In this document: positions 1-34,856 of the stretch, piece after piece
Layout: every line of letters starts with the position of its first letter
How positions within the stretch are numbered: the first letter of the stretch is position 1
Virus genome (UHGV): UHGV-0299912
Reading direction: 5' to 3' (one strand)
DNA length: 34,856 bases
Origin: a virus
Program-made: the position numbers and the translations under genes
The notes under the pieces: generated by a model
The model's input: only the letters and a program-made list of their open reading frames with translations
Databases searched by the model: none
Told to the model about the DNA's origin: nothing

Positions 1-249
1 AGTTCAATCAACGTTATGAATATAATGAAAAAAATAACTGGTATGACAAGAGGCGCGAAATATACAGATCGTTACAAAAAAATCAACTCAAAAATAAAAT
101 AAAATCTCTGCATAAACTTTATGGCTAAATGATTTCACAACAATGGAAGAGACACTTTGTTACTCACGCAATCAATCATTTCGGGCATAACAACTAGTCC
201 TAGATTATATTCGCTAGGTATACTTTATTTTTAAGCTAATACTTTAGCT

Positions 250-951
250 CTATTTCATCACTCCTTTCAGCCCGAACTTAGCTTTGATTTCTGCGATCTT
301 CGCCAGCGCCTGAACACGATTTAGAGGTCTACCGCCCATGACAGGAAGTTGTTTTACTGGTTCAGGTATCGCCTCACCACGGTTAATTCGCGCGGTCATA
401 CAAGTCAGTTCATCGGCAGCCTTGCGCCGTAATTCCGTATCAGTAAGCGCATTGGCCCGCATATTCTGGTACAGGCTAGTAACCAGCCAGTAGTGCGCGT
501 TTGATTTCCACGGATAAGACTCTGCATCCGGATACAGGCCACGCTTCCGGCAATACTCGTAAACCATATCAACCAGCTCGCTGGCGTTTGGCAGCCCGGC
601 GGTAACGGATGCTTCTTCACGGCACCATGCAACAAACTGCCCGGGTGATGGCAGGAATGGTCGATTCTGCCGACGGGCTACGCGCATTCCTGCGTTAACC
701 TGTTCCATTGTGGTGATCCCGTTTTCCCGGAAAGCCAGAACCCACTGGCGGCGGATTTCGTTCAGTTCGTTCTGGTCCCGGTTAGCCAGGCTCGCCGGGA
801 AAGTTGCCAGTAACTGGCTGAACACACCGTTGATGATCTGCGCTACCTGCTGTACCTGCGGCTTTTCGTCGTACTGTTCCGGCATGTTGTTGGCGATCCG
901 ACGCATCTGCTCACGGTCAAAGTTAATCATCTGTGCGGCGATGTTTTTCAT
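250..951 (-). CDS. P: Replication protein P (DnaB helicase loader)
   Basis: 233-aa ORF whose translation I recognise as lambda P along its whole length; its start overlaps the O stop (ATGA), the lambda O-P arrangement. Confidence 0.93.
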   Translation of the reverse strand: MKNIAAQMINFDREQMRRIANNMPEQYDEKPQVQQVAQIINGVFSQLLATFPASLANRDQNELNEIRRQWVLAFRENGITTMEQVNAGMRVARRQNRPFLPSPGQFVAWCREEASVTAGLPNASELVDMVYEYCRKRGLYPDAESYPWKSNAHYWLVTSLYQNMRANALTDTELRRKAADELTCMTARINRGEAIPEPVKQLPVMGGRPLNRVQALAKIAEIKAKFGLKGVMK

Positions 952-1877
952 AAATCCACCCCGTAAATCCAGTCAGTGTTTGTCAGGTCGAGTTTTGGTT
1001 TTCCGGCTGTCACGCCAGCCTGTTGCTTGTTACGGTTGATTTCGAGCTGGGTCCACTTGTCGCGGAGTTTAGCCGGACTCAGCACGTTACCGGACCAGAA
1101 GTTGTCCTGGCATGCCCAGCGGAACAGCACGCACATGTCGCGGTGGTTACGTCCGTCACGTTCACGCATCAGGCGGATATCATTAGCCCACCCTGCAAAA
1201 TTCGGTTTTCTGGCTGATGGCGCGATGGTCTTCACCATGTCAAACATCCACTCTGCGGCGGTCAGGTCTTCTGCTGTCCCCCACTTGCTGCCGCTCTGAA
1301 TTGCAGCATCTGGTTTCACCACAGGAAGATCGTTTTCTGGTTGGTCAGAGGATTCGCCAGAATTCTCTGACGAAAAAGGTTTTATATTGTCTTTTGTTAG
1401 TTTGTCTTTTGTGTTTACCTGATTCGGGTAAACGCCTTTACCTGATTTGGGTAAACTTTTCTTACCTGATTCAGGTAAATTTACCTCTTTCAGGTAAACT
1501 TTATTTTTCTTACCTGATTCGGGTAATGTTGCCCATTCACTGACCACATTATTAATACCGATATTCCGCCCGCTCTGAATCAAAATCCCACGCTTTACCA
1601 GAACACTTTTTGCAGCAGAACACTTGTGCGGCAATATCCCGGTCAATTCGGACAGTTGCTCGTTGCTCACCCAATCCAGTTTTTTATTAAAGCCATATGT
1701 TTTGCGCATGACAGCCAGGAAGACCAGAAGCTGGTACTGTGTTAATCCGGCCAGCATCACAGCTTCCAGCAACTCATTTGCAATGCGCGTATAACCATCA
1801 TCGAGATCTGCCACACGCGGCTCCTTTTGTGCCTCATCCGGCACTGGAAAATTGAATATCTCAGCAGTGTTTGCCAT
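948..1877 (-). CDS. O: Replication initiator protein O
   Basis: ORF-track frame 948..1967. I place the start at ATG 1877 (MANTAEIFNF...), which has a GGAAGGA Shine-Dalgarno 5 nt upstream and aligns with the lambda O N-terminus (MTNTAKILNF...). The C-terminal half (SSENSGESSDQPEND...WIYGVDL) matches lambda O; the N-terminal DNA-binding half is diverged. Contains the origin iterons. Confidence 0.88.
   Translation of the reverse strand: MANTAEIFNFPVPDEAQKEPRVADLDDGYTRIANELLEAVMLAGLTQYQLLVFLAVMRKTYGFNKKLDWVSNEQLSELTGILPHKCSAAKSVLVKRGILIQSGRNIGINNVVSEWATLPESGKKNKVYLKEVNLPESGKKSLPKSGKGVYPNQVNTKDKLTKDNIKPFSSENSGESSDQPENDLPVVKPDAAIQSGSKWGTAEDLTAAEWMFDMVKTIAPSARKPNFAGWANDIRLMRERDGRNHRDMCVLFRWACQDNFWSGNVLSPAKLRDKWTQLEINRNKQQAGVTAGKPKLDLTNTDWIYGVDL
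1415..1527. repeat. Replication origin iterons (5 copies of ~19-bp TTACCTGATTCGGGTAAAC-type repeat) inside O
   Basis: Direct repeats starting at 1415, 1438, 1462, 1481 and 1510, each an internal inverted repeat (TTACC...GGTAA), followed by an AT-rich stretch. Same position as ori-lambda within O. Confidence 0.8.
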
Positions 1878-1963
1878 AATTCCTTCCGCAATGAGTGCGT
1901 TACGATTTGCACCTGAAAGTCGGCTCTGTTCCCGCAGACCGGCTTTCGCCATTTCTGAACCTG

Positions 1964-2503
1964 TCATATTGCCCCCAGCATGGTGGTAACCATCGCCATT
2001 AATGGACCAGCCAGATCCGGGTCCACACGAAACATCGACACAATACCTTCACTCATTTCCTTCAGTTTCTGGTGGCGTGGTGCGTTGAGAATGACCGCCT
2101 GCTTTGCCTCACTGAGTTCCTTATCCATTTCAGCCAACCGAGCCATGAAGCTATCCTGCTCAACCAGGTGGCCGCGATATTCCAGCGGTAGTACCGCCAG
2201 AATTGCCGGGGTCAGTTCACGCACGTTATTTCGGTATTTTTCAGAATCGAATTTGTTATCGAGGAAGCGGAACAGCTTCTGGCGTGCACGGCTGACATCA
2301 TCAGGGAAATCGATGGTGCCGCCGCCCTGCTCCCGATACTCATTCACAATGAGTGCGGCAACAACATCCTGATTATCTGCAGCCGACCAGGCGCGAACGG
2401 CATCACGGATTTTTTCGTGGCCTGGCGCCTGTTTTGTTTGAGAATGATTTATCACCGCAGTCGGGCTAAATCCGCTAGTCTGTTGGTATGTAAGTGGTTG
2501 CAT
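1964..2503 (-). CDS. YdaT-like protein in the cII position (putative CII functional analogue)
   Basis: 179-aa ORF between cro and O. Motifs NEYREQGGG and PAILAVLPLEYRGHL resemble Rac prophage YdaT as I recall it (EEYLRQGGG, PAILAILPRELRHRL). Confidence 0.7.
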   Translation of the reverse strand: MQPLTYQQTSGFSPTAVINHSQTKQAPGHEKIRDAVRAWSAADNQDVVAALIVNEYREQGGGTIDFPDDVSRARQKLFRFLDNKFDSEKYRNNVRELTPAILAVLPLEYRGHLVEQDSFMARLAEMDKELSEAKQAVILNAPRHQKLKEMSEGIVSMFRVDPDLAGPLMAMVTTMLGAI

Positions 2504-2572
2504 AATTGACTCCTTTAGTTTGAATTGACTGTTAAGTTGATTGCTTATTGTTAAAGAGCGTGAAATGGAAAT

Positions 2573-2803
2573 TTAAGCTGCGTTCTTTTCGGTGTGTGGA
2601 AACAACTTCGGAAGATCCGGGCGAATCTGGTATGCCTTCACTACTCCACCAGTAGCCGTAACAATGCTGCCGACATGTTCAGGGGATACCTTTGCTTTGT
2701 TGTGAAGCCACTTATAGACGGCCTGCTGTGAAACTTCGCAAGCAGCGCCCAGTTTCTTTTGTGAACCAACGATATTGATCGCTGTTTTGATAGCTGGGTT
2801 CAT
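2573..2803 (-). CDS. cro: Cro-like HTH regulator (YdaS family)
   Basis: 76-aa ORF divergent from the repressor gene; GGAGG Shine-Dalgarno 5 nt upstream of the ATG; helix-turn-helix-like segment (QKKLGAACEVSQQAVYKW). Confidence 0.8.
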   Translation of the reverse strand: MNPAIKTAINIVGSQKKLGAACEVSQQAVYKWLHNKAKVSPEHVGSIVTATGGVVKAYQIRPDLPKLFPHTEKNAA

Positions 2804-2907
2804 AACAACCTCCGTGGTTAATTTGAATCAAGATTAAAACTATGGTTGTTTTTAGTCAACAACCATTTTCGTTTGATGGAATAAAACCTTGGTTGTACAT
2901 TTGGACT
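2804..2907. promoter_or_regulatory. Immunity-region operator/promoter interval (candidate PR, PRM and operator palindrome)
   Basis: 25-bp palindrome ATGGTTGTT-N7-AACAACCAT at 2842..2866. Candidate PR on the minus strand: -35 TTGACT (2859..2854), 17-bp spacer, -10 TAATCT (2836..2831). Candidate PRM on the plus strand: -35 TTGATG (2873..2878), 17-bp spacer, -10 TACATT (2896..2901), which would give a leaderless cI mRNA starting near ATG 2908. Confidence 0.5.
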
Positions 2908-3597
2908 ATGAAAACAACACTCTCAGAAAGACTTAAAGAAGCTAGATTAGCGCGAGGCCTTACACAAAAGGCGCTTGGGGATTTGGTCGGGGTTAGACAG
3001 GCTGCTATTCAGAAAATCGAAACAGGGAAAGCTAATCAAACAACTAAAATCGTGGAGATCGCGAACGCTTTGGGTGTGCGCGCAGAATGGTTATCTTCTG
3101 GCGTTGGAAATATGTCAGACAGTACAGTGCAACCAATACAATCAACTGTCAGCCATTCCAAATACTTCAAGATTGACGTTCTTGATATAGAAGTCAGTGC
3201 TGGGCCGGGAGTCATCAACCGTGAGTTTGTAGAAGTTCTACGCTCGGTTGAGTACTCGTTTGACGATGCTCGTCACATGTTCGATGGTAGGAAGGCGGAA
3301 AATATCCGCATCATTAACGTGCGTGGTGACAGCATGTCAGGAACGATCGAACCAGGTGATCTGCTGTTCGTTGATATCACAGTTAAATCTTTCGACGGTG
3401 ATGGTATCTATGCGTTTCTGTACGACGACACAGCCCATGTAAAGCGCCTGCAAATGATGAAGGATAAGCTGCTGGTCATCTCTGATAACAAAAGCTACTC
3501 ACCGTGGGACCCGATCGAGAAAGACGAGATGAACCGGGTGTTCATCTTCGGTAAGGTTATTGGGAGCATGCCGCAGACATATAGGAAGCATGGGTAG
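2908..3597 (+). CDS. cI: CI-type prophage repressor (N-terminal XRE HTH, C-terminal LexA/S24 autopeptidase domain)
   Basis: ORF-track frame 2842..3597. I prefer the internal ATG at 2908 (MKTTLSERLKEARL...) because 2842 lies inside the operator palindrome. HTH (LTQKALGDLVGVRQAAIQKIE) and S24-like C-terminal region (RGDSM...K) are present. Confidence 0.88.
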   Translation: MKTTLSERLKEARLARGLTQKALGDLVGVRQAAIQKIETGKANQTTKIVEIANALGVRAEWLSSGVGNMSDSTVQPIQSTVSHSKYFKIDVLDIEVSAGPGVINREFVEVLRSVEYSFDDARHMFDGRKAENIRIINVRGDSMSGTIEPGDLLFVDITVKSFDGDGIYAFLYDDTAHVKRLQMMKDKLLVISDNKSYSPWDPIEKDEMNRVFIFGKVIGSMPQTYRKHG

Positions 3598-3718
3598 TAC
3601 CAATTAAAAATTATCAACTGGGCATTGTGCTCATTCAGTAAAGAACTAATTCCTATCTTTGCTCTAGGTAGTAATATTAAGCCACCGCAATAATATCTTT
3701 ACCTAACGGCGTAAGAAT

Positions 3719-3745
3719 CCCGGTCACCGTGCCGGGTTTTCTTTT
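3719..3745 (+). terminator. Rho-independent terminator downstream of cI
   Basis: CCCGG-tcaccgtg-CCGGG hairpin followed by TTTTCTTTT. Confidence 0.55.
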
Positions 3746-3880
3746 GCCCTCCCCTCATCACACACACCGTTAAAAAAACCACCATAACCTCCCTTCAGTT
3801 ATCGCTATGCGATTCAAGTCACAAAATAAATCCATCCTAAATACAACCAGTTATATCTAAAAAAACCAATAAAACAACTT

Positions 3881-3908
3881 TTGTTGTTGACGACAAAACA
3901 ACTATAGT
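3881..3908 (+). promoter_or_regulatory. Candidate leftward early promoter (pL-like) with overlapping GTTGTT/AACAAC inverted repeat
   Basis: -35 TTGTTG (3881..3886), 16-bp spacer, -10 TATAGT (3903..3908). Inverted repeat GTTGTT (3883..3888) and AACAAC (3897..3902) shares its half-site with the cro-cI palindrome. Confidence 0.4.
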
Positions 3909-4197
3909 TTTAAATGAGTTCATCGCAACAACACAACGATACGGCAACCACCTGATTCACCGTTGCGATGACCGCTTAGATCCGCAGCTTGAATTTCAGC
4001 AGGCTCCGGGGAGTGCGAGGGGTGAAGCGGACGCGTGAACGTCGGTGTGACCAGCTGAAATCAACCCAACTCAACACCTCATACCTCAGTCGCTTCAACG
4101 AGGCGGCTTAGTTATGACAACCGGCGGCCATCCACCGCCTGAATACGCGCAGAAGTCTCTATATGTTCAGCAGCCCAGCTTACGGGCAGGAGTTTTT

Positions 4198-4404
4198 ATG
4201 GTTCATCAACATTACGGAACGCAGACCGTTAATCGAGGTGCGGTCATGCCAGGAATGCTGGTCAAACACAAAGATGGTACCTGGACTGCATCAGCTAATT
4301 TACGCGGACGGCTATATCTGCATCACGGCATCGAGCGCACTTATACCCGTGATTTGCTCGTGGAAGTTTTTCTCGACGGACGAGGCAACGGCCTGAATCA
4401 CTAA
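4198..4404 (+). CDS. Hypothetical small early protein (kil/cIII position upstream of gam)
   Basis: ORF-track frame 4114..4404. Internal ATG at 4198 has a strong AGGAG Shine-Dalgarno 5 nt upstream. No recognisable similarity and no Arg-rich N-like motif. Confidence 0.35.
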   Translation: MVHQHYGTQTVNRGAVMPGMLVKHKDGTWTASANLRGRLYLHHGIERTYTRDLLVEVFLDGRGNGLNH

Positions 4405-4479
4405 TCCCCTTTCCTGTTTTCCTAATCAGCCTGGCATTTCGCGGGCGATATTTTCACAGCCATTTTCAGGAGTTCAGCC

Positions 4480-4776
4480 ATGAACGCTTATTACATTCAG
4501 GATCGTCTTGAGGCTCAGAGCTGGGCGCGTCACTACCAGCAGATTGCCCGTGAAGAGAAAGAGGCAGAACTGGCAGACGACATGGAAAAAGGTCTTCCAC
4601 AGCACCTGTTTGAATCACTCTGCATCGATCATTTGCAACGCCACGGGGCCAGCAAAAAAGCCATTACCCGTGCGTTTGATGACGATGTTGAGTTTCAGGA
4701 GCGCATGGCAGAACACATCCGGTACATGGTTGAAACCATTGCTCACCACCAGGTTGATATTGATTCAGAGGTATAA
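4480..4776 (+). CDS. gam: Gam, host RecBCD inhibitor (short GamS form)
   Basis: 98-aa translation ([21 protein letters not shown]...[10 protein letters not shown]) recognised as lambda GamS; AGGAG Shine-Dalgarno upstream. Confidence 0.93.
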
Positions 4777-4781
4777 AACGA

Positions 4782-5567
4782 ATGAGTACAGCACTCGCAA
4801 CGCTGGCAGGGAAGCTGGCTGAACGTGTCGGCATGGATTCTGTCGACCCACAGGAACTGATCACCACTCTTCGCCAGACGGCATTTAAAGGTGATGCCAG
4901 CGATGCGCAGTTCATCGCATTGTTGATCGTCGCCAACCAGTACGGCCTTAATCCGTGGACGAAAGAAATTTACGCCTTCCCTGATAAGCAGAACGGCATC
5001 GTTCCGGTGGTGGGCGTTGATGGCTGGTCCCGCATCATCAATGAAAACCAGCAGTTTGATGGCATGGACTTTGAGCAGGACAATGAATCCTGTACATGCC
5101 GGATTTACCGCAAGGACCGTAATCATCCGATCTGCGTTACCGAATGGATGGATGAATGCCGCCGCGAACCATTCAAAACCCGCGAAGGCAGAGAAATCAC
5201 GGGGCCGTGGCAGTCGCATCCCAAACGGATGTTACGGCATAAAGCCATGATTCAGTGTGCCCGTCTCGCCTTCGGATTTGCTGGTATCTATGACAAGGAT
5301 GAAGCCGAGCGCATTGTCGAAAATACCGCATACACTGCAGAACGTCAGCCGGAACGCGACATCACTCCGGTTAACGATGAAACCATGCAGGAGATTAACA
5401 CTCTGCTGATTGCCCTGGACAAAACATGGGATGACGACTTATTGCCGCTCTGTTCCCAGATATTTCGCCGCGACATTCGCGCATCGTCAGAACTGACACA
5501 GGCCGAAGCAGTGAAAGCTCTTGGATTCCTGAAACAGAAAGCCACTGAGCAGAAGGTGGCAGCATGA
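4782..5567 (+). CDS. bet: Bet (Red-beta) single-strand annealing recombinase
   Basis: 261-aa translation recognised as lambda Bet ([20 protein letters not shown]...). Confidence 0.93.
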
Positions 5568-6244
5568 CACCGGACATTATCCTACAGCGTACCGGGATCG
5601 ACGTGAGAGCTGTCGAACAGGGGGATGATGCATGGCACAAATTACGGCTCGGCGTCATCACCGCTTCAGAAGTTCACAACGTGATAGCAAAGCCCCGCTC
5701 AGGAAAGAAGTGGCCTGACATGAAAATGTCCTACTTCCACACCCTGCTGGCTGAGGTTTGCACCGGTGTGGCTCCGGAAGTTAATGCTAAGGCGCTGGCG
5801 TGGGGAAAACAGTACGAGAACGACGCCAGAACCCTGTTTGAATTCACTTCCGGCGTGAATGTTACTGAATCCCCGATCATCTATCGCGACGAAAGTATGC
5901 GCACCGCCTGCTCTCCCGATGGTTTATGCAGTGACGGCAATGGCCTTGAGCTGAAATGCCCGTTTACCTCCCGGGATTTCATGAAGTTCCGGCTCGGTGG
6001 TTTCGAGGCCATAAAGTCGGCTTACATGGCCCAGGTGCAGTACAGCATGTGGGTAACGCGAAAATATGCCTGGTACTTTGCCAACTATGACCCACGAATG
6101 AAGCGTGAAGGCCTGCATTATGTCGTGGTTGAGCGGGATGAAAAGTACATGGCGAGTTTTGACGAGATGGTGCCGGAGTTCATCGAAAAAATGGACGAAG
6201 CACTGGCTGAAATTGGTTTTGTATTTGGAGAGCAATGGCGATGA
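5564..6244 (+). CDS. exo: Exo (Red-alpha) 5'-3' exonuclease
   Basis: 226-aa translation recognised as lambda Exo ([40 protein letters not shown]...); overlaps bet stop. Confidence 0.93.
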
Positions 6245-6423
6245 CCCATCCTCACGATAATATCCGGGTAGGCGCGATCACTTTCGTCTACTCCGTTACA
6301 AAGCGAGGCTGGGTATTTCACGGTCTTTCTGTTATCCGAAATCCGCTGAAAGCCCAGCGGCTGGCTGAGGAGATAAATAATAAACGGGGGGCGGTATGCA
6401 CAAAGCATCTCCTGTTGAGTTAA
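6235..6423 (+). CDS. Small exo-xis-region hypothetical protein (lambda orf60a-like position)
   Basis: 62-aa ORF overlapping the exo stop, same strand as the early-left operon. Confidence 0.55.
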
Positions 6424-6458
6424 GAACGAGTATTGATTTGGCACATAGCCTTGCTCAA

Positions 6459-6463
6459 ATTGG
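6459..6463. repeat. Target-site duplication ATTGG, left copy
   Basis: Identical 5-bp ATTGG immediately flanks both IS ends. Confidence 0.8.
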
Positions 6464-8471
<2,008 letters not shown>

Positions 8472-8554
8472 TTAGCCACATCCCTTTCACAAAAGCTGGA
8501 AATGATGGTGGCGAAAGCAGAAGCAGATGAGAGACCAGGTATGACAACCACTGA

Positions 8555-8836
8555 ATGCATTTTTCTGGCAGCGGGCTTCATATTCTGTGTGCTTATGCTT
8601 GCCGACATGGGGCTTGTTCAGTGACACCTCAGCAAGAAAACGCCCTTCGCAGCATTGCCCGTCAGGCTAATTCTGAAATCAAAAAAGTCAGACAGCAGTT
8701 TCCGGATAAAAACGTCAATGACATTTGCCGTAGCGTACTGAAGAAGCACCGCGAAACGGTAACGCTGAAGGGATTCACACCGACTCATTTAAGCCTGGCA
8801 ATCGGCATGTTAAACGGCGTCTTTAAGGAACGATGA
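8555..8836 (+). CDS. Hypothetical exo-xis-region protein
   Basis: 93-aa ORF. An alternative GTG start at 8621 overlaps the stop of the IS-split gene (VTPQQENALRSIARQ...), which would give ~71 aa. No recognisable similarity. Confidence 0.4.
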   Translation: MHFSGSGLHILCAYACRHGACSVTPQQENALRSIARQANSEIKKVRQQFPDKNVNDICRSVLKKHRETVTLKGFTPTHLSLAIGMLNGVFKER

Positions 8837-8934
8837 ACATGAAAAGCAAAATTATCAGGGAGCTACAGGCTCCTTTTTTATTGTTCGCATTCACCCTCAA
8901 GCGTATTAACCAACAGTTCAGGGATTAATGAAAG

Positions 8935-9156
8935 ATGGCAGACATCATTGATTCAGCATCAGAAATAGAAGAATTACAGCGCAACACAGCAATAAAAATG
9001 CGCCGCCTGAACTACCTGGCTGTATCTGCCACTCATTGTTGTGAGTGTGGCGATCCGATAGATGAACGAAGACGCCTGGCCGTTCAGGGTTGTCGGACTT
9101 GCGCCAGTTGCCAGCAAGATCTGGAGCTTATCCGCAAACAAAGGGGGATTAAGTGA
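8935..9156 (+). CDS. TraR/DksA-family C4 zinc-finger protein (lambda orf73-like)
   Basis: 73 aa with a CxxC-N17-CxxC motif (CCECGD...CRTCASC), typical of TraR-like RNA-polymerase secondary-channel binders found in the lambda exo-xis region. Confidence 0.75.
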   Translation: MADIIDSASEIEELQRNTAIKMRRLNYLAVSATHCCECGDPIDERRRLAVQGCRTCASCQQDLELIRKQRGIK

Positions 9157-9488
9157 TGGCTAACCTGCAACTTGCTGTTAAAAGTGAATACTTCGATGCC
9201 ATGATTCGCGGAGAGAAAACGGAAGAGTATCGCTTGTGTAATGACTACTGGAATAAGCGAATTATGTTCCGGGAATATGACCGCCTGATTATCACAAAGG
9301 GATATCCGAAGCGCGACGATTCCAGTCGCAGAATTGATGTTCCGTATGACGGATATGAAGTGAAGACAATCACACATCCGCACTTTGGCGATAAACCGGT
9401 AAAGGTGTTCGCTATAAAGGTGAATATCACCACTGAATATCAATCCGCACAACACAAGGTCAAGAATGTTCAGAGTGATTTACCCTAA
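9153..9488 (+). CDS. ASCH-domain protein
   Basis: 111 aa. Contains the GxKxxExR motif (IRGEKTEEYR) characteristic of ASCH/PUA-like domains. Overlaps the upstream stop (ATGA). Confidence 0.6.
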   Translation: MMANLQLAVKSEYFDAMIRGEKTEEYRLCNDYWNKRIMFREYDRLIITKGYPKRDDSSRRIDVPYDGYEVKTITHPHFGDKPVKVFAIKVNITTEYQSAQHKVKNVQSDLP

Positions 9489-9705
9489 CACCTGGTACGT
9501 CGACCACCACGGCACTCCCTGCAAAATCCTGCGTTCTACCCACAACAAAGTTCACTACATCCGAAAAGGCAGAACATGTATCGCCAGCATGTTCCGCTTT
9601 AATCATGACTTTGAACCTGTGAGTAAAGTGGAATCAGAGCGGATAGCCGAAGAGATCGATACAGCAGAACACATTAAGAAGTTACGTGCCATACGCAGGA
9701 AATAG
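9466..9705 (+). CDS. Hypothetical protein
   Basis: 79-aa ORF overlapping the previous gene in the same operon; basic C-terminus; no recognisable similarity. Confidence 0.45.
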   Translation: MFRVIYPNTWYVDHHGTPCKILRSTHNKVHYIRKGRTCIASMFRFNHDFEPVSKVESERIAEEIDTAEHIKKLRAIRRK

Positions 9706-9844
9706 AAAAATTGATAAATTCAATACTGCATTTCTCAGCATTAAATTTATCTCTATGACCAGTCAAGAGATGTACCTGCCATGAGCTTAATATCATGTCA
9801 GATATATCGGTCACAAACTCCCTCAGTAGCTAAGAGGAGGACAA

Positions 9845-10081
9845 ATGTCTCGACTAATCACTTTACAGGACTGGGCTAAAGAAGAATTTGGGGACTTAGC
9901 ACCAAGTGAGCGAGTTCTGAAAAAATACGCGCAAGGGAAAATGATGGCCCCACCCGCTATAAAAGTTGGTCGCTACTGGATGATTGACCGAAATTCCCGT
10001 TTTGTAGGAACGCTTGCAGAACCGCAACTCCCAATAAACGCAAACCCAAAACTCCAACGGATAATCGCTGATGGCTGCTAG
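9845..10081 (+). CDS. xis: Excisionase
   Basis: 78-aa ORF immediately upstream of and overlapping int; strong AAGAGGAGG Shine-Dalgarno; sequence recognised as an E. coli prophage excisionase type. Confidence 0.8.
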   Translation: MSRLITLQDWAKEEFGDLAPSERVLKKYAQGKMMAPPAIKVGRYWMIDRNSRFVGTLAEPQLPINANPKLQRIIADGC

Positions 10082-11213
10082 ACCCCGATCTCACAAAATC
10101 TCTATACCCAATTTATATTGCAAATTAGATAAGCGAACCGGAAAGGTATATTGGCAATACAAACATCCACTATCCGGTCGTTTTCATAGCTTAGGAACTG
10201 ATGAGAATGAAGCAAAACAAGTTGCTACTGAAGCAAATACCATTATTGCTGAACAACGTACCCGACAAATATTAAGCGTCAATGAGCGTCTGGAAAGAAT
10301 GAAAGGCAGGCGCTCAGACATTACGGTGACAGAATGGCTTGATAAATATATTTCTATCCAGGAGGACAGGCTGCAACATAATGAACTAAGACCCAACTCC
10401 TATCGGCAAAAAGGCAAACCCATTCGTCTTTTCCGTGAGCATTGTGGAATGCAACACCTCAAGGATATTACCGCACTTGATATTGCCGAAATGATTGATG
10501 CTGTAAAGGCTGAAGGTCATAACAGGATGGCGCAAGTCGTGAGAATGGTGTTAATCGACGTCTTCAAAGAAGCACAACACGCAGGACATGTTCCGCCAGG
10601 ATTTAACCCAGCGCAGGCAACAAAACAACCGCGAAATCGAGTAAACCGCCAAAGATTATCACTGCCCGAATGGCAGGCAATATTTGACAGCGTAAGCAGA
10701 CGGCAGCCCTATTTAAAATGCGGGATGCTACTTGCTCTTGTCACTGGACAACGTTTAGGCGATATCTGCAATTTGAAATTCTCTGATATCTGGGACGACA
10801 TGTTGCACATTACTCAGGAAAAAACCGGTTCAAAACTTGCTATTCCGCTTAACCTGAAATGCGATGCTCTGAATATTACCCTTCGTGAAGTTATATCTCA
10901 GTGCAGGGATGCTGTTGTTAGTAAATATCTGGTCCATTACCGTCACACAACCTCTCAAGCAAACAGAGGAGACCAGGTTTCTGCGAATACTCTGACAACG
11001 GCTTTTAAAAAGGCCAGGGAAAAATGTGGCATAAAATGGGAGCAAGGAACTGCGCCCACATTTCATGAGCAGCGATCTCTGTCAGAACGGTTATATCGGG
11101 AACAGGGTCTGGATACGCAAAAGTTGTTAGGCCATAAATCCAGAAAAATGACCGACCGATACAATGATGATCGTGGTAAAGACTGGATTATCGTAGATAT
11201 CAAAACAGCATAG
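10071..11213 (+). CDS. int: Tyrosine site-specific integrase
   Basis: 380-aa ORF with a tyrosine-recombinase C-terminal catalytic region (R...HxxR...Y context: LGHKSRKMTDRY). Adjacent to xis and the icd 3' fragment. Confidence 0.93.
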   Translation: MAARPRSHKISIPNLYCKLDKRTGKVYWQYKHPLSGRFHSLGTDENEAKQVATEANTIIAEQRTRQILSVNERLERMKGRRSDITVTEWLDKYISIQEDRLQHNELRPNSYRQKGKPIRLFREHCGMQHLKDITALDIAEMIDAVKAEGHNRMAQVVRMVLIDVFKEAQHAGHVPPGFNPAQATKQPRNRVNRQRLSLPEWQAIFDSVSRRQPYLKCGMLLALVTGQRLGDICNLKFSDIWDDMLHITQEKTGSKLAIPLNLKCDALNITLREVISQCRDAVVSKYLVHYRHTTSQANRGDQVSANTLTTAFKKAREKCGIKWEQGTAPTFHEQRSLSERLYREQGLDTQKLLGHKSRKMTDRYNDDRGKDWIIVDIKTA

Positions 11214-11223
11214 AAAACAGCCA

Positions 11224-11260
11224 GTTTTGGGGAAGGGTTTTGGGGAAAGTTTTGGGGAAG
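11224..11260. repeat. Three tandem 12-bp direct repeats GTTTTGGGGAAG / GTTTTGGGGAAA / GTTTTGGGGAAG
   Basis: Copies at 11224..11235, 11237..11248 and 11249..11260, 11 bp after the int stop and between int and the icd fragment. Candidate arm-type Int binding sites. Confidence 0.7.
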
Positions 11261-11280
11261 ATTTTACATCATCATAAAAC

Positions 11281-11303
11281 AACGGGCGTGTTATACGCCC
11301 GTT
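11281..11303. terminator. Bidirectional hairpin terminator between int and the icd fragment
   Basis: Perfect 9-bp stem AACGGGCGT / ACGCCCGTT with loop GTTAT. T-rich 3' flank on the plus strand (TTAAATATTT) and TTTT on the minus strand. Confidence 0.6.
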
Positions 11304-11326
11304 TAAATATTTAACACATGTAGTGA

Positions 11327-11494
11327 TTACATATTCTTGATGATCGCATCACCAAACTCTGAACATTTCAGCAGTTTAGCGCCTTCCATCAGACGTTCGA
11401 AGTCATAGGTTACGGTCTTGGCATTGATTGCGCCTTCCATACCTTTAACAATCAGGTCTGCGGCTTCGGTCCAACCCATGTGGCGCAGCAGCAT
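11327..11494 (-). pseudogene. icd: 3'-terminal fragment of isocitrate dehydrogenase gene icd (phage-borne att homology, e14 type)
   Basis: Minus-strand translation ...[55 protein letters not shown] is the Icd C-terminus as I recall it. Homology stops at ~11494, where the sitC sequence begins; there is no icd 5' region. Confidence 0.85.
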
Positions 11495-11496
11495 AT

Positions 11497-12180
11497 ATGC
11501 TGGGGCTTCCGTTTTCTCTGGGAGCCTTCTTTTCCGGCGGACTGGCTGCGGGCAGCATGCTGTTTCTTAACCAACGCACCCGCTTAAAAGAAGATGCCAT
11601 CATCGGCCTGATCTTCTCGTCCTTTTTTGGCCTGGGGCTGTTTATGGTGTCATTGAACCCGACATCTGTGAACATTCAGACCATCGTCCTGGGCAATATT
11701 CTGGCAATCGATCCGGCGGATATCCTGCAACTCACTATCATTGGCATTCTCTCGATCATCGTGCTTTTTTTCAAATGGAAAGATCTTATGGTGACCTTTT
11801 TCGACGAGAATCACGCCCGTGCTATTGGATTGCATCCGGGCAGATTAAAACTCCTCTTCTTCACCCTGCTGTCGGTTTCGACCGTTGCGGCGCTGCAAAC
11901 GGTTGGTGCCTTTCTGGTGATCTGTCTGGTGGTGACTCCCGGAGCAACAGCATGGTTGTTAACCGATCGTTTTCCCCGCCTGCTCATGATTGCTGTAACT
12001 ATTGGCAGTGTAACCAGTTTCCTCGGCGCGTGGGTCAGTTACTTTCTGGACGGCGCGACAGGTGGAATCATCGTGGTGGCGCAGACACTGCTGTTTCTTT
12101 TAGCATTTGTCTTTGCGCCCACCCATGGGCTTTTGGCAAATCGTCGGCGTGCGCATAAGGCGCTGGAGGATCGCTCATGA
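11497..12180 (+). pseudogene. sitC: 5'-truncated sitC (Mn/Fe ABC transporter permease)
   Basis: 227-aa frame matching the SitC/MntC/YfeC permease family from about residue 60 onward. The N-terminal ~60 codons, sitA and sitB are absent. Overlaps the sitD start (ATGA). Confidence 0.85.
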
Positions 12181-13034
12181 TGGCATTATTACTGGAGCCA
12201 CTGCAGTTCACCTTTATGAGTCACGCACTGCTGATTTCACTGGTAGTTTCCATACCCTGTGCGCTGCTGTCGGTCTTTCTGGTCCTGAAAGGCTGGGCAC
12301 TGATGGGTGACGCGATGAGTCATGCGGTTTTTCCTGGCATCGTGCTTGCCTGGATTCTGGGGTTACCTTTGGCTACAGGGGCATTCGTCGCCGGAGTATT
12401 CTGCGCGGTGGCGACGGGATACCTGAAAGACAACAGCCGAATCAAGCAAGATACAGTGATGGGGATTGTTTTTTCTGGCATGTTTGCCGCAGGTCTGATT
12501 TTGTATATTGCAGTCAAACCAGACGTACATCTTGACCATATTCTTTTCGGCGACATGCTCGGGATAACCATCGGCGATATAATCCAGACGGTGATTATTG
12601 CTGGGCTGGTTACACTTGTTATTAGCGTAAAATGGCGAGATTTTTTGCTGTTCAGCTTTGATTATCAACAGGCGCAGGTAAGCGGTTTGCATACGAGATG
12701 GCTGCATTATGGGCTGCTGTGCATGGTCTCTCTGACCATTGTGGCGACGCTGAAAGCGGTAGGTATTATTCTCTCCATTTCTCTGCTCATTGCGCCTGGC
12801 GCCATTGCGGTACTCCTGACACAACGCTTTTATATTGCGCTCCTACTGGCGACTGGCATATCGGTAATAGTGTCAATGATCGGTGTCTGGCTGTCCTTTT
12901 TTATCGACAGCGCACCAGCTCCGACGATTGTCGTCTTATTCGCGGTCGCGTTCATCATGACGTTTACCGTTACCAGCATCAACGCACGCACAAAGGGAAA
13001 CGCCCATACACAGGATCTGTTATCACCCAATTAG
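12177..13034 (+). CDS. sitD: SitD (Mn/Fe ABC transporter permease)
   Basis: 285-aa polytopic membrane protein of the ABC-3 permease family, immediately downstream of sitC. Confidence 0.88.
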   Translation: MMALLLEPLQFTFMSHALLISLVVSIPCALLSVFLVLKGWALMGDAMSHAVFPGIVLAWILGLPLATGAFVAGVFCAVATGYLKDNSRIKQDTVMGIVFSGMFAAGLILYIAVKPDVHLDHILFGDMLGITIGDIIQTVIIAGLVTLVISVKWRDFLLFSFDYQQAQVSGLHTRWLHYGLLCMVSLTIVATLKAVGIILSISLLIAPGAIAVLLTQRFYIALLLATGISVIVSMIGVWLSFFIDSAPAPTIVVLFAVAFIMTFTVTSINARTKGNAHTQDLLSPN

Positions 13035-13696
13035 CACAACATCCGAGGACATCATCGTCCGCCAGCCTACAGCAGTCCGGAAAGTCATGGAAGGTCGTTG
13101 GGAGGAGGTACGAATTCTATCATGCAAAAAATACGTAAAATCGATAATAGCTGGAAATAATTCAATACATGCACTCTCGAAAGTGCATCAGCCAACCGTG
13201 GCACGTTTTTGCATACAACGAGCCACGGTTCTCTTTACGATTTATAGCTGTATTGGTGAACTATGAGCAATTTTCGCGTTATATTCCAATCTTTAATCTC
13301 TTAACGGAACAAGTTGCATGCATGACTATATCAAGACAACTTATAACTACCAAAACATTTGCTTTGCAAGCAAAAACGGGGACCATTAACTCTAAGAAAA
13401 ATCCGATCTATTGTTAGGATTATTAAAGTTACTTAACAGTATTCCGAAATGAAAATACAAAGTAAGCTGATTGTCTTATTAAACATTATCATTGCATTTA
13501 TACTATTTGAGCTTTTAGATCAAAAATTCGGTTTGAGTACATTATTTTAAAGCAAGATAAATAATATCGGGCACTCTAGTTTTTATAATTAACAATTAAA
13601 CGCCCATAAAATGTTATTTACGTTTCTTCGCTATTGTAATATCTTAATATAGTGGTTTACGCCACTCTACTTTCATCATATTTTGTACGTTTATGT

Positions 13697-13725
13697 AATC
13701 GCCATGAAACTCTTTCATGGCGATT
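13697..13725. other. Perfect 13-bp stem, 3-nt loop hairpin (AATCGCCATGAAA-CTC-TTTCATGGCGATT) in the AT-rich spacer
   Basis: Seen directly; the plus-strand 3' flank is T-rich (TCTTATTCTT). Possible terminator or regulatory structure. Confidence 0.4.
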
Positions 13726-13814
13726 TCTTATTCTTAATCCAAGAACATAGTCCCTATCTATAGCAAAATTACTTTTGAACAAAAGAATAACGTATTTAGG
13801 TAATCATTACGAAT

Positions 13815-14396
13815 TTACCCTATAGGTGCTACTGGCCACTCAATATCCGGTACTACTGATGTATCAACACGGTTCAGCAACACCCGATACTTTTTCCAGG
13901 CTTCCAGCAACAAGGTTTCTTCCTCCGTTGCGATCTCCAGATCTACAGCATCCTGAAGCGGCGCTATATGCTCACTGGCTACCTGCATCAGGCTGTTTTT
14001 TGTTTCTTCCGCCTCCCGGATCCGGAACAGTTTTTCTGCTTCCGTATCCTTCACCCAGGCTGTACCGTTCCACTTCTGAAACTCCCCTTCCGGGGATAAC
14101 CAGGTGACATTTTCCGGTAATGAGCCGAGTTCAGAAATAAATAACGCGTCGCCGGAAGCCACGTCATAGACCGTTTTTCCCCGATGGTCTTCAACGAGAT
14201 GCCACGATGCCTCATCACTGTTGAAAACAGCCACAAAGCCAGCCGGAATATCTGGCGGTGCAATATCGGTACTGTTTGCAGGCAGACCTGTATGAGGCGG
14301 AATATATGCGTCACCTTCACCAATAAATTCATTAGTTCCGGCCAGCAGGTTATAAATTTTTATGGTCCGTGCTTGTTCACTCATTCTGAATGCCAT
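13815..14396 (-). CDS. tfa: Tail fiber assembly protein
   Basis: 193-aa ORF directly downstream of stf, with TAATG stop/start overlap; recognised as the lambda/Rac Tfa family. Confidence 0.85.
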
Positions 14397-17347
14397 TATG
14401 CGAGCCTCACAATATAGTTAAATGCGATGTTTTTGACGGTGTTTTCCGCGTTACCAGCAGCGTTAACGGTGATGGTGTGTCCATGTGAACCAATCGCAAC
14501 AGAGTGCGTATGAGCACCAATACCGACAGTATGCGCGTGTGCACCCGCAGATGCTGCTGTGCCGGACAGTGAGTGTGTATGGTTTCCTTCTGAAGATGAT
14601 TTACCTACCCATTGGGAGGTGCCACTGGTTAATGAGCCACTGATACCAACCTGATTAGTCCCGCTAACTTGAGTACTCCCTGCCGGAAACATTCCAGTAG
14701 GTTGACTCCCGCTATTCGTTCTGGGCCCAGTCTGACTATGTTGGTGGGCCCCAGCTGAACTTGTAGAGCCGCTCAGACTGTGCGTATGCGCCCCGGTGTT
14801 ATTCGTGGATTTAGTGCCGTAATCAAACGACGATGTGGTTTTCGTCCCCAAATCCGTACTGGATGCGCTGGCGCTGTGGGTGTGCGATTTTATGCCGTCC
14901 TGTTCCTGAGACAATACGGCCCGACCACTGGCAGGTTTGCCCTTAATCGTCCAGCCACGCATATCAGGGATCACGCCTGACGGATAAGCGGCTGCAAGTT
15001 TCGGGTATGCAGATTTGTCAAAAGTCTGCCCCTGCATCAGGGCATAACCAGACGGAACGGTATCTGATGGCCACGGGATTGGTGCACCGACTGGATAAAA
15101 CTCTGCAGGAGGATGAGCCGAGGTGTAAAGCTGCGCCCACGGCGACCAGTTTGCGTCGATCGTATCCCGTCGTGAACGAATAAATGCCGGAGCATGAGCA
15201 CCGCTTGTACCACTCCAGCCGATGAGTAACTCACCTTCGCCAACGGCTGTCATCCCTTTCAGGTGAATGATATTTCCATACGCTGTTGGATATCCGTTGT
15301 TATACACCTCGTATAACTCAAGACCTGTTGCCCCCTGCGTATTGTCTGTCAGCGCGGTTACCCGACCTTTTGAAGCCAGATTAACTGATGATACTGCTGT
15401 TCCACCTGACGGTAATGCCCCGATCTCTGATGCCGTTGGCTTATTTCTGGAGTTATAGTCCCTTCGCCAGCCAGGTGAATAATCTGTTCCGTGATTAATA
15501 TAGGTAAACTGGGCGTTAGTTGTTCCGCCACCAGTGGAGGTGGTCGGTGTGGTAATGCGGATCGTCATCGCTGACTTTATCCCCATTACTTCAATGACGG
15601 CTCCTGCGAGATGAATATTACCGCAGCCAGTATCAGTAATGATTTTATTATTGCCATAAGACCAGGAACCCTTGCACATCCAGTATGGATGGTTAAATGC
15701 TCCCTGAGAATCCAGCCACTCGATAAACTGTGCAGTCGTCCAGTTTCCTGTTGTTGTGCTTACTGACCCACCGAAGGCACGGCAGGCACCAATATTTTTC
15801 GTAAAGGTGTCTTTGCCAGGGATATCCGCACCGTTCTGATCTTTCTGCAGACGTTTCTCAGCATTGTCATTGGCTGCTTTTACTGCCTTTGGCGTTGCCG
15901 CCAGCGTTTCAGACGTGCTGTTGGTCGCACTGCTGAGCTGTACTATCCCCTTTTTCGTCGTGCTCGCATCCTCAAGCGCCACGGCGGATGCAATATCCTC
16001 TGCCCGTTTTGCTGCTGTCTCGGCGCGCGTTGCCGCGGATTCCGCCGTACTTTTGCTCTGAGCTGCCGCCGTCGCACTACCAGCTGCCTCTGTCGCCTTC
16101 GTGGATGCCGTCGTGGCGCTGCCTTTCGCTGCTGATGCCTGTCTGCTCGCCTCATCTTTTGAAGCAGACGCAGATGATGCCGATGACGCCGCCGAACTGG
16201 CGGACGATGCAGCTGCCATTTTTGAGGATTCTGCACTGGTTTCCGAGGCTTTCGCGTTCGTTTCGGATGTCTTCGCTGCGGATGCAGACCTCGCTGCTGC
16301 GCTGGCCTGTTCAGCGGCTTCGCCAGCCTTCGTTGTGGCTGTTGAAGCGGACAATGCAGCGCTTTCTGCCGATTTTCCGGCGGCAGTGGCTCTGGCTGAG
16401 GCCTGCCCGGCACTTGTTGACGCGGCACTGGCAGATGATGCAGCCGCTGTTTTTGAGCCTGCCGCAGCTGAGGCACTCTGTCCCGCTGCCGTTTCAGAAG
16501 ACCTGGCGTTCGTCTCGGACGTTTTTGCCGCCTTCGCGGAATTTGCTGCCGCCGTTGCCGAGGAAGCGGAACTACTGGCGCTCGAGGATGCGTTCGTTTC
16601 TGATGATTTCGCTGCCTCTTTTGAGGCCGCCGCATCCCGGGCTGAGGTGGCAGCTTCTGACGCTTTCGTGGTCGCGGTGGATGCAGAAGTGGCTGCTGAT
16701 TGTTGTGACGCTGCGGCATTCGTTTCTGACGTTTTCGCCGCACCGGCACTGGTAGCCGCCGCGCTTTTTGAGGACTCTGCAGCGGCAGCACTTTTTGATG
16801 CTTCAGTGGCCTTTGCTGATGCCGTTCCTGCGCTGGAAGACGCTGACTGAGCCGACGACACGGCCTGTCCGGCTGACGTGCTGGCTGCGCGTGCTGAGTC
16901 TGCAGCATCAGTCGCATGGGTTGCCGCCTCACGGGCTGATGTGCTGGCATCGCCGGCTGACTTCTTCGCGGCTGCCGTGTTCTGTGCCACTGCGGACGCG
17001 TTACGCGCCACCTCTTCCACCATCACTTCAAAACGGCGCAGTGCCTCCGGACGGGCATCATCCTCCGTCATGGCACCGAGAAAATCATTCAGCGTACCGG
17101 GTTGAGAATCTTCATACACGGTGATAGTCCCGGCATGTGACGGCGGGAATCCCTCCACCAACAGAATAACGCTGTACTGACCATACTCAACGTCCATACT
17201 GTAACGCCCGGCTTCATCCGGATTTTCTGAGGCCAGCGTGTTCACCACCACCGTGGTACTGTTACGTTTTGCTTTCAGCTGGATTGTGCAGTTCTGTACC
17301 GGTTTTCCTGTGCCGTCTTTCAGTACACCAGAAATCTTTACTGCCAT
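14396..17347 (-). CDS. stf: Side tail fiber protein (StfR-like)
   Basis: ORF-track frame 14396..17353. Start placed at ATG 17347 ([18 protein letters not shown]...). Long Ala/Ser/Thr-rich repeat region, and a C-terminal region with HTHS/GAHAH repeats ending [11 protein letters not shown], as I recall for Rac StfR. Confidence 0.88.
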
Positions 17348-17353
17348 ATTCAC

Positions 17354-17385
17354 CCCACAAAAAAGCCCGCCTGAACCGGCGGGCT
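17354..17385 (-). terminator. Rho-independent terminator downstream of lom
   Basis: Minus strand reads AGCCCGCC-GGTTCA-GGCGGGCT followed by TTTTTGTGGG. Confidence 0.7.
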
Positions 17386-17411
17386 GTCATAACACTGTGT
17401 TACCTGGCTAA

Positions 17412-18011
17412 TCAGAATTTATAACCGACACCCACGATGAAACCGTCAGTGCGCCAGTCGCCACTGCCGGAGCCTTCATAAGCAATATCAATGGCCACGG
17501 ATTCGGTCGGGTTAAACTGCACGCCAGCTCCCCACGCCAGAGACGTGTTGCTGTGGCGACCGTCATCACTTCCGGTCAGCACATCGTGCGTTTTCCCCTT
17601 GTTGTCAGTTACGCGGAGATAATCCCCGGAGAAAGTCGACACACGGCTGTAAGCCACACCCGCCATCGCATACGCGCTGAACCATTCATTCACGCGCACA
17701 GACGGCCCCGCCATTACGCTGAACCAGCGGTTACGAACGGAATCTTCATGCCAGCGGGTATCGCTGTAACGGGTAAGCTGGCGATTCTTGTCTCCTGCAT
17801 AGCTGAAAGACGTCACCATCCCCAGTGTGTCCGTAAACTCATAACGGTATTTCACGTTAATCCCGTTCAGATCATCGCTGCCGGGAACGTTCGTCGAGAC
17901 ATGAAGATACCCCGCGCTCAGCGTGGACTGATGTTCAGACGCCCATGCAGGCGCACCGGATACGGCCAGACAAATGGCTGCGGACAAAATGGCGGCATAA
18001 AGTTTACGCAT
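17412..18011 (-). CDS. lom: Lom outer-membrane protein (Ail/Lom family)
   Basis: ORF-track frame 17412..18050. Start placed at ATG 18011 ([24 protein letters not shown], a signal peptide) with a GAGAGG Shine-Dalgarno; beta-barrel protein ending in F. Confidence 0.88.
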
Positions 18012-18034
18012 AATTACCTCTCGCTTTTCTGCAA

Positions 18035-18060
18035 TAAAAAAAGGCGTCATTTCTGACGCC
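18035..18060 (-). terminator. Rho-independent terminator downstream of J
   Basis: Minus strand reads GGCGTCA-GAAA-TGACGCC followed by TTTTTTTATTG. Confidence 0.7.
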
Positions 18061-18078
18061 CGTTATGGGTTATAAAAT

Positions 18079-21480
<3,402 letters not shown>

Positions 21481-21537
21481 TCACGCTCCAGAAACGACAA
21501 AACCGCCCGCAGGCGGTTTCACATAAAACATTTTGCA

Positions 21538-22209
21538 TCAGCGACCAATCACCACAACCTGACCACCATCCCCTTCGTCTGCCGTGCTGATCTCCTGAGA
21601 AACCACACGTGACCCCACGCGCATTTCCCCGTACAGAACAGGCAGAACATTACCCTGGGCAACCATGTTATCCAGTGACGAGAAATACGTGTTCTGTTTG
21701 CCGTTATCTGTACTGGCTGCCGTGGGCGTCCTGGCTTTCGGTGCCAGCATCTGAGCCACACCGCCGAGCACCATACTGGCACCGAGAGAAAACAGAATGC
21801 CGGTCATACCACCGGCACCAATGGCAGCCCCCCATGCTGCAAGGGTGGCTCCGGCGGTAAAGAATGATCCGGCAATGGCGGCTGCTCCCAGGACAATCTG
21901 GAATACACCACCTGACTTGGCCCCGGCGACTCTGGGAACAATATGAATCACAGCGCCGTCAGGTAGAGCCTCATGTAACTGCGCCGTTAATCCGGACGTG
22001 CTGACATCCTGTCCGGCAATACGCACCTGATACCAGCCGTCGCTCAGTTTCTGACGAAACGCAGGGAGCTGTGTGGCCAGCGCCCGGATGGCTTCGGCCC
22101 CCGTTTTCACACGAAGGTCGATGCGGCGGCCAAATCGTTGCAAATCCCCGTAAAGGCAGATGCGTGCCATGCCCGGTGACGCCAGAGGGAGTGTGTGCGT
22201 CGCTGCCAT
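21538..22209 (-). CDS. I: Tail assembly protein I
   Basis: 223-aa ORF recognised as lambda I (MAATHTLPLASPGMARICLYGDLQRF...VVVIGR). Confidence 0.9.
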   Translation of the reverse strand: MAATHTLPLASPGMARICLYGDLQRFGRRIDLRVKTGAEAIRALATQLPAFRQKLSDGWYQVRIAGQDVSTSGLTAQLHEALPDGAVIHIVPRVAGAKSGGVFQIVLGAAAIAGSFFTAGATLAAWGAAIGAGGMTGILFSLGASMVLGGVAQMLAPKARTPTAASTDNGKQNTYFSSLDNMVAQGNVLPVLYGEMRVGSRVVSQEISTADEGDGGQVVVIGR

Positions 22210-22850
22210 TTGTCGGTATACCTCTCTCGTTTGCTCAGTTGTTCAGGAATATGGTGCAGCAGCTCGCCGTCACCACAGTAAATGGCGGCATGATTCGGCA
22301 CCGATGAACCAAAACAGCACAGCAGCACATCGCCCGGCTGCGCCGCTGACAACGGCACCTGATACAGCCCTGTGGCCTCCAGATTATCCAGATAGAGATT
22401 CTGACCGTTACGCCACCAGTCATCCTCGCGGTGAAAATCCGGCATCTCAATCCCCGCCAGATGGTAAGCATCCCGGAACAGCGTGTAACAGTCCGTCACC
22501 CCGTGCTCAAAGCGCCGCCCGGTAAGATGCGGCACACAGCGGAACTTGTGAATCGCCCCCCGGCAGACCAGCCACCACGGCAAATCACTCTGCACCTGCA
22601 GCCGCCGGTCAGCCTCACTCAGCCAGGGCAGACCACCGGGATGACTGTGGACCAGCGCCACAATCTCACCCTGCATTTCTGCCTGCAGCCAGTCCTCCGG
22701 AGCCATCCGGAAATAATCCTCCGGCTCACCGGAAATATTCACGCAGGGAAAATATCTTTCCCCCTCCAGCGTTCTCACCACGAAGCCGCACGACTCCGCT
22801 GGCGCACATCGCCGGGCGTGCGCCAGAATCGCTGATTCTGTCTCTGTCAT
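22107..22850 (-). CDS. K: Tail assembly protein K (JAB/MPN plus NlpC/P60-like)
   Basis: ORF-track frame 22107..22925. Start placed at ATG 22850 (MTETESAILAHARRC...), 4 nt after the L stop. HSHPGG JAMM-like motif. An internal ATG at 22706 would give the 199-aa form I recall being annotated for lambda. Confidence 0.8.
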   Translation of the reverse strand: MTETESAILAHARRCAPAESCGFVVRTLEGERYFPCVNISGEPEDYFRMAPEDWLQAEMQGEIVALVHSHPGGLPWLSEADRRLQVQSDLPWWLVCRGAIHKFRCVPHLTGRRFEHGVTDCYTLFRDAYHLAGIEMPDFHREDDWWRNGQNLYLDNLEATGLYQVPLSAAQPGDVLLCCFGSSVPNHAAIYCGDGELLHHIPEQLSKRERYTDKWQRRTHSLWRHRAWHASAFTGICNDLAAASTFV

Positions 22851-22854
22851 GGGA

Positions 22855-23553
22855 TTACTGCGAAAGTTTGTTAATGGAAAGGAAGCCGCCAAAGTTGCCG
22901 ACGTTATTGCGAAACTTACAGCCACTCAGGCATTTGCTGCATTTATCCTTCGTGATATCGGACGTCGGCTGGTCATATTCATCCGCGACAGCCGGACCGC
23001 TATAACCGCACTCGTCACCGCGATAGGTCCAGGTGCAGGTGTTGGCCAGCATGATACGTCCCGGAAAAACGGCACCATCCGTTTCAGTCGGCGTGGACAG
23101 TACAAAGGAGGCACTGACCGCGCTCAGTTCGCTGCACTGCTCGATGCGCCAGCGGCTAATCACCTCCTGCTCCGGATCGGCGTCGCTGTTTCCGTTGACG
23201 AAGTTCACCGCATCCAGAAAACGGGCATAAACCTTACGCCTGACCACCGTTCCGCCGACCAGACTCTGCAGATCTTCCGCCATCCCGGTGACCATGCCAT
23301 ACAGGTTAGAAACCGTCAGCGTGGGGCGCGTACTGGTGCCTTTGCCATTCAGTTCGAAACCACTCCCCTGAATGGGATACGCCTGATACTGTCGCCCCTG
23401 CCAGGTGACCGGCTCACCTTTTTCGTTCTGCTCATTACAGAAAAAATAACGTTCTCCACCAACCTCTGTCAGATCGATTTCCCAGAGCACCACGCTGGCA
23501 GACTGCTCCGCACGGGTGCATTCATTCAGTGTTTCCTGTCGGATATCCTGCAT
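22855..23553 (-). CDS. L: Minor tail protein L
   Basis: 232-aa ORF, same length and position as lambda L; overlaps the M stop. Confidence 0.92.
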   Translation of the reverse strand: MQDIRQETLNECTRAEQSASVVLWEIDLTEVGGERYFFCNEQNEKGEPVTWQGRQYQAYPIQGSGFELNGKGTSTRPTLTVSNLYGMVTGMAEDLQSLVGGTVVRRKVYARFLDAVNFVNGNSDADPEQEVISRWRIEQCSELSAVSASFVLSTPTETDGAVFPGRIMLANTCTWTYRGDECGYSGPAVADEYDQPTSDITKDKCSKCLSGCKFRNNVGNFGGFLSINKLSQ

Positions 23554-23882
23554 CAGTTCACCACCTGTTCAAACTCTGCGCTGAACTCAACACGCAACAT
23601 ACTGACCCGCGACGACCATTTTGCGCAGGTCACCTTTATCTGCCGGTAGCCATAAGGCGGCGTCCACAGAAAGGCCTTCCAGCCCCCGTGCTCAGCCAGA
23701 AACGACTCCAGCGCCGCGGCCTCCCAACGGGGAACAGAAAGCGTCACGCTGTACGTTTTCAGGTCAGTGTTCAGCCCGGCAGGCGCTCGCTGGGAATAGC
23801 CATCACCAAAGCGCACCTTTCTTACGGAAGGGGCCGAAGCCACATCCATACCGGGTTTCACTTTCCAGCGGAAGGTTTTCAT
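23553..23882 (-). CDS. M: Minor tail protein M
   Basis: 109-aa ORF, same length and position as lambda M; overlaps the H stop. Confidence 0.92.
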   Translation of the reverse strand: MKTFRWKVKPGMDVASAPSVRKVRFGDGYSQRAPAGLNTDLKTYSVTLSVPRWEAAALESFLAEHGGWKAFLWTPPYGYRQIKVTCAKWSSRVSMLRVEFSAEFEQVVN

Positions 23883-26440
23883 CGTCCACCTCCGGAGAAC
23901 AGACCACCATCGCGCATCTGCCCGGTCACAACATCCATTGCCGCCTTACGGGCTACGTCATAAACAGCCTTCAGCGCCTGTGGCCCTATCTGACCGTTCG
24001 TGCCGTCGTTGTTAATCACCACATGGTTATTCTGCTCAAACTTCCCGGACGCCTGCGACCGGCTGTCCGCCATGCTGCCCGGTGTACCGACATAACCACC
24101 GGTGGCATAGCCGCGCATCAGCCGGTAAAGATTCCCCACGCCAATCCGGCTGGTTGCCTCCTTCGTGAAGACAAACTCACCACGGTGAACAATCCCCGCT
24201 GGCTCATATTTGCCGCCGGTTCCCGTAAATCCTCCGGTCGCAAAATGGAATTTCGCCGCAGCTGCCTGAATGGCTGTACCGCCTGACGCTGATGCGCCGC
24301 CACCGGTAGCACCGCCAATGGCGCTGCCGATACTCCCGACAATCCCCACCATTGCCTGCTTAAGCAGAATTTCTGTCATCATGGACAGCACGGAGCGGGT
24401 GAAGCTGCGCCAGTTCTGTTCACTGCCGGTCAGCATCGCCGCCATATTCTGTGCAATACCATCAAAGGTCTGCGTGGCTGCACTTTTAACCTGCGACATA
24501 CTGTCCGTGGCGCTCTCTTCCCACTCACTCCAGCCGGACTTGAGGCCTGCCATCCAGCTCCCGCGAAGCTGGTCTTCAGCCGCCCAGGTCTTTTTCTGCT
24601 CTGACATGACGTTATTCAGCGCCAGCGGATTATCGCCATACTGTTCCTTCAGACGCTGTTCCGTGGCTTCCCGCGCTGCCTGCCGGTCAGTCAGCCCCCG
24701 GTTTTTCGCCTCAATGGCGGCCCGTTTTGCCCGTTGCTGCTGTGCGAATTTATCCGCCTGCTGCGCCAGCGCGTTCAGGAGCTCCTGATACGTGACCTTA
24801 TCGCCAAGTGCAGCCAGCTGGCGTTTGTACTCCAGCGTCTCATCTTTATGCGCCAGCAGGGATTTCTCCTGTGCGGATAGCTGGCGACGTTGTGCCGCCT
24901 CCTCCAGTACCGCGAACTGATTTTCCGCCTTCCACAAATCCCGGCGCTGCTGGCTGATTTTCTCATTTGCTCCGGCATGCTTCTCCAGCGTCCGGAGTTC
25001 AGCCTGAAGCGTCAGCAGGGCAGCATGAGCACTGTCTTCCTGACGATCGCCCGCAGACACCTTCACGCCGGACTGTTTCGGCTTTTTCAGCGTCGCTTCA
25101 TAGTCCTTTTTCGCCGCCGCCATCAGCGTGTTGTAATCTGCCTGCAGAATTTTCCCGTCCTTCAGTGCCTTGTTCAGTTCTTCCTGACGGGCGGTATATT
25201 TCTCCAGCGGCGTCTGCAGCCGTTCGTAAGCCTTCTGCGCCTCTTCGGTATATTTCAGCCGTGACGCTTCTGTATCGCTCTGCTGCTGCGCATTTTTGTC
25301 CTGTTGACTCTGCTGTTCAGCCTTCTTTCTCGCGGCTTCAAGCGCAAGACGGGCCTTTTCACGATCATCCCAGTAACGCGCCCGCGCTTCATCGTTAACA
25401 AAATAATCATCCTTGCGCAGACTCCAGATGTCGTCCGCTTTCTTAAACGCAGCCTCTGCCTTAATCAGCATCTCCTGCGCGGTATCAGGACGACCAATAT
25501 CCAGCACCGCATCCCACATGGATTTGAATGCCCGCGCTGTCCTGTCTGCCCAGGTCTCCAGCGTACCCATGTTCTCTTTCAGGCGGCGGGTCTGGTCATC
25601 AAACCCTTTCGTCGCGGCCTCGTTCGCCGCCTGCAATGCCCCGGCTTCATCGCCGGAACGCTGCAACTGAGCAACATACGCAATCTGCTCCGCCGTCACG
25701 TTATGGAACTGGCGTGCCATCGCTGTCAGCCCTGACGTCGGGTCTGTGGTCAGCTTCCCGAAGGCTTCAGCGACCTTGTCCACCTCCACGCCGGATGCAG
25801 AGGAGAAACGCGCCACACTCTGGCTGATGGATGCAATCTGAGCCTCACCGCTTACTCCCGCCTTAACCAGTGCGCTGAGTGACTCGCTGGTCTGGTTAAA
25901 CGTCAGCCCTGCCGCCTGCCCGGCTCTGGACAGGACCAGCATGCGATCTGCCGTCAGACCCGACTGATTGCCGGAAAGGACCAGCGTTTTGTTGAAATCG
26001 GACAGGGTTGAGTTGCCCTGATACCAGGCATACGCCAGCGCACCGGTCGCCACCGCCAGCGAAGTGGCCCCGACCATCGGCAGGGTGATCGCACCGGCAA
26101 GCCCCCTGAACATGGGGATCATCCCGCCGAAGGAGTCCTTAACCTGCCCCCCCTGTTGCAGCAGGATCAGCCACGGACTTTGCCCGCCTGCAAGCTGCGT
26201 GGCCACGTCGGTGAACTGTGCAGGAAGCATACGCATGGCGGCTTTATACTGTCCGACGGAAATCCCCGCTTTCTGTGCAGCCAGCGCCTGCCGGTTCATT
26301 GACTGTTCAACGACTGCCGCTGTTTTTTTCGCATCACTTTCCGTACCGGAAAAATGACGCCTGACTCTGGCCATCTGCTCGTCAAATCTGGCCGCATCCA
26401 GACTCAAATCAACGACCAGATCGCCTACCGGTTCAGCCAT
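23879..26440 (-). CDS. H: Tail tape measure protein H
   Basis: 853-aa ORF, same length as lambda H; coiled-coil and Gly-rich C-terminal composition. Confidence 0.93.
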   Translation of the reverse strand: MAEPVGDLVVDLSLDAARFDEQMARVRRHFSGTESDAKKTAAVVEQSMNRQALAAQKAGISVGQYKAAMRMLPAQFTDVATQLAGGQSPWLILLQQGGQVKDSFGGMIPMFRGLAGAITLPMVGATSLAVATGALAYAWYQGNSTLSDFNKTLVLSGNQSGLTADRMLVLSRAGQAAGLTFNQTSESLSALVKAGVSGEAQIASISQSVARFSSASGVEVDKVAEAFGKLTTDPTSGLTAMARQFHNVTAEQIAYVAQLQRSGDEAGALQAANEAATKGFDDQTRRLKENMGTLETWADRTARAFKSMWDAVLDIGRPDTAQEMLIKAEAAFKKADDIWSLRKDDYFVNDEARARYWDDREKARLALEAARKKAEQQSQQDKNAQQQSDTEASRLKYTEEAQKAYERLQTPLEKYTARQEELNKALKDGKILQADYNTLMAAAKKDYEATLKKPKQSGVKVSAGDRQEDSAHAALLTLQAELRTLEKHAGANEKISQQRRDLWKAENQFAVLEEAAQRRQLSAQEKSLLAHKDETLEYKRQLAALGDKVTYQELLNALAQQADKFAQQQRAKRAAIEAKNRGLTDRQAAREATEQRLKEQYGDNPLALNNVMSEQKKTWAAEDQLRGSWMAGLKSGWSEWEESATDSMSQVKSAATQTFDGIAQNMAAMLTGSEQNWRSFTRSVLSMMTEILLKQAMVGIVGSIGSAIGGATGGGASASGGTAIQAAAAKFHFATGGFTGTGGKYEPAGIVHRGEFVFTKEATSRIGVGNLYRLMRGYATGGYVGTPGSMADSRSQASGKFEQNNHVVINNDGTNGQIGPQALKAVYDVARKAAMDVVTGQMRDGGLFSGGGR

Positions 26441-26867
26441 ACCGGACTCCTCCTGCGATCCCTTCTGATACTGTCATCAGCATTACGTCATCCTCCGTCA
26501 TGTCCGCCACATCCGGGGAAGCGGGGATAACTTCATTCCCGTCCGGGCCAAAGCGGACACCTCCGGCAAGCCCTGCCGCTTTCTGCATCAGCACATCATC
26601 TTCAGGCTCTTCGTCAGCCTCGCGCCGGTTCAGCAGACTGAAATCCAGCGGATGCATATCCGGATCGCTGAAAAACAGGCTGAGTACGGTGTACGTCAGC
26701 CCGGAAAAGTGCATATCCAGCAGAACATCATGAAAATAATGGGTACTGTAAAAGCGGTGCCAGTCGGCATACTCCGTGGATGACATCCCGGCAAGCATGG
26801 CACGCCAGTCGGGTCGCCCCATCTCGCGCGCCAGTTTCAGGGCAAAACTCAGCTCACCGTCGAACAC
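26433..26867 (-). CDS. T: T portion of the G-T tail assembly chaperone (expressed by -1 frameshift from G)
   Basis: Frame in the -1 register relative to G, opening at the GGGAAAG slip site; 144 codons as in lambda T. It has no independent start (the ORF-track M is a GTG). Confidence 0.85.
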   Translation of the reverse strand: MFDGELSFALKLAREMGRPDWRAMLAGMSSTEYADWHRFYSTHYFHDVLLDMHFSGLTYTVLSLFFSDPDMHPLDFSLLNRREADEEPEDDVLMQKAAGLAGGVRFGPDGNEVIPASPDVADMTEDDVMLMTVSEGIAGGVRYG

Positions 26868-27271
26868 TTTCCCGCAGAAACAGGCTCTGCAGGCCCGGCG
26901 TCCTCTGCCTGTTCAGGAGCATCATTCACCACAAACTCATACATACCGGACAGCCGGTACACCACGTTTTCAGCATGAGAAATTGCCTCTGTGGGCCAGG
27001 TGGTAAGCACTTCCTGCTCAATCTGTTTAACGGCTTCATTCATGGAAGGCAGCTTTGTCTTCTTCGGATGGTTATGCCACAGGGACATCGCCACCAGAAA
27101 CGCGCCGGTTCTGATGGCGTCTTCCACAGTAAACTTCCGGTTGCTGTCTGACTCCGCCTGTTCTGCCTGCCGTTTCATCAGGGCGAGATGCTCAATACGC
27201 TGCAGGGCTGACAGTTCAGAAAGCGTGACGGTCACACCGTTATGTTCAAATGATTCGGTTTTCAGGAACAT
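26849..27271 (-). CDS. G: Tail assembly chaperone G
   Basis: 140-aa ORF, same length and position as lambda G; carries the slippery site near its 3' end. Confidence 0.9.
   Translation of the reverse strand: MFLKTESFEHNGVTVTLSELSALQRIEHLALMKRQAEQAESDSNRKFTVEDAIRTGAFLVAMSLWHNHPKKTKLPSMNEAVKQIEQEVLTTWPTEAISHAENVVYRLSGMYEFVVNDAPEQAEDAGPAEPVSAGKCSTVS
26867..26873 (-). other. Programmed -1 ribosomal frameshift slippery heptamer G GGA AAG (G to G-T)
   Basis: In the G frame the codons are GCG GGA AAG, six codons before the G stop. Slipping to GGG AAA enters the T frame exactly. Confidence 0.8.
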
Positions 27272-27286
27272 CGCTGACTCTCCGGA

Positions 27287-28027
27287 TTAACTGGCGGTGA
27301 CGTTGATTTCTGCAACCGCAGCAAACTCACCATTACCGGATACGACCGGAATGTTGACCTTGCCTGCAGCAACACCTTTCACGGTGATGGTCATACCACT
27401 GACCGACACGGTGGCTTTTGTTTTATCCGCAGACACCGCACGGAAGCTCTTGTCGGTTGCGCCCTCCGGCTGGAATGCCACGGTCAGCGTGGTGCTCTGC
27501 CCTTTCACTACGGAAGCACTGGCGGGTGTCACCGTCATGCCGGTTGTCGCCGTCACCGTGCTGCGATCTTCTGCCATCGACGGACGTCCCACATTGGTGA
27601 CCTTCACCGTGCGGGTAATCACTTCCTTCGCCGTCACCGCCTTACCGATACTGCTGACCCAGCCACGGAACACATCGACCGTGCCGTTCGGGAAGCGGAT
27701 TTTATAGGCACGGGTATCACCTTCATTAAACCACGCCAGCAGCGCCTGCTGCCCCTGCTCTCCGGGCATCCACGCCAGCGTGAAGCTGGTATCTCCGGCA
27801 GATTTCTGCCCCTGCCCGGTCGCAGTCCAGTCTGCATCTTCATCATCGAGATAGCTGTCGTCATAGGACTCAGCGGTCAGTTCGCCGGGCGTCAGGTCTT
27901 TAACTTTTGCCAGACGCGACCAGTCAACGTCTGAAAGCGGGTTCGCATAAGGGTCACCGCTCCCCTTATAAACCCACAGGGTGGTCCCGGCACCTTTCAC
28001 CGGCATTGTAGGATTTGGTACAGGCAT
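27287..28027 (-). CDS. V: Major tail tube protein V (with C-terminal Ig-like domain)
   Basis: ORF-track frame 27287..28057. Start placed at ATG 28027 ([16 protein letters not shown]...), giving 246 aa as in lambda V; GAGGA Shine-Dalgarno upstream. Confidence 0.92.
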
Positions 28028-28034
28028 AGCGTCC

Positions 28035-28430
28035 TCACATTTCATAGGTAATGACATAAGTCAGATCGGCTGAACTCCACAGGCCCGCATCATCGTCGCG
28101 CCGGTAGTCATAGCCACTGGCCACCATACTGGTGATCAAATCTGACAGTGCCGGGATATCGCTCATCACCGGATAAATCCGGGACTCCATCCACGAATCC
28201 AGCTCTGAATCCGGCACCTGAGCAGGCAGGAAAACTTCAATATGCAGCTCCGCCTGCCAGGTATCGCTGTCCAGCTCTTCGCCCGTGTATTCAGCGCCGG
28301 TGAGATAAACGGCAATTGCCGGAAAATCTTCCTCATCAAAAACAGCGGGGCGACCATCAAAAAGCGTCGCCCCGGTGTCATGCTTCTCCAGTGCATCCAG
28401 TACGGCTGCACGGAGTTCAGTATGTTTCAT
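28035..28430 (-). CDS. U: Tail terminator protein U
   Basis: 131-aa ORF recognised as lambda U. Confidence 0.92.
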
Positions 28431-29005
28431 CGCTTTATTACCATTCTCAGTTGATGCTGCAGCGCATAGCCCAGCTCTTTCGGAAGACGTTCACGCCGTA
28501 TCCGTTCAATATTCTGTTTAAACGCCGTGGTCAGCGGCACCGCCATCGGGATTTTCACTACATCAATGGGGTAACGGTTTTTCCCGGCCACACGCTGCAT
28601 AACATGCCACCGGCCATTTTTCAGTTGCTGAATAAACGCGCCGGGAATACGACGGTTACCCACCACAAGCACGCTGCCGCCACCTTTCAGGGATGAACGC
28701 TGCCCCTTTTTACGACGCCTGCGGCGGGACAGGACAACCCGCGCATTACCCAGCTTGATTACGGGCAAATCCCCCCGGTTAACTTTGATTCTGGCCTGCG
28801 GATTTTTGACCGTGGCCCTTTTCAGCCTGGCCCTTTCCTTTACCAGTTTTCGGCGTACCTTTGTCTCACGGGCAACCTGTGACGCAGACTGCGATATCGC
28901 GGATGAAGCAACGCGGTTAATGGCCATTGCGGCGGCACCAGGCACCGCCGTTTTGCTGATACGGCTGAGGTTTTCAACGGCCTGCTCAAGACCTTTTATG
29001 GCCAT
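28427..29005 (-). CDS. Z: Tail completion protein Z
   Basis: 192-aa ORF, same length and position as lambda Z. Confidence 0.9.
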   Translation of the reverse strand: MAIKGLEQAVENLSRISKTAVPGAAAMAINRVASSAISQSASQVARETKVRRKLVKERARLKRATVKNPQARIKVNRGDLPVIKLGNARVVLSRRRRRKKGQRSSLKGGGSVLVVGNRRIPGAFIQQLKNGRWHVMQRVAGKNRYPIDVVKIPMAVPLTTAFKQNIERIRRERLPKELGYALQHQLRMVIKR

Positions 29006-29016
29006 ACATCCCCCTT

Positions 29017-29370
29017 TCAGCGGCGACGGTTAACGGCAGGCGGTACACCCCGTCCAAGCCAGAGATGACAACTTCCGCCATCATCCGGCGAAACCCGATC
29101 TACCCAGAAATTTTCCTCACCGATGGTCAGCGTGTCTCCACGCCGCAGCTGCCGCACCTCATCAGTCCGAACAAACAGGGACGGGCTGGAGCCTTCAACG
29201 CGCACGCCCTGTCCGGCATAGCTGATATTTTCAGGGTCATCAAAAACACCACGTATCACCGCACCTGACTGCTCACCGGATGTCATGGTGGCTGACGTTC
29301 CCATGTACCCGCGTATCGTTTCATCGGCGCGGGCAATAGCAGCATCGAACAGGTTATCGAAATCAGCCAC
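29017..29370 (-). CDS. FII: Head-tail connector protein FII
   Basis: 117-aa ORF recognised as lambda FII. Confidence 0.92.
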   Translation of the reverse strand: MADFDNLFDAAIARADETIRGYMGTSATMTSGEQSGAVIRGVFDDPENISYAGQGVRVEGSSPSLFVRTDEVRQLRRGDTLTIGEENFWVDRVSPDDGGSCHLWLGRGVPPAVNRRR

Positions 29371-29381
29371 AGCGCCTCCCG

Positions 29382-29780
29382 TTATTGCATTCTGGCCAGG
29401 CCGCGCTCTGTCATTTCGGCTGCCACACCGGCAGAGACACGAAACGCCGTTCCCGGCAGCACAAATGCCACAGGTTCATCCCGCGTGGCGTGAAGTGCAT
29501 CAGTATGCAGCTTCACCAGTGCCACGACCGTGACCAGTTCAGACGTATCCAGAATCACGGTATCCGGCTGCGCTGATCTCACCTCATTTTCATGTCCGGT
29601 CAGCACATTTTCCCGGCTGAGAGGGGTGTCCTGACCGGCAGTTTCATCCGTGTCATCAAGCTCCTCTTCCAGCTCTGCCACACGGAGCGCCAGTTCTTCT
29701 TTCGTCCCCGTCAGGCTGACATCACGGTTCAGTTGTTCACCCAGCGAGCGGAGACGGGCAATCAGTTCATCTTTCGTCAT
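29382..29780 (-). CDS. FI: DNA packaging protein FI
   Basis: ORF-track frame 29382..29819. Start placed at ATG 29780 (MTKDELIARLRSLGEQ...) with a GGAGGAG Shine-Dalgarno, giving 132 aa as in lambda FI. Confidence 0.9.
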   Translation of the reverse strand: MTKDELIARLRSLGEQLNRDVSLTGTKEELALRVAELEEELDDTDETAGQDTPLSRENVLTGHENEVRSAQPDTVILDTSELVTVVALVKLHTDALHATRDEPVAFVLPGTAFRVSAGVAAEMTERGLARMQ

Positions 29781-29821
29781 GGACTCCTCCACAGAGAAAC
29801 AATGGCCCCGAAGGGCCATGA

Positions 29822-30847
29822 TTACGCCAGTTGTACGGACACGAACTCATCAGGGTCAGCCAGCAGCATCAGCGGTGCTGACTGAATCATGGTGAACTCA
29901 CGCGCCGGATCGCCGGTGGTCACCCAGTTTTTCGGGTAACGGGCAGAGGCGTTAATGCCTTCGCGCTGTGCGTCCGCATCCTGAATGCAGCCATAGGTGC
30001 GCAGACCGCGTGCCTGAGTGTTCCCCAGCACCATCGTGTTGTCCGGCAGGAAGTTCTTTTTGACGCCGTTTTCCACGTACTGTCCGGAATACACGACGAT
30101 GGCCACATCGCCATACATCCCCTTATAGGACACCGCTTTACCCAGGTCTTTCACCGCTGTCTCCAGCTCGGAATTAGAGCCACGACGGGTATCCAGCTTC
30201 TCCTTGACGGCTTTGAAGGAACGGAACAGCGCCCAGCCTTTCGGATCGAACACGATGATATTCACCACACCGCTGGCGTTCAGCGCGTAGGCTTCGATAT
30301 CGTCGGTCGGGTCATACGTGGACTTGTCACGCTTGCTCCACTCCGTGCCGCCGGACTGCGTGATGTTATTCTCCTCACTGCGGCCCATATCCACCTCAAC
30401 CGGATCGAAGGCTTCACCGGTCATGGTGTATTTGCCCTTAAGCACGGCAGAAACTGCCTGCATCTCTTCGACCTGAGCAATGGCCAGCTCTTCGTCACGC
30501 ATGTTCTGCATGATGATGCGACGGCGGCGGTAAGCCGGGTCCACCAGATTCTGCGGATCTTCATCCGGCAGGCGACGCAGGGTCATCTGCGGATTCACTT
30601 CATGCTTCGGCTTGACATATCCCGGCGTAAATTCAGAGGTGGAGCCGCCACGGGAACGGATAACCTCACCGGAAACAATCGGCGAAACGTACAGCGCCAT
30701 GTTTACCAGTCCCGGAATTTGTGAGAGATAGACTTTCTCCGTGGTGAAGGGATAGCTCTCACGGAAAAAGAGACGCAGAAACAGCGGATCAAACTTAAAT
30801 TTCTGCTCATTTGCCGCCAGCAGCTGGGCGGTTGTGTACATCGACAT
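29822..30847 (-). CDS. E: Major capsid protein E
   Basis: 341-aa ORF, same length as lambda E; recognised sequence. Confidence 0.93.
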   Translation of the reverse strand: MSMYTTAQLLAANEQKFKFDPLFLRLFFRESYPFTTEKVYLSQIPGLVNMALYVSPIVSGEVIRSRGGSTSEFTPGYVKPKHEVNPQMTLRRLPDEDPQNLVDPAYRRRRIIMQNMRDEELAIAQVEEMQAVSAVLKGKYTMTGEAFDPVEVDMGRSEENNITQSGGTEWSKRDKSTYDPTDDIEAYALNASGVVNIIVFDPKGWALFRSFKAVKEKLDTRRGSNSELETAVKDLGKAVSYKGMYGDVAIVVYSGQYVENGVKKNFLPDNTMVLGNTQARGLRTYGCIQDADAQREGINASARYPKNWVTTGDPAREFTMIQSAPLMLLADPDEFVSVQLA

Positions 30848-30901
30848 AAAAAAATCCCGTAAAAAAGCCGCACAGGCGGCCTTTAGTGATGAAGGGTAAA
30901 G

Positions 30902-31234
30902 TTAAACGATGCTGATTGCCGTTCCGGCAAACGCGGTCCGTTTTTTCGTCTCGTCGCTGGCAGCCTCCGGCCAGAGCACATCCTCATAACGGAACGTGCC
31001 GGACTTGTAGAACGTCAGCGTGGTGCTGGTCTGGTCAGCAGCAACCGCAAGAATGCCAACGGCAGCACCGTCGGTGGTGCCATCCCACGCAACCAGCTTA
31101 CGGCTGGAGGTGTCCAGCATCAGCGGGGTCATTGCAGGCGCTTTCGCACTCAATCCGCCGGGCGCGGTTGCGGTATGAGCCGGGTCACTGTTGCCCAGCG
31201 GCTGGTAATGGGTAAAGGTTTCTTTGCTCGTCAT
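30902..31234 (-). CDS. D: Head decoration protein D
   Basis: ORF-track frame 30902..31240. Start placed at ATG 31234 ([12 protein letters not shown]...), giving 110 aa as in lambda D. Confidence 0.92.
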
Positions 31235-31243
31235 AAACATCCC

Positions 31244-31849
31244 TTACACTGGTGTGTTCAGCAAATCGTTAACGGCATCAGATGCCAGGTTACCTGCAGC
31301 CAGCGGTGCCGGTGCCCCCTGCATCAGACGATCCAGCGCAGTGTCACTGCGCGCCTGTGCACTCTGTGGTGCAACTGCCAGAATGCGGCGGGCCGTTTCC
31401 ACGGTCATACCAGGGGTTTCGGCCAGCACGCGTGCCTGTTCTTCGCGTCCGTGAGCTTCCTCACAGTTGAGGATCCCCATAATGCGACTGTTTTCTGCCG
31501 CAACCGCTGCGGTGATCTGCGCGTTCACGTCCGGCTGCGCAGCGCTGGCGTTCTCGCCCTCCGTCGCTGGCACCACGCCAGTAACGTCAGCCTGCGAAGC
31601 AGTGGCTGAAACAGTTGTTGATTGAGTCTCTTTGGTCATTCGCCCTCCTGAGAGACGGGATTTACGTGCATCCAGTGCATCACGCATGACGGTGATCGCA
31701 TCGGTACTGTTAACAAGTTCATCAGCCAGTCCGGCATCAATGGCCTCCTGACCGCTGTACACTGCAGCCTCGGTATCCAGCACAGCCTGCACGGACAGGC
31801 CGGTATATGCCGACACCTTCTGTGCAAACATCCGGCGGGTTGCATCCAT
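31244..31849 (-). CDS. Nu3: Capsid scaffolding protein Nu3 (nested in-frame in the 3' part of C)
   Basis: In-frame ATG at 31849 gives a 201-aa product (MDATRRMFAQ...), the same geometry as lambda Nu3 within C. Confidence 0.65.
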   Translation of the reverse strand: MDATRRMFAQKVSAYTGLSVQAVLDTEAAVYSGQEAIDAGLADELVNSTDAITVMRDALDARKSRLSGGRMTKETQSTTVSATASQADVTGVVPATEGENASAAQPDVNAQITAAVAAENSRIMGILNCEEAHGREEQARVLAETPGMTVETARRILAVAPQSAQARSDTALDRLMQGAPAPLAAGNLASDAVNDLLNTPV

Positions 31850-32543
31850 CCGGGACTGCAGTGTTTCCCGGACATCATCCGGTAGATGGCTGTAGGGGTT
31901 GCCATCCACCTTATGGCTGCCGCTGTAAATCAGCGTGATTTCCACGCCCTGTTTCTCCAGCGCAGCACCGTAATTACTGTGAGCCATCATGACGCCGATG
32001 GAGCCTGTCCGGGCGGTCTGCGTGACCAGACGTCGGGAGGCGGCGCTGGCAAGCAACTGACCTGCACTGCAGTTCATGTCGTTGGCCAGCGCCCATACCG
32101 GCTTTATGTCACGCACACGGGCGATGATGTCAGCGCAGTCAAATGCCCCTGCCACCATCCCGCCTGGCGTATCCATATCGAGCAGAATGCCGTCCACCAT
32201 CGGGTCGCTGGCAGCCTGTTGCAGACGGGCGATAATGCCGTTGTAACCGGTCATCCCCGAATACGGCTGCAGCGCTCGCGTCCGACTGACCAGCGTGCCG
32301 GACACCGGCAGCACGGCGATGCCGTTCATGACCTGATAACTGCGGGCCTGTCGTGGTCCGTCATCATCAACGGATAACGCCAGCGCCGCGGGTGCCTCTC
32401 CGGCAGTCAGGCTGTCGCCGGATACCGCATCCGTCAGGCGGCTGATCCCAAGCTGGCCTGCAAGCGCACAAAAGAAAACCCGCGCATAGGCGGGTTCAAG
32501 CATCAGCGGCTCATTAAAGGCCATACTGGCAATATGCGGGAGA

Positions 32544-32563
<20 letters not shown>
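31244..32563 (-). CDS. C: Capsid assembly protease C (S49/ClpP-like)
   Basis: ORF-track frame extends to 32698. Start placed at GTG 32563 with a strong GGAGGAG Shine-Dalgarno, giving 439 aa as in lambda C and overlapping the B 3' end by 20 nt. Confidence 0.88.

Positions 32564-34856
<2,293 letters not shown>

Follow-up and report, generated by a model that had tools for sequence, protein, structure and literature searches.

A very common E. coli prophage immunity region, probably a switch built like that of lambda, with a YdaT-family CII of the phi80 type

The region at positions 1964-3915 of the window (the whole stretch of DNA analysed, 34,856 nucleotides of UHGV virus genome UHGV-0299912) is an ordinary and very common lysis/lysogeny switch of the lambda type from an E. 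coli prophage, and encodes the repressor CI, a Cro, and a YdaT-family protein that is a phi80-type CII (Table 1). Every sequence feature described in the initial annotation was found. It is best explained, with a probability of about 0.78, as a lambdoid E. coli immunity switch that has the layout of lambda and different protein modules, in which CI dimers would act on 16-bp dyads. This explanation draws on the observed identities and homologies of the genes, on the statistics of the sites, and on their cross-genus conservation. Most of the 2.1-kb immunity region is present in at least 1498 of 5426 complete E. coli genomes, and the plaque-forming phage PhiR34_1 contains the same region at 98.7% identity. 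No mapped operators, binding data, or transcription data for this immunity type were found in the searchable literature.

Table 1. Features of the immunity region and their positions in the window (a full stop marks features without a strand; operators, promoters and the CII box are predicted)
Feature	Positions	Strand	Description
cII	1964-2503	-	179 aa, assigned to phi80-type CII, Pfam YdaT_toxin family
Candidate CII (YdaT-type) box	2438-2455	-	GTGATA-aatcat-TCTCAA; within the cII ORF, +48 from the cII ATG
boxA-like element	2548-2560	-	CGCTCTTTAACAA; cro-cII spacer
cro	2573-2803	-	76 aa, assigned to YdaS-type Cro
Fourth operator-like site	2804-2819	.	AACAAC-ctcc-GTGGTT; 1 mismatch; 31 bp from OR1
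PR	2830-2858	-	-35 TTGACT (2853-2858), 17-nt spacer, -10 TAATCT (2830-2835), start ~2824
OR1	2835-2850	.	TAAAAC-tatg-GTTGTT; in PR spacer and -10 edge; top PWM match, 22.6 bits
25-bp palindrome	2842-2866	.	ATGGTTGTT-N7-AACAACCAT; 9-nt arms, 100% complementary, 7 nt apart
OR2	2858-2873	.	AACAAC-catt-TTCGTT; adjoins PRM -35; 14.1 bits; position conserved
PRM	2873-2901	+	-35 TTGATG (2873-2878), 17-nt spacer, -10 TACATT (2896-2901)
OR3	2882-2897	.	TAAAAC-cttg-GTTGTA; overlaps PRM spacer and -10; 21.5 bits
cI	2908-3597	+	229 aa, from internal ATG of ORF 2842-3597
Intrinsic terminator	3719-3746	+	3' of cI; terminator scan
OL3 (weak)	3842-3857	.	TACAAC-cagt-TATATC; left half alone good; 31 bp from OL2
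OL2	3873-3888	.	AACAAC-tttt-GTTGTT; perfect 16-bp palindrome; right end overlaps PL -35
PL	3887-3915	+	-35 TTGACG (3887-3892), 17-nt spacer, -10 TTAAAT (3910-3915)
OL1	3897-3912	.	AACAAC-tata-GTTTTA; within the PL spacer, reaching the -10 edge; OL2 at 24 bp; 22.5 bits

Regulatory Proteins of the Immunity Region

The cI product contained two Pfam domains, HTH_3 (E 5e-12, aa 1-65) and Peptidase_S24 (E 1e-18). The best solved relative of its HTH domain was the 434 repressor (1per, E 8e-9), and the S24 domain, as read from the translation, has an Ala98-Gly99 cleavage site, Ser142 (GDSM), and Lys179. The combination of an HTH, an S24 domain, the Ala-Gly pair, and the Ser/Lys dyad points to a lambda-type (LexA-like) self-cleaving repressor.

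The cro gene is the first of the PR operon and divergent from the repressor gene. Its product matched Pfam YdaS_toxin (PF15943) with an E value of 4e-17 and 62.2 bits (cut-off 30), whereas the Pfam match to P22_Cro was weak; the top PDB match was the prophage Cro 3bd1, and identity to Rac YdaS was 30% over 63 aa. Both the HMM match above cut-off and the position agree with the initial annotation, which had recognized a YdaS-type Cro here, and the protein belongs to that type (PF15943). It would presumably bind the same sites as CI with the opposite preference. The cro-cII spacer contains a boxA-like CGCTCTTTAACAA, which resembles the rrn boxA TGCTCTTTAACAA; no boxB hairpin follows it in this spacer, and the relatives L087 and BTP1 have a boxA plus a hairpin.

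The cII gene is preceded by a Shine-Dalgarno sequence (AGGAG, 7 nt 5' of the ATG), and its stop codon overlaps the start of O. The 179-aa product matched Pfam YdaT_toxin (PF06254; E 2e-29, 102.2 bits, cut-off 21, residues 67-154) and PHROG 163 (E 7e-66, aa 17-179), and was 66% identical over its full length to the CII of phage phi80 (180 aa), which on this comparison is its closest characterised relative. Full-length homology and the slot between cro and O both place the protein, on sequence grounds, among the phi80-type CII proteins of PHROG 163. An alignment against Rac ydaS and ydaT, which had been suggested as a check, was also run; besides the YdaS identity given above, it yielded ~35% identity to Rac YdaT, in the DNA-binding domain only (aa 29-122). 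The match to the YdaT structure PDB 8bt1 had an E value of 2e-4. At the family level, hhalign related phi80-type CII to YdaT with a probability of 99.7% (E 2e-25, 150 columns), and the alignment extended through the region of the long C-terminal tetramer helix. The recognition-helix segment RARQKLFRFLD aligned with RNTQKIFRWLD of CP-933P and QQNIYHRWL of Rac, and the HTH includes the Arg required for DNA binding (R57 in Rac). A single-sequence AlphaFold model predicted helices at 116-160 and is unreliable (pLDDT 38.9). The Pfam, PDB, and profile-profile matches suffice to establish family membership. The claim that a 179-aa YdaT-family protein occupies the cII slot was borne out by its PF06254 match and its place between cro and O, but the wording "YdaT-like rather than CII" set up a false contrast, because the protein is 66% identical to a CII and phi80-type CII is itself homologous to YdaT.

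Could the 76-aa and 179-aa genes form a prophage YdaS/YdaT toxin-antitoxin pair and not encode switch regulators at all? The Pfam names "YdaS_toxin" and "YdaT_toxin" suggest as much, and Rac YdaS and YdaT are toxic on ectopic expression (PMC5700377, PMC5700373, PMC11879457). However, both products are HTH DNA-binding proteins in the lambdoid cro and cII slots between cI and O, the larger one closely resembles phi80 CII, the YdaT of CP-933P is non-toxic and activates a PRE-like promoter (PMC8630535), and the toxicity of Rac YdaT results from transcriptional activation of rcsA (PMC11879457). A type II toxin-antitoxin system found no support in the sequence, and the literature on the family argues against it (PMC5917428, PMC8630535). 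A toxin-antitoxin pair is thus very unlikely. The earlier remark that the role of YdaT is still debated is dated, since YdaS and YdaT have been shown to be Cro- and CII-like regulators (PMC8630535, PMC9986795, PMC11879457), and RefSeq now labels K-12 ydaT a transcriptional activator.

The Operator Unit

The operator unit is most likely the 16-bp dyad AACAAC-N4-GTTGTT, to which CI dimers would bind. The initial annotation had chosen GTTGTT/AACAAC as the operator half-site, overlapping PR and PL, and dyad statistics support this choice. The word GGTTGTT itself was not enriched in the whole window (6 occurrences vs. 4.7 expected); the signal lies in the arrangement. With at most 2 mismatches, AACAAC-N4-GTTGTT occurred 8 times in the window vs. 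1.56 expected, a number reached by none of 100 shuffles, and five of the eight matches lie within the OR and OL control regions. In 42 divergent loci of other enterobacterial genera, obtained from a GTDB genome scan and sharing the recognition helix QAAIQKIE, ACAAC-Nk-GTTGT peaked solely at k=4 (80 matches, with at most 9 at each other k). The N4 spacing and the site positions recurred in many of these loci, with sites near -26, -50, -73, and -104 from the cI ATG. Conservation was 0.96 at core half-site positions, 0.69 in the central N4, and 0.74 in the spacers between operators. Two IMG/VR scans returned near-identical E. coli copies only and were used for polymorphism, not divergence; nearly all variation among the 80 copies lies outside the half-sites.

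A position weight matrix (PWM) was built from 18 non-E. coli loci, leaving out the Pectobacterium group (L090-L100), which keeps the recognition helix and has an OR3-like site only. In 34.8 kb, its six highest matches were the four sites of the window at OR and the two at OL, although the training sites were picked by the same dyad pattern, so that the matrix is independent of the window and not of the hypothesis. The scores of OR2 and of the fourth site (13.5 bits, rank 6) are alone no better than the best match in shuffled sequence (mean shuffle maximum 12.3), and the support for these two sites is therefore their positional conservation. The 434 repressor recognizes operators of 14 bp with ACAA and TTGT at the outer ends. 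Six predicted sites show this type of operator, a 14-bp ACAA-N6-TTGT repeated at OR and OL.

The initial annotation had instead taken the 25-bp palindrome ATGGTTGTT-N7-AACAACCAT, with the core GTTGTT-N7-AACAAC, as the operator, a model in which one dimer of CI or Cro would bind it and a related element would act likewise at PL. The palindrome is perfect and improbable by chance: among 5000 shuffles that preserved the composition of the 104-bp cro-cI spacer, only 30 contained an inverted repeat with perfect 9-bp arms and a loop of 0-12. As had been stated, the palindrome overlaps the -35 of PR (TTGACT). Furthermore, the order GTTGT...ACAAC was found again in relatives (19 matches at k=9, equivalent to N7), and the A and T that extend the arms are fairly conserved (0.92 each). 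However, it is the N4 dyad that recurs, whereas the gap of the palindrome is N8 at the PL of the window and N6-N8 in relatives, where it follows the OR1-OR2 distance of 22-24 bp, and natural E. coli variants have 1-nt insertions or deletions within this gap. OR contains a single such palindrome, which leaves the GTTGT/ACAAC words at 2804, 2835-2840, 2868-2873, and 2882-2897 unpaired. With TTGT...ACAA pointing inward and 13-14 bp between the centres of its half-sites, it reverses the 434 geometry. The palindrome covers OR1 from its centre through its right half, the 7 nt between the two operators, which belong to the PR -35, and OR2 from its left half through its centre. The single-operator model is thus unlikely, and the palindrome is most likely two adjacent 434-like operators read out of phase. 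At PL, the description of a GTTGTT...AACAAC repeat was right in that the two words flank the -35 (GTTGTT at 3883-3888, AACAAC at 3897-3902), but the gap is 8 nt and not 7.

Promoters and Proposed Regulation

PR, PRM, and PL were read by eye from the sequence and were not listed by a strict consensus promoter scan; the layout of PR is repeated at PL and in relatives. The three sites of OR start at 2835, 2858, and 2882 and form a tripartite array with spacings of 23 and 24 bp, centred at -65.5, -42.5, and -18.5 from the cI ATG. OR1 and OR2 lie over the spacer and -35 of PR and would thereby repress cro-cII-O-P. OR2 adjoins the PRM -35 at -42.5, the position from which the lambda and 434 repressors activate PRM, and OR3 over the PRM -10 would confer negative autoregulation. 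The predicted start of PRM is at or beside the A of the cI ATG (2908), which implies a leaderless cI mRNA with no Shine-Dalgarno sequence. A TAnnTT hexamer is found 6-7 nt 5' of the ATG in relatives, and leaderless mRNAs have been described for paaR2 and lambda cI (PMC8630535).

The CTCC in the middle of the fourth site is complementary to GGAG, the Shine-Dalgarno sequence of cro, and the site spans approximately +5 to +20 of the PR transcript. CI bound here would cover the ribosome-binding site of cro, at a distance of three helical turns from OR1. A counterpart was found in more than 20 loci of other genera, 27-31 bp beyond OR1 and mostly near -104 from the cI ATG.

PL reads into kil, gam, bet, and exo, and the arrangement of OL2 over its -35 and OL1 over its -10 is conserved across genera; repressor bound at OL2 and OL1 would shut off these genes. 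In several relatives, an ACAACC half-site lies upstream of OL2, at 31 bp in L088 and at variable distances in others. A put-type antiterminator RNA downstream of PL was considered and rejected, as similarity to HK639 putL stops after the first ~20 nt. No Rfam family matched the immunity region, and the predicted fold of 3916-4113 was no stabler than shuffles (z -0.41).

The early-left region also bears on whether the immunity region is in decay, left over in a defective prophage, with sites no longer selected as a switch. An IS21-family element at 6550-8351 breaks the early-left operon, the N gene is absent between PL and kil, and the boxA of the cro-cII spacer is without a boxB hairpin. Against decay, none of the three regulator ORFs is disrupted, the region matches copies in many genomes and in PhiR34_1 at 98.7-99.9% identity, and the 80 IMG/VR copies vary almost wholly outside the half-sites. 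Moreover, kil must be silenced by the repressor even in a defective prophage. Decay is consequently quite unlikely as an account of these sites.

A Candidate CII Box within cII

Upon infection, CII (an N-terminal HTH followed by a long helix) would be made from PR, and by analogy it would switch on a leftward establishment promoter whose transcript would cross cro in antisense and continue into cI. For YdaT proteins, both the activation of a PRE-like promoter and binding to TTGATT-N6-AATCAA in the 5' part of ydaT have been described (PMC8630535, PMC9986795, PMC11879457). The probable binding site of CII is a similar dyad in its own 5' coding region, which differs from the CP-933P consensus at 4 positions. 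Among 13 homologues, a match to TTGATT-N6-AATCAA with 2-4 mismatches was located at the codon-aligned +48 offset in 11, where it was the best or tied best in most; the twelfth, from an Aeromonas phage, has its candidate box at +45, and PHB10 lacks one. Within the box, ATA, a rare codon for Ile, and a T at a third codon position are retained. Its conservation within a coding region could partly come from constraint on the protein.

Other matches to this consensus were also surveyed. In the whole window, 2 matches at no more than 2 mismatches were found vs. 1.7 expected. A match at 2814-2831 (2 mismatches) lies over the PR start and is insignificant. The match at 2537-2554 in the cro-cII spacer (3 mismatches) was dropped because it overlaps the boxA-like element, and inspection by eye near xis/int (9760-9900) gave no convincing CII box. 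A consensus scan for PRE found no leftward promoter near cII, and the aligned sequences downstream of the candidate box contained no consistent -10/-35 and no credible pair.

We tentatively propose, at somewhat less than even odds, that all phi80-type cII genes, that of the window among them, hold a site for their own product, nTGAnn-N6-nnTCAr, within the first 22 codons. The box may have been kept from Aeromonas phages to E. coli through rare-codon and third-position choices, and its location, just upstream of the codons for the DNA-binding domain, roughly matches that of the box footprinted for the short Rac YdaT. Such a place is consistent with a reading frame that grew upstream over an ancestral box.

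Comparison with Known Systems

In lambda, the OR sites are spaced 23 and 24 bp apart, with the middle operator at ~-42 from the cI start. The window shares these features, as well as the order of the genes (cI / cro cII O P), the divergence of PRM from PR, a predicted leaderless cI, a LexA-type self-cleaving CI, and OL over PL. In contrast, its CI, Cro, CII, and operator sequence differ from those of lambda, it has an extra operator-like site over the cro ribosome-binding site, and N and rexAB are absent. The N-terminal domain of CI is closest to the solved 434 repressor structures and keeps the equivalent of Gln28, and the operator core ACAAC-N4-GTTGT agrees with that of 434 in length, in symmetry, and in the outer ACAA...TTGT bases. 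On the other hand, its recognition helix has Ala, Ala, and Lys in place of Gln29, Ser30, and Gln33, and Cro is YdaS/P22-Cro-like and not a 434 Cro. The conservation of a fifth base (C/G) indicates that specificity is probably distinct from that of 434.

The phi80 record (JX871397) annotates 3+3 CI operators, PRM, PR, and PL in the same layout, and the CII proteins are alike; the phi80-type CII family is also present in mEp237, HK225, HK639, and CobraSix. However, the CI of phi80 is just 23% identical, its Cro is barely similar, and its operators are 19-bp ...TGTKGATT sequences; phi80 further differs in its N gene, its nut sites, and the oop-like M3 RNA that follows cII, whereas cII of the window overlaps O. 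The CP-933P PaaR2-YdaS-YdaT and Rac RacR-YdaS-YdaT systems contain the same Pfam families, with Cro-like and CII-like proteins. Their YdaT, a tetrameric HTH protein, turns on a promoter that reads leftward to the repressor gene, and it binds a dyad at the ydaT 5' end (PMC8630535, PMC9986795, PMC11879457). The OR of CP-933P likewise contains four repeats, and its repressor gene is leaderless, as predicted for the window. Nevertheless, identity to YdaT is only ~35%, over the DNA-binding domain, the CII of the window has a ~27-aa N-terminal and a ~40-aa C-terminal extension, PaaR2 and RacR are without an S24 domain, their operators are unrelated to those of the window, and the window contains no toxin-antitoxin cargo.

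Implications

The logic of this switch is that of textbooks, and the equivalence of YdaS/YdaT to Cro/CII has already been published; the identification of the region opens no new question. Binding, promoter starts, activation, and the CII site are all predictions from the DNA. If true, the cII box, a fourth CI operator centred on the cro Shine-Dalgarno sequence, and the matching distal sites, 31 bp away at both OR and OL, would together describe an uncharacterised and very common immunity type. The immunity type is among the commonest lambdoid switches of E. coli, and a correct operator model, with 16-bp 434-like dyads and not a 25-bp palindrome, would help in reporter design, in the prediction of homo- and hetero-immunity between prophages, and in the correction of "toxin YdaT" annotations to "CII-like activator".

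Gene Organization of the Immunity Region and Its CII

ORF and family scans placed the early genes of a lambdoid prophage at the left end of the window, where the minus strand carries the rightward (PR) operon (see table). The immunity region of the CI / YdaS-type Cro / YdaT type that the initial annotation had described is real and well annotated, and the three genes were confirmed by Pfam. The cro-cI spacer measured 104 bp. The 2.1-kb region at 1900-4000 was present (coverage of at least 80%) in 1498 of 5426 complete E. coli genomes, and its genes are labeled "S24 family peptidase," "toxin YdaT domain-containing protein," and "transcriptional regulator" in RefSeq. It also occurred in isolated phages with cI/Cro/cII annotation, including PhiR34_1 (98.7% identity across the immunity region; recorded host K-12), and the immunity module is standard and functional. 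The cI-OL gap (3598-3870) held the terminator alone in the window, and related phages carried cargo there, such as BstA (BTP1), RexAB (Klebsiella ST101-KPC2phi6.1), GevT/GevA (PhiR47_2), and an ASCH-domain gene (4A7); this gap resembles a moron/defence hotspot, unoccupied in the window copy.

Features of the early region and prophage end
Feature	Position	Strand	Details
P	250-951	-	ORF and family scans
O	948-1967	-	ORF and family scans
cII-slot protein (179 aa)	1964-2503	-	Pfam YdaT_toxin, E 2e-29; PHROG 163 "CII-like transcriptional activator," E 7e-66
Candidate CII box	2438-2455	-	GTGATA-aatcat-TCTCAA; offset +48 from cII start
Cro-position protein (76 aa)	2573-2803	-	YdaS_toxin, E 4e-17
Fourth OR site	2804-2819		AACAAC-ctcc-GTGGTT; centred on complement of cro Shine-Dalgarno GGAG
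PR (putative)	-35, 2853-2858; -10, 2830-2835	-	TTGACT, 17-nt spacer, TAATCT
PRM (putative)	-35, 2873-2878; -10, 2896-2901	+	TTGATG, 17-nt spacer, TACATT
cI (229 aa)	2908-3597	+	HTH_3 and Peptidase_S24 domains
Intrinsic terminator	3719-3736		3' of cI
Weak OL-side site	3842-3857		One good half only; 31 bp beyond OL2
PL (putative)	-35, 3887-3892; -10, 3910-3915	+	TTGACG, 17-nt spacer, TTAAAT
kil, gam, bet, exo	Beyond cI terminator	+	ORFs and family scans
istA (340 aa)	Within 6550-8351		rve domain
istB (260 aa)	Within 6550-8351		IstB_IS21
xis	9845-10081		
Lambda-type integrase	10071-11213		

The 179-aa protein in the cII slot shared 66% identity over its full length with CII of phage phi80, and its family occupies the same slot in mEp237, HK225, HK639, CobraSix, and several Klebsiella phages. 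It had been described as YdaT-like rather than as a CII. The first part was borne out by Pfam and by profile-profile comparison of nine phi80-type CIIs with three YdaTs (99.7% probability, E 2e-25, 150 columns); the suggested alignment with Rac YdaT gave 35% identity over aa 29-122, the CP-933P YdaT structure 8bt1 was matched at E 2e-4, and the recognition-helix motif QK(L/I)FR(F/W)L was common to the protein and YdaT. The protein is longer than Rac YdaT by ~27 residues N-terminally and ~40 C-terminally, and its likeness to the experimentally studied YdaTs is genuine yet remote. The second part overstated the oddity, because the protein is a CII of the phi80 kind. The view that the role of YdaT is still debated went equally too far, since YdaS and YdaT are now regarded as analogues of Cro and CII (PMC8630535, PMC9986795, PMC11879457). 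CP-933P YdaT, a stated homologue of phi80 CII, activates a PRE-like promoter (PMC8630535); it forms a tetramer, has a POU-like HTH domain, and binds TTGATT-N6-AATCAA where ydaS and ydaT meet (PMC9986795). The sites bound by Rac YdaT are ATGATT-CATGAA-AATCAA, which covers the ydaT start codon, and the racR-ydaS intergenic region (PMC11879457).

Predicted Operators of the CI Repressor

The perfect palindrome ATGGTTGTT-N7-AACAACCAT at 2842-2866, initially proposed as a 25-bp operator, stands as a sequence feature, a comparable inverted repeat having arisen in just 30 of 5000 shuffles of the cro-cI spacer. As the operator unit it is not supported. Because its core, GTTGTT-N7-AACAAC, has an N8 gap at the window's own PL, because this gap ranges from N6 to N8 in relatives (tracking the OR1-OR2 distance), and because natural E. 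coli copies carry 1-nt insertions or deletions inside it, the most plausible reading of the palindrome is that it joins the right half of OR1 to the left half of OR2, with the PR -35 between them.

The best solved-structure match of the CI N-terminal domain was 434 repressor (1per, E 8e-9), whose operators are 14 bp long and of the form ACAA-N6-TTGT. Given this 434-like domain, the OR and OL regions were reread as AACAAC-N4-GTTGTT dyads. With up to two mismatches, eight such dyads were found in the window against 1.56 expected (0 of 100 shuffles reached eight), and five lay within OR and OL, starting at 2804, 2835, 2858, 3873 (perfect), and 3897; a sixth, at 2882, has three mismatches. The starts at 2835 (OR1), 2858 (OR2), and 2882 (OR3) are 23 and 24 bp apart, with centres at -65.5, -42.5, and -18.5 relative to the cI ATG, which is the spacing and placement of lambda OR1, OR2, and OR3.

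An alignment of three CI DNA-binding domains was used to scan a single genome from each species and yielded 43 loci in Kosakonia, Enterobacter, Klebsiella, Izhakiella, Erwinia, Pantoea, Brenneria, Providencia, Morganella, Serratia, Xenorhabdus, Photorhabdus, Arsenophonus, and other genera. Within 125 nt 5' of the repressor gene at 42 loci, ACAAC-Nk-GTTGT (at most one mismatch, k = 0-15) occurred 80 times at k = 4 and at most nine times at any other k, compared with ~0.1 in shuffles. Dyads in relatives clustered near -26, -50, -73, and -104 from the cI ATG, and at 12 co-linear loci the majority-base fraction was 0.96 in the core half-sites, 0.69 in the central four bases, and 0.74 in the inter-operator spacers. 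The top six scores in the 34.8-kb window of a weight matrix built from 66 sites of 18 loci, all non-E. coli, were the four OR and two OL sites. The OL layout was the same across genera, with GTTGTT of OL2 running into the PL -35 (GTTGTT/GAC), GTTTTA of OL1 into the -10, and an OL1-OL2 distance of 24 bp (23 in one locus). The phasing of the operators as N4 dyads is predicted with a confidence of roughly 0.75-0.8. In Pectobacterium spp. (repressor loci L090-L100), the QAAIQKIE recognition helix was the same, but only an OR3-like dyad was kept (TACAAC-ctag-GTTGTA at -26); the sequence upstream of it differs (TTAAACAAGATTAATA), pointing to another partner or another switch layout.

Putative Promoters, Auxiliary Sites, and Antitermination

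PR, PRM, and PL were read from the sequence, and a strict consensus promoter scan listed none of them. Like those of lambda cI and CP-933P paaR2, which are leaderless (PMC8630535), the cI mRNA probably lacks a leader, because the PRM -10 ends 6 nt before the ATG and cI has no Shine-Dalgarno. A TAnnTT hexamer 6-7 nt 5' of the cI ATG was kept in relatives. The fourth OR site, 31 bp (three helical turns) from OR1 and conserved across genera, is a probable auxiliary operator that could act as a PR roadblock, add cooperativity, or aid looping. On the OL side, an ACAACC half-site upstream of OL2 was seen in several relatives. Right at the beginning of the PL transcript, 3920-3971 contained a perfect 10-nt inverted repeat (TCATCGCAAC/GTTGCGATGA); the first ~20 nt of this transcript resembled the PL transcript starts of HK639 and of relatives in Kosakonia and Enterobacter (CCATCGAAACGAAACATCGA).

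The cro-cII spacer contained a boxA-like element, CGCTCTTTAACAA (2548-2560, minus strand), nearly identical to rrn boxA. No boxB hairpin followed it, unlike in Providencia PSTCR7lys and Salmonella BTP1, which have the same cro and a boxA plus hairpin. No N-like ORF was present between PL and kil (including 3916-4113), and antitermination in this phage may be independent of N.

A Candidate CII Site

The region from -60 to +120 of the cII start was searched for the YdaT box in the window and in homologues. Like the CII site of lambda, the candidate box is located within the 5' part of the cII gene. A match at +48 was also found in phi80, mEp237, HK225, CobraSix, KO-TP1, ST974, ST16, ST13, 5 LV-2017, and Chris1 (32% protein identity), and was the best or tied-best in most homologues searched. 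An Aeromonas phage had its match at +45, and the short YdaTs of Rac and an Actinobacillus phage had the box at -7, the Rac box having been footprinted (PMC11879457). The residues encoded across the box vary (AVINHSQ, AMINRAQ, ALIKRNQ, AVKSQNQ, RLSSGNQ). Since the rare Ile codon ATA is nevertheless kept in 10 of 13 sequences and T precedes the CAA/CAG codon whichever the residue (TCT, GCT, AAT, TGT), this conservation points to selection on DNA. Because a search found no convincing promoter adjoining the box, its role as a CII-binding site is proposed tentatively. A joint-best match to the YdaT box in the window, GTGGTTAATTTGAATCAA (2814-2831, two mismatches), overlies the PR -10/+1; with two matches against 1.7 expected at this threshold, it is not significant alone. 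Among 80 E. coli copies it varied mostly in the central 6 nt. In Rac, YdaT binds over the ydaS promoter (PMC11879457).

The Rest of the Prophage and the Proposed Switch

An IS21-family element (6550-8351) lay in the early-left operon directly after exo and a 62-aa ORF, with short perfect inverted repeats nearby (6527-6548). The xis and integrase genes mark the prophage end; beyond the integrase, the 9845-13100 stretch contained sequence matching the E. coli sit iron/manganese transporter genes. The segment 8300-15000 was found in no complete E. coli genome at coverage of at least 80%. The sole Rfam match in the window was IS009 (13855-14053, minus strand, 221 bits), near a nested AT-rich perfect palindrome around 13697-13725.

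The immunity region would form a lambda-type bistable switch, a general picture in which confidence is high. CI dimers at OR1/OR2 and OL1/OL2 would silence PR and PL, with CI at OR2 positioned for PRM activation and OR3 mediating cI autoregulation, and RecA-stimulated CI self-cleavage (Ala98-Gly99, Ser142, Lys179) would lead to prophage induction. Cro would act at the same sites as CI, and the phi80-type CII would set up repressor synthesis after infection. The immunity switch itself is ordinary; what is added here is the re-phasing of its predicted operators, backed by cross-genus comparison, and the candidate CII box.

Follow-up and report, generated by a model that had tools for sequence, protein, structure and literature searches.

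Positions 3598-4479 of the window (the whole stretch of viral DNA that we analyzed, 34,856 nucleotides) belong to a DLP12/lambda-like prophage, of which they form the cI-distal boundary and the early-left (pL) control region. Our preferred reading, to which we assign a probability of roughly 55%, is that this region governs the early-left operon of a natural lambdoid phage that has neither N nor put and whose early-left transcription is N-independent. Once the OL palindrome is free of repressor, RNA polymerase would start at pL, near position 3922, and transcribe a ∼190-nt untranslated leader straight into kil, gam, bet, and exo. This passage would require no modification of the polymerase by N-nut or put, because the leader contains no intrinsic terminator. 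The short, group-specific leader stands where phi80-like and HK639-like relatives have a nutL-N-tL1 or a putL-ORFs-tL1 block, respectively. "Q-only" (N-independent) early transcription, one of two options raised in an initial annotation of this DNA, is plausible.

Layout of the Early-Left Region

The coding and promoter-proximal features are as follows.

2908..3597, + strand: cI-type repressor with HTH and S24 peptidase domains (Pfam Peptidase_S24, 1.4e-18; HTH_3, 5.9e-12)
3719..3746, + strand: intrinsic terminator of cI/moron transcription, with stem CCCGGT/GCCGGG and loop CACCGT, then TTTTCTTTTG
3876..3909, strandless: OL operator palindrome overlapping the pL -35, inverted repeat AACTTTTGTTGTT / AACAACTATAGTT
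3887..3915, + strand: pL, with -35 TTGACG (3887-3892), 17-nt spacer, -10 TTAAAT (3910-3915), and predicted start at ∼A3922
4186..4404, + strand: kil, with SD AGGAG (4186-4190), ATG at 4198, and stop at 4402-4404; 68 aa
4397..4479, + strand: lambda-homologous kil-gam spacer, a remnant of the long-form gam frame by alignment with lambda
4480..4776, + strand: gam, short form, 98 aa (Pfam PF06064 Gam, 3.4e-65, profile positions 98/98)

The order of cI, terminator, operators and pL, leader, kil-type gene, and gam/recombination genes is that of phi80 and HK639. The segment begins where the cI gene ends, and the PGAP cI start at 11029 in the identical prophage L211 corresponds to window position 2908. 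The terminator after cI was confirmed, hairpin and T-run included, and folds at -12.2 kcal/mol (z -2.3). It also marks the left edge of a block common to relatives that carry different post-cI genes: homology to most of 80 related loci begins at query positions 119-122, equivalent to window ∼3719.

The OL palindrome has the core GTTGTT (3883-3888)/AACAAC (3897-3902), and its half-site is the same as that of the OR palindrome, ATGGTTGTT-N7-AACAACCAT, at 2842-2866. With its hexamers, 17-nt spacing, and OR-like palindrome, the predicted pL fits a sigma-70 promoter under cI operator control, and we infer a transcription start near A3922. The same alignment columns hold the stronger hexamers TTGATA-17-TATTAT and TTGACT-17-TATTGT in immunity types B and C, and the annotated pL of phi80 has the same geometry as that of the window. 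The initial transcript (CATCG...) is likewise the same in phi80 (pL-nutL-N-tL1A/tL1B-kil) and homologous in HK639 (pL-putL-ORFs-terminators). A generic promoter scanner did not list pL because its -10 has no A at position 2. The initial annotation had placed a candidate promoter at 3881..3908; homology supports the hexamers listed above rather than those coordinates.

We searched the small ORF at 4198..4404, whose presence we confirmed, against protein databases. It matched PHROG 294, "Kil protein for bacterial septation inhibition" (E 2.7e-38, profile 4-80 of 83), and is a member of the Kil family, not an N homologue. PGAP calls the same CDS in L211 (12319-12525) a "cell division inhibitor protein," and Kil is annotated in HK225, mEp237, 4A7, and other phage records. 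The predicted product is a Kil-family FtsZ/septation inhibitor of the Rac/P22 type; lambda Kil, at 47 aa, is of another type. As had been noticed from the sequence, rexAB, N, cIII, and a lambda-type kil are all missing between cI and gam.

From ∼4397 onward the window is near-identical to lambda, including the DNA of gam itself. One extra T at 4463-4466 puts the long gam out of frame; that frame retains FRSSAM and has in-frame stops at 4402-4404 and 4423-4425. The initial annotation was therefore right that the long form has decayed and that only the short form can be made, a feature that we regard as ordinary. A weak, lambda-homologous hairpin between kil and gam (4429-4446, -9.2 kcal/mol) is followed by GATATTTTCA; with its T-run it spans 4429-4455, and it counts against a terminator-free passage. 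Between pL and exo we found weak candidates only and no convincing intrinsic terminator.

Folding of the Leader and the Conserved Cassette

Upstream of kil, ∼190 nt of leader is untranslated. It and the sequence that follows contain four elements.

3920..3971, + strand: stem at the predicted 5′ end of the transcript, in which 3920-3929 pairs with 3962-3971 and closes a 32-nt C/A-rich loop
3972..4079, + strand: group-specific noncoding leader, with a G-rich core (4000-4059), then a C-rich, G-poor tract (4060-4099)
4080..4116, + strand: conserved covarying hairpin, CAUA.CU.AGUCGCUUC-AAC-GAGGCGGCU.AG.UAUG
4114..4139, + strand: near-invariant block ATGACAACCGGCGGCCATCCACCGCC, with a possible mini-ORF start (MTTGGHPPP...) and hairpin 2

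The leader had been described as a structured region of ∼200 nt with two long-range pairings. That description did not hold for the leader as a whole, which folds no more stably than its shuffles (z -0.4). The first pairing fared better: CATCGCAAC (3921-3929) and GTTGCGATG (3962-3970) are exactly complementary, and the stem folded alone has 10 bp and -13.1 kcal/mol (z -3.3; 2 of 200 shuffles were as good). RNAalifold selected it, and it can pair in 37-40 of 40 distinct relatives, but the changes among these 40 are one-sided (C to U, A to G), with no compensatory pair. This stem may protect the transcript against 5′-end-dependent decay. The second pairing sits at 3993-4000/4054-4061, 1-2 nt from where it had been placed, and is at chance level. 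It is invariant among relatives, it is missing from both the MFE fold and the RNAalifold structure, and the segment around it gives z +0.8; by our arithmetic, ∼0.3 8-nt complements are expected by chance within 200 nt.

No similarity to positions 3972-4079 was found outside this phage group. The copy number of a CAACY repeat varies there, 4062-4066 being extra in the window. Our per-pair count marked 3989-3991/4062-4064 as gapped in relatives, which likewise read GAAATCAAC; the mark arises because gaps can be placed arbitrarily around the 5-nt CAACY duplication. Two 40-nt tracts of the long untranslated leader are C-rich and G-poor, with GC skews of -0.47 (3921-3960) and -0.79 (4060-4099). They could load Rho, which would argue for a regulated rather than a constitutive passage.

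Structure prediction and covariance analysis across relatives, as the initial annotation had proposed, gave no compensatory changes in the group-specific leader and covariation in the hairpin at 4080-4116, which is the leader's sole comparatively supported RNA structure. The hairpin folds at -14.8 kcal/mol (z -4.0) and takes the same shape in all 17 distinct variants. A gapless alignment of 32 sequences, made by trimming 1-2 loop bases plus one spacer base in one sequence, showed two-sided changes in 7 of 8 tested pairs. The fraction of alignment cells that pair is 96%, compared with 24-56% when the partner is slid, and the covariation score is 0.474 against 0.146 in shuffles, with 0 of 500 shuffles reaching 0.474. 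The many G-U pairs indicate that the RNA is that of the + strand. The structure buries an SD-like GAGG (4100-4103) and the AUG at 4114-4116; it may limit translation starts upstream of the toxic kil or serve as a processing/stability element.

The block that follows is identical over 23 nt in 193 of 199 copies. It contains hairpin 2, formed by GGCGG (4123-4127), the loop CCAUCCA, and CCGCC (4135-4139), at -8.9 kcal/mol; variants of the 3′ arm read CCGTC, CTGCC, and CCGAC. Together, bases 4080-4139 make up a 60-nt cassette (the covarying hairpin, then the block) shared with phi80-like phages, which have N, and HK639-like phages, which have put. In those phages it lies directly after tL1. Window 4079-4139 matches the DNA just past tL1 in phi80, HK639, HK225, CobraSix, and S9-5, and in dozens of viral contigs the cassette directly follows a terminator T-run. 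Whereas phi80 and HK639 carry nutL and N or putL and ORFs, then an intrinsic tL1 immediately before the cassette, the window has ∼155 nt of unrelated, noncoding, terminator-free sequence there, a short leader instead of the relatives' N/put-tL1 block.

About 42% of complete E. coli genomes carry the cassette. It is also found, among the matches listed, in prophages of at least Citrobacter, Enterobacter, Scandinavium, and Huaxiibacter, a list that comes from a 16-base pattern scan of a genome collection in which most matches are due to chance. It has no annotation in the E. coli genome records examined, no entry in Rfam, and no feature of its own in phage records. We tentatively suggest, as a possibility of fairly low probability, that it is an undescribed, widespread regulatory RNA module, perhaps a translation-, Rho-, or processing-coupled gate placed after tL1 to control entry into kil and the recombination genes. 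N-less phages of this type might then use host Nus factors (at a boxA-only site after cro) together with this gate, not N or put.

A related, rather unlikely reading is that the leader is a Rho-dependent attenuator. The C-rich tracts would load Rho, and translation at AUG 4114 or 4198, or the hairpin, would set how much transcription passes into kil-gam-bet-exo, metering the toxic Kil. The two skewed tracts lie in ∼190-280 nt of untranslated RNA, and the first start codon lies concealed in the conserved hairpin. In phi80 the cassette homologue lies between the Rho-independent tL1A and the annotated Rho-dependent tL1B, an older phi80 record labels the whole 370 bp a "t-L1 regulatory signal," and in tL1-bearing relatives a terminator occupies the place of the C-rich tract just upstream of the cassette. 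However, the basis of this reading is compositional, the G-rich core and the stems would work against the loading of Rho, and plain constitutive read-through would also fit the arrangement.

It is quite unlikely that the cassette encodes a real leader peptide (MTTGGHPPP...), with translation or proline stalling over hairpin 2 controlling termination (in variants with a T-run) or, in the window, yielding an N-terminally extended Kil of 96 aa. The ATG and 23 nt are almost invariant, and many variants retain the C terminus ..EVLY* across in-frame insertions of 2-10 codons. In the HK639 record, an annotated terminator (L004 3524-3552) covers hairpin 2 with its following T-run, and a ribosome on the Pro codons would melt hairpin 2. 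In the window phage type, the ORF from AUG 4114 runs in frame into kil (96 aa) and is open in all copies. Against this, the AUG and the GAGG are both paired in every variant, in a hairpin of -10 to -20 kcal/mol; the variants differ in the reading frame of the conserved downstream motif GCGCAGAAGTCT, all three frames being represented; and the frame is kept in only 7 of 12 insert architectures (p ∼0.07 by our count). Several species have T, S, or L in place of the third and second Pro codons, and these Pro-to-Thr/Ser/Leu variants, together with the base-paired AUG, weaken the polyproline stall. No pipeline calls a separate gene, a few phage records merely extending a Kil or hypothetical ORF across the cassette, and in the window copy hairpin 2 is not followed by a T-run.

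Tests for N, nut, and put

We found no N-like protein among the ORFs of the interval with Pfam or PHROGs, and tblastn of lambda N, phi80 N, and HK022 Nun against 3598-4479 gave nothing better than E 2, and hence no remnant of N, Nun, or phi80 N. A boxA with ≤3 mismatches is absent from 3900-4200, and no boxB, in the form of a GNRA-like pentaloop hairpin, was seen in the leader folds. The initial annotation had likewise reported no Arg-rich N-like protein and no boxA/boxB nut site in the pL leader. A 40-aa Arg-rich ORF at 3989-4111 (..VKRTRERRCDQL..) was considered as a cryptic mini-N and rejected: it would start at TTG without an SD, it matches no family, and it is noncoding because 1-nt and 5-nt indels among relatives at 3992, 4019, and 4062-4066 break its frame.

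HK022 put RNA consists of two conserved stem-loops (GAACGGC..., GGCG..GG..AGGAUGA..CAAUG), with copies downstream of pL and pR. It acts in cis on RNA polymerase, through the zinc-binding domain of β′, and suppresses pausing and termination. Like the HK022 put system, the window has no N gene, and a candidate element would lie just downstream of pL; the initial annotation had raised put-like RNA antitermination. We built a covariance model from 8 put RNAs; members of the family score 62-101 bits. Run with filters off over the whole window, it found nothing in 2400-4500, and its best match anywhere scored 8.7 bits (E 0.55). It also found nothing in 78 kb of early regions from N-less relatives (PhiR34_1, an E. 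coli 2A prophage, PhiR47_2, and 4A7), and a regex search for put homology was negative for the window type. Comparison with HK022 putL gave no match in sequence or structure. There is no second copy of a leader motif on the pR transcript, with nothing significant in the pR 5′ UTR or the cro-ydaT spacer; locally aligned with the pR transcript, the leader matches best over 17 nt within gene O, a score that 3 of 200 shuffles reached. A permissive scan of 2400-5000 with Rfam release 15 (E up to 10) produced no match to the leader. Its three chance-level matches (E 0.9-8.4) were mir-7940 and bxd_7, both outside the leader, and a 17-bit ctRNA_p42d over the cI terminator. Unlike HK022 put, the window thus has no sequence or structure match, no right-operon partner, and no thermodynamic or covariation signal in its group-specific leader.

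These results make it very unlikely that the leader is a new cis-acting antiterminator RNA, put-like in action and unrelated in sequence, that provides read-through before xis-int. N is absent, yet the distal part of the pL operon, ahead of xis-int, contains two good intrinsic terminators (L214 2599-2577 and 2002-1984, - strand; L211 15021-15039), where some read-through aid would be useful; this counts against N-independence. Put-like RNAs have been proposed for N-less lambdoid phages in work on phage LLS (PMC12315714). LLS is a natural lambdoid phage without an N homologue, and its authors only speculate on a put-like mechanism; its early-left operon differs from that of the window in having no Rec module (PMC12315714), and in the window put was tested and excluded. 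HK639 and CobraSix carry putL, whereas the put model recognizes no putR in them, so that non-put RNAs in such a role are conceivable. The leader is also conserved across three immunity types from ∼3923 or 3956 on, although this conservation is uninformative because the relatives were chosen for a 99% identical Kil. On the other side stand the missing put signature, the missing second element on the pR transcript, a leader no more stable than shuffled sequence, and a group-specific part without compensatory changes. The sole covarying structure, 4080-4116, is unlikely to be the antiterminator because phages already equipped with N or put carry it too.

The rightward operon gave a different result.

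2548..2560, - strand: perfect boxA CGCUCUUUAACAA, 13 nt past the cro stop codon, where nutR would lie in the rightward operon

This boxA is the only exact 12-mer match in the window, and it lies outside the interval of the initial annotation, which missed it. No N homologue was found in 4114..4404; a canonical boxA does exist, though it belongs to the pR side and no boxB follows it. This boxA is kept in relatives with this cro, and a 12-nt insertion after it in two of them (L025 and L134) creates GACUG-AUGAA/AUUAA-CAGUC, a 5-bp stem with a pentaloop. The perfect boxA after cro suggests Nus recruitment, at least in the rightward operon, so that the phage may not be fully antitermination-free. 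Host Nus antitermination at rrn-type boxA and at other boxA-only Nus targets has precedent (PMC5725501, PMC4807359). The window boxA is identical to the rrn consensus GCUCUUUAACAA and, like rrn-type boxA, is found without a phage N; its place is the pR operon rather than the pL leader, and no recognizable boxB or boxC follows.

N-independent operation would have parallels among lambdoids. N-independent derivatives of lambda exist (nin deletions), and, like such nin-type phages, the viable relative PhiR34_1 has no strong intrinsic terminator between pR and Q. With lambda itself the window shares gam-bet-exo, the kil-gam spacer, and a perfect boxA at the nutR position; unlike lambda, it is without N, boxB, nutL, cIII, and rexAB.

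Distribution and Meaning of the N-less Arrangement

The same leader is present in 2225 of 5426 complete E. coli genomes (∼41%), at 95-99% identity, and in at least 16 phage genome records, including PhiR34_1, PhiR47_2, 4A7, Turner, and Perceval, several of which name a laboratory E. coli strain as host. Decay into a nonfunctional prophage remnant, with N and nutL simply deleted, can be dismissed as extremely improbable: the long gam frame is broken and the window's pL operon has an IS21-like insertion (ORFs 6550-8351), but L211, with an identical leader, does not have this insertion, the promoter, operators, and kil RBS are intact, and the distribution just given is not that of a decayed leader. 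In the literature on N-less lambdoids, GevT/GevA, and phi80 tL1, we found no account of this leader.

For processive antitermination, by way of either N protein or put RNA, lambdoid phages are the textbook example. Here a very common E. coli prophage type, present in ∼41% of complete genomes, has neither, which suggests that its early-left expression would need no antiterminator. The question raised for phage LLS (PMC12315714), how early transcription proceeds in N-less lambdoids, becomes concretely testable in this prophage type. A hairpin unnamed in databases that precedes the toxic kil, and an N-less boxA that follows cro, provide leads on the metering of a lethal gene and on the use of host Nus factors.

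Gene layout, promoter and close relatives

At its start, the window holds lambdoid immunity and replication genes, and the interval under study (3598-4479) extends from the end of the repressor gene to gam. Its features are as follows:

250-951, − strand: P-like gene
948-1967, − strand: O-like gene
1964-2503, − strand: YdaT-type gene in the cII position
2573-2803, − strand: YdaS-type cro
2908-3597, + strand: S24-peptidase repressor (cI)
3719-3746: intrinsic terminator downstream of cI
3876-3909: operator palindrome, sharing a half-site with the OR palindrome (2842-2866) and overlapping the promoter
3887-3915, + strand: pL (TTGACG 3887-3892, 17 nt, TTAAAT 3910-3915)
AGGAG 4186-4190, ATG 4198: kil, 68 aa (PGAP "cell division inhibitor")
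4480-4776: gam, after the interval, followed by bet and exo

The mechanical ORF of cI begins at ATG 2842, within the 25-bp OR palindrome; the PGAP start in an identical prophage, 2908, is more likely. In E. coli 2A, a prophage integrated at icd (L211) matched a 321-bp query (3880-4200) at 100% identity, and its PGAP annotation gives the same genes as the window plus Q, the nin region, xis, and int. PhiR34_1, a viable phage, aligns across the entire interval at 97% identity; it is DLP12-like (emrE, ybcK-ybcO, rusA, Q, nmpC), and the cI, cro, cII-position, O, and P genes in its record are those of the window. After exo/orf60a, the window's pL operon holds two ORFs (6550-8351; 340 and 260 aa) that, by their translations, we take to resemble an IS21-family istA/istB pair; L211 has no such insertion.

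In most of 80 related viral contigs, homology to the window begins exactly at the cI terminator, and the post-cI genes differ. In some relatives, the rexAB position, downstream of cI and ahead of the shared terminator, is occupied by a two-gene module (L001 1648-3076; L002 1660-3076), which one record annotates as GevT toxin/GevA antitoxin and another as an ASCH-domain protein. A C-rich block between the terminator and the operators (3748-3825) is conserved in immunity types A and B despite their different operators and is missing from type C.

In two other immunity types, the alignment columns of pL hold TTGATA-17-TATTAT and TTGACT-17-TATTGT, and the annotated phi80 pL matches the window in geometry and initial transcript (CATCG); transcription is therefore predicted to start near A3922. 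The promoter proposed in the initial annotation (3881-3908) lies 6-7 nt upstream of this homology-supported pL. On the − strand, a promoter-like TTGCGA-16-TATAGT (3928-3901), which overlaps pL, is directed away from kil, and uses the palindromic AACTATAGTT, could be due to chance.

The claim that a long-form gam leader had decayed was right on each point: FRSSAM is kept, with two in-frame stops ahead of it. The kil-gam spacer is near-identical to lambda from ∼4397, compared with lambda, a single additional T puts the former long-form frame out of register, and the start of the long form lies in the stretch that the foreign kil has replaced. As a mosaic junction, this is ordinary. The window Gam matches the Pfam Gam profile, itself of 98 aa, from end to end.

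Searches for N, nut and put elements

The absence of N is real, and the N-less lambdoid phenomenon has already been noted (PMC12315714). Pfam and PHROG searches of all ORFs of the interval gave no family match except Kil, and lambda N, phi80 N, and HK022 Nun as tblastn queries gave no hit in the interval with E below 2, bearing out the initial annotation. The small ORF 4198-4404, considered there as a possible N homologue, matches Kil instead (PHROG 294, E 2.7e-38). No boxA was found within the leader (the ∼190-nt untranslated RNA between pL and kil) with up to three mismatches allowed; the claimed lack of a nut site there holds. Rfam yielded no relevant family; its sole in-interval match was at chance level, over the cI terminator. 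A 40-aa Arg-rich ORF (3989-4111, + strand; ..RLRGVRGVKRTRERRCDQL..) superficially resembles an N-type arginine-rich motif, but its start codon is TTG, it lacks an SD, and 1-nt and 5-nt indels disrupt its frame in relatives; the G-rich sequence probably gives rise to it incidentally.

We also built a covariance model from an alignment of the putL and putR sequences of HK022, HK639, CobraSix, S9-5, phiEt88, and UPF_BP1, in which two covarying stems are visible. With filters off, the model had no match in the window's early region (best score anywhere, 8.7 bits) or in 78 kb of N-less relatives, compared with 62-101 bits on true put RNAs. Nor did the pL leader share a motif with the pR transcript. 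The suggested HK022 put-like mechanism is thus not supported. In HK639 and CobraSix, the model strongly matches a putL (88-98 bits) and nothing of the putR type in the right operons; the HK639 record annotates an "M3-like RNA" after cII (L090 1353-1412).

In the rightward operon, a perfect boxA, CGCUCUUUAACAA (= CGCTCTTTAACAA; 2548-2560, − strand), is the only place in the 34.8-kb window that matches the boxA 12-mer exactly. It lies 13 nt past the cro stop within the 70-nt cro/ydaT spacer, the nutR position, in a phage without N, and is conserved among relatives having the same cro. No boxB follows it in the window. Two relatives (L025 and L134) have 12 extra nt after boxA (∼window 2525-2535) that create GACUG-AUGAA/AUUAA-CAGUC, a boxB-like pentaloop hairpin with a 5-bp stem; the insertion is absent from the window and about 29 other loci. 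From pR to Q, PhiR34_1 has no strong terminator. The E. coli 2A prophage carries a moron between P and the nin genes (L211 3490-8121; an alpha/beta hydrolase and a 3.5-kb inverse autotransporter), ending with a strong bidirectional terminator (4538-4558) that pR transcription would have to cross on the way to Q.

Leader folding and a conserved cassette

The untranslated leader extends to AUG 4114 or AUG 4198. Although described initially as structured, it is not so as a whole (z −0.4), and only the first of the two long-range pairings proposed for it stood. The arms of this pairing are exactly complementary over 9 nt (10 bp counting T3920-A3971), for which ∼0.07 chance occurrences are estimated per 200 nt; the local z is −3.3, and RNAalifold selects the pairing. 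Among 40 distinct relatives, it is still pairable, but via C-to-U and A-to-G changes only, with no compensatory pairs. Its start at the predicted first transcribed bases suggests a 5′-terminal stem. The second pairing (3993-4000/4054-4061) has no informative variation and is used by no fold (segment z +0.8). At 4062-4066, the window has an extra CAACC relative to nearly all relatives (L147, L179, and L208 have an extra CAACT instead), reflecting slippage in the copy number of the CAACY repeats that lie in a C-rich tract just upstream of a conserved hairpin.

That hairpin and the block after it form a cassette (4080-4139):

4080-4116, + strand: hairpin, CAUA.CU.AGUCGCUUC-AAC-GAGGCGGCU.AG.UAUG (−14.8 kcal/mol, z −4.0)
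4123-4139: hairpin 2, GGCGG-CCAUCCA-CCGCC, inside the near-invariant 23 nt

The first hairpin keeps the same shape in all 17 distinct variants (−6 to −20 kcal/mol). In a gapless 32-sequence alignment, both sides change in 7/8 tested pairs, and 96% of cells pair versus 24-56% with the partner slid; the covariation score is 0.474 versus 0.146 shuffled (reached in 0/500 shuffles). Frequent G-U pairs indicate + strand RNA. Buried in the stem are an SD-like GAGG and AUG 4114, and the 23 nt after it are almost invariant. In some relatives, hairpin 2 is followed by a T-run, which the window copy lacks; the HK639 record has a terminator annotated across the hairpin and T-run. The evidence is ambiguous on AUG 4114 as the start of a genuine mini-ORF (MTTGGHPPP...). 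Several variants keep the ..EVLY* end across in-frame insertions, which favors coding; against it, variants read the conserved motif downstream in each of the three frames, the Pro run varies, and the AUG itself is base-paired. Copies of the window type happen to have the frame open into kil, giving 96 aa.

By blastn, 4079-4139 recurs in phi80, HK639, HK225, CobraSix, and S9-5, among others, with 97% identity in HK225 versus only 72% for the wider match including kil. The cassette starts directly after the Rho-independent tL1A, which follows N, in phi80; in HK639, putL, two ORFs, and a terminator precede it. When viral contigs were scanned by pattern, 199 copies turned up, in 100 distinct contexts; where these are of the N or put type, CATACC comes immediately behind the T-run of a terminator. 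This junction implies that the window-type leader has ∼155 nt, group-specific and terminator-free, in place of the entire nutL-N-tL1 or putL-ORF-tL1 block. Among 5,426 complete E. coli genomes, 2,225 have the leader and 2,275 the cassette in any context, the N-less context being by far the commonest. The E. coli genome records examined do not annotate the cassette; in phage records, it is unannotated or crossed by an over-extended Kil or hypothetical-protein ORF.

Transcription of the early-left operon

The best reading is that early-left transcription is N-independent, with ordinary mRNA features. From pL to exo, terminator-like sites are weak only (e.g., a lambda-homologous hairpin at 4429-4446), and two good terminators lie downstream of exo, ahead of xis-int. 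The main rival reading is a Rho-sensitive gate in the leader, which contains two C-rich, G-poor tracts; in an old phi80 record, the whole area is marked "t-L1 regulatory signal," and a more recent record places the Rho-dependent tL1B ∼120 nt downstream. That the leader is a novel antiterminator RNA is unlikely. The initial annotation is thus partly confirmed, in the absence of N, the first pairing, and gam, and experimental interest lies in the conserved hairpin 4080-4116 and the boxA-only site.

What the first reader, a model, noticed from the sequence alone, without database searches (positions are those of the whole stretch)
8935..9705. Compact three-gene module: TraR-like zinc finger, ASCH-domain protein, unknown 79-aa protein
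The three overlapping ORFs (ATGA and ~20-nt overlaps) form a translationally coupled unit just upstream of xis. TraR-like proteins bind the RNA polymerase secondary channel, and ASCH domains are RNA-binding or RNA-modifying. Together they suggest a host transcription/translation modulation cassette, the kind of exo-xis-region function that is still poorly characterised.
Basis: partly seen in the sequence, partly recalled or inferred. Interest (0 to 1): 0.45.

Follow-up and report, generated by a model that had tools for sequence, protein, structure and literature searches.

The report
Phage 21 early accessory genes, not a cassette
The three small overlapping genes are real and already annotated genes from the early operon of a phage-21-type lambda-like virus: a known RNA-polymerase-binding protein, an ASCH-fold protein and a DUF4222 protein. 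They mix and match independently between phages, so they are not a dedicated three-part system.

Summary

The cassette idea fails. Among 5426 complete E. coli genomes, the three genes occur in 3310, 1487 and 2334 genomes, but the contiguous trio occurs in only 593. The commonest arrangement is TraR-DUF4222 without ASCH. ASCH appears mostly in other contexts and in 332 phage records, against 60 for DUF4222. The ORF2/ORF3 overlap comes from a lost stop codon (TAA to TAT). NCBI's PGAP annotation already gives all three these names. The finding is ordinary and of low interest. One modest lead remains: TraR-DUF4222 adjacency recurs in a diverged Klebsiella-phage lineage.

The parts
8935..9156 (+). 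orf73 allele of a phage-21-type phage: a TraR-family C4 zinc-finger protein, 73 aa
   Evidence: Pfam zf-dskA_traR 36 bits, above the 24.9 cutoff. PHROG 54 E=2.5e-25. TIGR02419 55.1 bits, just under its 59.7 cutoff. PDB TraR and YbiI E=1e-4 to 1e-5. 90% identical to lambda Orf73. DxxDxA = D3, D6, A8. CxxC-17-CxxC = C35, C38, C56, C59, plus the two extra Cys also seen in lambda Orf73. ExxRL at residues 44-48.
9156..9488 (+). Minimal ASCH-fold protein (PHROG 625), 110 aa here; the core is residues 1-94 and residues 95-110 are a read-through tail
9143..9147 (+). GGGGG Shine-Dalgarno for the ASCH gene, lying inside the 3' end of orf73
   Evidence: Read from the sequence; 8 nt upstream of the ATG at 9156.
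9438..9440 (+). TAT codon at the position where the 94-aa forms of the ASCH gene have their TAA stop; its loss creates the 23-nt overlap with the next gene
   Evidence: DNA alignment. ORF lengths in 80 loci: 62 of 94 aa and 18 of 108 or 110 aa; the long forms occur only in the TraR-ASCH-DUF4222 arrangement.
9466..9705 (+). DUF4222 protein (PHROG 285), 79 aa: a predicted SH3/Tudor-like beta-barrel (residues about 10-52) plus a C-terminal helix (54-78)
9845..10081 (+). Context: phage-21-type excisionase gene
10071..11213 (+). Context: phage-21-type tyrosine integrase gene, followed by the icd' fragment at 11327-11494 (-)
8555..8928 (+). Context: upstream genes of the same operon, the orf61-like ORF (8555-8836) and a 31-aa ORF (8833-8928)
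   Evidence: PHROG 303 E=2.3e-39. Both are conserved next to TraR in most related loci.

Best explanation
These are three separate accessory genes of the leftward, N-antiterminated early (pL) operon of a phage-21-type lambdoid phage. They lie in the variable stretch between exo and xis. They were brought together by mosaic recombination and are not parts of one machine.

(1) ORF1 is the phage-21 allele of lambda orf73. By homology to a tested protein, its N-terminal helix (DxxDxA) enters the RNA polymerase secondary channel, its zinc-finger globule sits on the channel rim, and it inhibits rRNA and ribosomal-protein promoters without ppGpp. This diverts host resources and raises phage yield.

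(2) ORF3 (DUF4222) is the usual downstream neighbour of orf73 in this phage type. By inference it is a small Tudor/SH3-like adaptor with a charged C-terminal helix. Like its distant relative RgdR, it would perturb host transcription through weak nucleic-acid or protein contacts.

(3) ORF2 is a minimal ASCH-fold protein inserted between them in a minority of phages. By inference its conserved GxKxxExR pocket binds or hydrolyses a nucleotide or RNA base, as in the N4-acylcytidine-type chemistry of YqfB and EOLA1.

The ORF2/ORF3 overlap arose when the ASCH stop codon was lost.
For: Identity and context: 98.4% DNA identity to phage 21 genes CPT_21_38/37/36 in the pL operon. A prophage copy at icd carries the same PGAP names.

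ORF1: 90% identical to lambda Orf73 with all hallmark motifs. The function of lambda Orf73 has been shown experimentally (PMC9239242).

Independence of the genes:
- E. coli genome counts are 3310 (TraR), 1487 (ASCH), 2334 (DUF4222) and 593 (contiguous trio).
- Of 80 IMG/VR loci anchored on ASCH, 52 have neither TraR within 3 kb nor DUF4222. Many are Ea22...ASCH-Orf55-lambda Xis.
- Of 80 loci anchored on DUF4222, 66 have TraR immediately upstream and only 13 contain ASCH.
- In 13 species-representative genomes of other genera with flanking sequence, ASCH has no DUF4222 neighbour, and only one has a distant TraR-like ORF, downstream.
- ASCH is in 332 phage records, including Salmonella, Ralstonia and Stx phages. 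DUF4222 is in 60.

Stop-codon loss.

ASCH fold and motif.

DUF4222 and RgdR.
Against: No experiment exists on ORF2 or ORF3 of this phage type, so their mechanisms are inferred from fold and distant relatives only.
- ASCH is sub-threshold in Pfam, and sequence profiles find no solved ASCH structure.
- ORF3 lacks the RGD motif that matters in RgdR: it has PNT at that position.
- The SH3-like fold is too common to indicate a partner.
- TraR-DUF4222 adjacency recurs in a diverged Klebsiella-phage lineage (63 of 80 loci). This may mean those two genes are not fully independent.
- In this particular window an IS100-type element (6550-8351) separates the genes from pL, so expression here is uncertain.
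Confidence: 0.75

Rival explanations
1. One reading: a co-adapted, translationally coupled three-gene cassette that jointly modulates host transcription and translation.
For: The genes abut or overlap and are co-oriented in one operon. The exact trio recurs in 593 E. coli genomes and in phages 21, ev207 and PhiR63_2. TraR acts on RNA polymerase, and ASCH domains are linked to RNA and nucleotides (PMC9239242, PMC6803910).
Against: Each gene occurs more often outside the trio. ASCH pairs with Ea22, Orf55 and lambda Xis, and occurs in unrelated phages. The 23-nt overlap is a recent stop-codon loss absent from 62 of 80 ASCH loci. Overlapping junctions are generic in this operon. The recurrence of the trio is at 95-100% identity, which fits spread of one mosaic rather than repeated selection.
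Confidence: 0.07
2. TraR and DUF4222 form a functional pair directed at RNA polymerase. TraR sits in the secondary channel. The Tudor-like DUF4222 barrel docks on the beta lobe, as the UvrD, PcrA, CarD and Mfd Tudor domains do. ASCH is an unrelated passenger inserted between them.
Against: BP-4795-type and RgdR-type DUF4222 genes have no adjacent TraR (0 of 80 each). Adjacency can be inherited synteny of the lambdoid early operon. SH3/Tudor-like hits are generic and include PWWP, KOW, FeoA and ribosomal proteins at the same Z. No interaction data exist.
Confidence: 0.12
3. ORF2, ORF3 or both serve the integration and excision decision, as positional analogues of lambda Ea22, Ea8.5 and Orf55. 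An example would be a cofactor or regulator of the phage-21 Xis/Int module.
For: They occupy the lambda ea22-ea8.5-orf55 position between orf73 and xis. DUF4222 of this type is followed by Xis21/Int21 in essentially all loci that extend far enough, whereas lambda Orf55 goes with lambda Xis. [quoted passage not shown]
Against: Linkage of adjacent genes at about 90% identity is expected without any functional tie. ASCH coexists with Ea22 and Orf55, so it does not replace them. RgdR-type DUF4222 sits next to a primase in a P4-like element.
Confidence: 0.06

Closest known systems
Lambda Orf73 / F-plasmid TraR (TraR/DksA family, PF01258; PDB 5W1S, 6N57)
   Same: 73 aa, with 66/73 residues identical to lambda Orf73. 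It has the DxxDxA tip, CxxC-17-CxxC zinc finger, ExxRL motif and two extra cysteines. It holds the same position in the pL operon after orf61 (PMC9239242, PMC8614690).
   Different: Seven substitutions (H27Y, Q28L, I30V, V49A, E61Q, S67R, S72I), none in a hallmark motif. The downstream neighbour is ASCH instead of ea22.
ASCH superfamily (PF04266; YqfB ac4C amidohydrolase 9KYF, E. faecalis 3IUW, PH0355 2Z0T, ZmASCH 5GUQ, human EOLA1)
   Different: It is much smaller, with a core of about 93 aa. It falls below the Pfam gathering score and has no sequence-level hit to any solved ASCH structure. It carries E24 where YqfB has the catalytic Thr24. It belongs to a separate phage family, PHROG 625, with 1227 representative clusters.
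RgdR (ECs1581) of EHEC O157:H7 prophage Sp7/OI-51, a DUF4222 (PF13973) protein
   Same: Same Pfam domain in both (E=7.5e-19 and 2.1e-23). Both are small, prophage-encoded proteins with a barrel followed by a helix carrying an I-K-K-L/M-like motif.
   Different: Only 29% identity over 45 aa. The RGD motif important in RgdR is PNT here. RgdR is 99 aa and lies beside a primase in a P4-like element, not beside TraR and xis in a lambdoid operon.
Lambda exo-xis region (orf60a, orf63, orf61, orf73, ea22, ea8.5, orf55)
   Same: Same operon, with the same conserved left part (orf60a, orf63, orf61, orf73) and the same role as a mosaic bin of small early accessory genes.
   Different: The orf73-xis interval holds ASCH and DUF4222 instead of ea22, ea8.5 and orf55. 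Other phages combine these genes in further ways.

Membership tests
TraR family (TraR/DksA C4 zinc finger) | Pfam PF01258 match above the gathering score | tested here: met
   36.0 bits against a 24.9 cutoff, E=6.7e-9. NCBIfam TIGR02419 scores 55.1, just under its 59.7 cutoff.
TraR family (TraR/DksA C4 zinc finger) | N-terminal DxxDxA motif that reaches the RNA polymerase active-site region | tested here: met
   M-A-D3-I-I-D6-S-A8. The motif is defined in PMC9239242.
TraR family (TraR/DksA C4 zinc finger) | CxxC-17-CxxC zinc finger and Arg pair (TraR R48/R49) in the globular domain | tested here: met
   C35, C38, C56 and C59 align with the TraR cysteines. R46 and R47 align with R48 and R49.
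TraR family (TraR/DksA C4 zinc finger) | Binds RNA polymerase and inhibits rRNA promoters without ppGpp | not testable with these tools
   Shown for lambda Orf73, which is 90% identical (PMC9239242), not for this allele.
ASCH superfamily | Pfam PF04266 match above the gathering score | tested here: not met
   14.5 bits against a 21.2 cutoff, E=0.06, residues 6-28 only. 22 of 40 close homologues match at best E=0.029. 5 of 60 diverse representatives match at best E=0.001.
ASCH superfamily | GxKxxExR motif in the alpha1-beta2 cavity | tested here: met
   G19, K21, E24 and R26 are invariant or nearly invariant. Predicted helix 10-17 and strand 23-27. The motif is defined in PMC6803910.
ASCH superfamily | PUA-like beta-barrel fold | tested here: met
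YqfB-type N4-acylcytidine amidohydrolases (an ASCH subgroup) | Catalytic Lys21-Thr24-Glu74 triad | tested here: inconclusive
   K21 is present. Position 24 is Glu, not Thr. The Glu74 equivalent was not established. hhalign to YqfB aligns only the motif region, E=0.15. The triad is described in PMC9599836.
DUF4222 / RgdR family | Pfam PF13973 match above the gathering score | tested here: met
   67.5 bits against a 27 cutoff, E=7.5e-19. RgdR itself scores 82 bits.
DUF4222 / RgdR family | RGD motif (residues 20-22 of RgdR), needed for T3SS activation | tested here: not met
   The aligned residues are P7-N8-T9. The role of the motif is from PMC3378721.
   The trio is in 593 genomes, against 3310, 1487 and 2334 for the single genes. 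Alternative arrangements dominate.

The most novel reading that the evidence does not exclude
TraR (Orf73) and DUF4222 are an ancestral two-gene pair that jointly reprograms host RNA polymerase. TraR occupies the secondary channel, and the Tudor-like DUF4222 barrel docks on the beta lobe in the manner of the UvrD, CarD and Mfd Tudor domains. This would also explain how RgdR-family proteins change transcription of many promoters without specific DNA binding. The ASCH gene is an independent cargo inserted between them.
Probability: 0.1. Interest if true: 0.5.

Novelty: new member of a known kind. Interest (0 to 1): 0.18.

Why it matters
As it stands, it matters little. The sequence is essentially phage 21, public annotation already gives the three genes the same names, and the one gene with a known mechanism is a near-identical allele of lambda orf73.

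The useful results are negative or clarifying. The trio is one mosaic combination, not a system. ASCH is an optional insert. The gene overlap is an accident of a lost stop codon. The '79-aa unknown' belongs to the RgdR family.

One modest lead remains. TraR-DUF4222 adjacency recurs in diverged lineages, and DUF4222 has a Tudor-like predicted fold. Together these give a testable hypothesis for how the poorly understood RgdR/DUF4222 regulators of EHEC virulence genes might act.

Tried and rejected
- Sequence searches of ORF2 against solved structures found no ASCH hit. This held for the single sequence, a 40-sequence profile and a 60-sequence diverse profile. Only fold comparison and the motif link it to ASCH.
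- hhalign of the ORF2 family against a single YqfB sequence aligned only the motif region, E=0.15.
- ORF3 has no sequence match in the PDB.
- PADLOC has no defence-system model for any of the three proteins.
- NCBIfam has nothing for ORF2 or ORF3.
- Rfam found nothing credible in 8300-11600, only tpke11 at E=0.71.
- The promoter scan found no more sites than in shuffled sequence.
- The genome-contig scan returned only 14 loci because of its pattern limits. This was enough to show the absence of TraR and DUF4222 neighbours in other genera, but not enough for statistics.
- The idea that the ORFs are spurious was rejected. The antisense 123-aa ORF at 9084-9455 is treated as a shadow, because the family matches and conservation across genera all support the + strand genes.
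- Literature searches on Phi24B exo-xis genes gave no mention of ASCH or DUF4222.

Full report
**Observation.** The window between 8935 and 9705 contains three co-oriented ORFs exactly as described:
- ORF1, 8935-9156, 73 aa.
- ORF2, 9153 (GTG) or 9156 (ATG) to 9488, 111 or 110 aa.
- ORF3, 9466-9705, 79 aa.

The ORF1/ORF2 junction reads AAGTGATGG. With the ATG start used by PGAP and by the phage 21 annotators, the overlap is one base (TGATG), not ATGA. A GGGGG Shine-Dalgarno lies 8 nt upstream of that ATG. ORF2 and ORF3 overlap by 23 nt. xis (9845-10081) follows after 139 nt, and int (10071-11213) overlaps xis by 11 nt. Equally tight junctions occur elsewhere in the operon, for example the ATGA between the orf61-like ORF and a 31-aa ORF at 8833. 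Compactness therefore does not set these three genes apart.

**Where it comes from.** The 8500-10100 stretch is 98.4% identical to Escherichia phage 21 (OL657228) and 99.9% identical to a prophage integrated at icd in E. coli strain 2A. In phage 21 the three genes are CPT_21_38, 37 and 36. They lie in the leftward pL/N-antiterminated operon in this order: exo, orf60a-like, orf63, orf61-like, a 29-aa ORF, the three genes, then xis and int. In strain 2A, PGAP already names them 'TraR/DksA family transcriptional regulator', 'ASCH domain-containing protein' and 'DUF4222 domain-containing protein'. The window has the attP-contiguous phage order: int, an icd' fragment, then sit genes. An IS21-family element (istA/istB, 6550-8351) is inserted in the orf63 homologue.

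**ORF1.**
- It passes Pfam zf-dskA_traR (36 bits against 24.9) and matches PHROG 54 'DksA-like zinc-finger protein' at 2.5e-25.
- It matches F-plasmid TraR and YbiI among solved structures at E=1e-4 to 1e-5.
- The lambda reference record does not annotate orf73, but the ORF is present between ea22 and orf61. ORF1 is 66/73 identical to it.
- The hallmarks defined for TraR and Orf73 are all present (PMC9239242; PMC8614690): DxxDxA (D3, D6, A8), CxxC-17-CxxC (C35, C38, C56, C59), the Arg pair (R46/R47, equivalent to TraR R48/R49), the ExxRL variant, and the two extra cysteines peculiar to lambda Orf73.
- Lambda Orf73 binds RNA polymerase, inhibits rRNA and r-protein promoters, slows host growth and raises burst size about four-fold (PMC9239242).

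ORF1 is therefore an allele of an already characterised protein.

**ORF2.**
- Pfam ASCH is only a sub-threshold hit: 14.5 bits against 21.2, E=0.06, residues 6-28.
- The same holds across homologues. 22 of 40 close ones match, best E=0.029. 5 of 60 diverse representatives match, best E=0.001, and 2 hit the related DUF3850.
- Sequence and profile searches find no solved ASCH structure.
- The region that does match carries the ASCH signature GxKxxExR (PMC6803910) at G19, K21, E24 and R26. These residues are invariant in 40 homologues and nearly invariant in 60 representatives sharing 35-76% identity with ORF2.
- An AlphaFold model (pLDDT 81.9, about 90 in the core) places the motif between helix 10-17 and strand 23-27, as in ASCH domains.
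- Foldseek's best PDB matches are ASCH proteins (3IUW, 1WK2, 5GUS, 2Z0T) at weak E-values of 0.03-0.2.

I conclude that ORF2 is a divergent, minimal ASCH-fold protein (PHROG 625, E=2.1e-51). It belongs to a large family of 1227 clusters at 50% identity. Its biochemical activity is unknown. The closest characterised enzymes, YqfB and EOLA1, deacylate N4-acetylcytidine (for YqfB, PMC9599836; title listing for EOLA1). YqfB uses Thr at position 24, where ORF2 has Glu.

**ORF3.** This is not an orphan.
- It matches Pfam DUF4222 at 67.5 bits, E=7.5e-19, and PHROG 285 at 1.1e-34.
- One DUF4222 protein has been studied: RgdR (ECs1581) of EHEC O157:H7 prophage Sp7/OI-51. It activates LEE1 and type III secretion, represses motility and binds DNA only non-specifically (PMC3378721, PMC10877973).
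- I retrieved RgdR and confirmed its DUF4222 domain, E=2.1e-23.
- It is only 29% identical to ORF3 over 45 residues. The RGD motif important for its activity is PNT in ORF3. RgdR also sits next to a primase in a P4-like element, not in a lambdoid exo-xis region.
- The AlphaFold model of ORF3 (pLDDT 88.6) is a five-stranded small barrel followed by a 25-residue helix.

**Is the trio a unit?** Counts by megablast in 5426 complete E. coli genomes:

| Query | Genomes |
|---|---|
| orf73/TraR gene | 3310 |
| ASCH gene | 1487 |
| DUF4222 gene | 2334 |
| All three contiguous (at least 80% of the 771-nt query in one place) | 593 |

I then looked at gene order in IMG/VR loci, 80 per anchor, chosen as the closest relatives.

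Anchored on DUF4222:
- The dominant order is exo, orf61, 31-aa ORF, TraR, DUF4222, Xis21, Int21, without ASCH.
- TraR is immediately upstream in 66 of 80 loci, and ASCH is present in 13 of 80.

Anchored on ASCH:
- 19 of 80 loci show the TraR-ASCH-DUF4222 order.
- 52 of 80 have neither TraR within 3 kb nor DUF4222.
- Common alternative orders are Ea22-like ... ASCH-Orf55-lambda Xis and TraR-ASCH-Orf55.

Two wider surveys agree. In species-representative genomes of other genera (Enterobacter, Citrobacter, Kluyvera, Brenneria, Dryocola, Polaromonas, Rhizobium and others), the ASCH gene lies among unrelated prophage early genes. None has a DUF4222 neighbour, and only one has a distant TraR-like ORF, which is downstream. 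In GenBank phages, ASCH relatives occur in 332 records, including Salmonella siphoviruses, Stx2 phages and Ralstonia phages. DUF4222 occurs in 60. The three genes therefore assort independently, and the trio is one mosaic combination that has spread.

**The overlap.** Aligning the junctions shows the following. The 94-aa ASCH forms end ...GAA TAA. In the phage-21 lineage that stop is TAT (9438-9440), and translation runs on for 16 codons into the DUF4222 gene. Among the 80 ASCH loci, 62 encode the 94-aa form. The 18 extended forms (108 or 110 aa) occur only in the TraR-ASCH-DUF4222 arrangement, and 4 loci with DUF4222 downstream keep the short form. The left junction coincides with the orf73 stop (GTGATGGC). 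Lambda ea22 also starts there, and so does a 12-codon mini-ORF in the ASCH-less arrangement. The overlap that suggested translational coupling is thus a recent accident at a recombination joint.

**A residual lead.** TraR-DUF4222 adjacency is not confined to the phage-21 type. In a Klebsiella-phage DUF4222 subtype about 45% identical to ORF3, TraR lies immediately upstream in 63 of 80 loci, and the two genes overlap by 1 nt in phage ST13-OXA48phi12.5. In the BP-4795 and RgdR subtypes no locus has an adjacent TraR, 0 of 80 each. This may be inherited synteny. Combined with the Tudor-like fold, it permits the speculative reading that DUF4222 is a second RNA-polymerase-directed factor. I rate this at about 10%.

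**Verdict.**
- The TraR assignment is correct, and the protein is already characterised through lambda Orf73.
- The ASCH assignment is supported by motif and fold, though not at the HMM threshold.
- The '79-aa unknown' is a DUF4222/RgdR-family protein.
- The proposed three-gene cassette is not supported.
- Nothing here lies outside known kinds, and the sequence and its annotation are already public.

Interest is low.

Noticed in passing
window 8857-8885 (+): Terminator-like hairpin (AGGGAGC...GCTCCTT) followed by a T-run, inside the conserved 31-aa ORF (8833-8928) just upstream of the TraR gene. It may be a tL3-like terminator of the pL operon that is read through under N antitermination.
   Followed up: no
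window 6550-8351, with a remnant ORF at 8367-8624: An IS21-family element (istA 340 aa and istB 260 aa; related E. coli records annotate it as IS100-like) is inserted in the orf63/DUF1382 homologue. It separates the distal exo-xis genes, xis and int from pL.
   Followed up: partly
window 8555-8836 versus L003 (lambda) 3013-3325: The orf61-like ORF is 93 aa here. In lambda its N-terminal and C-terminal halves lie in two different frames, the annotated orf61 (61 aa) plus an unannotated 60-aa ORF. Lambda orf61 therefore looks frameshifted relative to the phage-21 form.
   Followed up: no
window 10071-13034: attP-contiguous phage order: int, the 3' icd fragment (11327-11494, - strand), then two ORFs at 11497-12180 (227 aa) and 12177-13034 (285 aa) that I read by eye as Sit-type ABC-transporter permeases; no family search was run on them. 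Phage 21 carries sitABCD cargo next to attP.
   Followed up: partly
Proteins P0162 and P0164 ('ybl17'), P0180 (phage D2 'Ea22'), P0179: Database proteins that are fusions across this region: orf61 N-terminus with DUF4222 C-terminus, Ea22 N-terminus with DUF4222 C-terminus, and Orf73 N-terminus with a frameshifted tail. They are direct traces of deletion and recombination between these small genes.
   Followed up: partly
L165, L166, L180 (BP-4795), and annotations of hits H76 and H85: A DUF551 protein (W-I/M-P-x-S-E-R-M-P-E motif) often sits just upstream of the ASCH gene or of DUF4222 in other phages. It may be a more frequent neighbour of ASCH than TraR is.
   Followed up: no
L167 4313-4612 and L168 4275-4553: In Enterobacter and Citrobacter prophages, ASCH is followed by a 92-99-aa protein with a C-terminal Cys cluster and then by xis-int. 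This is another alternative occupant of the slot just before xis.
   Followed up: no
window 9713-9751 (- strand): A long AT-rich inverted repeat of 16 pairs in the 139-nt gap between the DUF4222 gene and xis, flagged as terminator-like on the minus strand. Its significance is unknown.
   Followed up: no

Follow-up and report, generated by a model that had tools for sequence, protein, structure and literature searches.

A phage 21-type att region joined to a truncated sitC gene in a lambdoid phage genome: a probable integrase-promoted att deletion

Introduction

Insertion of phage 21 and of the element e14 into icd has been known since 1989-1997, and the 165-bp copy of the icd 3' end carried by these elements is what normally restores the gene after insertion. 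In the viral genome UHGV-0299912, such a copy lies beside an integrase gene and continues into DNA that is not icd, raising the question of what this junction represents and how it arose. The analysis covered the whole stretch of 34,856 nt (the window), along which all positions are counted. An earlier note on this DNA had offered a free or circular phage genome, the junction of tandem prophages, or a rearrangement, which proved to be the right set of scenarios and one that the window alone cannot separate.

Gene order and genomic setting

Based on PHROGs, Pfam, and annotated relatives, the plus strand order of the early part was P, O, cII-like, cro, cI, gam, bet, exo, an IS100-like element, xis, int, and icd', continuing with sitC', sitD, tfa, stf, lom, J ... 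H, V, E, C/Nu3, B, W, and the C-terminal part of A. The minus strand therefore follows the lambda vegetative map, as had been recognized previously from the open reading frames, and the best reading of the window is a phage 21-like (Jouyvirus) lambdoid genome in vegetative order. The IS100-like element was inserted upstream of xis, and the recombination proteins Bet, Exo, and Gam are encoded by the phage (PHROG). The early region, which carries the IS100, resembled that of strain 2A, and the late region was 100% SCU-111-like. Both termini of the window fall within phage genes (the start just past P and the end within A), such that the window alone is no demonstration of a free phage genome.

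The first late genes past the sit remnant were tfa and stf for tail fibre assembly and the side tail fibre (13815-17353, minus strand; PHROG 105 and PHROG 295), and the supposed spacer between tfa and the att region actually consists of sitD and a 5'-truncated sitC. A single prophage at icd cannot give this tail-att-int order, as the int side and the sit/tail side are situated at opposite prophage ends in SCU-111 and 2A.

The integration module and the crossover core

The excisionase gene xis (78 aa; 9845-10081, plus strand; Pfam PF07825 Exc) overlaps the start of int and is annotated as an excisionase in phage 21, 2E9, and strain 2A. The int gene (10071-11213, plus strand) codes for a phage 21-type tyrosine integrase of 380 aa with Pfam Arm-DNA-bind_1 and Phage_integrase domains. 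It displayed 98.9% amino acid identity to phage 21 Int over 380 aa (M61865.1 and OL657228.1) versus 60% to IntE of e14, and the P-side half-site was GYATATA and not TTAGTTA, making the earlier label "e14-type" imprecise. The underlying description was supported, namely a module of Int, Xis, and att that targets icd and brings a replacement for its 3' end, and the int/icd 3' duplication logic holds as in e14 with the same attB and the same 165-bp duplication.

Downstream of int, a pattern search identified the P' arm with three tandem arm-type dodecamers, GTTTTGGGGAAG/A (11224-11260, plus strand), that occupied the same positions in the related sequences L001, L007, and L027; the dodecamers are annotated in phage 21 as attP subsites P1P2P3 with the consensus YYTTCCCCAAAA. 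Between int and icd', a terminator hairpin (11276-11310 on neither strand in particular, with the hairpin at approximately 11281-11303) was read directly as AACGGGCG...CGCCCGTT. Runs of A and of T border it, phage 21 has an annotated terminator at the equivalent position, and the hairpin probably terminates both convergent transcripts, int and icd'. No sRNA was identified in the att region with Rfam.

The replacement icd 3' end (165 bp comprising the last 54 codons and the stop; 11327-11491, minus strand) was delimited by alignment with icd/attL, icdC/attR, and attP of 2A, K-12, and 2E9. It is convergent with int and does not differ from the strain 2A attL copy. The icd homology ends at 11491/11492 and the following sequence is mid-sitC instead of icd 5', bearing out the observation that the icd fragment adjoins int without icd 5' DNA. 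The polymorphisms of attL and attR in strain 2A and K-12 e14 set the crossover zone to the 10-bp block TGGCGCAGCA (11481-11490), past which attB continues as TCATCTC and attP as GTATATA. A 7-bp overlap O (CGCAGCA; 11484-11490, plus strand), kept from the phage att, is proposed within this block, flanked on the icd side by a candidate core-type Int site C (CATGTGG; 11477-11483, plus strand). The right half-site C' (GCATATA; 11491-11497, plus strand) is a hybrid according to alignments of the window, attP, attR, and intact sitC. The proposed O is the centre of the dyad ATATG-N9-CATAT, and the two junction classes described below switch at its edges. The objection that the phage 21 allele of this segment, CGTAACA, contradicts the placement of O was resolved, since 1,060 genomes carry that allele within a full-length icd, where it runs on into icd 5', and the placement is therefore compatible with phage 21 integration.

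The sitC junction and the missing P arm

The sequence from 11492 onward is that of sitC, placing the junction between 11490 and 11492, and the deletion begins at the right edge of the crossover core. The truncated gene sitC' (11497-12180, plus strand) retains 227 of the 285 aa of an Mn/Fe ABC permease, matches Pfam ABC-3 from profile position 52, and shows 100% identity to the 3' portion of the 2A and SCU-111 sitC genes. It is followed by a complete sitD (285 aa; 12177-13034, plus strand; full-length Pfam ABC-3 match, annotated SitD in relatives). Of the sitABCD cargo that relatives carry in full between att and their tail fibres, just these two genes are left. Approximately 2.8 kb is missing, comprising sitA, sitB, 58 sitC codons, and the P arm with its fourth arm-type dodecamer, which a complete attP requires. 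This dodecamer lies 132 bp from the start of the core, or ~110 bp past the overlap. It is conserved in phage 21, 2E9, 2A, and SCU-111 and was present at +132 in L027, L001, L004, and L002, while it was absent in the window and in contig L007. Phages 21 and 2E9 and the 2A and SCU-111 prophages also have sitABCD complete, which the window and L007 do not. The phage 21 dodecamers span 397 bp, which fits the minimal attP of 366-418 bp that Wang et al. reportedly defined in 1997. The term "attP-like" was overstated, given the absence of the P arm including the fourth dodecamer.

On the two sides of the junction, 1636/1636 and 1538/1538 bases of the window were identical to the strain 2A icd prophage (0 SNPs), and since both flanks are 100% identical to this one prophage the arrangement is not due to chance. 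At the junction itself, the parent-type attR of strain 2A has a T where the window shows the C of sitC; a natural C variant (GCATATA) on the P side was identified in four further sequences (L022-L025).

A search with the exact truncated SitC' protein revealed three metagenome contigs (L007, L008, and L014) with the order int-icd'-sitC'-sitD-tail fibre. Their junction, ...CATATGG|TGCGGGGGCATATATG, involves the same two sites in the same register as the window, with the switch 7 nt further left at the left edge of O, where there is zero microhomology. The right flank of L007 was identical to phage 2E9 and had 18 SNPs compared to the window, and its left flank differed from the window at eight positions, four of them at most 22 nt from 11480. 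The window and L007-class deletions are independent events in different phage backgrounds.

The window's own junction class was without a second instance in any collection searched. Its exact and degenerate junction strings had no match in the genome, viral, and metagenome contig collections, and the L007-class string had no match in the string search of contig collections either. BLAST of positions 10000-13800 gave no junction-spanning record among 5,426 complete E. coli genomes, 50,697 phage records, and 72,556 plasmids, and neither an int-icd'-sitC' nor an attR-type icdC-sitC' junction was found in the same 5,426 genomes and 50,697 phage records.

Secondary sites of the integrase

A search with the 55-aa icd' product turned up natural lysogens (L018 and L020) whose int-icd' end, the same as in the window, adjoins a secondary site located in cbtA. 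The 55-aa ORF itself was rejected as a junction-specific marker, as it is also called at ordinary attR, in Salmonella e14-like elements, and in the cbtA lysogens. The empty cbtA site shares GCAGCAGCATAT with the core, corresponding to 6/7 positions in O and 6/7 in C'. These lysogens make the earlier inference from an unattached icd' to a non-integrated phage unsafe by itself, and they caution more generally that an icd fragment adjoining int and detached from icd is no proof of a free phage.

The sitC site matches the core at 7/7 positions in C', 3/7 in O, and 4/7 in C. The overall similarity of 14/21 was rejected as evidence because nine sites in the 37.7-kb reconstructed parent, the sitC site and eight others, score as high. 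What stands out in the sitC site is only its perfect C' half-site.

Proposed mechanism and alternative explanations

We consider the junction to be probably the product of an Int-promoted att deletion of the lambda b2 type, which should make the phage unable to integrate and abolish sit function. Int would synapse attP with an attB-like secondary site in the phage's own sitC, 2.8 kb away in direct orientation, and recombine the attP core CATGTGG-CGCAGCA-GTATATA with the sitC site CGGGTGT-TGCGGGG-GCATATA. The interval would leave as a circle containing the P arm with the fourth dodecamer, a spacer, sitA, sitB, and 58 sitC codons. As the two overlaps differ at four of seven positions, the product would be heteroduplex over O and would therefore segregate into two forms, one keeping the phage O as in the window (switch 11490|11492) and one keeping the sitC O as in L007, L008, and L014 (switch 7 nt leftward). 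Two classes 7 nt apart are what the staggered cuts of a lambda-type integrase would leave when the secondary site it uses has an overlap that does not match. The outcome would be a delta-O-P' att in which the P' arm and core are kept and the P arm is gone. Both catalysis by Int and the intramolecular route are inferred from sequence, and the reaction should be rare given the 3/7 identity in O. The deletion phage should grow lytically and is predicted to be incapable of integrating at icd by itself, with the sit transporter cargo apparently dead.

A polylysogen, in which the intact attP of a second 21-like phage integrated into sitC of a resident 21-like prophage while the icd site was occupied, predicts exactly the local sequence observed. 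The window would then be chromosomal, running from the int-proximal end of the incoming phage into sitC'-sitD-tail genes of the resident, with nothing deleted and the P arm and sitAB at the other junction. This integrase does form secondary-site lysogens (cbtA in L018 and L020), a 2A-like early region with IS100 next to an SCU-111-like late region would fit two phages, and the IS insertion suggests residence as a prophage. However, no nested arrangement occurred in the 5,426 complete E. coli genomes, and Int would not be expressed by a homoimmune superinfecting phage. Furthermore, sitC 3' and P' would each have two neighbours, for which an assembly break is expected, yet the short-read contigs L007, L008, and L014 cross the junction unbroken. 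A polylysogen is consequently regarded as rather unlikely. The first reading of the locus, a free phage genome with an intact e14-type attP, agrees with the vegetative gene order and with icd' adjoining int, but has hardly any probability left in view of the Int identities (60% to IntE versus 98.9% to phage 21 Int), the absent P arm and fourth dodecamer, and the truncation of sitC at the core. Two further scenarios were ruled out, i.e., a lambda-gal-type specialized transducing phage, as its att neighbour would be icd 5' and not sitC, and an Int-mediated chromosomal inversion in a 2A-like genome, which would destroy icd.

An Int-independent illegitimate deletion, by replication slippage or by Red/RecA homeologous exchange between the imperfect direct repeats TGGCGCAGCAG(Y)ATATA and TGTTGCGGGGGCATATA, would make the position at the edge of the icd homology a coincidence. 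The motif G(Y)ATATA is common to both sites and the phage carries Bet, Exo, and Gam. If the parent attP was of the C variant (GCATATA), the window junction would lie within 7 bp of microhomology and could then also have arisen by slippage. Against this, the window flanks are identical to 2A on both sides, and the 2A P side has a T where the window has a C, leaving only 1 nt of microhomology. In addition, the L007-class switch lies without microhomology between two adjacent mismatches, where slippage cannot extend, and two independent events would have to hit the two edges of the same 7 nt, whose position matches both the mapped crossover zone and the centre of the dyad. Such a deletion is hence judged improbable. 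A chimeric assembly, with the int and sit ends of a single integrated prophage wrongly joined, would account for the exact window junction lacking a second instance in the searched collections and for the public contigs L011, L012, L015, and L016 that break 1-2 nt from the junction. Nevertheless, the two ends share just 7 nt, a stretch too short to cause a misassembly, the junction keeps precise register with the core, and the sister class occurs in three independent assemblies from different pipelines, rendering an artefact very improbable.

Implications

The module itself is textbook biology, and what is new is a natural instance of a probable att deletion. Under the Int-promoted deletion, the locus would represent a natural, sequence-level case of an integrase-made deletion that eliminates a virulence-associated iron/manganese transporter and probably makes a temperate phage unable to form lysogens. 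The two junction classes together with the cbtA lysogens would place the 7-bp overlap and core half-sites of a 21-type integrase without experiment. A tentative extension, possible although we would not expect it, is that sitC is a recurrent hot spot of the phage 21 integrase and that gut E. coli icd prophages regularly shed sit-less, lytic-only, non-integrating b2-like escape phages. If so, the two junction classes would give the exact Int21 cleavage positions from sequence alone, and the CGCAGCA/CGTAACA overlap dimorphism in icd would define two phage-host att compatibility classes.

Comparison with known systems

The nearest relatives, the NC-SV-type icd prophages (NC101; PMC12803456), 2A, and SCU-111, are 99.95-100% identical to the window across its early, sit, and late regions. 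In contrast to the window, they are integrated with the int and sit ends ~48 kb apart, attL/attR intact, and sitABCD complete. Phage 21 (M61865, OL657228; Jouyvirus) has the same order and spacing of an xis overlapping int, three P' dodecamers, terminator, and 165-bp icd 3' copy, an Int of 98.9% identity, and sit genes between att and the tail fibres. Compared to phage 21, the window is without the P arm and fourth dodecamer, hypothetical genes, sitA, sitB, and the first 58 sitC codons, has the overlap allele CGCAGCA rather than CGTAACA, and carries the IS100-like element upstream of xis. The K-12 element e14 (intE/xisE, icd/icdC) shares attB, the 165-bp icd 3' duplication, the crossover zone TGGCGCAGCA, and int convergent with icd. 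It differs in IntE (60% identity), in the P-side half-site TTAGTTA in place of GYATATA, and in having lit, ymfD, and ymfE between icd and intE. The integrases of phage 21 and e14 reportedly do not substitute for one another, a result said to be that of Wang et al. in 1997.

Lambda b2, Int-promoted att deletions, and secondary sites are reportedly the subject of work by Parkinson and Huskey in 1971, Davis and Parkinson in 1971, and Weisberg et al. in 1983. In b2-type deletions, one breakpoint falls on the att crossover and the second on a core-like site within the non-essential DNA that separates the tail genes from att, with the P arm lost and the P' arm kept as in the window. A heterologous overlap in lambda also gives products with the 7 nt of either parent, as in the two junction classes. 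The window differs from lambda b2 in its integrase and core sequence and in coming from natural sequence data rather than laboratory selection, and its deletion, with a presumptive role for Int, destroys the virulence-associated cargo operon sitABCD.

Integration Module and Gene Order

The integration module comprises xis (9845-10081, +; Pfam Exc) and int (10071-11213, +; Pfam lambda-integrase arm-binding domain and Phage_integrase), both identified from the ORF table and sequence, followed by three tandem dodecamers GTTTTGGGGAAG/A (11224-11260), a hairpin terminator (approximately 11281-11303), and icd', a 55-codon ORF that matches the final 165 bp of icd (11327-11491, -). The window Int was 98.9% identical to the coliphage 21 integrase (M61865; complete genome OL657228, genus Jouyvirus) compared to 60% for IntE of the K-12 cryptic prophage e14, and the e14-type assignment made in the earlier note is accordingly imprecise. 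PHROGs and Pfam matches together with annotated relatives gave a plus-strand order of P, O, cII-like, cro, cI, gam, bet, exo, xis, int, and att in the early half and, past att, a 5'-truncated sitC (sitC'), sitD, tfa, stf, lom, J, H, V, E, C/Nu3, B, W, and the C-terminal part of A. Read from the opposite (minus) strand, this is the lambda vegetative map, confirming what had been seen in the sequence alone. The sole Rfam match in the window was IS009 (RF02111; 13855-14053, -), which scored 221 bits (gathering score, 117) and fell within the 3' portion of the tail fiber assembly gene.

Probable Deletion at the Attachment Site

The window was aligned with attP of the 21-like phage 2E9, attR of the icd prophages in Escherichia coli strains SCU-111 and 2A, and intact sitC. 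At its junction, ...CATGTGGCGCAGCAG|CATATATGCTGGGG..., intact attP and attR run on as ...CAGTATATAAAAAC... and intact sitC reads ...GTGTTGCGGGGGCATATATGCTGGGG..., so that the window passes directly from where the icd homology stops into sitC at codon 59. The icd fragment therefore does lack attached icd 5' sequence, as had been noticed, with sitC there instead. Relative to a 2A-type parent, the window is short of 2,822 bp that comprise the P arm together with a 0.9-kb spacer, both sitA and sitB, and the sitC 5' end. A fourth dodecamer (ATTTTGGGGAAA), 132 bp from the core start and conserved in phage 21, 2E9, 2A, and SCU-111, was absent from the window; the description of the site as attP-like is accordingly too strong, as the att is not intact. 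The first and fourth dodecamers of phage 21 are 397 bp apart, in agreement with a minimal attP that is reportedly 366-418 bp with the outermost dodecamers as bounds.

These comparisons point to a deletion that removed the P arm and inactivated sitABCD. It was most probably made by Int and is b2-like, resembling the Int-promoted att deletion of lambda b2 in which the P arm is lost and the P' arm kept; intramolecular recombination between attP and sitC would yield such a deletion phage.

Core and Proposed Overlap

At several positions the 165-bp attL and attR copies of strain 2A disagree, as do those of K-12 (e14); the last such position is G/A (CATGTGG versus CATATGG). Past this position both read TGGCGCAGCA, after which attL continues as TCATCTC (host icd) and attR as GTATATA (21-type) or TTAGTTA (e14), and the exchange must therefore fall within 10 bp (window 11481-11490). 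The dyad ATATG-N9-CATAT in CATATGG-CGCAGCA-GCATATA has CGCAGCA at its center, which is the putative 7-bp overlap (O) between two core-type half-sites (C and C') in the expected geometry. Phage 21 and 2E9 carry CGTAACA where the window has CGCAGCA (11484-11490), and this allele was joined to icd 5' in 1,060 of 5,426 complete E. coli genomes, so phage and host overlap alleles can match. The dimorphism, in synonymous codons, was present in phages and full-length icd genes and may define att compatibility classes.

A query with the exact 227-aa truncated SitC' recovered three assemblies (L007, ERZ27313971, a 25.5-kb contig; L008, ERZ27314014; and L014, Logan ERR3277287) sharing the architecture int - icd' - sitC' - sitD - tail fiber. 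Their junction (...CATATGG|TGCGGGGGCATATATG) had the same site pair and register as the window, except that 7 nt came from sitC (TGCGGGG) and not att (CGCAGCA), and the switch sat between two adjacent mismatches, i.e., without microhomology. Relative to the proposed overlap, the window thus switches at the right edge and the three assemblies at the left. The window flanks had 0/1636 and 0/1538 mismatches to strain 2A on the two sides; the L007 sit side was identical to 2E9 and 18 SNPs from the window, while its int side had eight differences from the window, four of them ≤22 nt from position 11480. Such differing backgrounds argue for independent events. A lambda-type integrase, with its staggered cuts, is predicted to give this pattern, in which separate events on a single pair of sites switch 7 nt apart. 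Mismatched overlaps would leave a product heteroduplex over O that replication would segregate into two forms, as is said to be established for lambda secondary sites. Overlap identity is a general requirement (PMC2817482).

The window's exact junction had no match in any collection searched, including genomes, phages, plasmids, and viral and metagenome contigs. Four contigs from different assemblers (L011, L012, L015, and L016) begin 1-2 nt ahead of the ATG of sitC' (CAT|ATATG), suggesting a recurrent assembly-graph branch; neither junction class accounts for these starts, and two copies of sit that differ by an allelic SNP may be the cause.

The sitC site matched the core at 14/21 positions, which is not unusual, since nine sites in all reach this score in the 37.7-kb reconstruction of the parent; what carries the argument is where the junctions fall, and not this similarity. 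Some natural attP/attR copies have GCATATA and not GTATATA (L022-L025), and a parent of this type would place the window junction inside a 7-bp microhomology; however, strain 2A, to which the window is identical, has T at that position, which argues against such a parent.

Secondary Sites and State of the Phage

A lookup with the 55-aa icd' product showed no specificity for the window junction and identified two natural lysogens of the same 21-type Int at a secondary site, with int-icd' adjoining cbtA, a toxin gene in CP4-type islands, one by cadC and the other by yeeX (L018, approximately 9996-10003; L020, same position). The empty site (L029, approximately 2737) reads ...TGAGCAGCAGCATATTGAGG, and the 12-mer GCAGCAGCATAT common to the cbtA target and the att core covers 6/7 of O and 6/7 of C', supporting the core model. 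As both lysogens are integrated with icd' unattached, the absence of icd 5' in the window stands as an observation but is by itself no proof of a non-integrated phage. Salmonella-like contigs (L017, L019, L021, and L026; SopE, ArtAB-type toxin) had two icd 3' fragments flanking an e14-like remnant (pin, mcrA-like HNH) and an additional element joined at GCAGCAGCATTTTTAAC, indicating elements stacked at the icd site.

The head and tail genes (21363-34856) were 100.000% identical to the SCU-111 prophage across 13.5 kb, whereas the early region (1-11494) agreed with strain 2A at 99.95% identity but with SCU-111 at only 95-97%, and the stf/J region (approximately 14400-21800) was 98-99% identical to both. 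An IS21-family, IS100-like element (6469-8416; istA 6550-7572, istB 7569-8351) sits between exo and xis, within the early-left operon, and was not in the otherwise 99.95% identical 2A prophage; UPEC 536-type icd prophages also have IS100 in the corresponding early region. The SCU-111 icd prophage is approximately 48.4 kb and, speculatively, IS100 would take such a genome to approximately 50.3 kb, near the lambda packaging limit, with a 2.8-kb deletion returning it to approximately 47.5 kb; the L007 class is without the IS, so packaging relief is not required. The icd prophage halves of strain 2A (NZ_CP146939.1; L003 and L004) are approximately 394 kb apart on opposite strands, an arrangement that implies inversion of a large chromosomal segment, one end of it inside the prophage between A/cos and iss.

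Of the circular or virion genome, tandem junction, and rearranged prophage offered by the earlier note, a free phage is favored. An incoming phage that recombined intermolecularly with sitC of a resident 21-like prophage would have the same local sequence within the chromosome, and both the mosaic of a 2A-like, IS100-bearing early region with an SCU-111-like late region and the position of both window ends within phage genes weigh against the free phage. However, no such arrangement was found among the 5,426 complete E. coli genomes and short-read contigs pass through the junction unbroken, making nesting rather unlikely and the free phage preferable.

Comparison with Known Systems

The annotated phage 21 genome shares with the window xis and int followed by a terminator and a 165-bp ICDH pseudogene, and its attP has three annotated subsites (consensus YYTTCCCCAAAA) that are the counterpart of the window dodecamers. 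Beyond the pseudogene, phage 21 has a few small genes, a complete sitABCD, and then side tail fiber genes, a layout also common to 2E9 and many gut coliphages. The integrated SCU-111 and 2A prophages, ordered ymgL - icd 3' pseudogene (attR) - sitABCD - tfa ... A ... Q ... P ... xis - int - icd (attL), have the expected permutation. The main value of the case is that it maps the Int21 core and overlap and would illustrate cargo loss through integrase error. The module is the known phage 21 Int/Xis/att in icd, here in vegetative order, and the event is of a known kind in a new natural instance.

Follow-up and report, generated by a model that had tools for sequence, protein, structure and literature searches.

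Three tandem 12-bp direct repeats that follow the integrase gene of the virus genome UHGV-0299912 are, with high probability, the arm-type integrase (Int) sites on the P' arm of a phage-21-type attachment site (att), orphaned by a 2.8-kb deletion of the opposing P arm. We base this interpretation on a comparative analysis of the complete 34,856-nt stretch (hereafter, the window). The array is an already described and annotated element, the arm sites of phage 21 attP, and an ordinary feature of E. coli genomes rather than a new one. Its annotation can be considered settled: the repeats belong to a textbook kind of element, P' arm sites, annotated as such in the reference phage, and the only unusual point in the window is the loss of the other attachment-site arm.

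The array lies in a compact module in which the excisionase ORF, located upstream of int, overlaps the integrase gene, and in which int is followed by the repeats, a terminator and a phage-borne fragment of the isocitrate dehydrogenase gene. The elements of this module are the following:

9845..10081, plus strand: xis, excisionase, 78 aa (Exc domain, Pfam PF07825, E 6.7e-6; the xis of phage 21 in M61865 and OL657228 is a match)
10071..11213, plus strand: int, lambda-type tyrosine integrase, 380 aa (PF09003 and PF00589; DNA 98-99.5% identical to phage 21 and relatives)
11224..11235, plus strand: candidate arm-type unit GTTTTGGGGAAG, int-proximal and core-distal, equivalent to P'3 by lambda analogy; same in phage 21
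11237..11248, plus strand: candidate arm-type unit GTTTTGGGGAAA, middle, equivalent to P'2 by lambda analogy
11249..11260, plus strand: candidate arm-type unit GTTTTGGGGAAG, core-proximal, equivalent to P'1 by lambda analogy
11281..11303, minus strand: intrinsic-terminator-like hairpin, AACGGGCG...CGCCCGTT followed by GTTTTAT, serving the phage-borne icd 3' end; annotated terminator in phage 21
11327..11494, minus strand: icd', replacement 3' end of isocitrate dehydrogenase, 55 codons (ORF translation; annotated icd pseudogene in phage 21)
11470..11497, no strand: probable att core (crossover) region

The first 71 residues of Int match the lambda integrase arm-binding domain Arm-DNA-bind_1 (PF09003, E 1.8e-28, 98.8 bits against a cutoff of 22), and residues 200-367 constitute the catalytic domain (PF00589, E 9e-24). 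A hairpin is found at the equivalent position in nearly all related loci. Comparison with the K-12 icd gene reveals that the identity of icd' with host icd reaches ~11490, and it is at this icd-internal end of homology that the att core probably lies.

The module corresponds to the int-attP region of phage 21. Thirty phage records match positions 9800-11497 at 98-99.5% identity; among them, phage 21 (OL657228, M61865) is 98.2% identical over 1,698 bp and virion-derived lambda-like phages reach 99.5%. In a three-way alignment of the window, M61865 and OL657228 the 37-bp array is base-for-base equal. OL657228, the record associated with the 2022 phage 21 genome announcement (PMC9119081), annotates the same 37 bp as a misc_feature (27563-27599), stating that the 'integration site attP consists of 3 subsites P1P2P3', with consensus YYTTCCCCAAAA, and M61865 annotates the xis, int and icd pseudogene of phage 21. 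The original prediction had put forward the repeats as integrase-binding sites of the P' arm, and the identity with the phage 21 int-attP region, the OL657228 annotation and the PF09003 domain of Int all support that assignment. The combination of int 3' end, array and terminator beside icd is also common in bacterial chromosomes, being present in 1,679 of 5,426 complete E. coli genomes (~31%).

A full-text literature search returned no paper describing the arm-type sites of phage 21. Wang et al. 1997 (J Bacteriol 179:5705) are said to have mapped the smallest functional attP of phage 21 to a length of 366-418 bp, reportedly bounded by the outermost repeated dodecamers, and the thesis of S. 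Schneider is said to have proposed these dodecamers as phage 21 arm sites. We measured a distance of 397 bp between the outermost dodecamers of phage 21, which fits the 366-418 bp interval.

Direct reading of the window bears out the original description of three near-identical 12-bp units just past the int stop. The stop codon (TAG, 11211-11213) is separated by 10 nt from the array, whose first unit begins at the 11th nucleotide, and a single G at 11236 parts the first and second units, yielding start-to-start spacings of 13 and then 12 bp. Tandem Repeats Finder delimits the array at 11223-11265, with a period of 13, 3.4 copies and a score of 65. A partial fourth unit (ATTTTA, 11261-11266) directly follows the third, and most 21-type and TTTTGCAG-type loci have a comparable partial unit, (A/G)ATTTT, behind their third repeat. 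The search for additional copies that the original prediction had suggested came back empty: outside the array, neither strand of the 34.8-kb window contains GTTTTGGGGAAG-type copies with zero or one mismatch. Matches with two mismatches outside the array number three (14843, 24929 and 32834) against 2.8 expected by chance, and since these matches occur at chance expectation, the clustering observed next to int is far beyond it. A distance of 230 bp separates the array from the point where icd identity ends (11490), which places the repeats outside the crossover region, and the core-region sequence (TGCTGCGCCAC type) is unlike the TTTTGGGGAA repeats.

Comparison with characterized attachment sites places the array in a known architecture. 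The window shares with phage 21 attP the 37-bp array and its distance to the int stop, within a context of int, xis, terminator and icd' that is 98% identical, but phage 21 keeps a conserved P arm of ~270 bp, whereas the window joins the core to sitC. The P arm of phage 21 carries annotated cII-binding sites and a fourth dodecamer. This fourth copy, ATTTTGGGGAAA, lies in direct orientation ~112 bp beyond the core in phage 21, in Lambda_4C10 and in the chromosomal attR of E. coli FDAARGOS_536, and the same three sequences contain a degenerate inverted copy, TTTTGGCTAA, at ~+60. Copies on the two attP arms are thus a feature of phage 21, Lambda_4C10, the E. coli attR and also e14; in the window, where the P arm is deleted, no further copy exists.

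The resemblance to lambda is one of layout rather than of sequence. In both systems three tandem direct P' units abut the int stop and Int carries the PF09003 N-terminal domain, and the 21-type P arm has an outer unit in direct and an inner unit in inverted orientation, as do P1 and P2 in a direct reading of lambda attP. The lambda unit, however, is of the CAGTCACTAT type instead of TTTTGGGGAA, its spacing is ~10-11 bp as opposed to 12-13 bp in the window, and the lambda P' array is located ~50 bp from the core. The ~230 bp that separate array and core in the window are accounted for by the icd 3' end and terminator carried on this arm.

The original prediction had proposed e14 and related icd-integrating prophages as the relevant comparison, and in e14 an equivalent triple repeat, three copies of TTTTGATAAC, is found beside the icd terminator, together with a P-arm copy. 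The K-12 prophage e14 uses the same target, icd, and its triple sits just past the icd terminator with spacings of 13 and 11 bp; its P arm harbors one exact direct copy 119 bp from the core. It differs from the window in the repeat unit, TTTTGATAAC, and in its integrase, as e14-type Int is ~60% identical and bears the N-domain signature PLYSRKVN..R. In K-12, moreover, ymfD, ymfE and lit part the array from intE by 3 kb. Since the e14 triple stays at the icd terminator with intE 3 kb away, the repeats belong to the attachment site and not to the int 3' end. A memoir by A. Campbell recounts that phage 21 inserts in icd at the site used by e14 with a different specificity, and that determinants had been located on the DNA of the phage (PMC3530522).

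The mechanism we envisage for the intact system follows the lambda precedent. The N-terminal domain of Int (residues ~1-70) would bind the array repeats with high affinity, and the Int molecules bound there would engage, through their catalytic domains, weak core sites where icd' ends within icd, some 230 bp from the array. DNA bending would then bring arm and core together, bridging them into an intasome able to integrate into icd or to excise from it. An exact match to the IHF consensus, WATCAANNNNTTR, was not found in the window, including the interval from repeats to core, which leaves the bending step without sequence support. The P' arm of such a complex would be unusually long, as it must carry the replacement icd 3' end and its terminator. 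In UHGV-0299912 the array is sequence-perfect but orphaned, a deletion at the edge of the core having taken the P arm with both its direct ATTTTGGGGAAA and its inverted degenerate copy, and the remaining core and P' arm amount to an attL-like half site.

The deletion is evident from the sequences that flank the core on its far side, which comprise the following elements:

11491..11497, no strand: deletion junction (phage-21 attP homology up to 11497, sitC homology from 11491; G-N-ATATA common to both)
11497..12180, plus strand: 'sitC, N-terminally truncated Mn/Fe ABC transporter permease (PF00950 match from profile position 52 of 258), outside the attachment site
12177..13034, plus strand: sitD, intact, phage b-region cargo (PF00950, E 1.5e-75)

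The junction forms a perfect 14-bp palindrome, CAGCATATATGCTG, at 11489-11502, and from 11491 on the window is 100% identical to chromosomal sitC. Lambda_4C10 and ~25 similar virion-derived phages present the uninterrupted order int, P' array, icd', core, P arm, sitA, sitB, sitC, sitD and tail fibre genes. With respect to Lambda_4C10 (L006), the window lacks 2,817 bp: besides the P arm, both sitA and sitB are gone and sitC is missing its first ~57 codons, and the region of annotated cII-binding sites of phage 21 is lost in the same deletion. Lambda-like phages with a 21-type att that were isolated as virions (Lambda_4C10, 4A7, ev017, 1W and others) carry the Mn/Fe uptake operon sitABCD as cargo of the b region; of this operon the window keeps only 'sitC and sitD. 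In E. coli chromosomes the prophage form has sitABCD beside attR at icd.

The junction past the array, to which the original prediction refers, is not a normal phage-host att junction; what lies there is the deletion that took the P arm. We rejected an attL or attR junction at 11497 on two grounds, namely that the flank is sitC and not the 5' part of icd, and that the gene order is vegetative. Elsewhere the window keeps to the circular gene order of lambda-like phages, with which it is collinear: the portal gene and J are followed by tail fibres, the sit remnant, att and int, then by xis, bet and cI, and lastly by O and P. Judged by this organization, the window is a phage-form genome bearing a deletion, and not an attL or attR junction. 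The string TGGGGCTTCCGTTTT, which had been pointed out at 11501-11515 just across the junction, is indeed present, but it does not constitute a further arm site. It is native sitC coding sequence, and sitC containing this string is 100% identical in many E. coli chromosomes and plasmids, away from attachment sites; we rejected it as an arm site on account of this native sitC origin.

Exact-match scans with a 30-mer spanning the junction yielded no hits in IMG/VR, GTDB genomes or JGI metagenomes, and BLAST searches across the junction returned none in 5,426 E. coli genomes, 50,697 phage records or plasmids. The deletion thus appears to be private to this genome. Its closest parallel is lambda b2, an att-ended deletion that removes the P arm. 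In both cases a b-region deletion ends at the att core and leaves the core and P' arm beside an intact int; the deletion in the window differs from b2 in that it also truncates a cargo operon, sitABCD. It may have been promoted by Int or mediated by the G-N-ATATA microhomology. By this analogy, UHGV-0299912 is probably an integration-defective phage, Int-positive but unable to integrate. An unlikely variant of this scenario holds that Int itself made the deletion by acting on a secondary sitC site, in the manner of att-ended deletions of lambda, and that the core and P' arm persist as an active attL-like site capable of recombining with the attR of a resident 21-type prophage. Were this the case, the phage would lysogenize only beside a resident 21-type prophage.

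The assignment of the array to the P' arm of a phage-21-type att was further examined across Int relatives. A scan of GTDB genomes provided 80 loci (L007-L086) encoding Int relatives with 50-99% identity, in genera including Kosakonia, Proteus, Providencia, Xenorhabdus, Pectobacterium, Klebsiella and Serratia, among others, and the array was sought within ~130 nt past the int stop. In 53 of the 80 loci, the int stop and the icd-terminator hairpin enclose a tandem array. These arrays fall into four repeat classes, TTTTGGGGAA, TTTTGATAAC (e14 type), TTTTGCAGAAG and ATTTTACTGAG, and in all four the spacing is always 13 and then 11-12 bp. Copy number varies slightly, with two units in L018 and four in L021. 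The 22 loci that contain neither array nor icd' fragment have other sequence after int, as in K-12 e14. The absence of the repeats from homologous int-att modules had been named as the observation that would count against the original prediction, and the opposite was found, as the array is present in every 21-type module in which int abuts icd'.

Conservation in these loci is concentrated on the repeat units. Within classes, mean pairwise identity of the units is 0.83-1.00, against 0.42-0.58 for the flanks (10-14 nt on each side), except in the closely related ACTG set. For the 21-type arrays, identity across genera amounts to 0.92 for the first unit, 0.83 for the middle unit, the lowest of the three, and 0.94 for the third, with 0.42 in the upstream and 0.45 in the downstream flank. 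Repeat class follows the N-domain of the adjacent integrase. The TTTTGGGGAA class is found with Int at least 66% identical to that of the window, and where the Int N-domain differs, a triple repeat of another sequence, with unchanged spacing, takes the place of the TTTTGGGGAA type. Residues 17-24 and 29 of Int are class-specific, with the signatures CKLDKRTG..Q, PLYSRKVN..R, CFxDPRTK..Q and CYTDARTK..R. This co-variation could in part reflect linkage of adjacent DNA, the classes also being clades.

A single locus in the survey, L033, is discordant. Its Int is of the 21 type through approximately residue 300 and of the e14 type in residues 301-380, and it is this crossover inside int, near codon 300, that has placed a 21-type Int N-domain beside e14-type repeats. 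The chimeric int is trailed by only two such repeats. Loci L033 and L034 are located on the same contig of Providencia alcalifaciens BIGb0506, 13 kb apart, and the chimera appears to stem from a natural crossover between these two elements.

The co-variation of repeats and integrase does not by itself single out Int as the protein that binds them. The repeats could instead be recognized by Xis or another accessory DNA-bending protein, assembling a cooperative filament comparable to that on lambda X1-X1.5-X2. It is well established that the lambda Xis sites are also three closely packed direct repeats, and a xis gene in the same module would be expected to change along with the array in the way int does; taken alone, the co-variation is compatible with Xis binding because xis is inherited with the same module. 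The layout of the sites argues against this reading. In phage 21 and e14 the motif is found on both attP arms, a hallmark of bridging Int arm sites, and the lambda Xis sites are on one arm only, the int-distal one. The number of units and their position abutting the int stop match lambda P'1-3, and the phage 21 record names the repeats as att subsites. We therefore regard recognition by Xis as very unlikely, and retain the assignment to Int.

The base composition of the 21-type units suggests a function at the level of nucleic acid structure, whereby a G-quadruplex in the 3' UTR of the int mRNA or on the non-template strand would modulate int expression. The array does contain four G-runs (GGGG, GGG, GGGG and GGGG) in units that resemble the T4G4 telomere repeat, and, lying past the int stop but ahead of the first hairpin, it could be transcribed with int. 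Yet the TTTTGATAAC, TTTTGCAGAAG and ATTTTACTGAG classes occupy the same position without G-runs, and since three of the four classes lack them, G-quadruplex potential is not a conserved feature. In e14 the array lies 3 kb from int, and the predicted RNA fold of the array segment is unremarkable except for the terminator hairpin (z = -1.96). A role as a G-quadruplex is, on these data, exceedingly improbable. The notion that the array is a functionless microsatellite generated by slippage beside int can be given practically no weight, since its slight variation in copy number (two units in L018, four in L021) is set against units conserved across genera, down to an Int identity of 66% and amid diverged flanks, against a fixed spacing of 13 and then 11-12 bp in four classes, and against the further copy in the P arm.

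Interpreted as arm-type sites, the repeats of icd-integrating phages offer four pairs of arm-site and Int N-domain specificities that could serve studies of arm-site recognition.

Two candidate small RNAs were also considered as identities for the array and rejected. The prophage sRNA C0293 of e14 (icd-ymfD) maps to 812-883 of locus L004, beyond the e14 repeats (543-576), and svsR, an sRNA of the NC-SV prophage, maps to the 3' end of cI.

A second set of tandem repeats was noted elsewhere in the window, at 1414-1503, where TTTACCTGATTCGGGTAAACGCC-like units of ~19-23 bp occur in 2-3 copies. They lie inside a 339-codon ORF on the minus strand (948-1967), in a part of the genome where similar phages have replication protein O annotated, and are probably the iterons of the replication origin (ori).

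Follow-up and report, generated by a model that had tools for sequence, protein, structure and literature searches.

The closest described counterparts of the locus analyzed here are the b2-type deletions of phage lambda. In the Parkinson-Huskey and Davis-Parkinson series of 1971, Int reportedly promoted deletions of the b region that were anchored at att. Such deletions have one endpoint in the attP core and have lost one arm, and the phage that carry them are int+ but att defective; they are proposed to have arisen when Int recombined attP with a secondary site in the phage DNA. The lambda gal and lambda bio transducing phages also combine an abnormal joint beside att with loss of phage DNA. 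A tyrosine integrase such as lambda Int cleaves and swaps a single strand at either edge of the overlap, and when the two overlaps are unlike, the resulting heteroduplex resolves to either parent. In lambda, the arm-bearing attP recombines with an arm-less, attB-like partner. When lambda integrates at a secondary site, that partner is a weak core-type site with a non-identical overlap, and either parental overlap can be found in the product. Off-site integration of lambda has been described at more than 300 sites (PMC5605937).

Phage 21, the sequence of which was derived from purified virions (PMC9119081), and about 26 sequenced relatives share a normal order of genes and sites around attP: int, three TTTTGGGGAA sites, a terminator, a 165-bp icd pseudogene, the core, an AT-rich stretch and a fourth TTTTGGGGAA site. 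Beyond the fourth site lie small ORFs, sitA, sitB, sitC, sitD and the tail-fibre genes. In lysogens, the sit operon is located at the attR end, beside the displaced 3′ remnant of the host icd gene.

UHGV-0299912 (34.9 kb; "the window" refers to this whole stretch of 34,856 nucleotides) was identified by its ORFs and Pfam profile matches as a lambdoid phage genome in reverse virion order. Its features are collected in Table 1. The layout (early genes, xis, int, attP, sit, tfa, stf, J, tail and head) is that of the phage 21 virion, and the gene order past the joint described below is sitD, tfa, stf, J, tail genes, head genes and portal. The joint itself lies in the b region, which is flanked by int and the tail-fibre genes here as it is in phage 21 in virion order. 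Like phage 21 (OL657228, M61865) and related Jouyvirus phages, the window has three arm sites, a terminator, an icd pseudogene and a sit locus in the corresponding position. Unlike phage 21, it is without 3,823 bp and contains an IS21-family insertion, and past 13051 its tail-fibre module is a different one.

Table 1. Features of UHGV-0299912 around the icd′-sitC′ joint and in the rest of the window
Feature	Coordinates	Strand	Remarks
Replication genes P and O	250-1967		Followed by immunity and recombination genes
IS21-family element	6464-8417		Adds ~1.95 kb
xis (excisionase), 78 aa	9845-10081	+	Pfam Exc match; aligns with phage 21 xis region
int, phage 21-type tyrosine integrase, 380 aa	10071-11213	+	Pfam Arm-DNA-bind_1 and Phage_integrase
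Three tandem arm-type Int sites, TTTTGGGGAA x3	11225-11259	+	Int-side attP arm, retained
Intrinsic terminator of the icd surrogate	11281-11303	-	Terminator-like hairpin and T tail
icd′, phage-borne last 55 codons of icd, part of attP	11327-11494	-	Pfam Iso_dh 300-348 of 348
Inferred core half-site C, CATGTGG (CATATGG in phage 21)	11477-11483		Imperfect inverted repeat of 11491-11497 around 7-bp spacer
Inferred 7-bp overlap (strand-exchange) region, CGCAGCA	11484-11490		From two junction types and end of attP/attB identity
Inferred core half-site C′, GCATATA	11491-11497		Identical in attP variants and sitC
sitC′, truncated permease ORF, SitC residues 59-285	11497-12180	+	ABC-3 profile match from position 52
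sitD, intact, 285 aa	12177-13034	+	
tfa	13815-14396	-	b-region context of the joint
Side tail fibre (stf), 985 aa	14396-17353	-	b-region context of the joint

Almost all of the window matched a single prophage type, the icd prophage of E. coli strain 2A, in four segments: 1-6468 (99.95% identity), 8417-11494 (99.9%), 19010-34108 (99.5%) and 34050-34856 (100%). From 11491 to 24396, the window shared 99.0% identity with the icd prophage of E. coli SCU-111, in the arm that carries sit, tfa, stf and J. In strain 2A the prophage is integrated, with int beside a full-length icd; the window is circularly permuted, and int is joined via the att region to the sit/tail-fibre end. By these alignments, the window has the attP (vegetative) order that is shared with the virion-derived phage 21 sequence, and its parent is a phage 21-like (Jouyvirus-type) temperate phage. 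The elements of the phage 21/e14-type icd-targeting module are present in part. The heterobivalent integrase (arm-binding N-domain plus catalytic domain) is close to phage 21 Int and is adjacent to xis, and the icd 3′ surrogate with its terminator is embedded in attP between the core and the int-proximal arm sites. Arm sites to either side of the core, which a complete attP would have, are not found in the window.

The IS21-family insertion suggests past residence of the window DNA in a bacterial chromosome. The 340-aa ORF of the window is an IS21-family transposase that is found everywhere and is useless as a source tracer. The sit side could not be compared with strain 2A as an intact parent, because the icd prophage there has recombined with a Qin-like prophage across the record origin, which leaves the sit end unreadable. 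Salmonella phage SPF_0923 was set aside as a comparable case, since it was called as a prophage, is flanked by host DNA and has its sitABCD intact.

The breakpoints of the joint were placed to the base by alignment to intact icd and intact sitABCD sequences, with icd extending to 11490 and sitC beginning at 11491. Window positions 9314 to 11497 correspond to positions 1 to 2184 of the phage 21 locus (L002), and positions 11491 to 13051 correspond to positions 6001 to 7561 of the same locus. Seven base pairs at 11491-11497 (GCATATA) are common to both parental sequences, so that no spacer separates icd from sitC, as a sequence-only reading of this DNA had reported. The joint is not a chance resemblance: the left flank, containing int and attP, has 98.4% nucleotide identity to phage 21 over 2,184 bp, and the right flank is 98.7 to 100% identical to sitCD. 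Both phage 21 alignments are on the same strand. The two sites are therefore direct repeats, and recombination between them yields a deletion. Measured against L024 (from E. coli SCU-111) and L001, which have the closest intact sit arms, the lost DNA amounts to 2,822 bp. Gone with this segment are the promoter region of sit, the genes sitA and sitB and sitC codons 1 to 56, as well as the far arm of attP and the arm-type site on it; relative to phage 21, 3 or 4 small ORFs are lost in addition. The fourth TTTTGGGGAA site, at positions 2297 to 2306 of the phage 21 locus and 113 bp past the core, is conserved in the relatives, in which the P-arm reading frame reads ...YFGE... at this place; it is absent from the window.

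On the left side of the joint, the earlier reading had recognized the last ~55 codons of icd on the minus strand together with a terminator hairpin. Both identifications hold: the 55-aa ORF matches Iso_dh to the end of the profile, and the hairpin was found at 11303 to 11281 on the minus strand. The same reading let the icd likeness end at about 11494. The ORF does run to that position, and its ATG (11492-11494) falls within the 7 bp common to both parental sequences. Identity between attP and attB, however, stops at 11490; icd′ aligns with the 3′ end of the full icd gene of strain 2A up to this position, where a mismatch and then CAT follow. The term "icd 3′ fragment" also needs qualification. 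The fragment is present, but, judged from the phage 21 record (OL657228), in which a terminator is annotated at the equivalent position, the icd pseudogene is annotated and the three TTTTGGGGAA sites are the attP subsites P1P2P3, it is the substitute that the phage itself supplies for the end of icd, as a part of attP, and not a remnant of the host chromosome. The 55-aa icd′ ORF was unspecific as a junction probe in exact look-up, in that wild-type attR variants with CAGCATATA encode an identical ORF.

On the right side, the plus strand from 11497 had been read as the interior of sitC without about 60 N-terminal codons. The sitC′ ORF does start at 11497, with Met59, and the gene is truncated, but homology already begins at 11491, which is codon 57 of 285; exactly codons 1 to 56 are lost from the DNA. 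The sequence past 11494 is accordingly neither icd 5′ sequence nor part of a full-length sitC. From 11491 onward it is 100% identical to many E. coli sitC genes. Also as first read, sitA and sitB are missing, both being absent within the window. The window does not have the four full-length genes of a sitABCD operon (sitA, binding protein; sitB, ATPase; sitC and sitD, permeases). What remains, SitC without residues 1 to 58 plus SitD, is predicted not to form a functional Sit Mn/Fe transporter.

The sequence-only reading had offered two origins for this junction, a deletion mediated by Int that ends at the att core on one side and an imprecise excision that captured flanking sitCD. Comparison with relatives that carry a full sitABCD speaks against the second. 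In phage 21 and the ~26 relatives the operon lies between attP and the tail-fibre genes, and because it is present in their virion DNA it was already phage DNA. By this comparison, sitABCD is native cargo of phage 21-type phages and not flanking host DNA. Capture of host sitCD, as in a specialised transducing phage, was rejected, since the DNA at the joint is normal phage cargo and not host chromosome. The tfa protein of the window was indexed in 537 blocks of the collection, and 10 of the 10 places shown were a sit prophage in the icd context.

The arrangement int-icd′-sitC′-sitD was also found in three other metagenome assemblies, through exact look-up of the 227-aa SitC′ product. These assemblies come from two different pipelines (L004 and L005 from ENA, assembled with MEGAHIT, and L011 from Logan). 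All three aligned to the window without gaps from 9462 to 13051, across the joint, and the only junction-specific differences were at 11484, 11487, 11489 and 11490. These positions fall within a 7-bp block, for which the window has the attP version and L004, L005 and L011 have the sitC version. Intact sitC reads CGGGTGT, then TGCGGGG as the block, then GCATATATGCTG. Phage 21 attP reads CATATGG, CGCAGCA and GTATATAAAA, and the attP/attR variants of L019, L020 and L022, which carry the wild-type attR sequence GCAGCAGCATATAAAAAC, read CATATGG, CGCAGCA and GCATATAAAA. The window combines CATGTGG and CGCAGCA with GCATATATGCTG, whereas L004, L005 and L011 combine CATATGG with TGCGGGG and GCATATATGCTG. 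Unlike the window joint, the L004 crossover (ATGG|TGCG) has no microhomology. Four other contigs (L008, L009, L012 and L013) start 1 to 2 nt before the sitC′ ATG and resembled further junction cases, but they are an artefact of exact-protein look-up in which genes were cut by contig ends. Three more hits were unrelated: L006 has a different truncation in a plasmid context, L007 is a nonsense mutant and L010 contains a run of N.

The inverted half-sites ATATGG and GCATAT flank the 7-bp block, as in the core of a tyrosine recombinase. The attL of strain 2A reads CATGTGG CGCAGCA TCATCTC; beyond 11490, attP and attB (icd) are no longer identical, so that normal crossovers must occur at or to the left of this position. 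From these comparisons we infer that the core consists of half-site C, the overlap and half-site C′ as listed in Table 1. The overlap position was deduced here by sequence comparison. Neither GenBank record M61865 nor AF017626 has the core annotated. The window and L004 joints are then the two outcomes that would be expected from Int strand exchanges 7 bp apart.

Two independent events at one site are more likely than a single event to account for the window and L004 joints. While int differs at only 1 of 1,143 bp between L004 and the window, the flanks diverge, with 5 differences in the last 75 bp of icd′ and 1.2% in sitCD, and this divergence favours two events. The L004-type contigs are 99.9% identical to each other and come from at least 2 to 3 samples, which means that the sitC-overlap type has been propagated somehow.

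The partner site within sitC (codons 50 to 58) reads CGGGTGT TGCGGGG GCATATA and lies in direct orientation to the attP core. It matches the 21-bp core at 13 of 21 positions (3/7 in C, 3/7 in the overlap and 7/7 in C′). By a plain Hamming count, some 25 to 40 sites per 13 to 35 kb equal 13/21, and the sitC site is not statistically special in this respect. The dispensable region contains a handful of core-like sites in the correct orientation, among which the sitC site alone has a perfect C′ half-site. Pseudo-att sites are used by the phage 21-type integrase family in isolates as well. In two of them (L015 and L017), a phage 21-type int-icd′ is joined not to icd but to the toxin gene cbtA, the unoccupied site reading CGTGTGA TTGAGCA GCATATT and the occupied joint CATATGG CGCAGCA GCATATT. 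The half-site GCATAT is common to the sitC and cbtA pseudo-sites, and this fits a core composed of C, a 7-bp overlap and C′ at 11477-11497.

These observations suggest that Int probably recombined attP with the pseudo-att site in sitC on the same molecule and thereby generated a deletion. The breakpoint in the inferred core, the absence of the far arm and a second junction that differs by an exact 7-bp block all favour this one of the two origins first proposed. In the window orientation, the parental attP would have consisted of int, three arm-type sites, the terminator, the 165-bp icd surrogate, the core, the AT-rich stretch and an arm site ~113 bp on, followed by 0.9 to 1.9 kb of b region, sitABCD and the tail-fibre genes. 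The phage integrase would pair the attP core with the weak look-alike in sitC codons 50 to 58, which would act as attB in cis, and exchange strands at both edges of the 7-bp overlap. Since both sites have the same orientation on the phage, an intramolecular reaction would delete the intervening DNA, releasing 2.8 kb (3.8 kb relative to phage 21) as a circle that is then lost. The two overlaps differ at 4 of 7 positions, so the product would be a heteroduplex that replication or repair could resolve to either junction; the window would have kept the attP overlap CGCAGCA, and L004, L005 and L011 the sitC overlap TGCGGGG. Two features of an att-anchored deletion are found here: one endpoint lies in the att core/overlap (11484-11497) with one attP arm lost, and the products carry either parental overlap (CGCAGCA or TGCGGGG), their joints being colinear in all other respects. 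What was observed directly is where the breakpoints lie, which parts were lost, and that there are two junction types, which occur in independent assemblies; the catalyst (Int), the intramolecular route and the phenotype of the product are deduced.

A phage with int, xis and the int-proximal arm but without the far arm should, by analogy with lambda b2, integrate poorly on its own. BLAST searches with the joint returned no record covering both sides among 5,426 complete E. coli genomes, 50,697 phage records and 72,556 plasmids, and its absence from the complete E. coli genomes is as expected if the product cannot lysogenise normally. Persistence of the sitC-overlap joint across samples sits awkwardly with an att-defective phage, unless the phage grows lytically or is maintained in tandem with a resident prophage. 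No exact match to the window-type 26-mer and 35-mer or to the L004-type 26-mer was found in IMG/VR, JGI metagenomes or GTDB representative genomes, and exact look-up gave no match for the 76-aa and 50-aa junction-spanning ORFs or for the 985-aa tail fibre. In the collections searched, the window-type joint had no exact replicate. The reciprocal joint is predicted to read CCCGGGTGT, then TGCGGGG or CGCAGCA, then GCATATAAAAA, i.e., the 5′ part of sitC, the overlap and the far arm. The corresponding 120-aa product, in which SitC residues 1 to 58 would be fused to the far-arm frame, was missing from a collection of 5.8 billion proteins that includes ENA and Logan gene calls.

The missing reciprocal fusion bears on another way in which Int could have made the joint, to which we give a small but appreciable chance. 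A phage 21-like phage may have inserted, in an intermolecular reaction, into the sitC pseudo-att site of a sit prophage resident at icd. The result would be one prophage nested in another, or a tandem array, with nothing deleted, and the window would be one prophage-prophage junction, with sitA, sitB and the 5′ part of sitC ~45 kb away. The joint so formed would be identical (int, icd′, overlap, 3′ part of sitC, sitD, tfa, stf and J). Sit prophages resident at icd are very common, as the distribution of tfa indicates, the integrase family is known from isolates to insert at a secondary site (cbtA), and both the IS21-family element and the persistence of the L004 type across samples fit residence in a chromosome. 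Yet such an insertion should also leave the SitC 1-58/far-arm fusion, and stable lysogens should have been sampled among the complete E. coli genomes, in none of which (0 of 5,426) either the joint or its reciprocal occurs. In trans, the sitC site would be one of thousands of 13/21 matches per chromosome, and two independent strikes on it are unlikely; in cis, by contrast, few b-region sites can give a viable phage, and recurrence at the sitC site is expected because few core-like, correctly oriented sites exist in the dispensable region. Moreover, both halves of the window match a single prophage type, and the short-read contigs continue across the joint without branching to an intact sitC. 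An aberrant excision by Int and Xis, in which attL recombined with the sitC pseudo-att site instead of attR and the resulting circle, devoid of the far arm, sitA, sitB and the 5′ part of sitC, was then packaged, is unlikely. It would produce the identical joint in the same two overlap variants and, as it could arise at each induction of a common lysogen type, would explain the recurrence. Neither partner of this reaction bears the far attP arm, though, and by analogy with lambda a two-armed attP acting on a simple core site is the more canonical pairing. Sequence alone cannot separate aberrant excision from the attP-sitC deletion.

Neither of the remaining explanations involves Int. Taken by itself, the window joint could be equally well explained by a microhomology deletion, as it falls within a 7-bp identity typical of slippage deletions. 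Slippage or microhomology joining between the GCATATA copies 2.8 kb apart, followed by selection for packaging, may have been favoured by the size of the genome, which we estimate at ~47.6 kb (with strain 2A used for the 12.7 kb outside the window) and at ~50.4 kb without the deletion. With 50.1 kb, the largest relative listed is slightly below the latter figure, and a deletion compensating for the 1.95-kb IS gain might have carried a packaging advantage, although this is speculative. A 5-kb dispensable region has, by our estimate, hundreds of 7-bp repeat pairs, so that an endpoint in the att core would be about a 1% coincidence, and an L004-type crossover without microhomology, displaced by an exact 7-bp block at both parental sites, is not predicted by slippage at all. 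We regard such Int-independent illegitimate recombination as quite improbable. That an assembler wrongly joined an icd contig to a sitC contig is scarcely credible, even though icd′ is a repeat in lysogens and the window-type joint stands without an exact copy elsewhere: the two sides share 7 bp, far less than the k-mer or overlap length of an assembler, equivalent joints are present in the three other assemblies from two pipelines, and the joint lies at a biologically meaningful position with the flanking gene order of virion DNA.

An Int-made deletion between attP and the sitC site, the reading that we prefer, would place the window beside the lambda att-anchored deletions. It differs from them in several respects. 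The integrase is of the phage 21 type and its target is icd; the core is separated from the int-proximal arm by 165 bp and a terminator, because this attP embeds the icd surrogate; what was removed belongs to a virulence-associated transporter operon; and the evidence comes from natural sequence data, not from laboratory selection. In secondary-site integration of lambda the outcome is an ectopic lysogen, whereas here the partner lies in cis on the phage and the outcome is a deletion; the cbtA joints of L015 and L017 are the ectopic-lysogen counterpart for the phage 21-type integrase family. Unlike lambda gal and lambda bio, the window has gained no host DNA, and its joint is in the att core and not at a random flanking position. 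The locus is thus a natural example of an already known kind of event, tidy but not surprising, and its novelty is modest.

The analysis accounts to the base for an odd gene fusion, which is to be read not as host-gene capture, a damaged chromosomal icd or a misassembly, and it indicates that the 227-aa SitC and 55-aa Icd ORFs in such contigs are remnants and not genes. The two junction types provide a hypothesis, drawn only from sequence, for the crossover region of the phage 21 integrase (11484-11490) and its preferred half-site. Phage 21-like phages may repeatedly shed their sit cargo together with one att arm through Int-catalysed breakage at the pseudo-att site in sitC, the window and the L004 lineage representing independent events, a suggestion that we consider quite possible without counting it as probable. 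If it is true, the window, the L004 lineage and the cbtA lysogens together map the overlap of phage 21 Int, which is TGCTGCG when read in the direction of icd, and its preferred half-site GCATAT from environmental sequence alone, and cargo genes beside attP would be gained and lost via the integrase at look-alike sites, not only by random illegitimate recombination. For common E. coli prophages, the joint points to possible removal of their virulence-associated Mn/Fe transporter by the phage's own integrase.

The cbtA toxin gene of CP4-44-like islands is the insertion point of phage 21-type prophages in two E. coli isolates (L015 and L017), in which int-icd′ is joined to cbtA. The site, CGTGTGA TTGAGCA GCATATT, is a natural secondary attachment site, and AGCAGCATAT is common to it and to attP.

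The pseudo-att, a look-alike core site in sitC, has an overlap that coincides in position with a run of five G residues. SitC fragments of 81 to 82 amino acids are numerous among database proteins, and their frame shifts at this run (GCGGGGGCA); these could be sequencing errors or products of genuine slippage. Four loci returned by an exact-protein look-up (L008, L009, L012, and L013) were rejected as evidence for the icd′-sitC′ joint. Each contig starts 1 to 2 nt before the sitC′ ATG, and the loci were returned because these contig-end partial genes happen to encode the same 227 amino acids.

Coordinates of insertion, attachment, and frame-change features
Feature	Location	Context
IS21-family insertion sequence	window 6464-8417	early region, between exo and xis
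istA	window 6550-7572	within IS21-family element
istB	window 7569-8351	within IS21-family element
Occupied cbtA site	L015 about 9990-10010; also L017	
Unoccupied cbtA site	L047 and L048, about 1840-1860	
Five-G run	sitC codons 54-57	for example, about 7995-8006 in L001, where sitC is intact
SitC fragments, frame changed	proteins P0004, P0011, P0030, P0036, P0087	
icd-core junction of different element	around 10001 (L014, L016, L018); around 7147 (L023)	

The IS21-family element in the window has TGTCA...TGACA termini and is bordered by a 5-bp duplication, ATTGG (window 6459-6463 and 8418-8422). The icd prophage of E. coli strain 2A, which is elsewhere 99.9% identical to the window, lacks this element, as does L004, a metagenome contig carrying a version of the joint. 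Strain 2A has a 3.5-kb cargo gene for an inverse autotransporter, and position 1 of the window corresponds exactly to the first base past this gene (L044 13543/13544). A contig break in a variable cargo region may account for the left end of the window. Position 34856 lies within the gene for the large terminase. At its tail end, the strain 2A icd prophage runs on into a region resembling the Qin prophage, with ydfJ and ydfK. This continuity spans the record origin (L045 and L046; start and end of NZ_CP146939.1) and suggests either that the chromosome has been rearranged between two lambdoid prophages or that there is an assembly issue.

In L014, L016, L018, and L023, it is a different element that adjoins icd at the same core position (GCGCAGCAGCAT|TTTTAACAACC). 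A second icd fragment, of 54 amino acids, lies about 6 kb from this junction, with e14-like invertase and tail-fiber cassettes between the two and genes for pertussis-like toxin subunits further out. The arrangement in these four loci looks like multiple elements stacked at the icd site.

Follow-up and report, generated by a model that had tools for sequence, protein, structure and literature searches.

Why does a lambdoid phage carry only the distal part of a metal-uptake operon beside its attachment site, and how was the rest of the operon lost? The question arises from the window, the whole 34,856-nucleotide stretch of the viral genome UHGV-0299912, in which two ORFs on the plus strand make up the fragment. 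The first, sitC' (11497..12180, 227 aa), matches the Pfam ABC-3 profile PF00950 with E=3e-59 over profile positions 52–257 of 258 only, and aligns with SitC residues 59–285. The second, sitD (12177..13034, 285 aa), matches the same profile over its full length (E=1.5e-75), and NCBIfam places both ORFs in metal ABC permease families. The sequence-only reading had set SitC/SitD-family permease genes at exactly these positions, between int and the tail-fibre genes and on the strand opposite the late genes, and this description is correct: tfa and stf lie on the minus strand to the right and int lies to the left.

On the left side, the excisionase gene xis (9845..10081, plus strand), assigned from the ORF listing and synteny with the phage 21 excisionase gene, is followed by int (10071..11213, plus strand). 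The int product is a phage-21-type tyrosine integrase with the Pfam domains Arm-DNA-bind_1 and Phage_integrase, and 376 of its 380 residues (99%) are identical to phage 21 Int. Next come three exact copies of the arm-type dodecamer YYTTCCCCAAAA on the minus strand (11225..11261). They belong to the P' arm of attP, and the phage 21 record annotates the same three as attP subsites. Counted from the core end, their positions in the window are −266, −253 and −241, as they are in the sequences L024 and L026, and equivalent positions are occupied in phage 21 and in attL of the Escherichia coli SCU-111 prophage. The following icd' (11276..11490, minus strand) is a phage-borne 3' end of icd with 94% identity to the host gene; the ORF at 11327–11494 matches the NADP isocitrate dehydrogenase profile at positions 362–416 of 416, and the allele equals that of SCU-111 attL across the 100 bases compared beside the core. 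On integration, icd' takes over from the 3' end of host icd. A GC-rich hairpin in the int/icd' interval (11281..11303) serves as terminator in the icd' reading direction; it is terminator-like on the minus strand only, and a terminator is annotated at the same place in phage 21. The icd' fragment and the attP site between int and sitC' had been overlooked in the sequence-only reading.

On the right side, sitD is separated from tfa by an AT-rich spacer (13035..13814). Homology with the sit module of phage 21 stops near 13051, positions 13273–13800 of the spacer are common to phages without sit, and a terminator-like hairpin lies at 13697–13725 on the plus strand. The genes tfa (13815..14396) and stf (14396..17353, side tail fibre), both from the ORF listing on the minus strand and with annotated homologues in SCU-111, form the right border of the moron slot. 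A small RNA was considered for the spacer, but the only Rfam match, IS009, falls inside tfa, and svsR was rejected as a candidate as well, since svsR of a related prophage is located in cI. Elsewhere in the window, a putative defence system at 6550–8351 proved to be an IS21-family insertion sequence, whose IstB ATPase gives the DrmD match in PADLOC. From left to right follow the early genes, xis and int, the P' arm and icd', the core, and then the b region and the tail-fibre genes; this layout is best explained by a phage-21-like lambdoid genome in its circular or virion form (attP), with the reading running across the attachment site.

The missing part becomes clear by comparison with intact relatives. 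The sitABCD operon encodes a manganese/iron ABC importer (ABC-3, cluster A-I), with SitA as substrate-binding protein and SitB as ATPase, behind a promoter controlled by Fur/MntR. A complete sitABCD lies between attP and the tail-fibre genes in phage 21 (OL657228; PMC9119081), in the SCU-111 and ST80 prophages and in about 27 phage records, so the complete operons that the sequence-only reading proposed to look for at this position do exist. In infant-gut lambda-like phages, sitABCD with a Fur box is present in 70% (PMC6969025). The order in phage 21, SCU-111 and ST80 is int, icd', core, P arm, spacer, sitABCD and tail fibres. In the window, sitA and sitB are absent upstream of sitC', as had been noted, and icd' and int stand there instead. 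The segment that in phage 21 holds sitA and sitB together with the region before them (2185–6000 of its sequence, L002) is missing, and the alignment gap measures 3,823 bp against phage 21 and 2,822 bp against SCU-111. These 2.8–3.8 kb contain the P arm of attP and the sit promoter, which is regulated by Fur, as well as sitA, sitB and sitC codons 1–58. The P arm can be followed by its dodecamer: phage 21, SCU-111 and ST80 all have a fourth arm-type copy exactly 120 bp past the core, which is gone from the window, where no copy exists beyond the three of the P' arm.

What remains has hardly changed. The 3 kb of the window at 11491–14500 are 100% identical in DNA to the sitC–sitD region of the SCU-111 prophage, the SitD proteins of the two are identical, and the sitC–sitD DNA is 98.7% identical to that of phage 21. 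We thus read the loss as a single clean deletion and not as slow decay, the remaining DNA being still 100% identical to intact alleles. The earlier proposal of a decaying moron stands as far as the moron is concerned, given the intact operons at the same position in relatives, but gradual decay does not agree with one clean deletion. As for the parent, the closest relative of the early region is a prophage of E. coli strain 2A; it was rejected as the parent because the origin of the record cuts through it and a Qin-like tail region is attached to it.

The fragment is predicted from its sequence to be non-functional, with sitC' truncated and sitD intact but orphaned. SitC' begins at Met59; the first 58 residues of SitC are gone, and with them TM1, nearly all of TM2 and the metal site Asp44/His48. 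SitC aligns with the permease PsaC over residues 10–272 (E=1e-43), and the GDAxSH motif carries the Asp/His coordination site, so that Asp44/His48 of SitC correspond to Asp46/His50 of PsaC. Mutagenesis has shown the latter pair to be essential for Mn import (PsaBC, PDB 7KYP and 7KYO), and the membrane component of PsaBC, a Mn permease of solved structure, is dimeric. No Shine–Dalgarno sequence precedes sitC', and the promoter that the sequence-only reading suggested looking for within sitC' is lacking, in that no sigma-70-like promoter was found there on the plus strand. Since sitC' has neither promoter, ribosome-binding site, the two TM helices nor the metal-binding Asp/His pair, the transporter is predicted to be dead, which agrees with the earlier claim of an incomplete importer; sitC' and sitD are transcribed at most as a 3' extension of the int message. 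It is very unlikely that the fragment is retained as functional cargo, with SitD working together with host Sit or Mnt components or interfering with host metal import. SitD is indeed full length with Asp45/His49 in place, sitD has a GGAGG of its own and a start codon that overlaps the stop of sitC (ATGA), read-through of the early-left transcript could reach it downstream of int on the same strand, and a related junction variant described below occurs in several samples. However, the promoter, sitA and sitB are all lacking, SitC' has lost TM1–2 and the metal site that is essential in PsaC, PsaBC has a dimeric membrane component, and 100% identity to intact alleles leaves no time for selection on the remnant.

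The position of the deletion is informative, as sitC' is joined directly to the attP core. Alignments place the attP-derived left core arm on the C' side, CCCATGTGG, at 11475..11483, the probable 7-bp overlap (crossover) CGCAGCA at 11484..11490 and the novel joint GCATATA, common to sitC and to a C-18 P-arm variant, at 11491..11497. Position 11490 is the last base common to attP and attB in phage 21 and SCU-111, and three other icd-targeting attP types part from icd at the very same base. In the window, attP gives way to foreign sequence at 11490/11491 or in the course of the seven shared bases that follow; the switch point is ambiguous within GCATATA. The two parental sites are CCCATGTGG-CGCAGCA-GCATATA in attP and CCCGGGTGT-TGCGGGG-GCATATA in sitC, the latter in direct orientation relative to attP, and the window-type junction string is CCCATRTGG-CGCAGCA-GCATATATGCTGG. 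The right half-site GCATAT of sitC is identical to the C site of the P arm and is probably a core-type half-site; P arms with a perfect GCATATA exist. In a scan against the T-18 core form, the sitC site agrees at 15 of 23 bases and is the best direct-orientation match that the dispensable b region offers; for the C-18/G-6 form, which the parent of the window may have had, a hand count from the alignments gives 16/23. Of the 16 bases that precede the repeat on its left, 9 agree with the core, a level reached at 0.9% of positions. In sit-carrying phages, the sitC site lies only 3–4 kb from attP on the same molecule.

Because the deletion ends at the attP core and removes the P arm, it has the look of a scar of site-specific recombination and not of random erosion. 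We propose, at a probability of roughly 0.7, that Int promoted a deletion from attP to a pseudo-att site within sitC, comparable to the b2-class deletions of lambda. In the ancestor the moron would have been complete, with all of sitABCD placed between the attP P arm and the genes for the tail fibres. Its own Int would then have recombined the attP core with the look-alike in sitC, in direct orientation on the same DNA molecule, and the excised 2.8–3.8 kb, from the P arm to sitC codon 58, would have been lost by the same process that makes the lambda deletions. In this scheme Int would cleave at 9|10 and 16|17 of CCCATGTGG-CGCAGCA-G, with the seven bases between as the overlap. In the SCU-111 lysogen, attL and attR show the expected hybrid structure; their polymorphism confines the crossover to 22 bases only, and the ST80 lysogen has the same allele at both att sites, so it does not narrow the crossover. 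Two features count against the scheme. The centre of the proposed overlap lies 2.5 bases to the right of that of an imperfect palindrome, ATGTGGC|GCAGCAT, and the overlap sequences of attP and sitC agree at only 3/7 positions; with 4/7 mismatches, recombination would be very inefficient if Int behaves as lambda Int.

Taken alone, the window junction also fits microhomology slippage without Int, given the 7-base identity GCATATA if the parent was C-18. Deletions at repeats of 5–10 bases are common in bacteria and phages, and the junction lies inside G(C/T)ATATA, common to both parents, with the perfect GCATATA found in some P arms. Such an illegitimate deletion, by replication slippage or short-homology recombination between GCATATA at the attP core and GCATATA in sitC, would make the core position a coincidence, and it leaves unexplained both an endpoint at the exact end of attP/attB identity and the 9/16 core match to the left of the repeat. 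A second junction allele weighs further against it. Three metagenome contigs (L013, L014 and L020), from at least three samples, have the same two sites fused in the same register, but carry the sitC-type overlap TGCGGGG where the window has the attP-type CGCAGCA; only positions 10–16 differ, and the L013-type string is CCCATRTGG-TGCGGGG-GCATATATGCTGG. These contigs switch between positions 9 and 10 with mismatches on both sides and zero microhomology, a junction at the same sites and register that slippage does not account for, and we consider slippage improbable.

A 7-bp block that varies next to the end of attP/attB identity is the pattern expected of a tyrosine recombinase acting on non-identical overlaps. 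By their sequences, the two junctions are the segregants to be expected if strands are exchanged at either end of a heteroduplex overlap of 7 bp, and this pattern points to Int as the catalyst. The window and the contigs L013, L014 and L020 have different icd' alleles and different right flanks. The contigs also bear on a possible assembly or chimera artefact. The window-type junction was found nowhere else in the collections searched, but at most seven shared bases are far too few for an assembler mis-join, and the sister junction was assembled independently in at least three samples with different pipelines, so that an artefact is scarcely credible. Four further contigs (L017, L018, L021 and L022) start 1–2 bases before the sitC' ATG; they were rejected as evidence of a common breakpoint, being a selection effect of the exact-protein look-up.

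Integrases of this family also act at another imperfect site. Prophages whose Ints are identical to that of the window at 378–379 of 380 residues are inserted in two paralogous cbtA genes, at the pseudo-site AACGTGTGA-TTGAGCA-GCATAT, which has the same GCATAT after the overlap as the window joint. The cbtA insertions thus indicate that a window-type integrase uses pseudo-sites with GCATAT beside the overlap. They also speak for a rival reading, an insertion in place of a deletion. Here a resident prophage with sit genes would have received a phage-21-like phage, integrated by Int at the pseudo-att site of its sitC, so that the two halves of the window would come from two prophages. The P arm, sitA, sitB and the 5' end of sitC would then lie about 45 kb away, at a reciprocal junction sitC5'-overlap-GCATATAAAAAC. 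The int-side junction is identical under insertion and deletion, and the window ends before the point that would tell them apart. However, both halves of the window are close to one E. coli 2A prophage (early part 99.9%, late part 99.5%), so one genome suffices. Moreover, to judge from lambda, attL and attR of a resident icd prophage would be much better targets than an overlap with 4/7 mismatches, and shared immunity, if present, would block Int expression by the incoming phage. Neither junction occurs in the 5,426 complete E. coli genomes searched, where double lysogens would show, and the insertion appears doubtful.

The searches were as follows. With 241-bp probes in BLAST, neither the window-type nor the L013-type junction was found in 5,426 complete E. 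coli genomes, and the window-type junction was absent from 50,697 phage records. Strict and degenerate exact-pattern scans of GTDB representative genomes gave no window-type junction, and strict and degenerate pattern scans of IMG/VR and JGI metagenomes gave neither type. A literature text search on Int-promoted deletions returned unrelated papers only. The absence from isolates is in line with a variant that fails to persist in the prophage state. The att site left by the deletion is attL-like, consisting of the P' arm, the core and an arm from sitC. A requirement for the P arm in phage 21 is taken from the analogy with lambda and from published minimal-attP data, and on this basis we predict a crippled attachment site and a phage that can no longer integrate at icd in the normal way.

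Returning to the Int-promoted deletion, we lean, with less confidence than for the event itself, towards a wider view. Phage-21-type integrases would have a small natural set of pseudo-att sites (seen so far in sitC and cbtA, each with GCATAT beside a 7-bp overlap), and at the sitC site Int may recurrently delete the moron together with the P arm, turning a temperate phage of benefit to its host into a cargo-less and integration-defective variant that circulates in gut communities; the two alleles would map the crossover to TGCTGCG in icd, and the L013-type phage would be a natural site-affinity variant with the sitC overlap. A phage's own integrase and a look-alike site in its cargo could thus remove a virulence-associated operon and half of an att site in one step, a concrete route to moron loss and to the loss of lysogeny by temperate phages. 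From the sequences, the crossover region and the core half-site of the phage 21/e14 integrase family can be mapped in a testable form, with cbtA and sitC as its secondary targets. For annotation, a "partial transporter" met with in the b region of a phage may be the sign of a damaged att site.

Finally, we compared the locus with known systems. It resembles the sitABCD moron of phage 21 and other icd-integrated lambdoids in its slot between attP and the side-tail-fibre gene, its strand opposite the late genes, the integrase, icd' and the arm repeats. It differs in keeping only the distal 1.5 kb of the cassette, and in lacking the promoter with its Fur box, sitA, sitB, 58 sitC codons and the P arm. 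The b2-class deletions of lambda reportedly arise by Int-promoted recombination between attP and secondary sites in the b region. The window shares with them one endpoint at the att core and one at a core-like site of the b region in direct orientation, the loss of the P arm that leaves a delta-P' type att site, and the retention of int and xis. It differs in having a phage-21-type integrase and core with icd as the target, and the deleted DNA includes a host-benefit operon. The lambda deletions were selected in the laboratory, whereas the present event comes from natural sequence data, with a probable role of Int.

Lambda secondary sites and saf mutants are said to show that a non-identical overlap segregates to two alleles. 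Here too, the products differ only in the 7-bp block between the presumed cleavage points, and in the L013-type phage the overlap is now that of the secondary site. In contrast to the saf mutants, the two alleles come from different phage backgrounds and samples and are not sisters of one cross, and the comparison depends on an overlap for phage 21 Int that is derived from sequence. Both e14 and phage 21 reportedly integrate into icd, and the window likewise carries a substitute icd 3' end beside int; beyond its core, however, stands sitC, and neither the 5' part of icd nor the P arm. With respect to the type II Mn ABC importers PsaBC/MntBC (PDB 7KYP, 7KYO), SitC aligns to PsaC with the GDAxSH motif, but SitC' starts after this motif, and the permease here would be a SitC/SitD heterodimer compared with the PsaC homodimer. 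In summary, sitABCD on lambdoid phages has already been published, and the window presents a known kind of event in a new setting.

The two + strand ORFs downstream of int are the remnant of a sitABCD operon. The window is a lambdoid genome whose + strand carries the early-left genes, xis and an int gene with a product showing 99% identity to phage 21 Int; its − strand carries tfa, the side tail fibre, lom, J and the tail and head genes, as far as the large terminase. A sequence-only reading had taken the ORFs, which lie opposite the late operon, for SitC and SitD permeases without sitA and sitB, and we confirm this in each respect. The Pfam ABC-3 profile (PF00950) matches sitC′ (11497–12180, +, 227 aa; E = 3e-59) only from profile position 52 onward and sitD (12177–13034, +, 285 aa; E = 1.5e-75) over its whole length, and NCBIfam assigns both products to metal ABC permeases. 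The window DNA is 100% identical to the icd prophage of E. coli SCU-111 over 3 kb rightward of 11491 (sitC–sitD and downstream), and sitC–sitD of coliphage 21 shows 98.7% identity. The 227-aa product corresponds to residues 59–285 of SitC, SitD is identical in protein sequence to that of SCU-111, and neither sitA nor sitB is present at the window locus. The same reading placed the sit genes correctly, but it omitted three features between int and sitC′: three exact arm-type dodecamers (11225–11261), a hairpin (11281–11303) and icd′, a 215-bp copy of the icd 3′ end (11276–11490, −). This copy, also found in the phage 21 annotation and at attL and attR of SCU-111, is the known design of icd-integrating phages, a substitute 3′ end for the interrupted gene. 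Since icd′ is followed neither by the icd 5′ part nor by a P arm, the attachment site has the attP arrangement but is damaged. Further right, Rfam IS009 (RF02111, 221 bits) gives a full-length match inside tfa (13855–14053, −); this probably reflects a family built on prophage tfa sequence and not a separate RNA gene here. In the side tail fibre gene, the part encoding the N-terminal half (16000–17000) has 62% G+C, a strong AT skew and a long repetitive Ala/Ser/Thr-rich stretch, with long spurious ORFs in other frames.

We compared this locus with its intact relatives. The order in phage 21 is int, three dodecamers, terminator, icd′, core, about 1.9 kb, sitA, sitB, sitC, sitD and tail fibre; at attR of the SCU-111 and ST80 prophages it is icd′, core, about 0.9 kb, sitABCD and tfa. 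Aligned on both sides of the gap, the window lacks 3,823 bp compared with phage 21 and 2,822 bp compared with SCU-111. Gone are the P arm, with its own exact copy of the dodecamer (the fourth, 120 bp past the core in phage 21, SCU-111 and ST80), the region upstream of sitA, the genes sitA and sitB, and sitC codons 1–58. A Fur box lies upstream of sitA in all sit-carrying lambda-like phages of one study, in which sitABCD is found on 70% of infant-gut lambda-like phages (PMC6969025); sitABCD is also documented in the phage 21 genome (PMC9119081). The idea of a decaying moron is correct in substance, as phage 21, SCU-111 and ST80 all carry intact sitABCD in the slot where the window has a remnant. 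In phage ev099 an AraC-family regulator gene and transposase remnants occupy this slot instead, which identifies it as a moron hot spot. The truncation is recent, because what remains has not yet diverged from intact alleles.

The junction itself points to site-specific recombination. In window orientation (left arm, overlap, right arm), attB reads CCCATGTGG–CGCAGCA–TCATCTC, attP CCCAT(G/A)TGG–CGCAGCA–G(T/C)ATATAAAAA, the sitC site CCCGGGTGT–TGCGGGG–GCATATATGCTGG and the window junction CCCATGTGG–CGCAGCA–GCATATATGCTGG, where we infer CGCAGCA (TGCTGCG in the icd sense) to be the overlap. The change from attP to sitC falls either at 11490, where attP and attB have their last base in common, or in the heptamer that follows, which sitC shares with some P arms. 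Three unrelated IMG/VR attP types part from icd at exactly the same base. In a scan of the dispensable region, the sitC site is the best same-strand match to the 23-base core-spanning sequence (15 matches); immediately to the left of the shared heptamer, 9 of 16 bases match, a level reached by 0.9% of positions. At about 10020 of record L030 (GCA_002950055.1, CP026831.1), an attR beside intact sitABCD carries CGTAACA rather than CGCAGCA; these two changes within the inferred 7-bp overlap are synonymous in icd (Leu CTG to TTA) and may represent a natural overlap variant of phage or host. In four Salmonella-type contigs (L023, L025, L027 and L032, about 10000–16200), an e14-like element with an invertase, an HNH nuclease and tail-fibre fragments lies between two icd′ fragments and adjoins prophage cargo that includes SopE and a pertussis-like toxin; past the same core its P arm is a different one, GCATTTTTAAC.

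When public assemblies were queried for the exact 227-aa product, three contigs proved to have xis, int, icd′, sitC′ and sitD in this order: ERZ27313971 k141_1383 (25.5 kb), one of 18.2 kb present in two samples and a Logan contig from ERR3277287. Their junction, CCCATATGG–TGCGGGG–GCATATATGCTGG, fuses attP with sitC at the same sites and in the same register as in the window, with the switch between positions 9 and 10 of the core-spanning sequence. The parents differ at both bases beside this switch, which leaves no microhomology; slippage at microhomology, which fits the window junction taken alone, does not fit this second allele and is quite improbable. Only the 7-bp block 10–16 differs between window and contigs, being attP-type in the former and sitC-type in the latter. 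This is what is expected of a tyrosine recombinase swapping one strand at each end of a non-identical 7-bp overlap; at lambda secondary sites the product is a heteroduplex across the overlap, which segregates into two alleles. Five differences separate the icd′ alleles over the roughly 60 bases next to the junction, and the right flanks are SCU-111-like in the window versus phage-21-like in the contigs; thus, the two variants are probably independent events, and even descent from a single event would point to the same mechanism. That the junction is an assembly artefact finds little support and is hardly credible. The locus anatomy and both alleles are directly observed; catalysis by Int is deduced, as is the overlap. 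Int-promoted deletion between attP and sitC is the most likely mechanism (probability about 0.7): Int would recombine attP with the sitC pseudo-site on the same molecule in direct orientation, and the excised circle would carry the P arm, the sit promoter, sitA, sitB and the sitC 5′ end.

A lookup with the 55-aa icd′ ORF led to two draft genomes (GCA_012623385.1 and GCA_013025025.1) whose prophages have an integrase identical to that of the window at 378–379 of 380 positions and the same three dodecamers and icd′. In both, the core is joined to the 3′ part of the toxin gene cbtA on the int/icd′ side (L024 and L026, about 10020 each), in two different CP4-type islands, one adjoining cadCBA and the other, CP4-44, adjoining sbcB. 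The intact K-12 target (L033, 585–607) reads AACGTGTGA–TTGAGCA–GCATATTGAGG. GCATAT stands directly right of the inferred overlap in the P-arm C site, sitC and cbtA, whereas attB has TCATCT; this integrase demonstrably uses pseudo-sites with GCATAT in this position. None of 5,426 complete E. coli genomes contains the cbtA prophage junction. These cases make it less unlikely that one phage inserted into sitC of a resident prophage, an event giving an identical int-side junction. However, both window halves match a single prophage of E. coli strain 2A (99.9 and 99.5%), and a resident prophage would present better targets than sitC, so insertion is unlikely.

The strain 2A prophage (L006/L007, NZ_CP146939.1) is the one closest to the window early region. 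The record origin falls within it, the J gene is in fragments, and the tail region continues into a Qin-like locus (ydfJ, ydfK, invertase); either two prophages recombined or the assembly is at fault. An IS21-family (IS100-like) element (6458–8427; istA 6550–7572, istB 7569–8351) sits inside a DUF1382 gene of the window exo–xis region. This region is 1,959 bp longer than in the 99.9%-identical strain 2A prophage, consistent with the element and a short duplication of its target. Provided that the remaining genome resembles strain 2A, the undeleted phage with the IS would measure about 50.4 kb, close to the upper limit of lambda packaging, so that selection may have favoured the sit deletion. 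Deletion phages of the second-junction type (contig L013) are without the IS.

Functional retention of sitC′–sitD has little support and is very improbable. The ATG at 11497 is not preceded by a Shine–Dalgarno sequence, and upstream the reading frame is closed by a stop codon at 11446. An alignment with the Mn permease PsaC (7KYP, E = 1e-43) shows that SitC′ lacks TM1, nearly all of TM2, and Asp44 and His48, the counterparts of PsaC Asp46 and His50, whose mutation severely perturbs Mn accumulation (PMC8346216). SitD is intact, with GGAGG and Asp45/His49 retained, and its gene shares a strand with int. There is no + strand promoter-like site between int and sitD; early-left transcription may read through into sitD, but SitD cannot import metal without SitA, SitB and a complete partner. 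Other, independent routes of sitC breakage give the same 227-aa ORF: a Trp39-to-stop change in an otherwise intact sitABCD (L016, 3687–4544), and a contig with Tn3 and aerobactin genes in which the sitC sequence changes upstream of the ORF (L015, 1–781).

The residual site in the window consists of the P′ arm, core and sitC arm, and is attL-like without the P-arm dodecamer. The outermost dodecamers of an intact attP span 397 bp, and the minimal phage 21 attP presumably reaches them. From this span and the analogy with lambda b2, we predict that the deletion phage should not be able to integrate normally. The two junction alleles are both missing from the 5,426 complete E. coli genomes, of which well over a thousand carry the identical sitC segment; this is consistent with an integration defect but is no proof of one. 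The proposed excision is of the same kind as the Int-promoted deletions of the lambda b2 class, reportedly described by Parkinson & Huskey in 1971, Davis & Parkinson in 1971 and Hoess & Landy in 1978. The sitABCD cargo was known before and the deletion type is a classic of lambda genetics; new are a naturally occurring case from the phage 21 family, with two overlap alleles and the loss of a moron, and cbtA as a further secondary site.

Follow-up and report, generated by a model that had tools for sequence, protein, structure and literature searches.

A YncL-related membrane peptide predicted in the accessory slot of a lambda-like Escherichia coli phage

Comparison of homologous loci shows that a 33-codon open reading frame (ORF) in an AT-rich spacer of the phage genome UHGV-0299912 evolves as protein-coding sequence, and that its product, as predicted, is a single-helix peptide distantly homologous to YncL. 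The pattern of substitution indicates that this ORF (13449-13550) is a genuine but unannotated gene, whose product is a tiny membrane protein. We regard it as reasonably likely, though well short of certain, that the block around it (13271-13814) is a self-contained moron with a promoter-like site, a leader, the YncL-related membrane-peptide ORF and a terminator, which would be expressed in the lysogen and would partly depolarise the cell. Positions are those of the window, by which we mean the whole stretch of 34,856 nucleotides that was analysed.

Genome setting and the two parts of the spacer

The genome in the window is that of a lambda-like E. coli phage, in vegetative gene order. Early genes, excisionase and integrase on the plus strand lead to a fragment of icd and to the sit genes, which border the spacer; beyond the tail fibre assembly gene on its other side, the side tail fibre gene, lom, J and the remaining tail and head genes follow on the minus strand. 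The features referred to below are these:

10071-11213, plus strand: excisionase and integrase
11276-11497: 222-nt 3' fragment of icd, marking an e14-type attachment site
up to 13034, plus strand: truncated sitC, then intact sitD, whose stop at 13034 is the left edge of the spacer
about 13083-13271, plus strand: non-coding 3' module of roughly 140-190 bp, with copies elsewhere
13169-13188, plus strand: hairpin with a 7-bp stem, at chance level
13194-13245, plus strand: conserved hairpin with a 9+4 bp stem and a 9-nt loop, TTGCATACA, and a T-rich tail, TTCTCTTTACGATTT
13264-13272, plus strand: ykgJ-like remnant, first three codons ATGAGCAAT, placed by alignment with K-12 at the ykgJ start ATG
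13271-13814, plus strand: AT-rich 545-bp block (the right block), a putative moron, delimited by similarity searches and unannotated in RefSeq
13386-13414, plus strand: sigma-70 promoter-like site TTAACT-17-TATTGT, at a conserved position
13449-13550, plus strand: predicted gene of 33 codons (the small gene) for a YncL-like single-helix membrane protein, product MKIQSKLIVLLNIIIAFILFELLDQKFGLSTLF
13652-13696, plus strand: conserved distal 3' UTR, with a small hairpin, GTGGYTTAYGCCAC, and then an A/U-rich stretch
13697-13736, plus strand: predicted intrinsic terminator of the small gene, with a 13-bp stem in the window and a T-run after it
13815-14396, minus strand: tail fibre assembly gene, which converges on the small gene and bounds the slot on the right

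The spacer (13035-13814) has a G+C content of 34.0%; that of the whole window is 53.0%. The first-pass annotation had called it the most AT-rich stretch present, and this is borne out: among 780-nt segments, the lowest G+C (33.1%) belongs to those starting at 13081-13121, and the next lowest elsewhere is 41.8%, near 9571. In strain SCU-111 the gap from sitD to the tail fibre assembly gene is identical to the spacer, and RefSeq genomes carry no annotated feature within the spacer or the right block. The three hairpins and the 33-codon ORF picked out in the first pass were all found again where it had placed them. Its statement that the spacer has no long ORF stands only in part, since an 82-codon ORF (13169-13417) and a 59-codon ORF (13087-13266) exist; neither is upheld as a gene. 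The 82-codon ORF crosses a mosaic junction at 13271 and is broken by indels in a divergent lineage, the segment of the 59-codon ORF has pN/pS of about 0.6-1 in all frames, with stops in the copies from K-12 and the ydfJ context, and Pfam and NCBIfam searches with the two ORFs gave no match.

Similarity searches divide the spacer at about 13271 and reveal it as a mosaic. The gap between the tail fibre genes and att had been described as a hotspot for accessory loci, which agrees with the different cargo found there in lambda, K-12 and the window: the slot holds ea47 in lambda, ykgJ in the K-12 remnant, and the right block together with an AraC-family gene in phage ev099. The order in K-12 is left module, ykgJ and a remnant of the tail fibre assembly gene, and the left module of the window ends in ATGAGCAAT, cut at the junction with the right block. 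Judged from these alignments, ykgJ fills in K-12 the slot that the right block holds in the window.

Lambda has a copy of the left module between ea31 and ea47 (82% identity), and nearly all E. coli genomes have one between ecpE and ykgJ (83%); others lie immediately 3' of dinI in Stx phages (77%) and downstream of sitD in other sit loci. The module is always downstream of a gene on the same strand in the copies compared, and none of its frames has coding-type conservation. Its main structural element is the hairpin at 13194-13230, with a 9-bp stem (AACCGTGGC/GCCACGGTT) that is extended, after an A.A mismatch, by four more pairs, leaving the 9-nt loop. This hairpin forms in every copy of the module despite differing stem sequences, the loop is nearly constant, and two base pairs are altered on both sides among the copies. 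For this comparison the copies were folded singly, as register shifts between them blur a count of pairs at fixed columns. A T-rich tail follows the hairpin in the window, in K-12 and in one sit copy. Our reading of the left module is that it supplies a 3' end and a terminator, in the window to the sit genes; the hairpin and tail at 13194-13245 are a probable intrinsic terminator of the upstream sit operon, and the covarying hairpin would most likely end transcription of those genes.

A weak Rfam match to CssrB on the minus strand (13197-13294; score 34 bits, gathering score 76, the alignment lacking 101 model positions) was rejected as a CssrB gene, because the hairpin alone is common to both. 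The smaller hairpin at 13169-13188 is of a kind expected about 0.5 times by chance in our own calculation, and only the inner three of its seven pairs are invariant in homologous copies, the outer pairs being broken. The first-pass annotation had listed both hairpins together with the ORF; both lie left of the junction at 13271 and belong to a separate module.

Coding conservation and kinship with YncL

The right block always adjoins the stop of the tail fibre assembly gene. It is present in 831 of 5426 complete E. coli genomes (about 15%), at three prophage contexts (bio/ybhB, ydfJ, and icd with sit), and in the temperate phages ev099, mEp332 and PhiR70_1. A tblastn search of plasmids gave no match, and a scan with one genome per species gave no confirmed locus. 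The branch of the YncL family to which the ORF belongs appears, on this distribution, to be confined to E. coli and its phages.

We compared 44 copies of the block, representing 31 distinct sequences from genomes, phages and viral contigs. The ATG, the 33 codons and the stop are intact in all 44 loci, which encode four protein variants in all. In the divergent lineage, 76% identical overall, the ORF keeps its exact length, with indels in both flanks and none inside it. Between the window and this lineage, Nei-Gojobori counting finds 13 changes at 19.7 synonymous sites and 7 at 79.3 non-synonymous sites (pS 0.66, pN 0.088; dN/dS 0.059; Fisher p 5.5e-7), with synonymous change near saturation. 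Variable columns number 8, 2 and 13 at the first, second and third codon positions, and the other five frames across the ORF contain stops. When 20 substitutions were simulated with the spectrum of the flanks, six or fewer amino-acid changes arose in 5 of 20,000 runs (0.025%), while 42% of the simulated sequences remained open by chance. The homologues form about three close lineages from E. coli and its phages, so this test of conservation leans mainly on the one divergent lineage. The first-pass annotation had made conservation of the reading frame a check on its ORF, and the frame is indeed conserved, both in its integrity at 44 of 44 loci and in a dN/dS of 0.06. Gene callers record the ORF almost solely on short contigs: the majority variant on nine of less than 2 kb, the window's variant on one of 4.9 kb.

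The product was described in the first pass as a short basic N-terminus followed by one predicted transmembrane helix, and this holds for its 33 residues, of which residues 7-23 have a mean Kyte-Doolittle hydropathy of 2.94. A Shine-Dalgarno motif is absent upstream of the ORF (AACAGTATTCCGAAATG), also as first noted. The proposal of a candidate small membrane peptide is supported by the conserved frame, the predicted single helix and the match to YncL.

The NCBIfam model NF000537 (YncL) gives this match, with E values of 7.5e-5 and 3.7e-5 and an alignment that spans positions 1-28 of the 30 in the profile. The scores of 22.5 and 23.5 bits are under the curated equivalog cut-off of 35, and because of this we treat the ORF as a homologue or paralogue of YncL, not as an equivalog. 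For the Pfam YncL family, PF28073, there is a precomputed weak match on the majority variant (eight metagenome contigs) and on one frameshifted variant; the window's own variant (D24) has no Pfam match on record. K-12 YncL (MNVSSRTVVLINFFAAVGLFTLISMRFGWFI) is 35% identical to the ORF product, and the positions invariant with respect to it among four aligned sequences are M1, S5, L10, N12, A16, L19, F20, L22, F27 and G28. In parts of the helix the YncL proteins of Enterobacter and Leclercia are nearer to the ORF product. Its YncL-type features are a length of about 30 residues, one helix, S5, N12 and a [KR]FG motif.

This relationship is further supported by our own YncL profile, built from four YncL sequences and tested on three ORF variants. 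The variants score 20.3-24.0 bits, against a maximum of 14.4 over 60,000 composition-preserving shuffles (3 x 20,000), and among 1949 six-frame segments the ORF is the sole non-YncL match. The likeness to YncL is significant and exceeds what hydrophobic composition gives.

Wider searches returned little else. Against 1.84 billion representative proteins, phmmer with the ORF product as query recovered only that product and a single frameshifted copy of it, a search of 5.8 billion proteins found copies of the ORF alone, and queries made of concatenated variants or doubled YncL found only frameshifted or extended copies of the ORF and YncL proteins. No phage copy was returned by tblastn with K-12 YncL against phages. 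In PHROGs there is one non-significant match, to a family of unknown function (E 0.59). A full-text search for the peptide strings yielded no matching paper in the library covered, so the small gene is apparently undescribed. To our knowledge, the YncL family is otherwise known solely as a chromosomal enterobacterial stress gene.

Transcription signals and readings of the small gene

The promoter-like site at 13386-13414 is the only one found at the same position in the majority and divergent lineages, and it stands out as conserved within a segment of 69% identity. Almost all other copies read TTGACT-17-TATTGT or TATCGT, the latter in the divergent lineage; the window has the weaker -35 element TTAACT (13386-13391). 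The number of promoter-like sites is no higher than expected from shuffles. Transcription would start near 13420, which would leave the small gene a short leader of about 27 nt.

Downstream, the hairpin at 13697-13725 has a perfect 13-bp stem and a 3-nt loop and is followed by TCTTATTCTT. Stems of this kind are expected about 2.5e-4 times by chance in 780 nt (our own calculation from base composition), and the hairpin is the sole terminator-like site in the region. The stem has 10-11 bp in other copies. Of the 44 sampled copies, 43 have the core CGCCATGAAR/TTTCATGGCG and one has CTCCATGAAA instead. Terminator prediction on the window and on a single representative of every other lineage gave a terminator-like hairpin at a matching position, and all 44 copies contain the hairpin sequence. 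The minus strand lacks a T-run after the stem, so the terminator should serve the plus strand alone.

With a conserved promoter-like site and a strong terminator, the small gene looks like a moron. As reportedly defined by Hendrix and colleagues, a moron is an additional gene of atypical composition that is set between conserved phage genes and brings a promoter and a terminator of its own. Examples are lom and bor of lambda and gp15 of HK97.

What such a gene might do is suggested by YncL. Cells that overproduce YncL are sublethally depolarised, their nucleoids condense, their viability falls and they become sensitive to pore-forming peptides; the protein is induced by stress, namely heat shock and minimal medium (PMC12542507). 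YncL is also among the candidate substrates of the RseP protease (PMC10470546). By analogy, we infer a YncL-like function for the small gene, in which production of the peptide would cause sublethal membrane depolarisation. The gene would be transcribed from its own promoter in the lysogen, and the peptide would insert into the inner membrane and, like overproduced YncL, partly dissipate the membrane potential. Such depolarisation might push the cell towards a low-metabolism, stress-protected state and might hinder a superinfecting phage. Late transcription is antiterminated in lambda, and during lytic growth such transcription would pass from the tail fibre assembly gene into the small gene in the antisense direction. 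A fuller scenario combines these steps into a phage-captured, diverged YncL that would lower the membrane potential of the lysogen as a mild, toxin-like 'metabolic silencer', giving stress tolerance or a block to superinfection, possibly with a small RNA (sRNA) from the 3' UTR and an antisense shut-off in the lytic phase. We consider this combination speculative and rather unlikely.

A role in superinfection exclusion or phage defence proper, in which a membrane protein made by the prophage blocks DNA entry or aborts infection, would suit the location of the gene. Viable temperate phages carry it in the accessory slot that separates the tail fibre genes from att, and in this part of lambda-like genomes accessory genes such as HK97 gp15 and phi80 Cor act in superinfection exclusion or defence. 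The product is a predicted membrane protein, and with its own promoter-like site and terminator the gene could be expressed in a lysogen. Neither PADLOC nor PHROGs provides a match for such a role, however, and the sole homologue is a chromosomal stress protein without a known anti-phage role, which makes defence an unlikely main function.

The first-pass annotation had proposed a type I toxin of the Hok/Ldr/Zor kind, that is, a membrane toxin held in check by an antisense or partly complementary sRNA and by folding of its own mRNA, as in hok/sok, ldr/rdl and zorO/orzO. Several traits fit this proposal: the peptide is small and hydrophobic with a basic N-terminus (a generic trait, common to many non-toxin small proteins), the ORF has no Shine-Dalgarno motif, the long 3' UTR has a strongly conserved distal part, and overproduction of the homologous YncL brings membrane depolarisation and reduced viability. 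In addition, the majority lineage has a weak promoter-like site on the minus strand, ATGACA-18-TAACAT, about 60-90 nt 3' of the stop codon, from which an RNA would be antisense to the ORF, and the minimum-energy fold of the window pairs the start-codon region with 13680-13696.

The proposal is nevertheless not supported, and YncL is the sole family matched. Pfam, NCBIfam and PADLOC contain no Hok, Ldr, TisB, Ibs, ShoB or other toxin family that matches the ORF; in the Pfam copy searched, which lacked the PF28073 model, the window and divergent variants matched no family with E up to 1, nor did the majority variant with E up to 10. The Rfam covariance scan that had been suggested in the first pass found none of the modelled antitoxin RNA families, with nothing at E up to 1 of the Sok, Rdl, Sib, OhsC, IstR or OrzO type. 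Neither in the window nor in the divergent lineage is the minus-strand promoter-like site called, and no such site is common to the lineages. A hok-like fold-back was also rejected, as its pairing partners differ between lineages and occlusion of the initiation region does not exceed that with shuffled 3' UTRs: the mean unpaired probability there is 0.44-0.49, not below the shuffled controls, 22-80% of which are at or below the real value. In consensus folding the long-range helix has one compensatory pair against four broken pairs, and no repeat complementary to the leader occurs nearby. We likewise think a type I toxin-antitoxin system unlikely.

The same transcript could have RNA as its main product, the distal 3' UTR (13652-13736) being released as a regulatory sRNA and the ORF being secondary or the transcript dual in function. 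Segment 13652-13735 is 94% identical between lineages, against about 65% in adjoining segments, with 13 variable columns among its 84 positions in the 31 distinct sequences. The predicted transcript folds more stably than 100 of 100 shuffles (z -3.3), and the layout may be compared with that of known sRNAs from 3' UTRs. On the other side, no Rfam family matches; the stems are invariant, and for this reason lend no covariation support; and the codon-level signal places the ORF itself under selection. Recent exchange could also explain the high identity, as block copy A20 carries the right end of the divergent lineage, a recombination within the block, so that selection and recombination are not separable in the last 84 nt of the 3' UTR. 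An RNA as the main product is highly unlikely on this evidence.

Finally, the idea that the frame is a chance opening in AT-rich non-coding DNA, conserved by recent common ancestry, draws on the missing Shine-Dalgarno motif, the absence of RefSeq annotation in any genome, gene calls almost solely on short contigs (nine under 2 kb and one of 4.9 kb) and the 42% of simulations that stay open, and is very improbable given a dN/dS of 0.059 with synonymous change near saturation (pS 0.66), so few amino-acid changes in only 0.025% of simulations, indels in the flanks and none in the ORF, and a significant similarity to YncL for which composition does not account.

Significance and comparison with known systems

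The reading of the block as a moron that encodes a YncL-related peptide adds a mobile, phage-borne branch to the YncL family. This branch is new, while the family itself was already known, and the small gene reveals no new kind of system. Small membrane proteins are routinely missed by annotation, and this ORF is unannotated in RefSeq although roughly 15% of complete E. coli genomes and three cultured temperate phages carry its block. The locus offers a natural system for probing YncL-type peptides, since lysogens and isogenic cured strains are in principle available. It is also a worked case in which resemblance to type I toxins can be told apart from family membership.

Hok/Gef, Ldr, ZorO and TisB are likewise small, hydrophobic, single-helix peptides, and an excess of the ORF product would, by inference from YncL, probably lower the membrane potential as they do. 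Unlike them, the small gene matches none of their families, shows no detectable antitoxin RNA and lacks both a long structured leader and a supported occluding fold-back.

YncL of K-12 (b4598) is a stress-induced inner-membrane protein of 31 residues, similar in length to the 33-residue ORF product. The two share a short N-terminus, S5 followed by a basic residue 6, one helix with a central Asn12, and [KR]-F-G directly after the helix. They differ in the C-terminal extension LSTLF of the ORF product and in its acidic or basic residue 21 within the helix. Their genes differ more: yncL is a chromosomal core gene, in the order patD-yncL-ortT in K-12, and has the Shine-Dalgarno motif AAGGTGG, whereas the small gene adjoins a prophage tail fibre assembly gene, occurs in about 15% of E. 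coli genomes, lacks such a motif and has a 3' UTR of 185 nt.

In comparison with classical morons, the product of the small gene is far smaller, and its expression in the lysogen is presumed. It shares with them an intrinsic terminator and its own promoter-like site, recognised from sequence alone, flanking one gene; a G+C content of 34% against 53%; and a slot that is filled differently in related phages.

The shared 3′ module and its hairpin

The b region of lambda, the ecpE-ykgJ gap, Stx phages and sit islands have in common a non-coding stretch of about 140 nt, which we call the 3′ module. Nearly all E. coli carry it in the ecpE-ykgJ gap, and in Stx phages it lies after dinI. The copies compared here are the following.

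Copies of the 3′ module
Window 13083-13271 (+): module copy
L005 2501-2638: module copy, lambda
L007 1501-1640: module copy, K-12 (ecpE-yagU region)
L059 701-845: module copy, Stx2 phage

The stem sequences of the module hairpin vary among copies, and its 9-nt loop, TTGCATACA, is nearly invariant. Ordinary terminators seldom keep their loop sequence in this way; the conservation hints at a specific recognition element.

The sit segment and the sit-linked allele

Upstream of the module, the window carries an icd fragment fused to a partial sit operon.

Features upstream of the module
Window 11276-11497: icd 3′ fragment, directly after the integrase gene, with 98% identity to the icd pseudogene of strain SCU-111
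Window 11491-13034: sit segment, with the icd 3′ fragment joined to the middle of sitC

About 2.8 kb present in SCU-111, with sitA, sitB and the 5′ portion of sitC, is absent from the window, whose sit transporter therefore looks defunct. The genes of the window stand in phage (attP) order, not in prophage order.

The 545-bp block that follows the module (13271-13814) has a promoter-like site. Among 44 sampled copies, its -35 element (window 13386-13391) reads TTAACT in place of TTGACT solely in the window, together with SCU-111; judging from this substitution, the sit-linked allele may be expressed more weakly. In the YncL-like peptide encoded by the block, Asp24 replaces Ala24 in four distinct block sequences, including that of the window.

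Tail fibre assembly sequences around the block and in K-12

Phage ev099 and the ydfJ and bio contexts have an extra small hypothetical gene of 55-65 codons, located some 70-270 bp upstream of the block (2527-2724 in L010, L011, L012 and L013; 4765-4932 in L058). Where the block lies in the contexts L010, L012 and L006, its left edge adjoins a short fragment of a tail fibre assembly gene, a hint that it was either inserted into a gene of this kind or duplicated along with one.

In the ecpE-yagU region of K-12 (L007 1501-2203), ykgJ is flanked by the 3′ module upstream and a tail fibre assembly gene remnant downstream, suggesting that ykgJ is old prophage cargo remaining in the chromosome. This remnant, between ykgJ and yagU, is matched by Rfam IS009 (RF02111; L007 2004-2203), and the same family matches the window at 13855-14053 (-) with 221 bits, wholly within the tail fibre assembly CDS. 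From these two placements, the IS009 "RNA family" seems to represent conserved coding sequence of prophages and not a small RNA.
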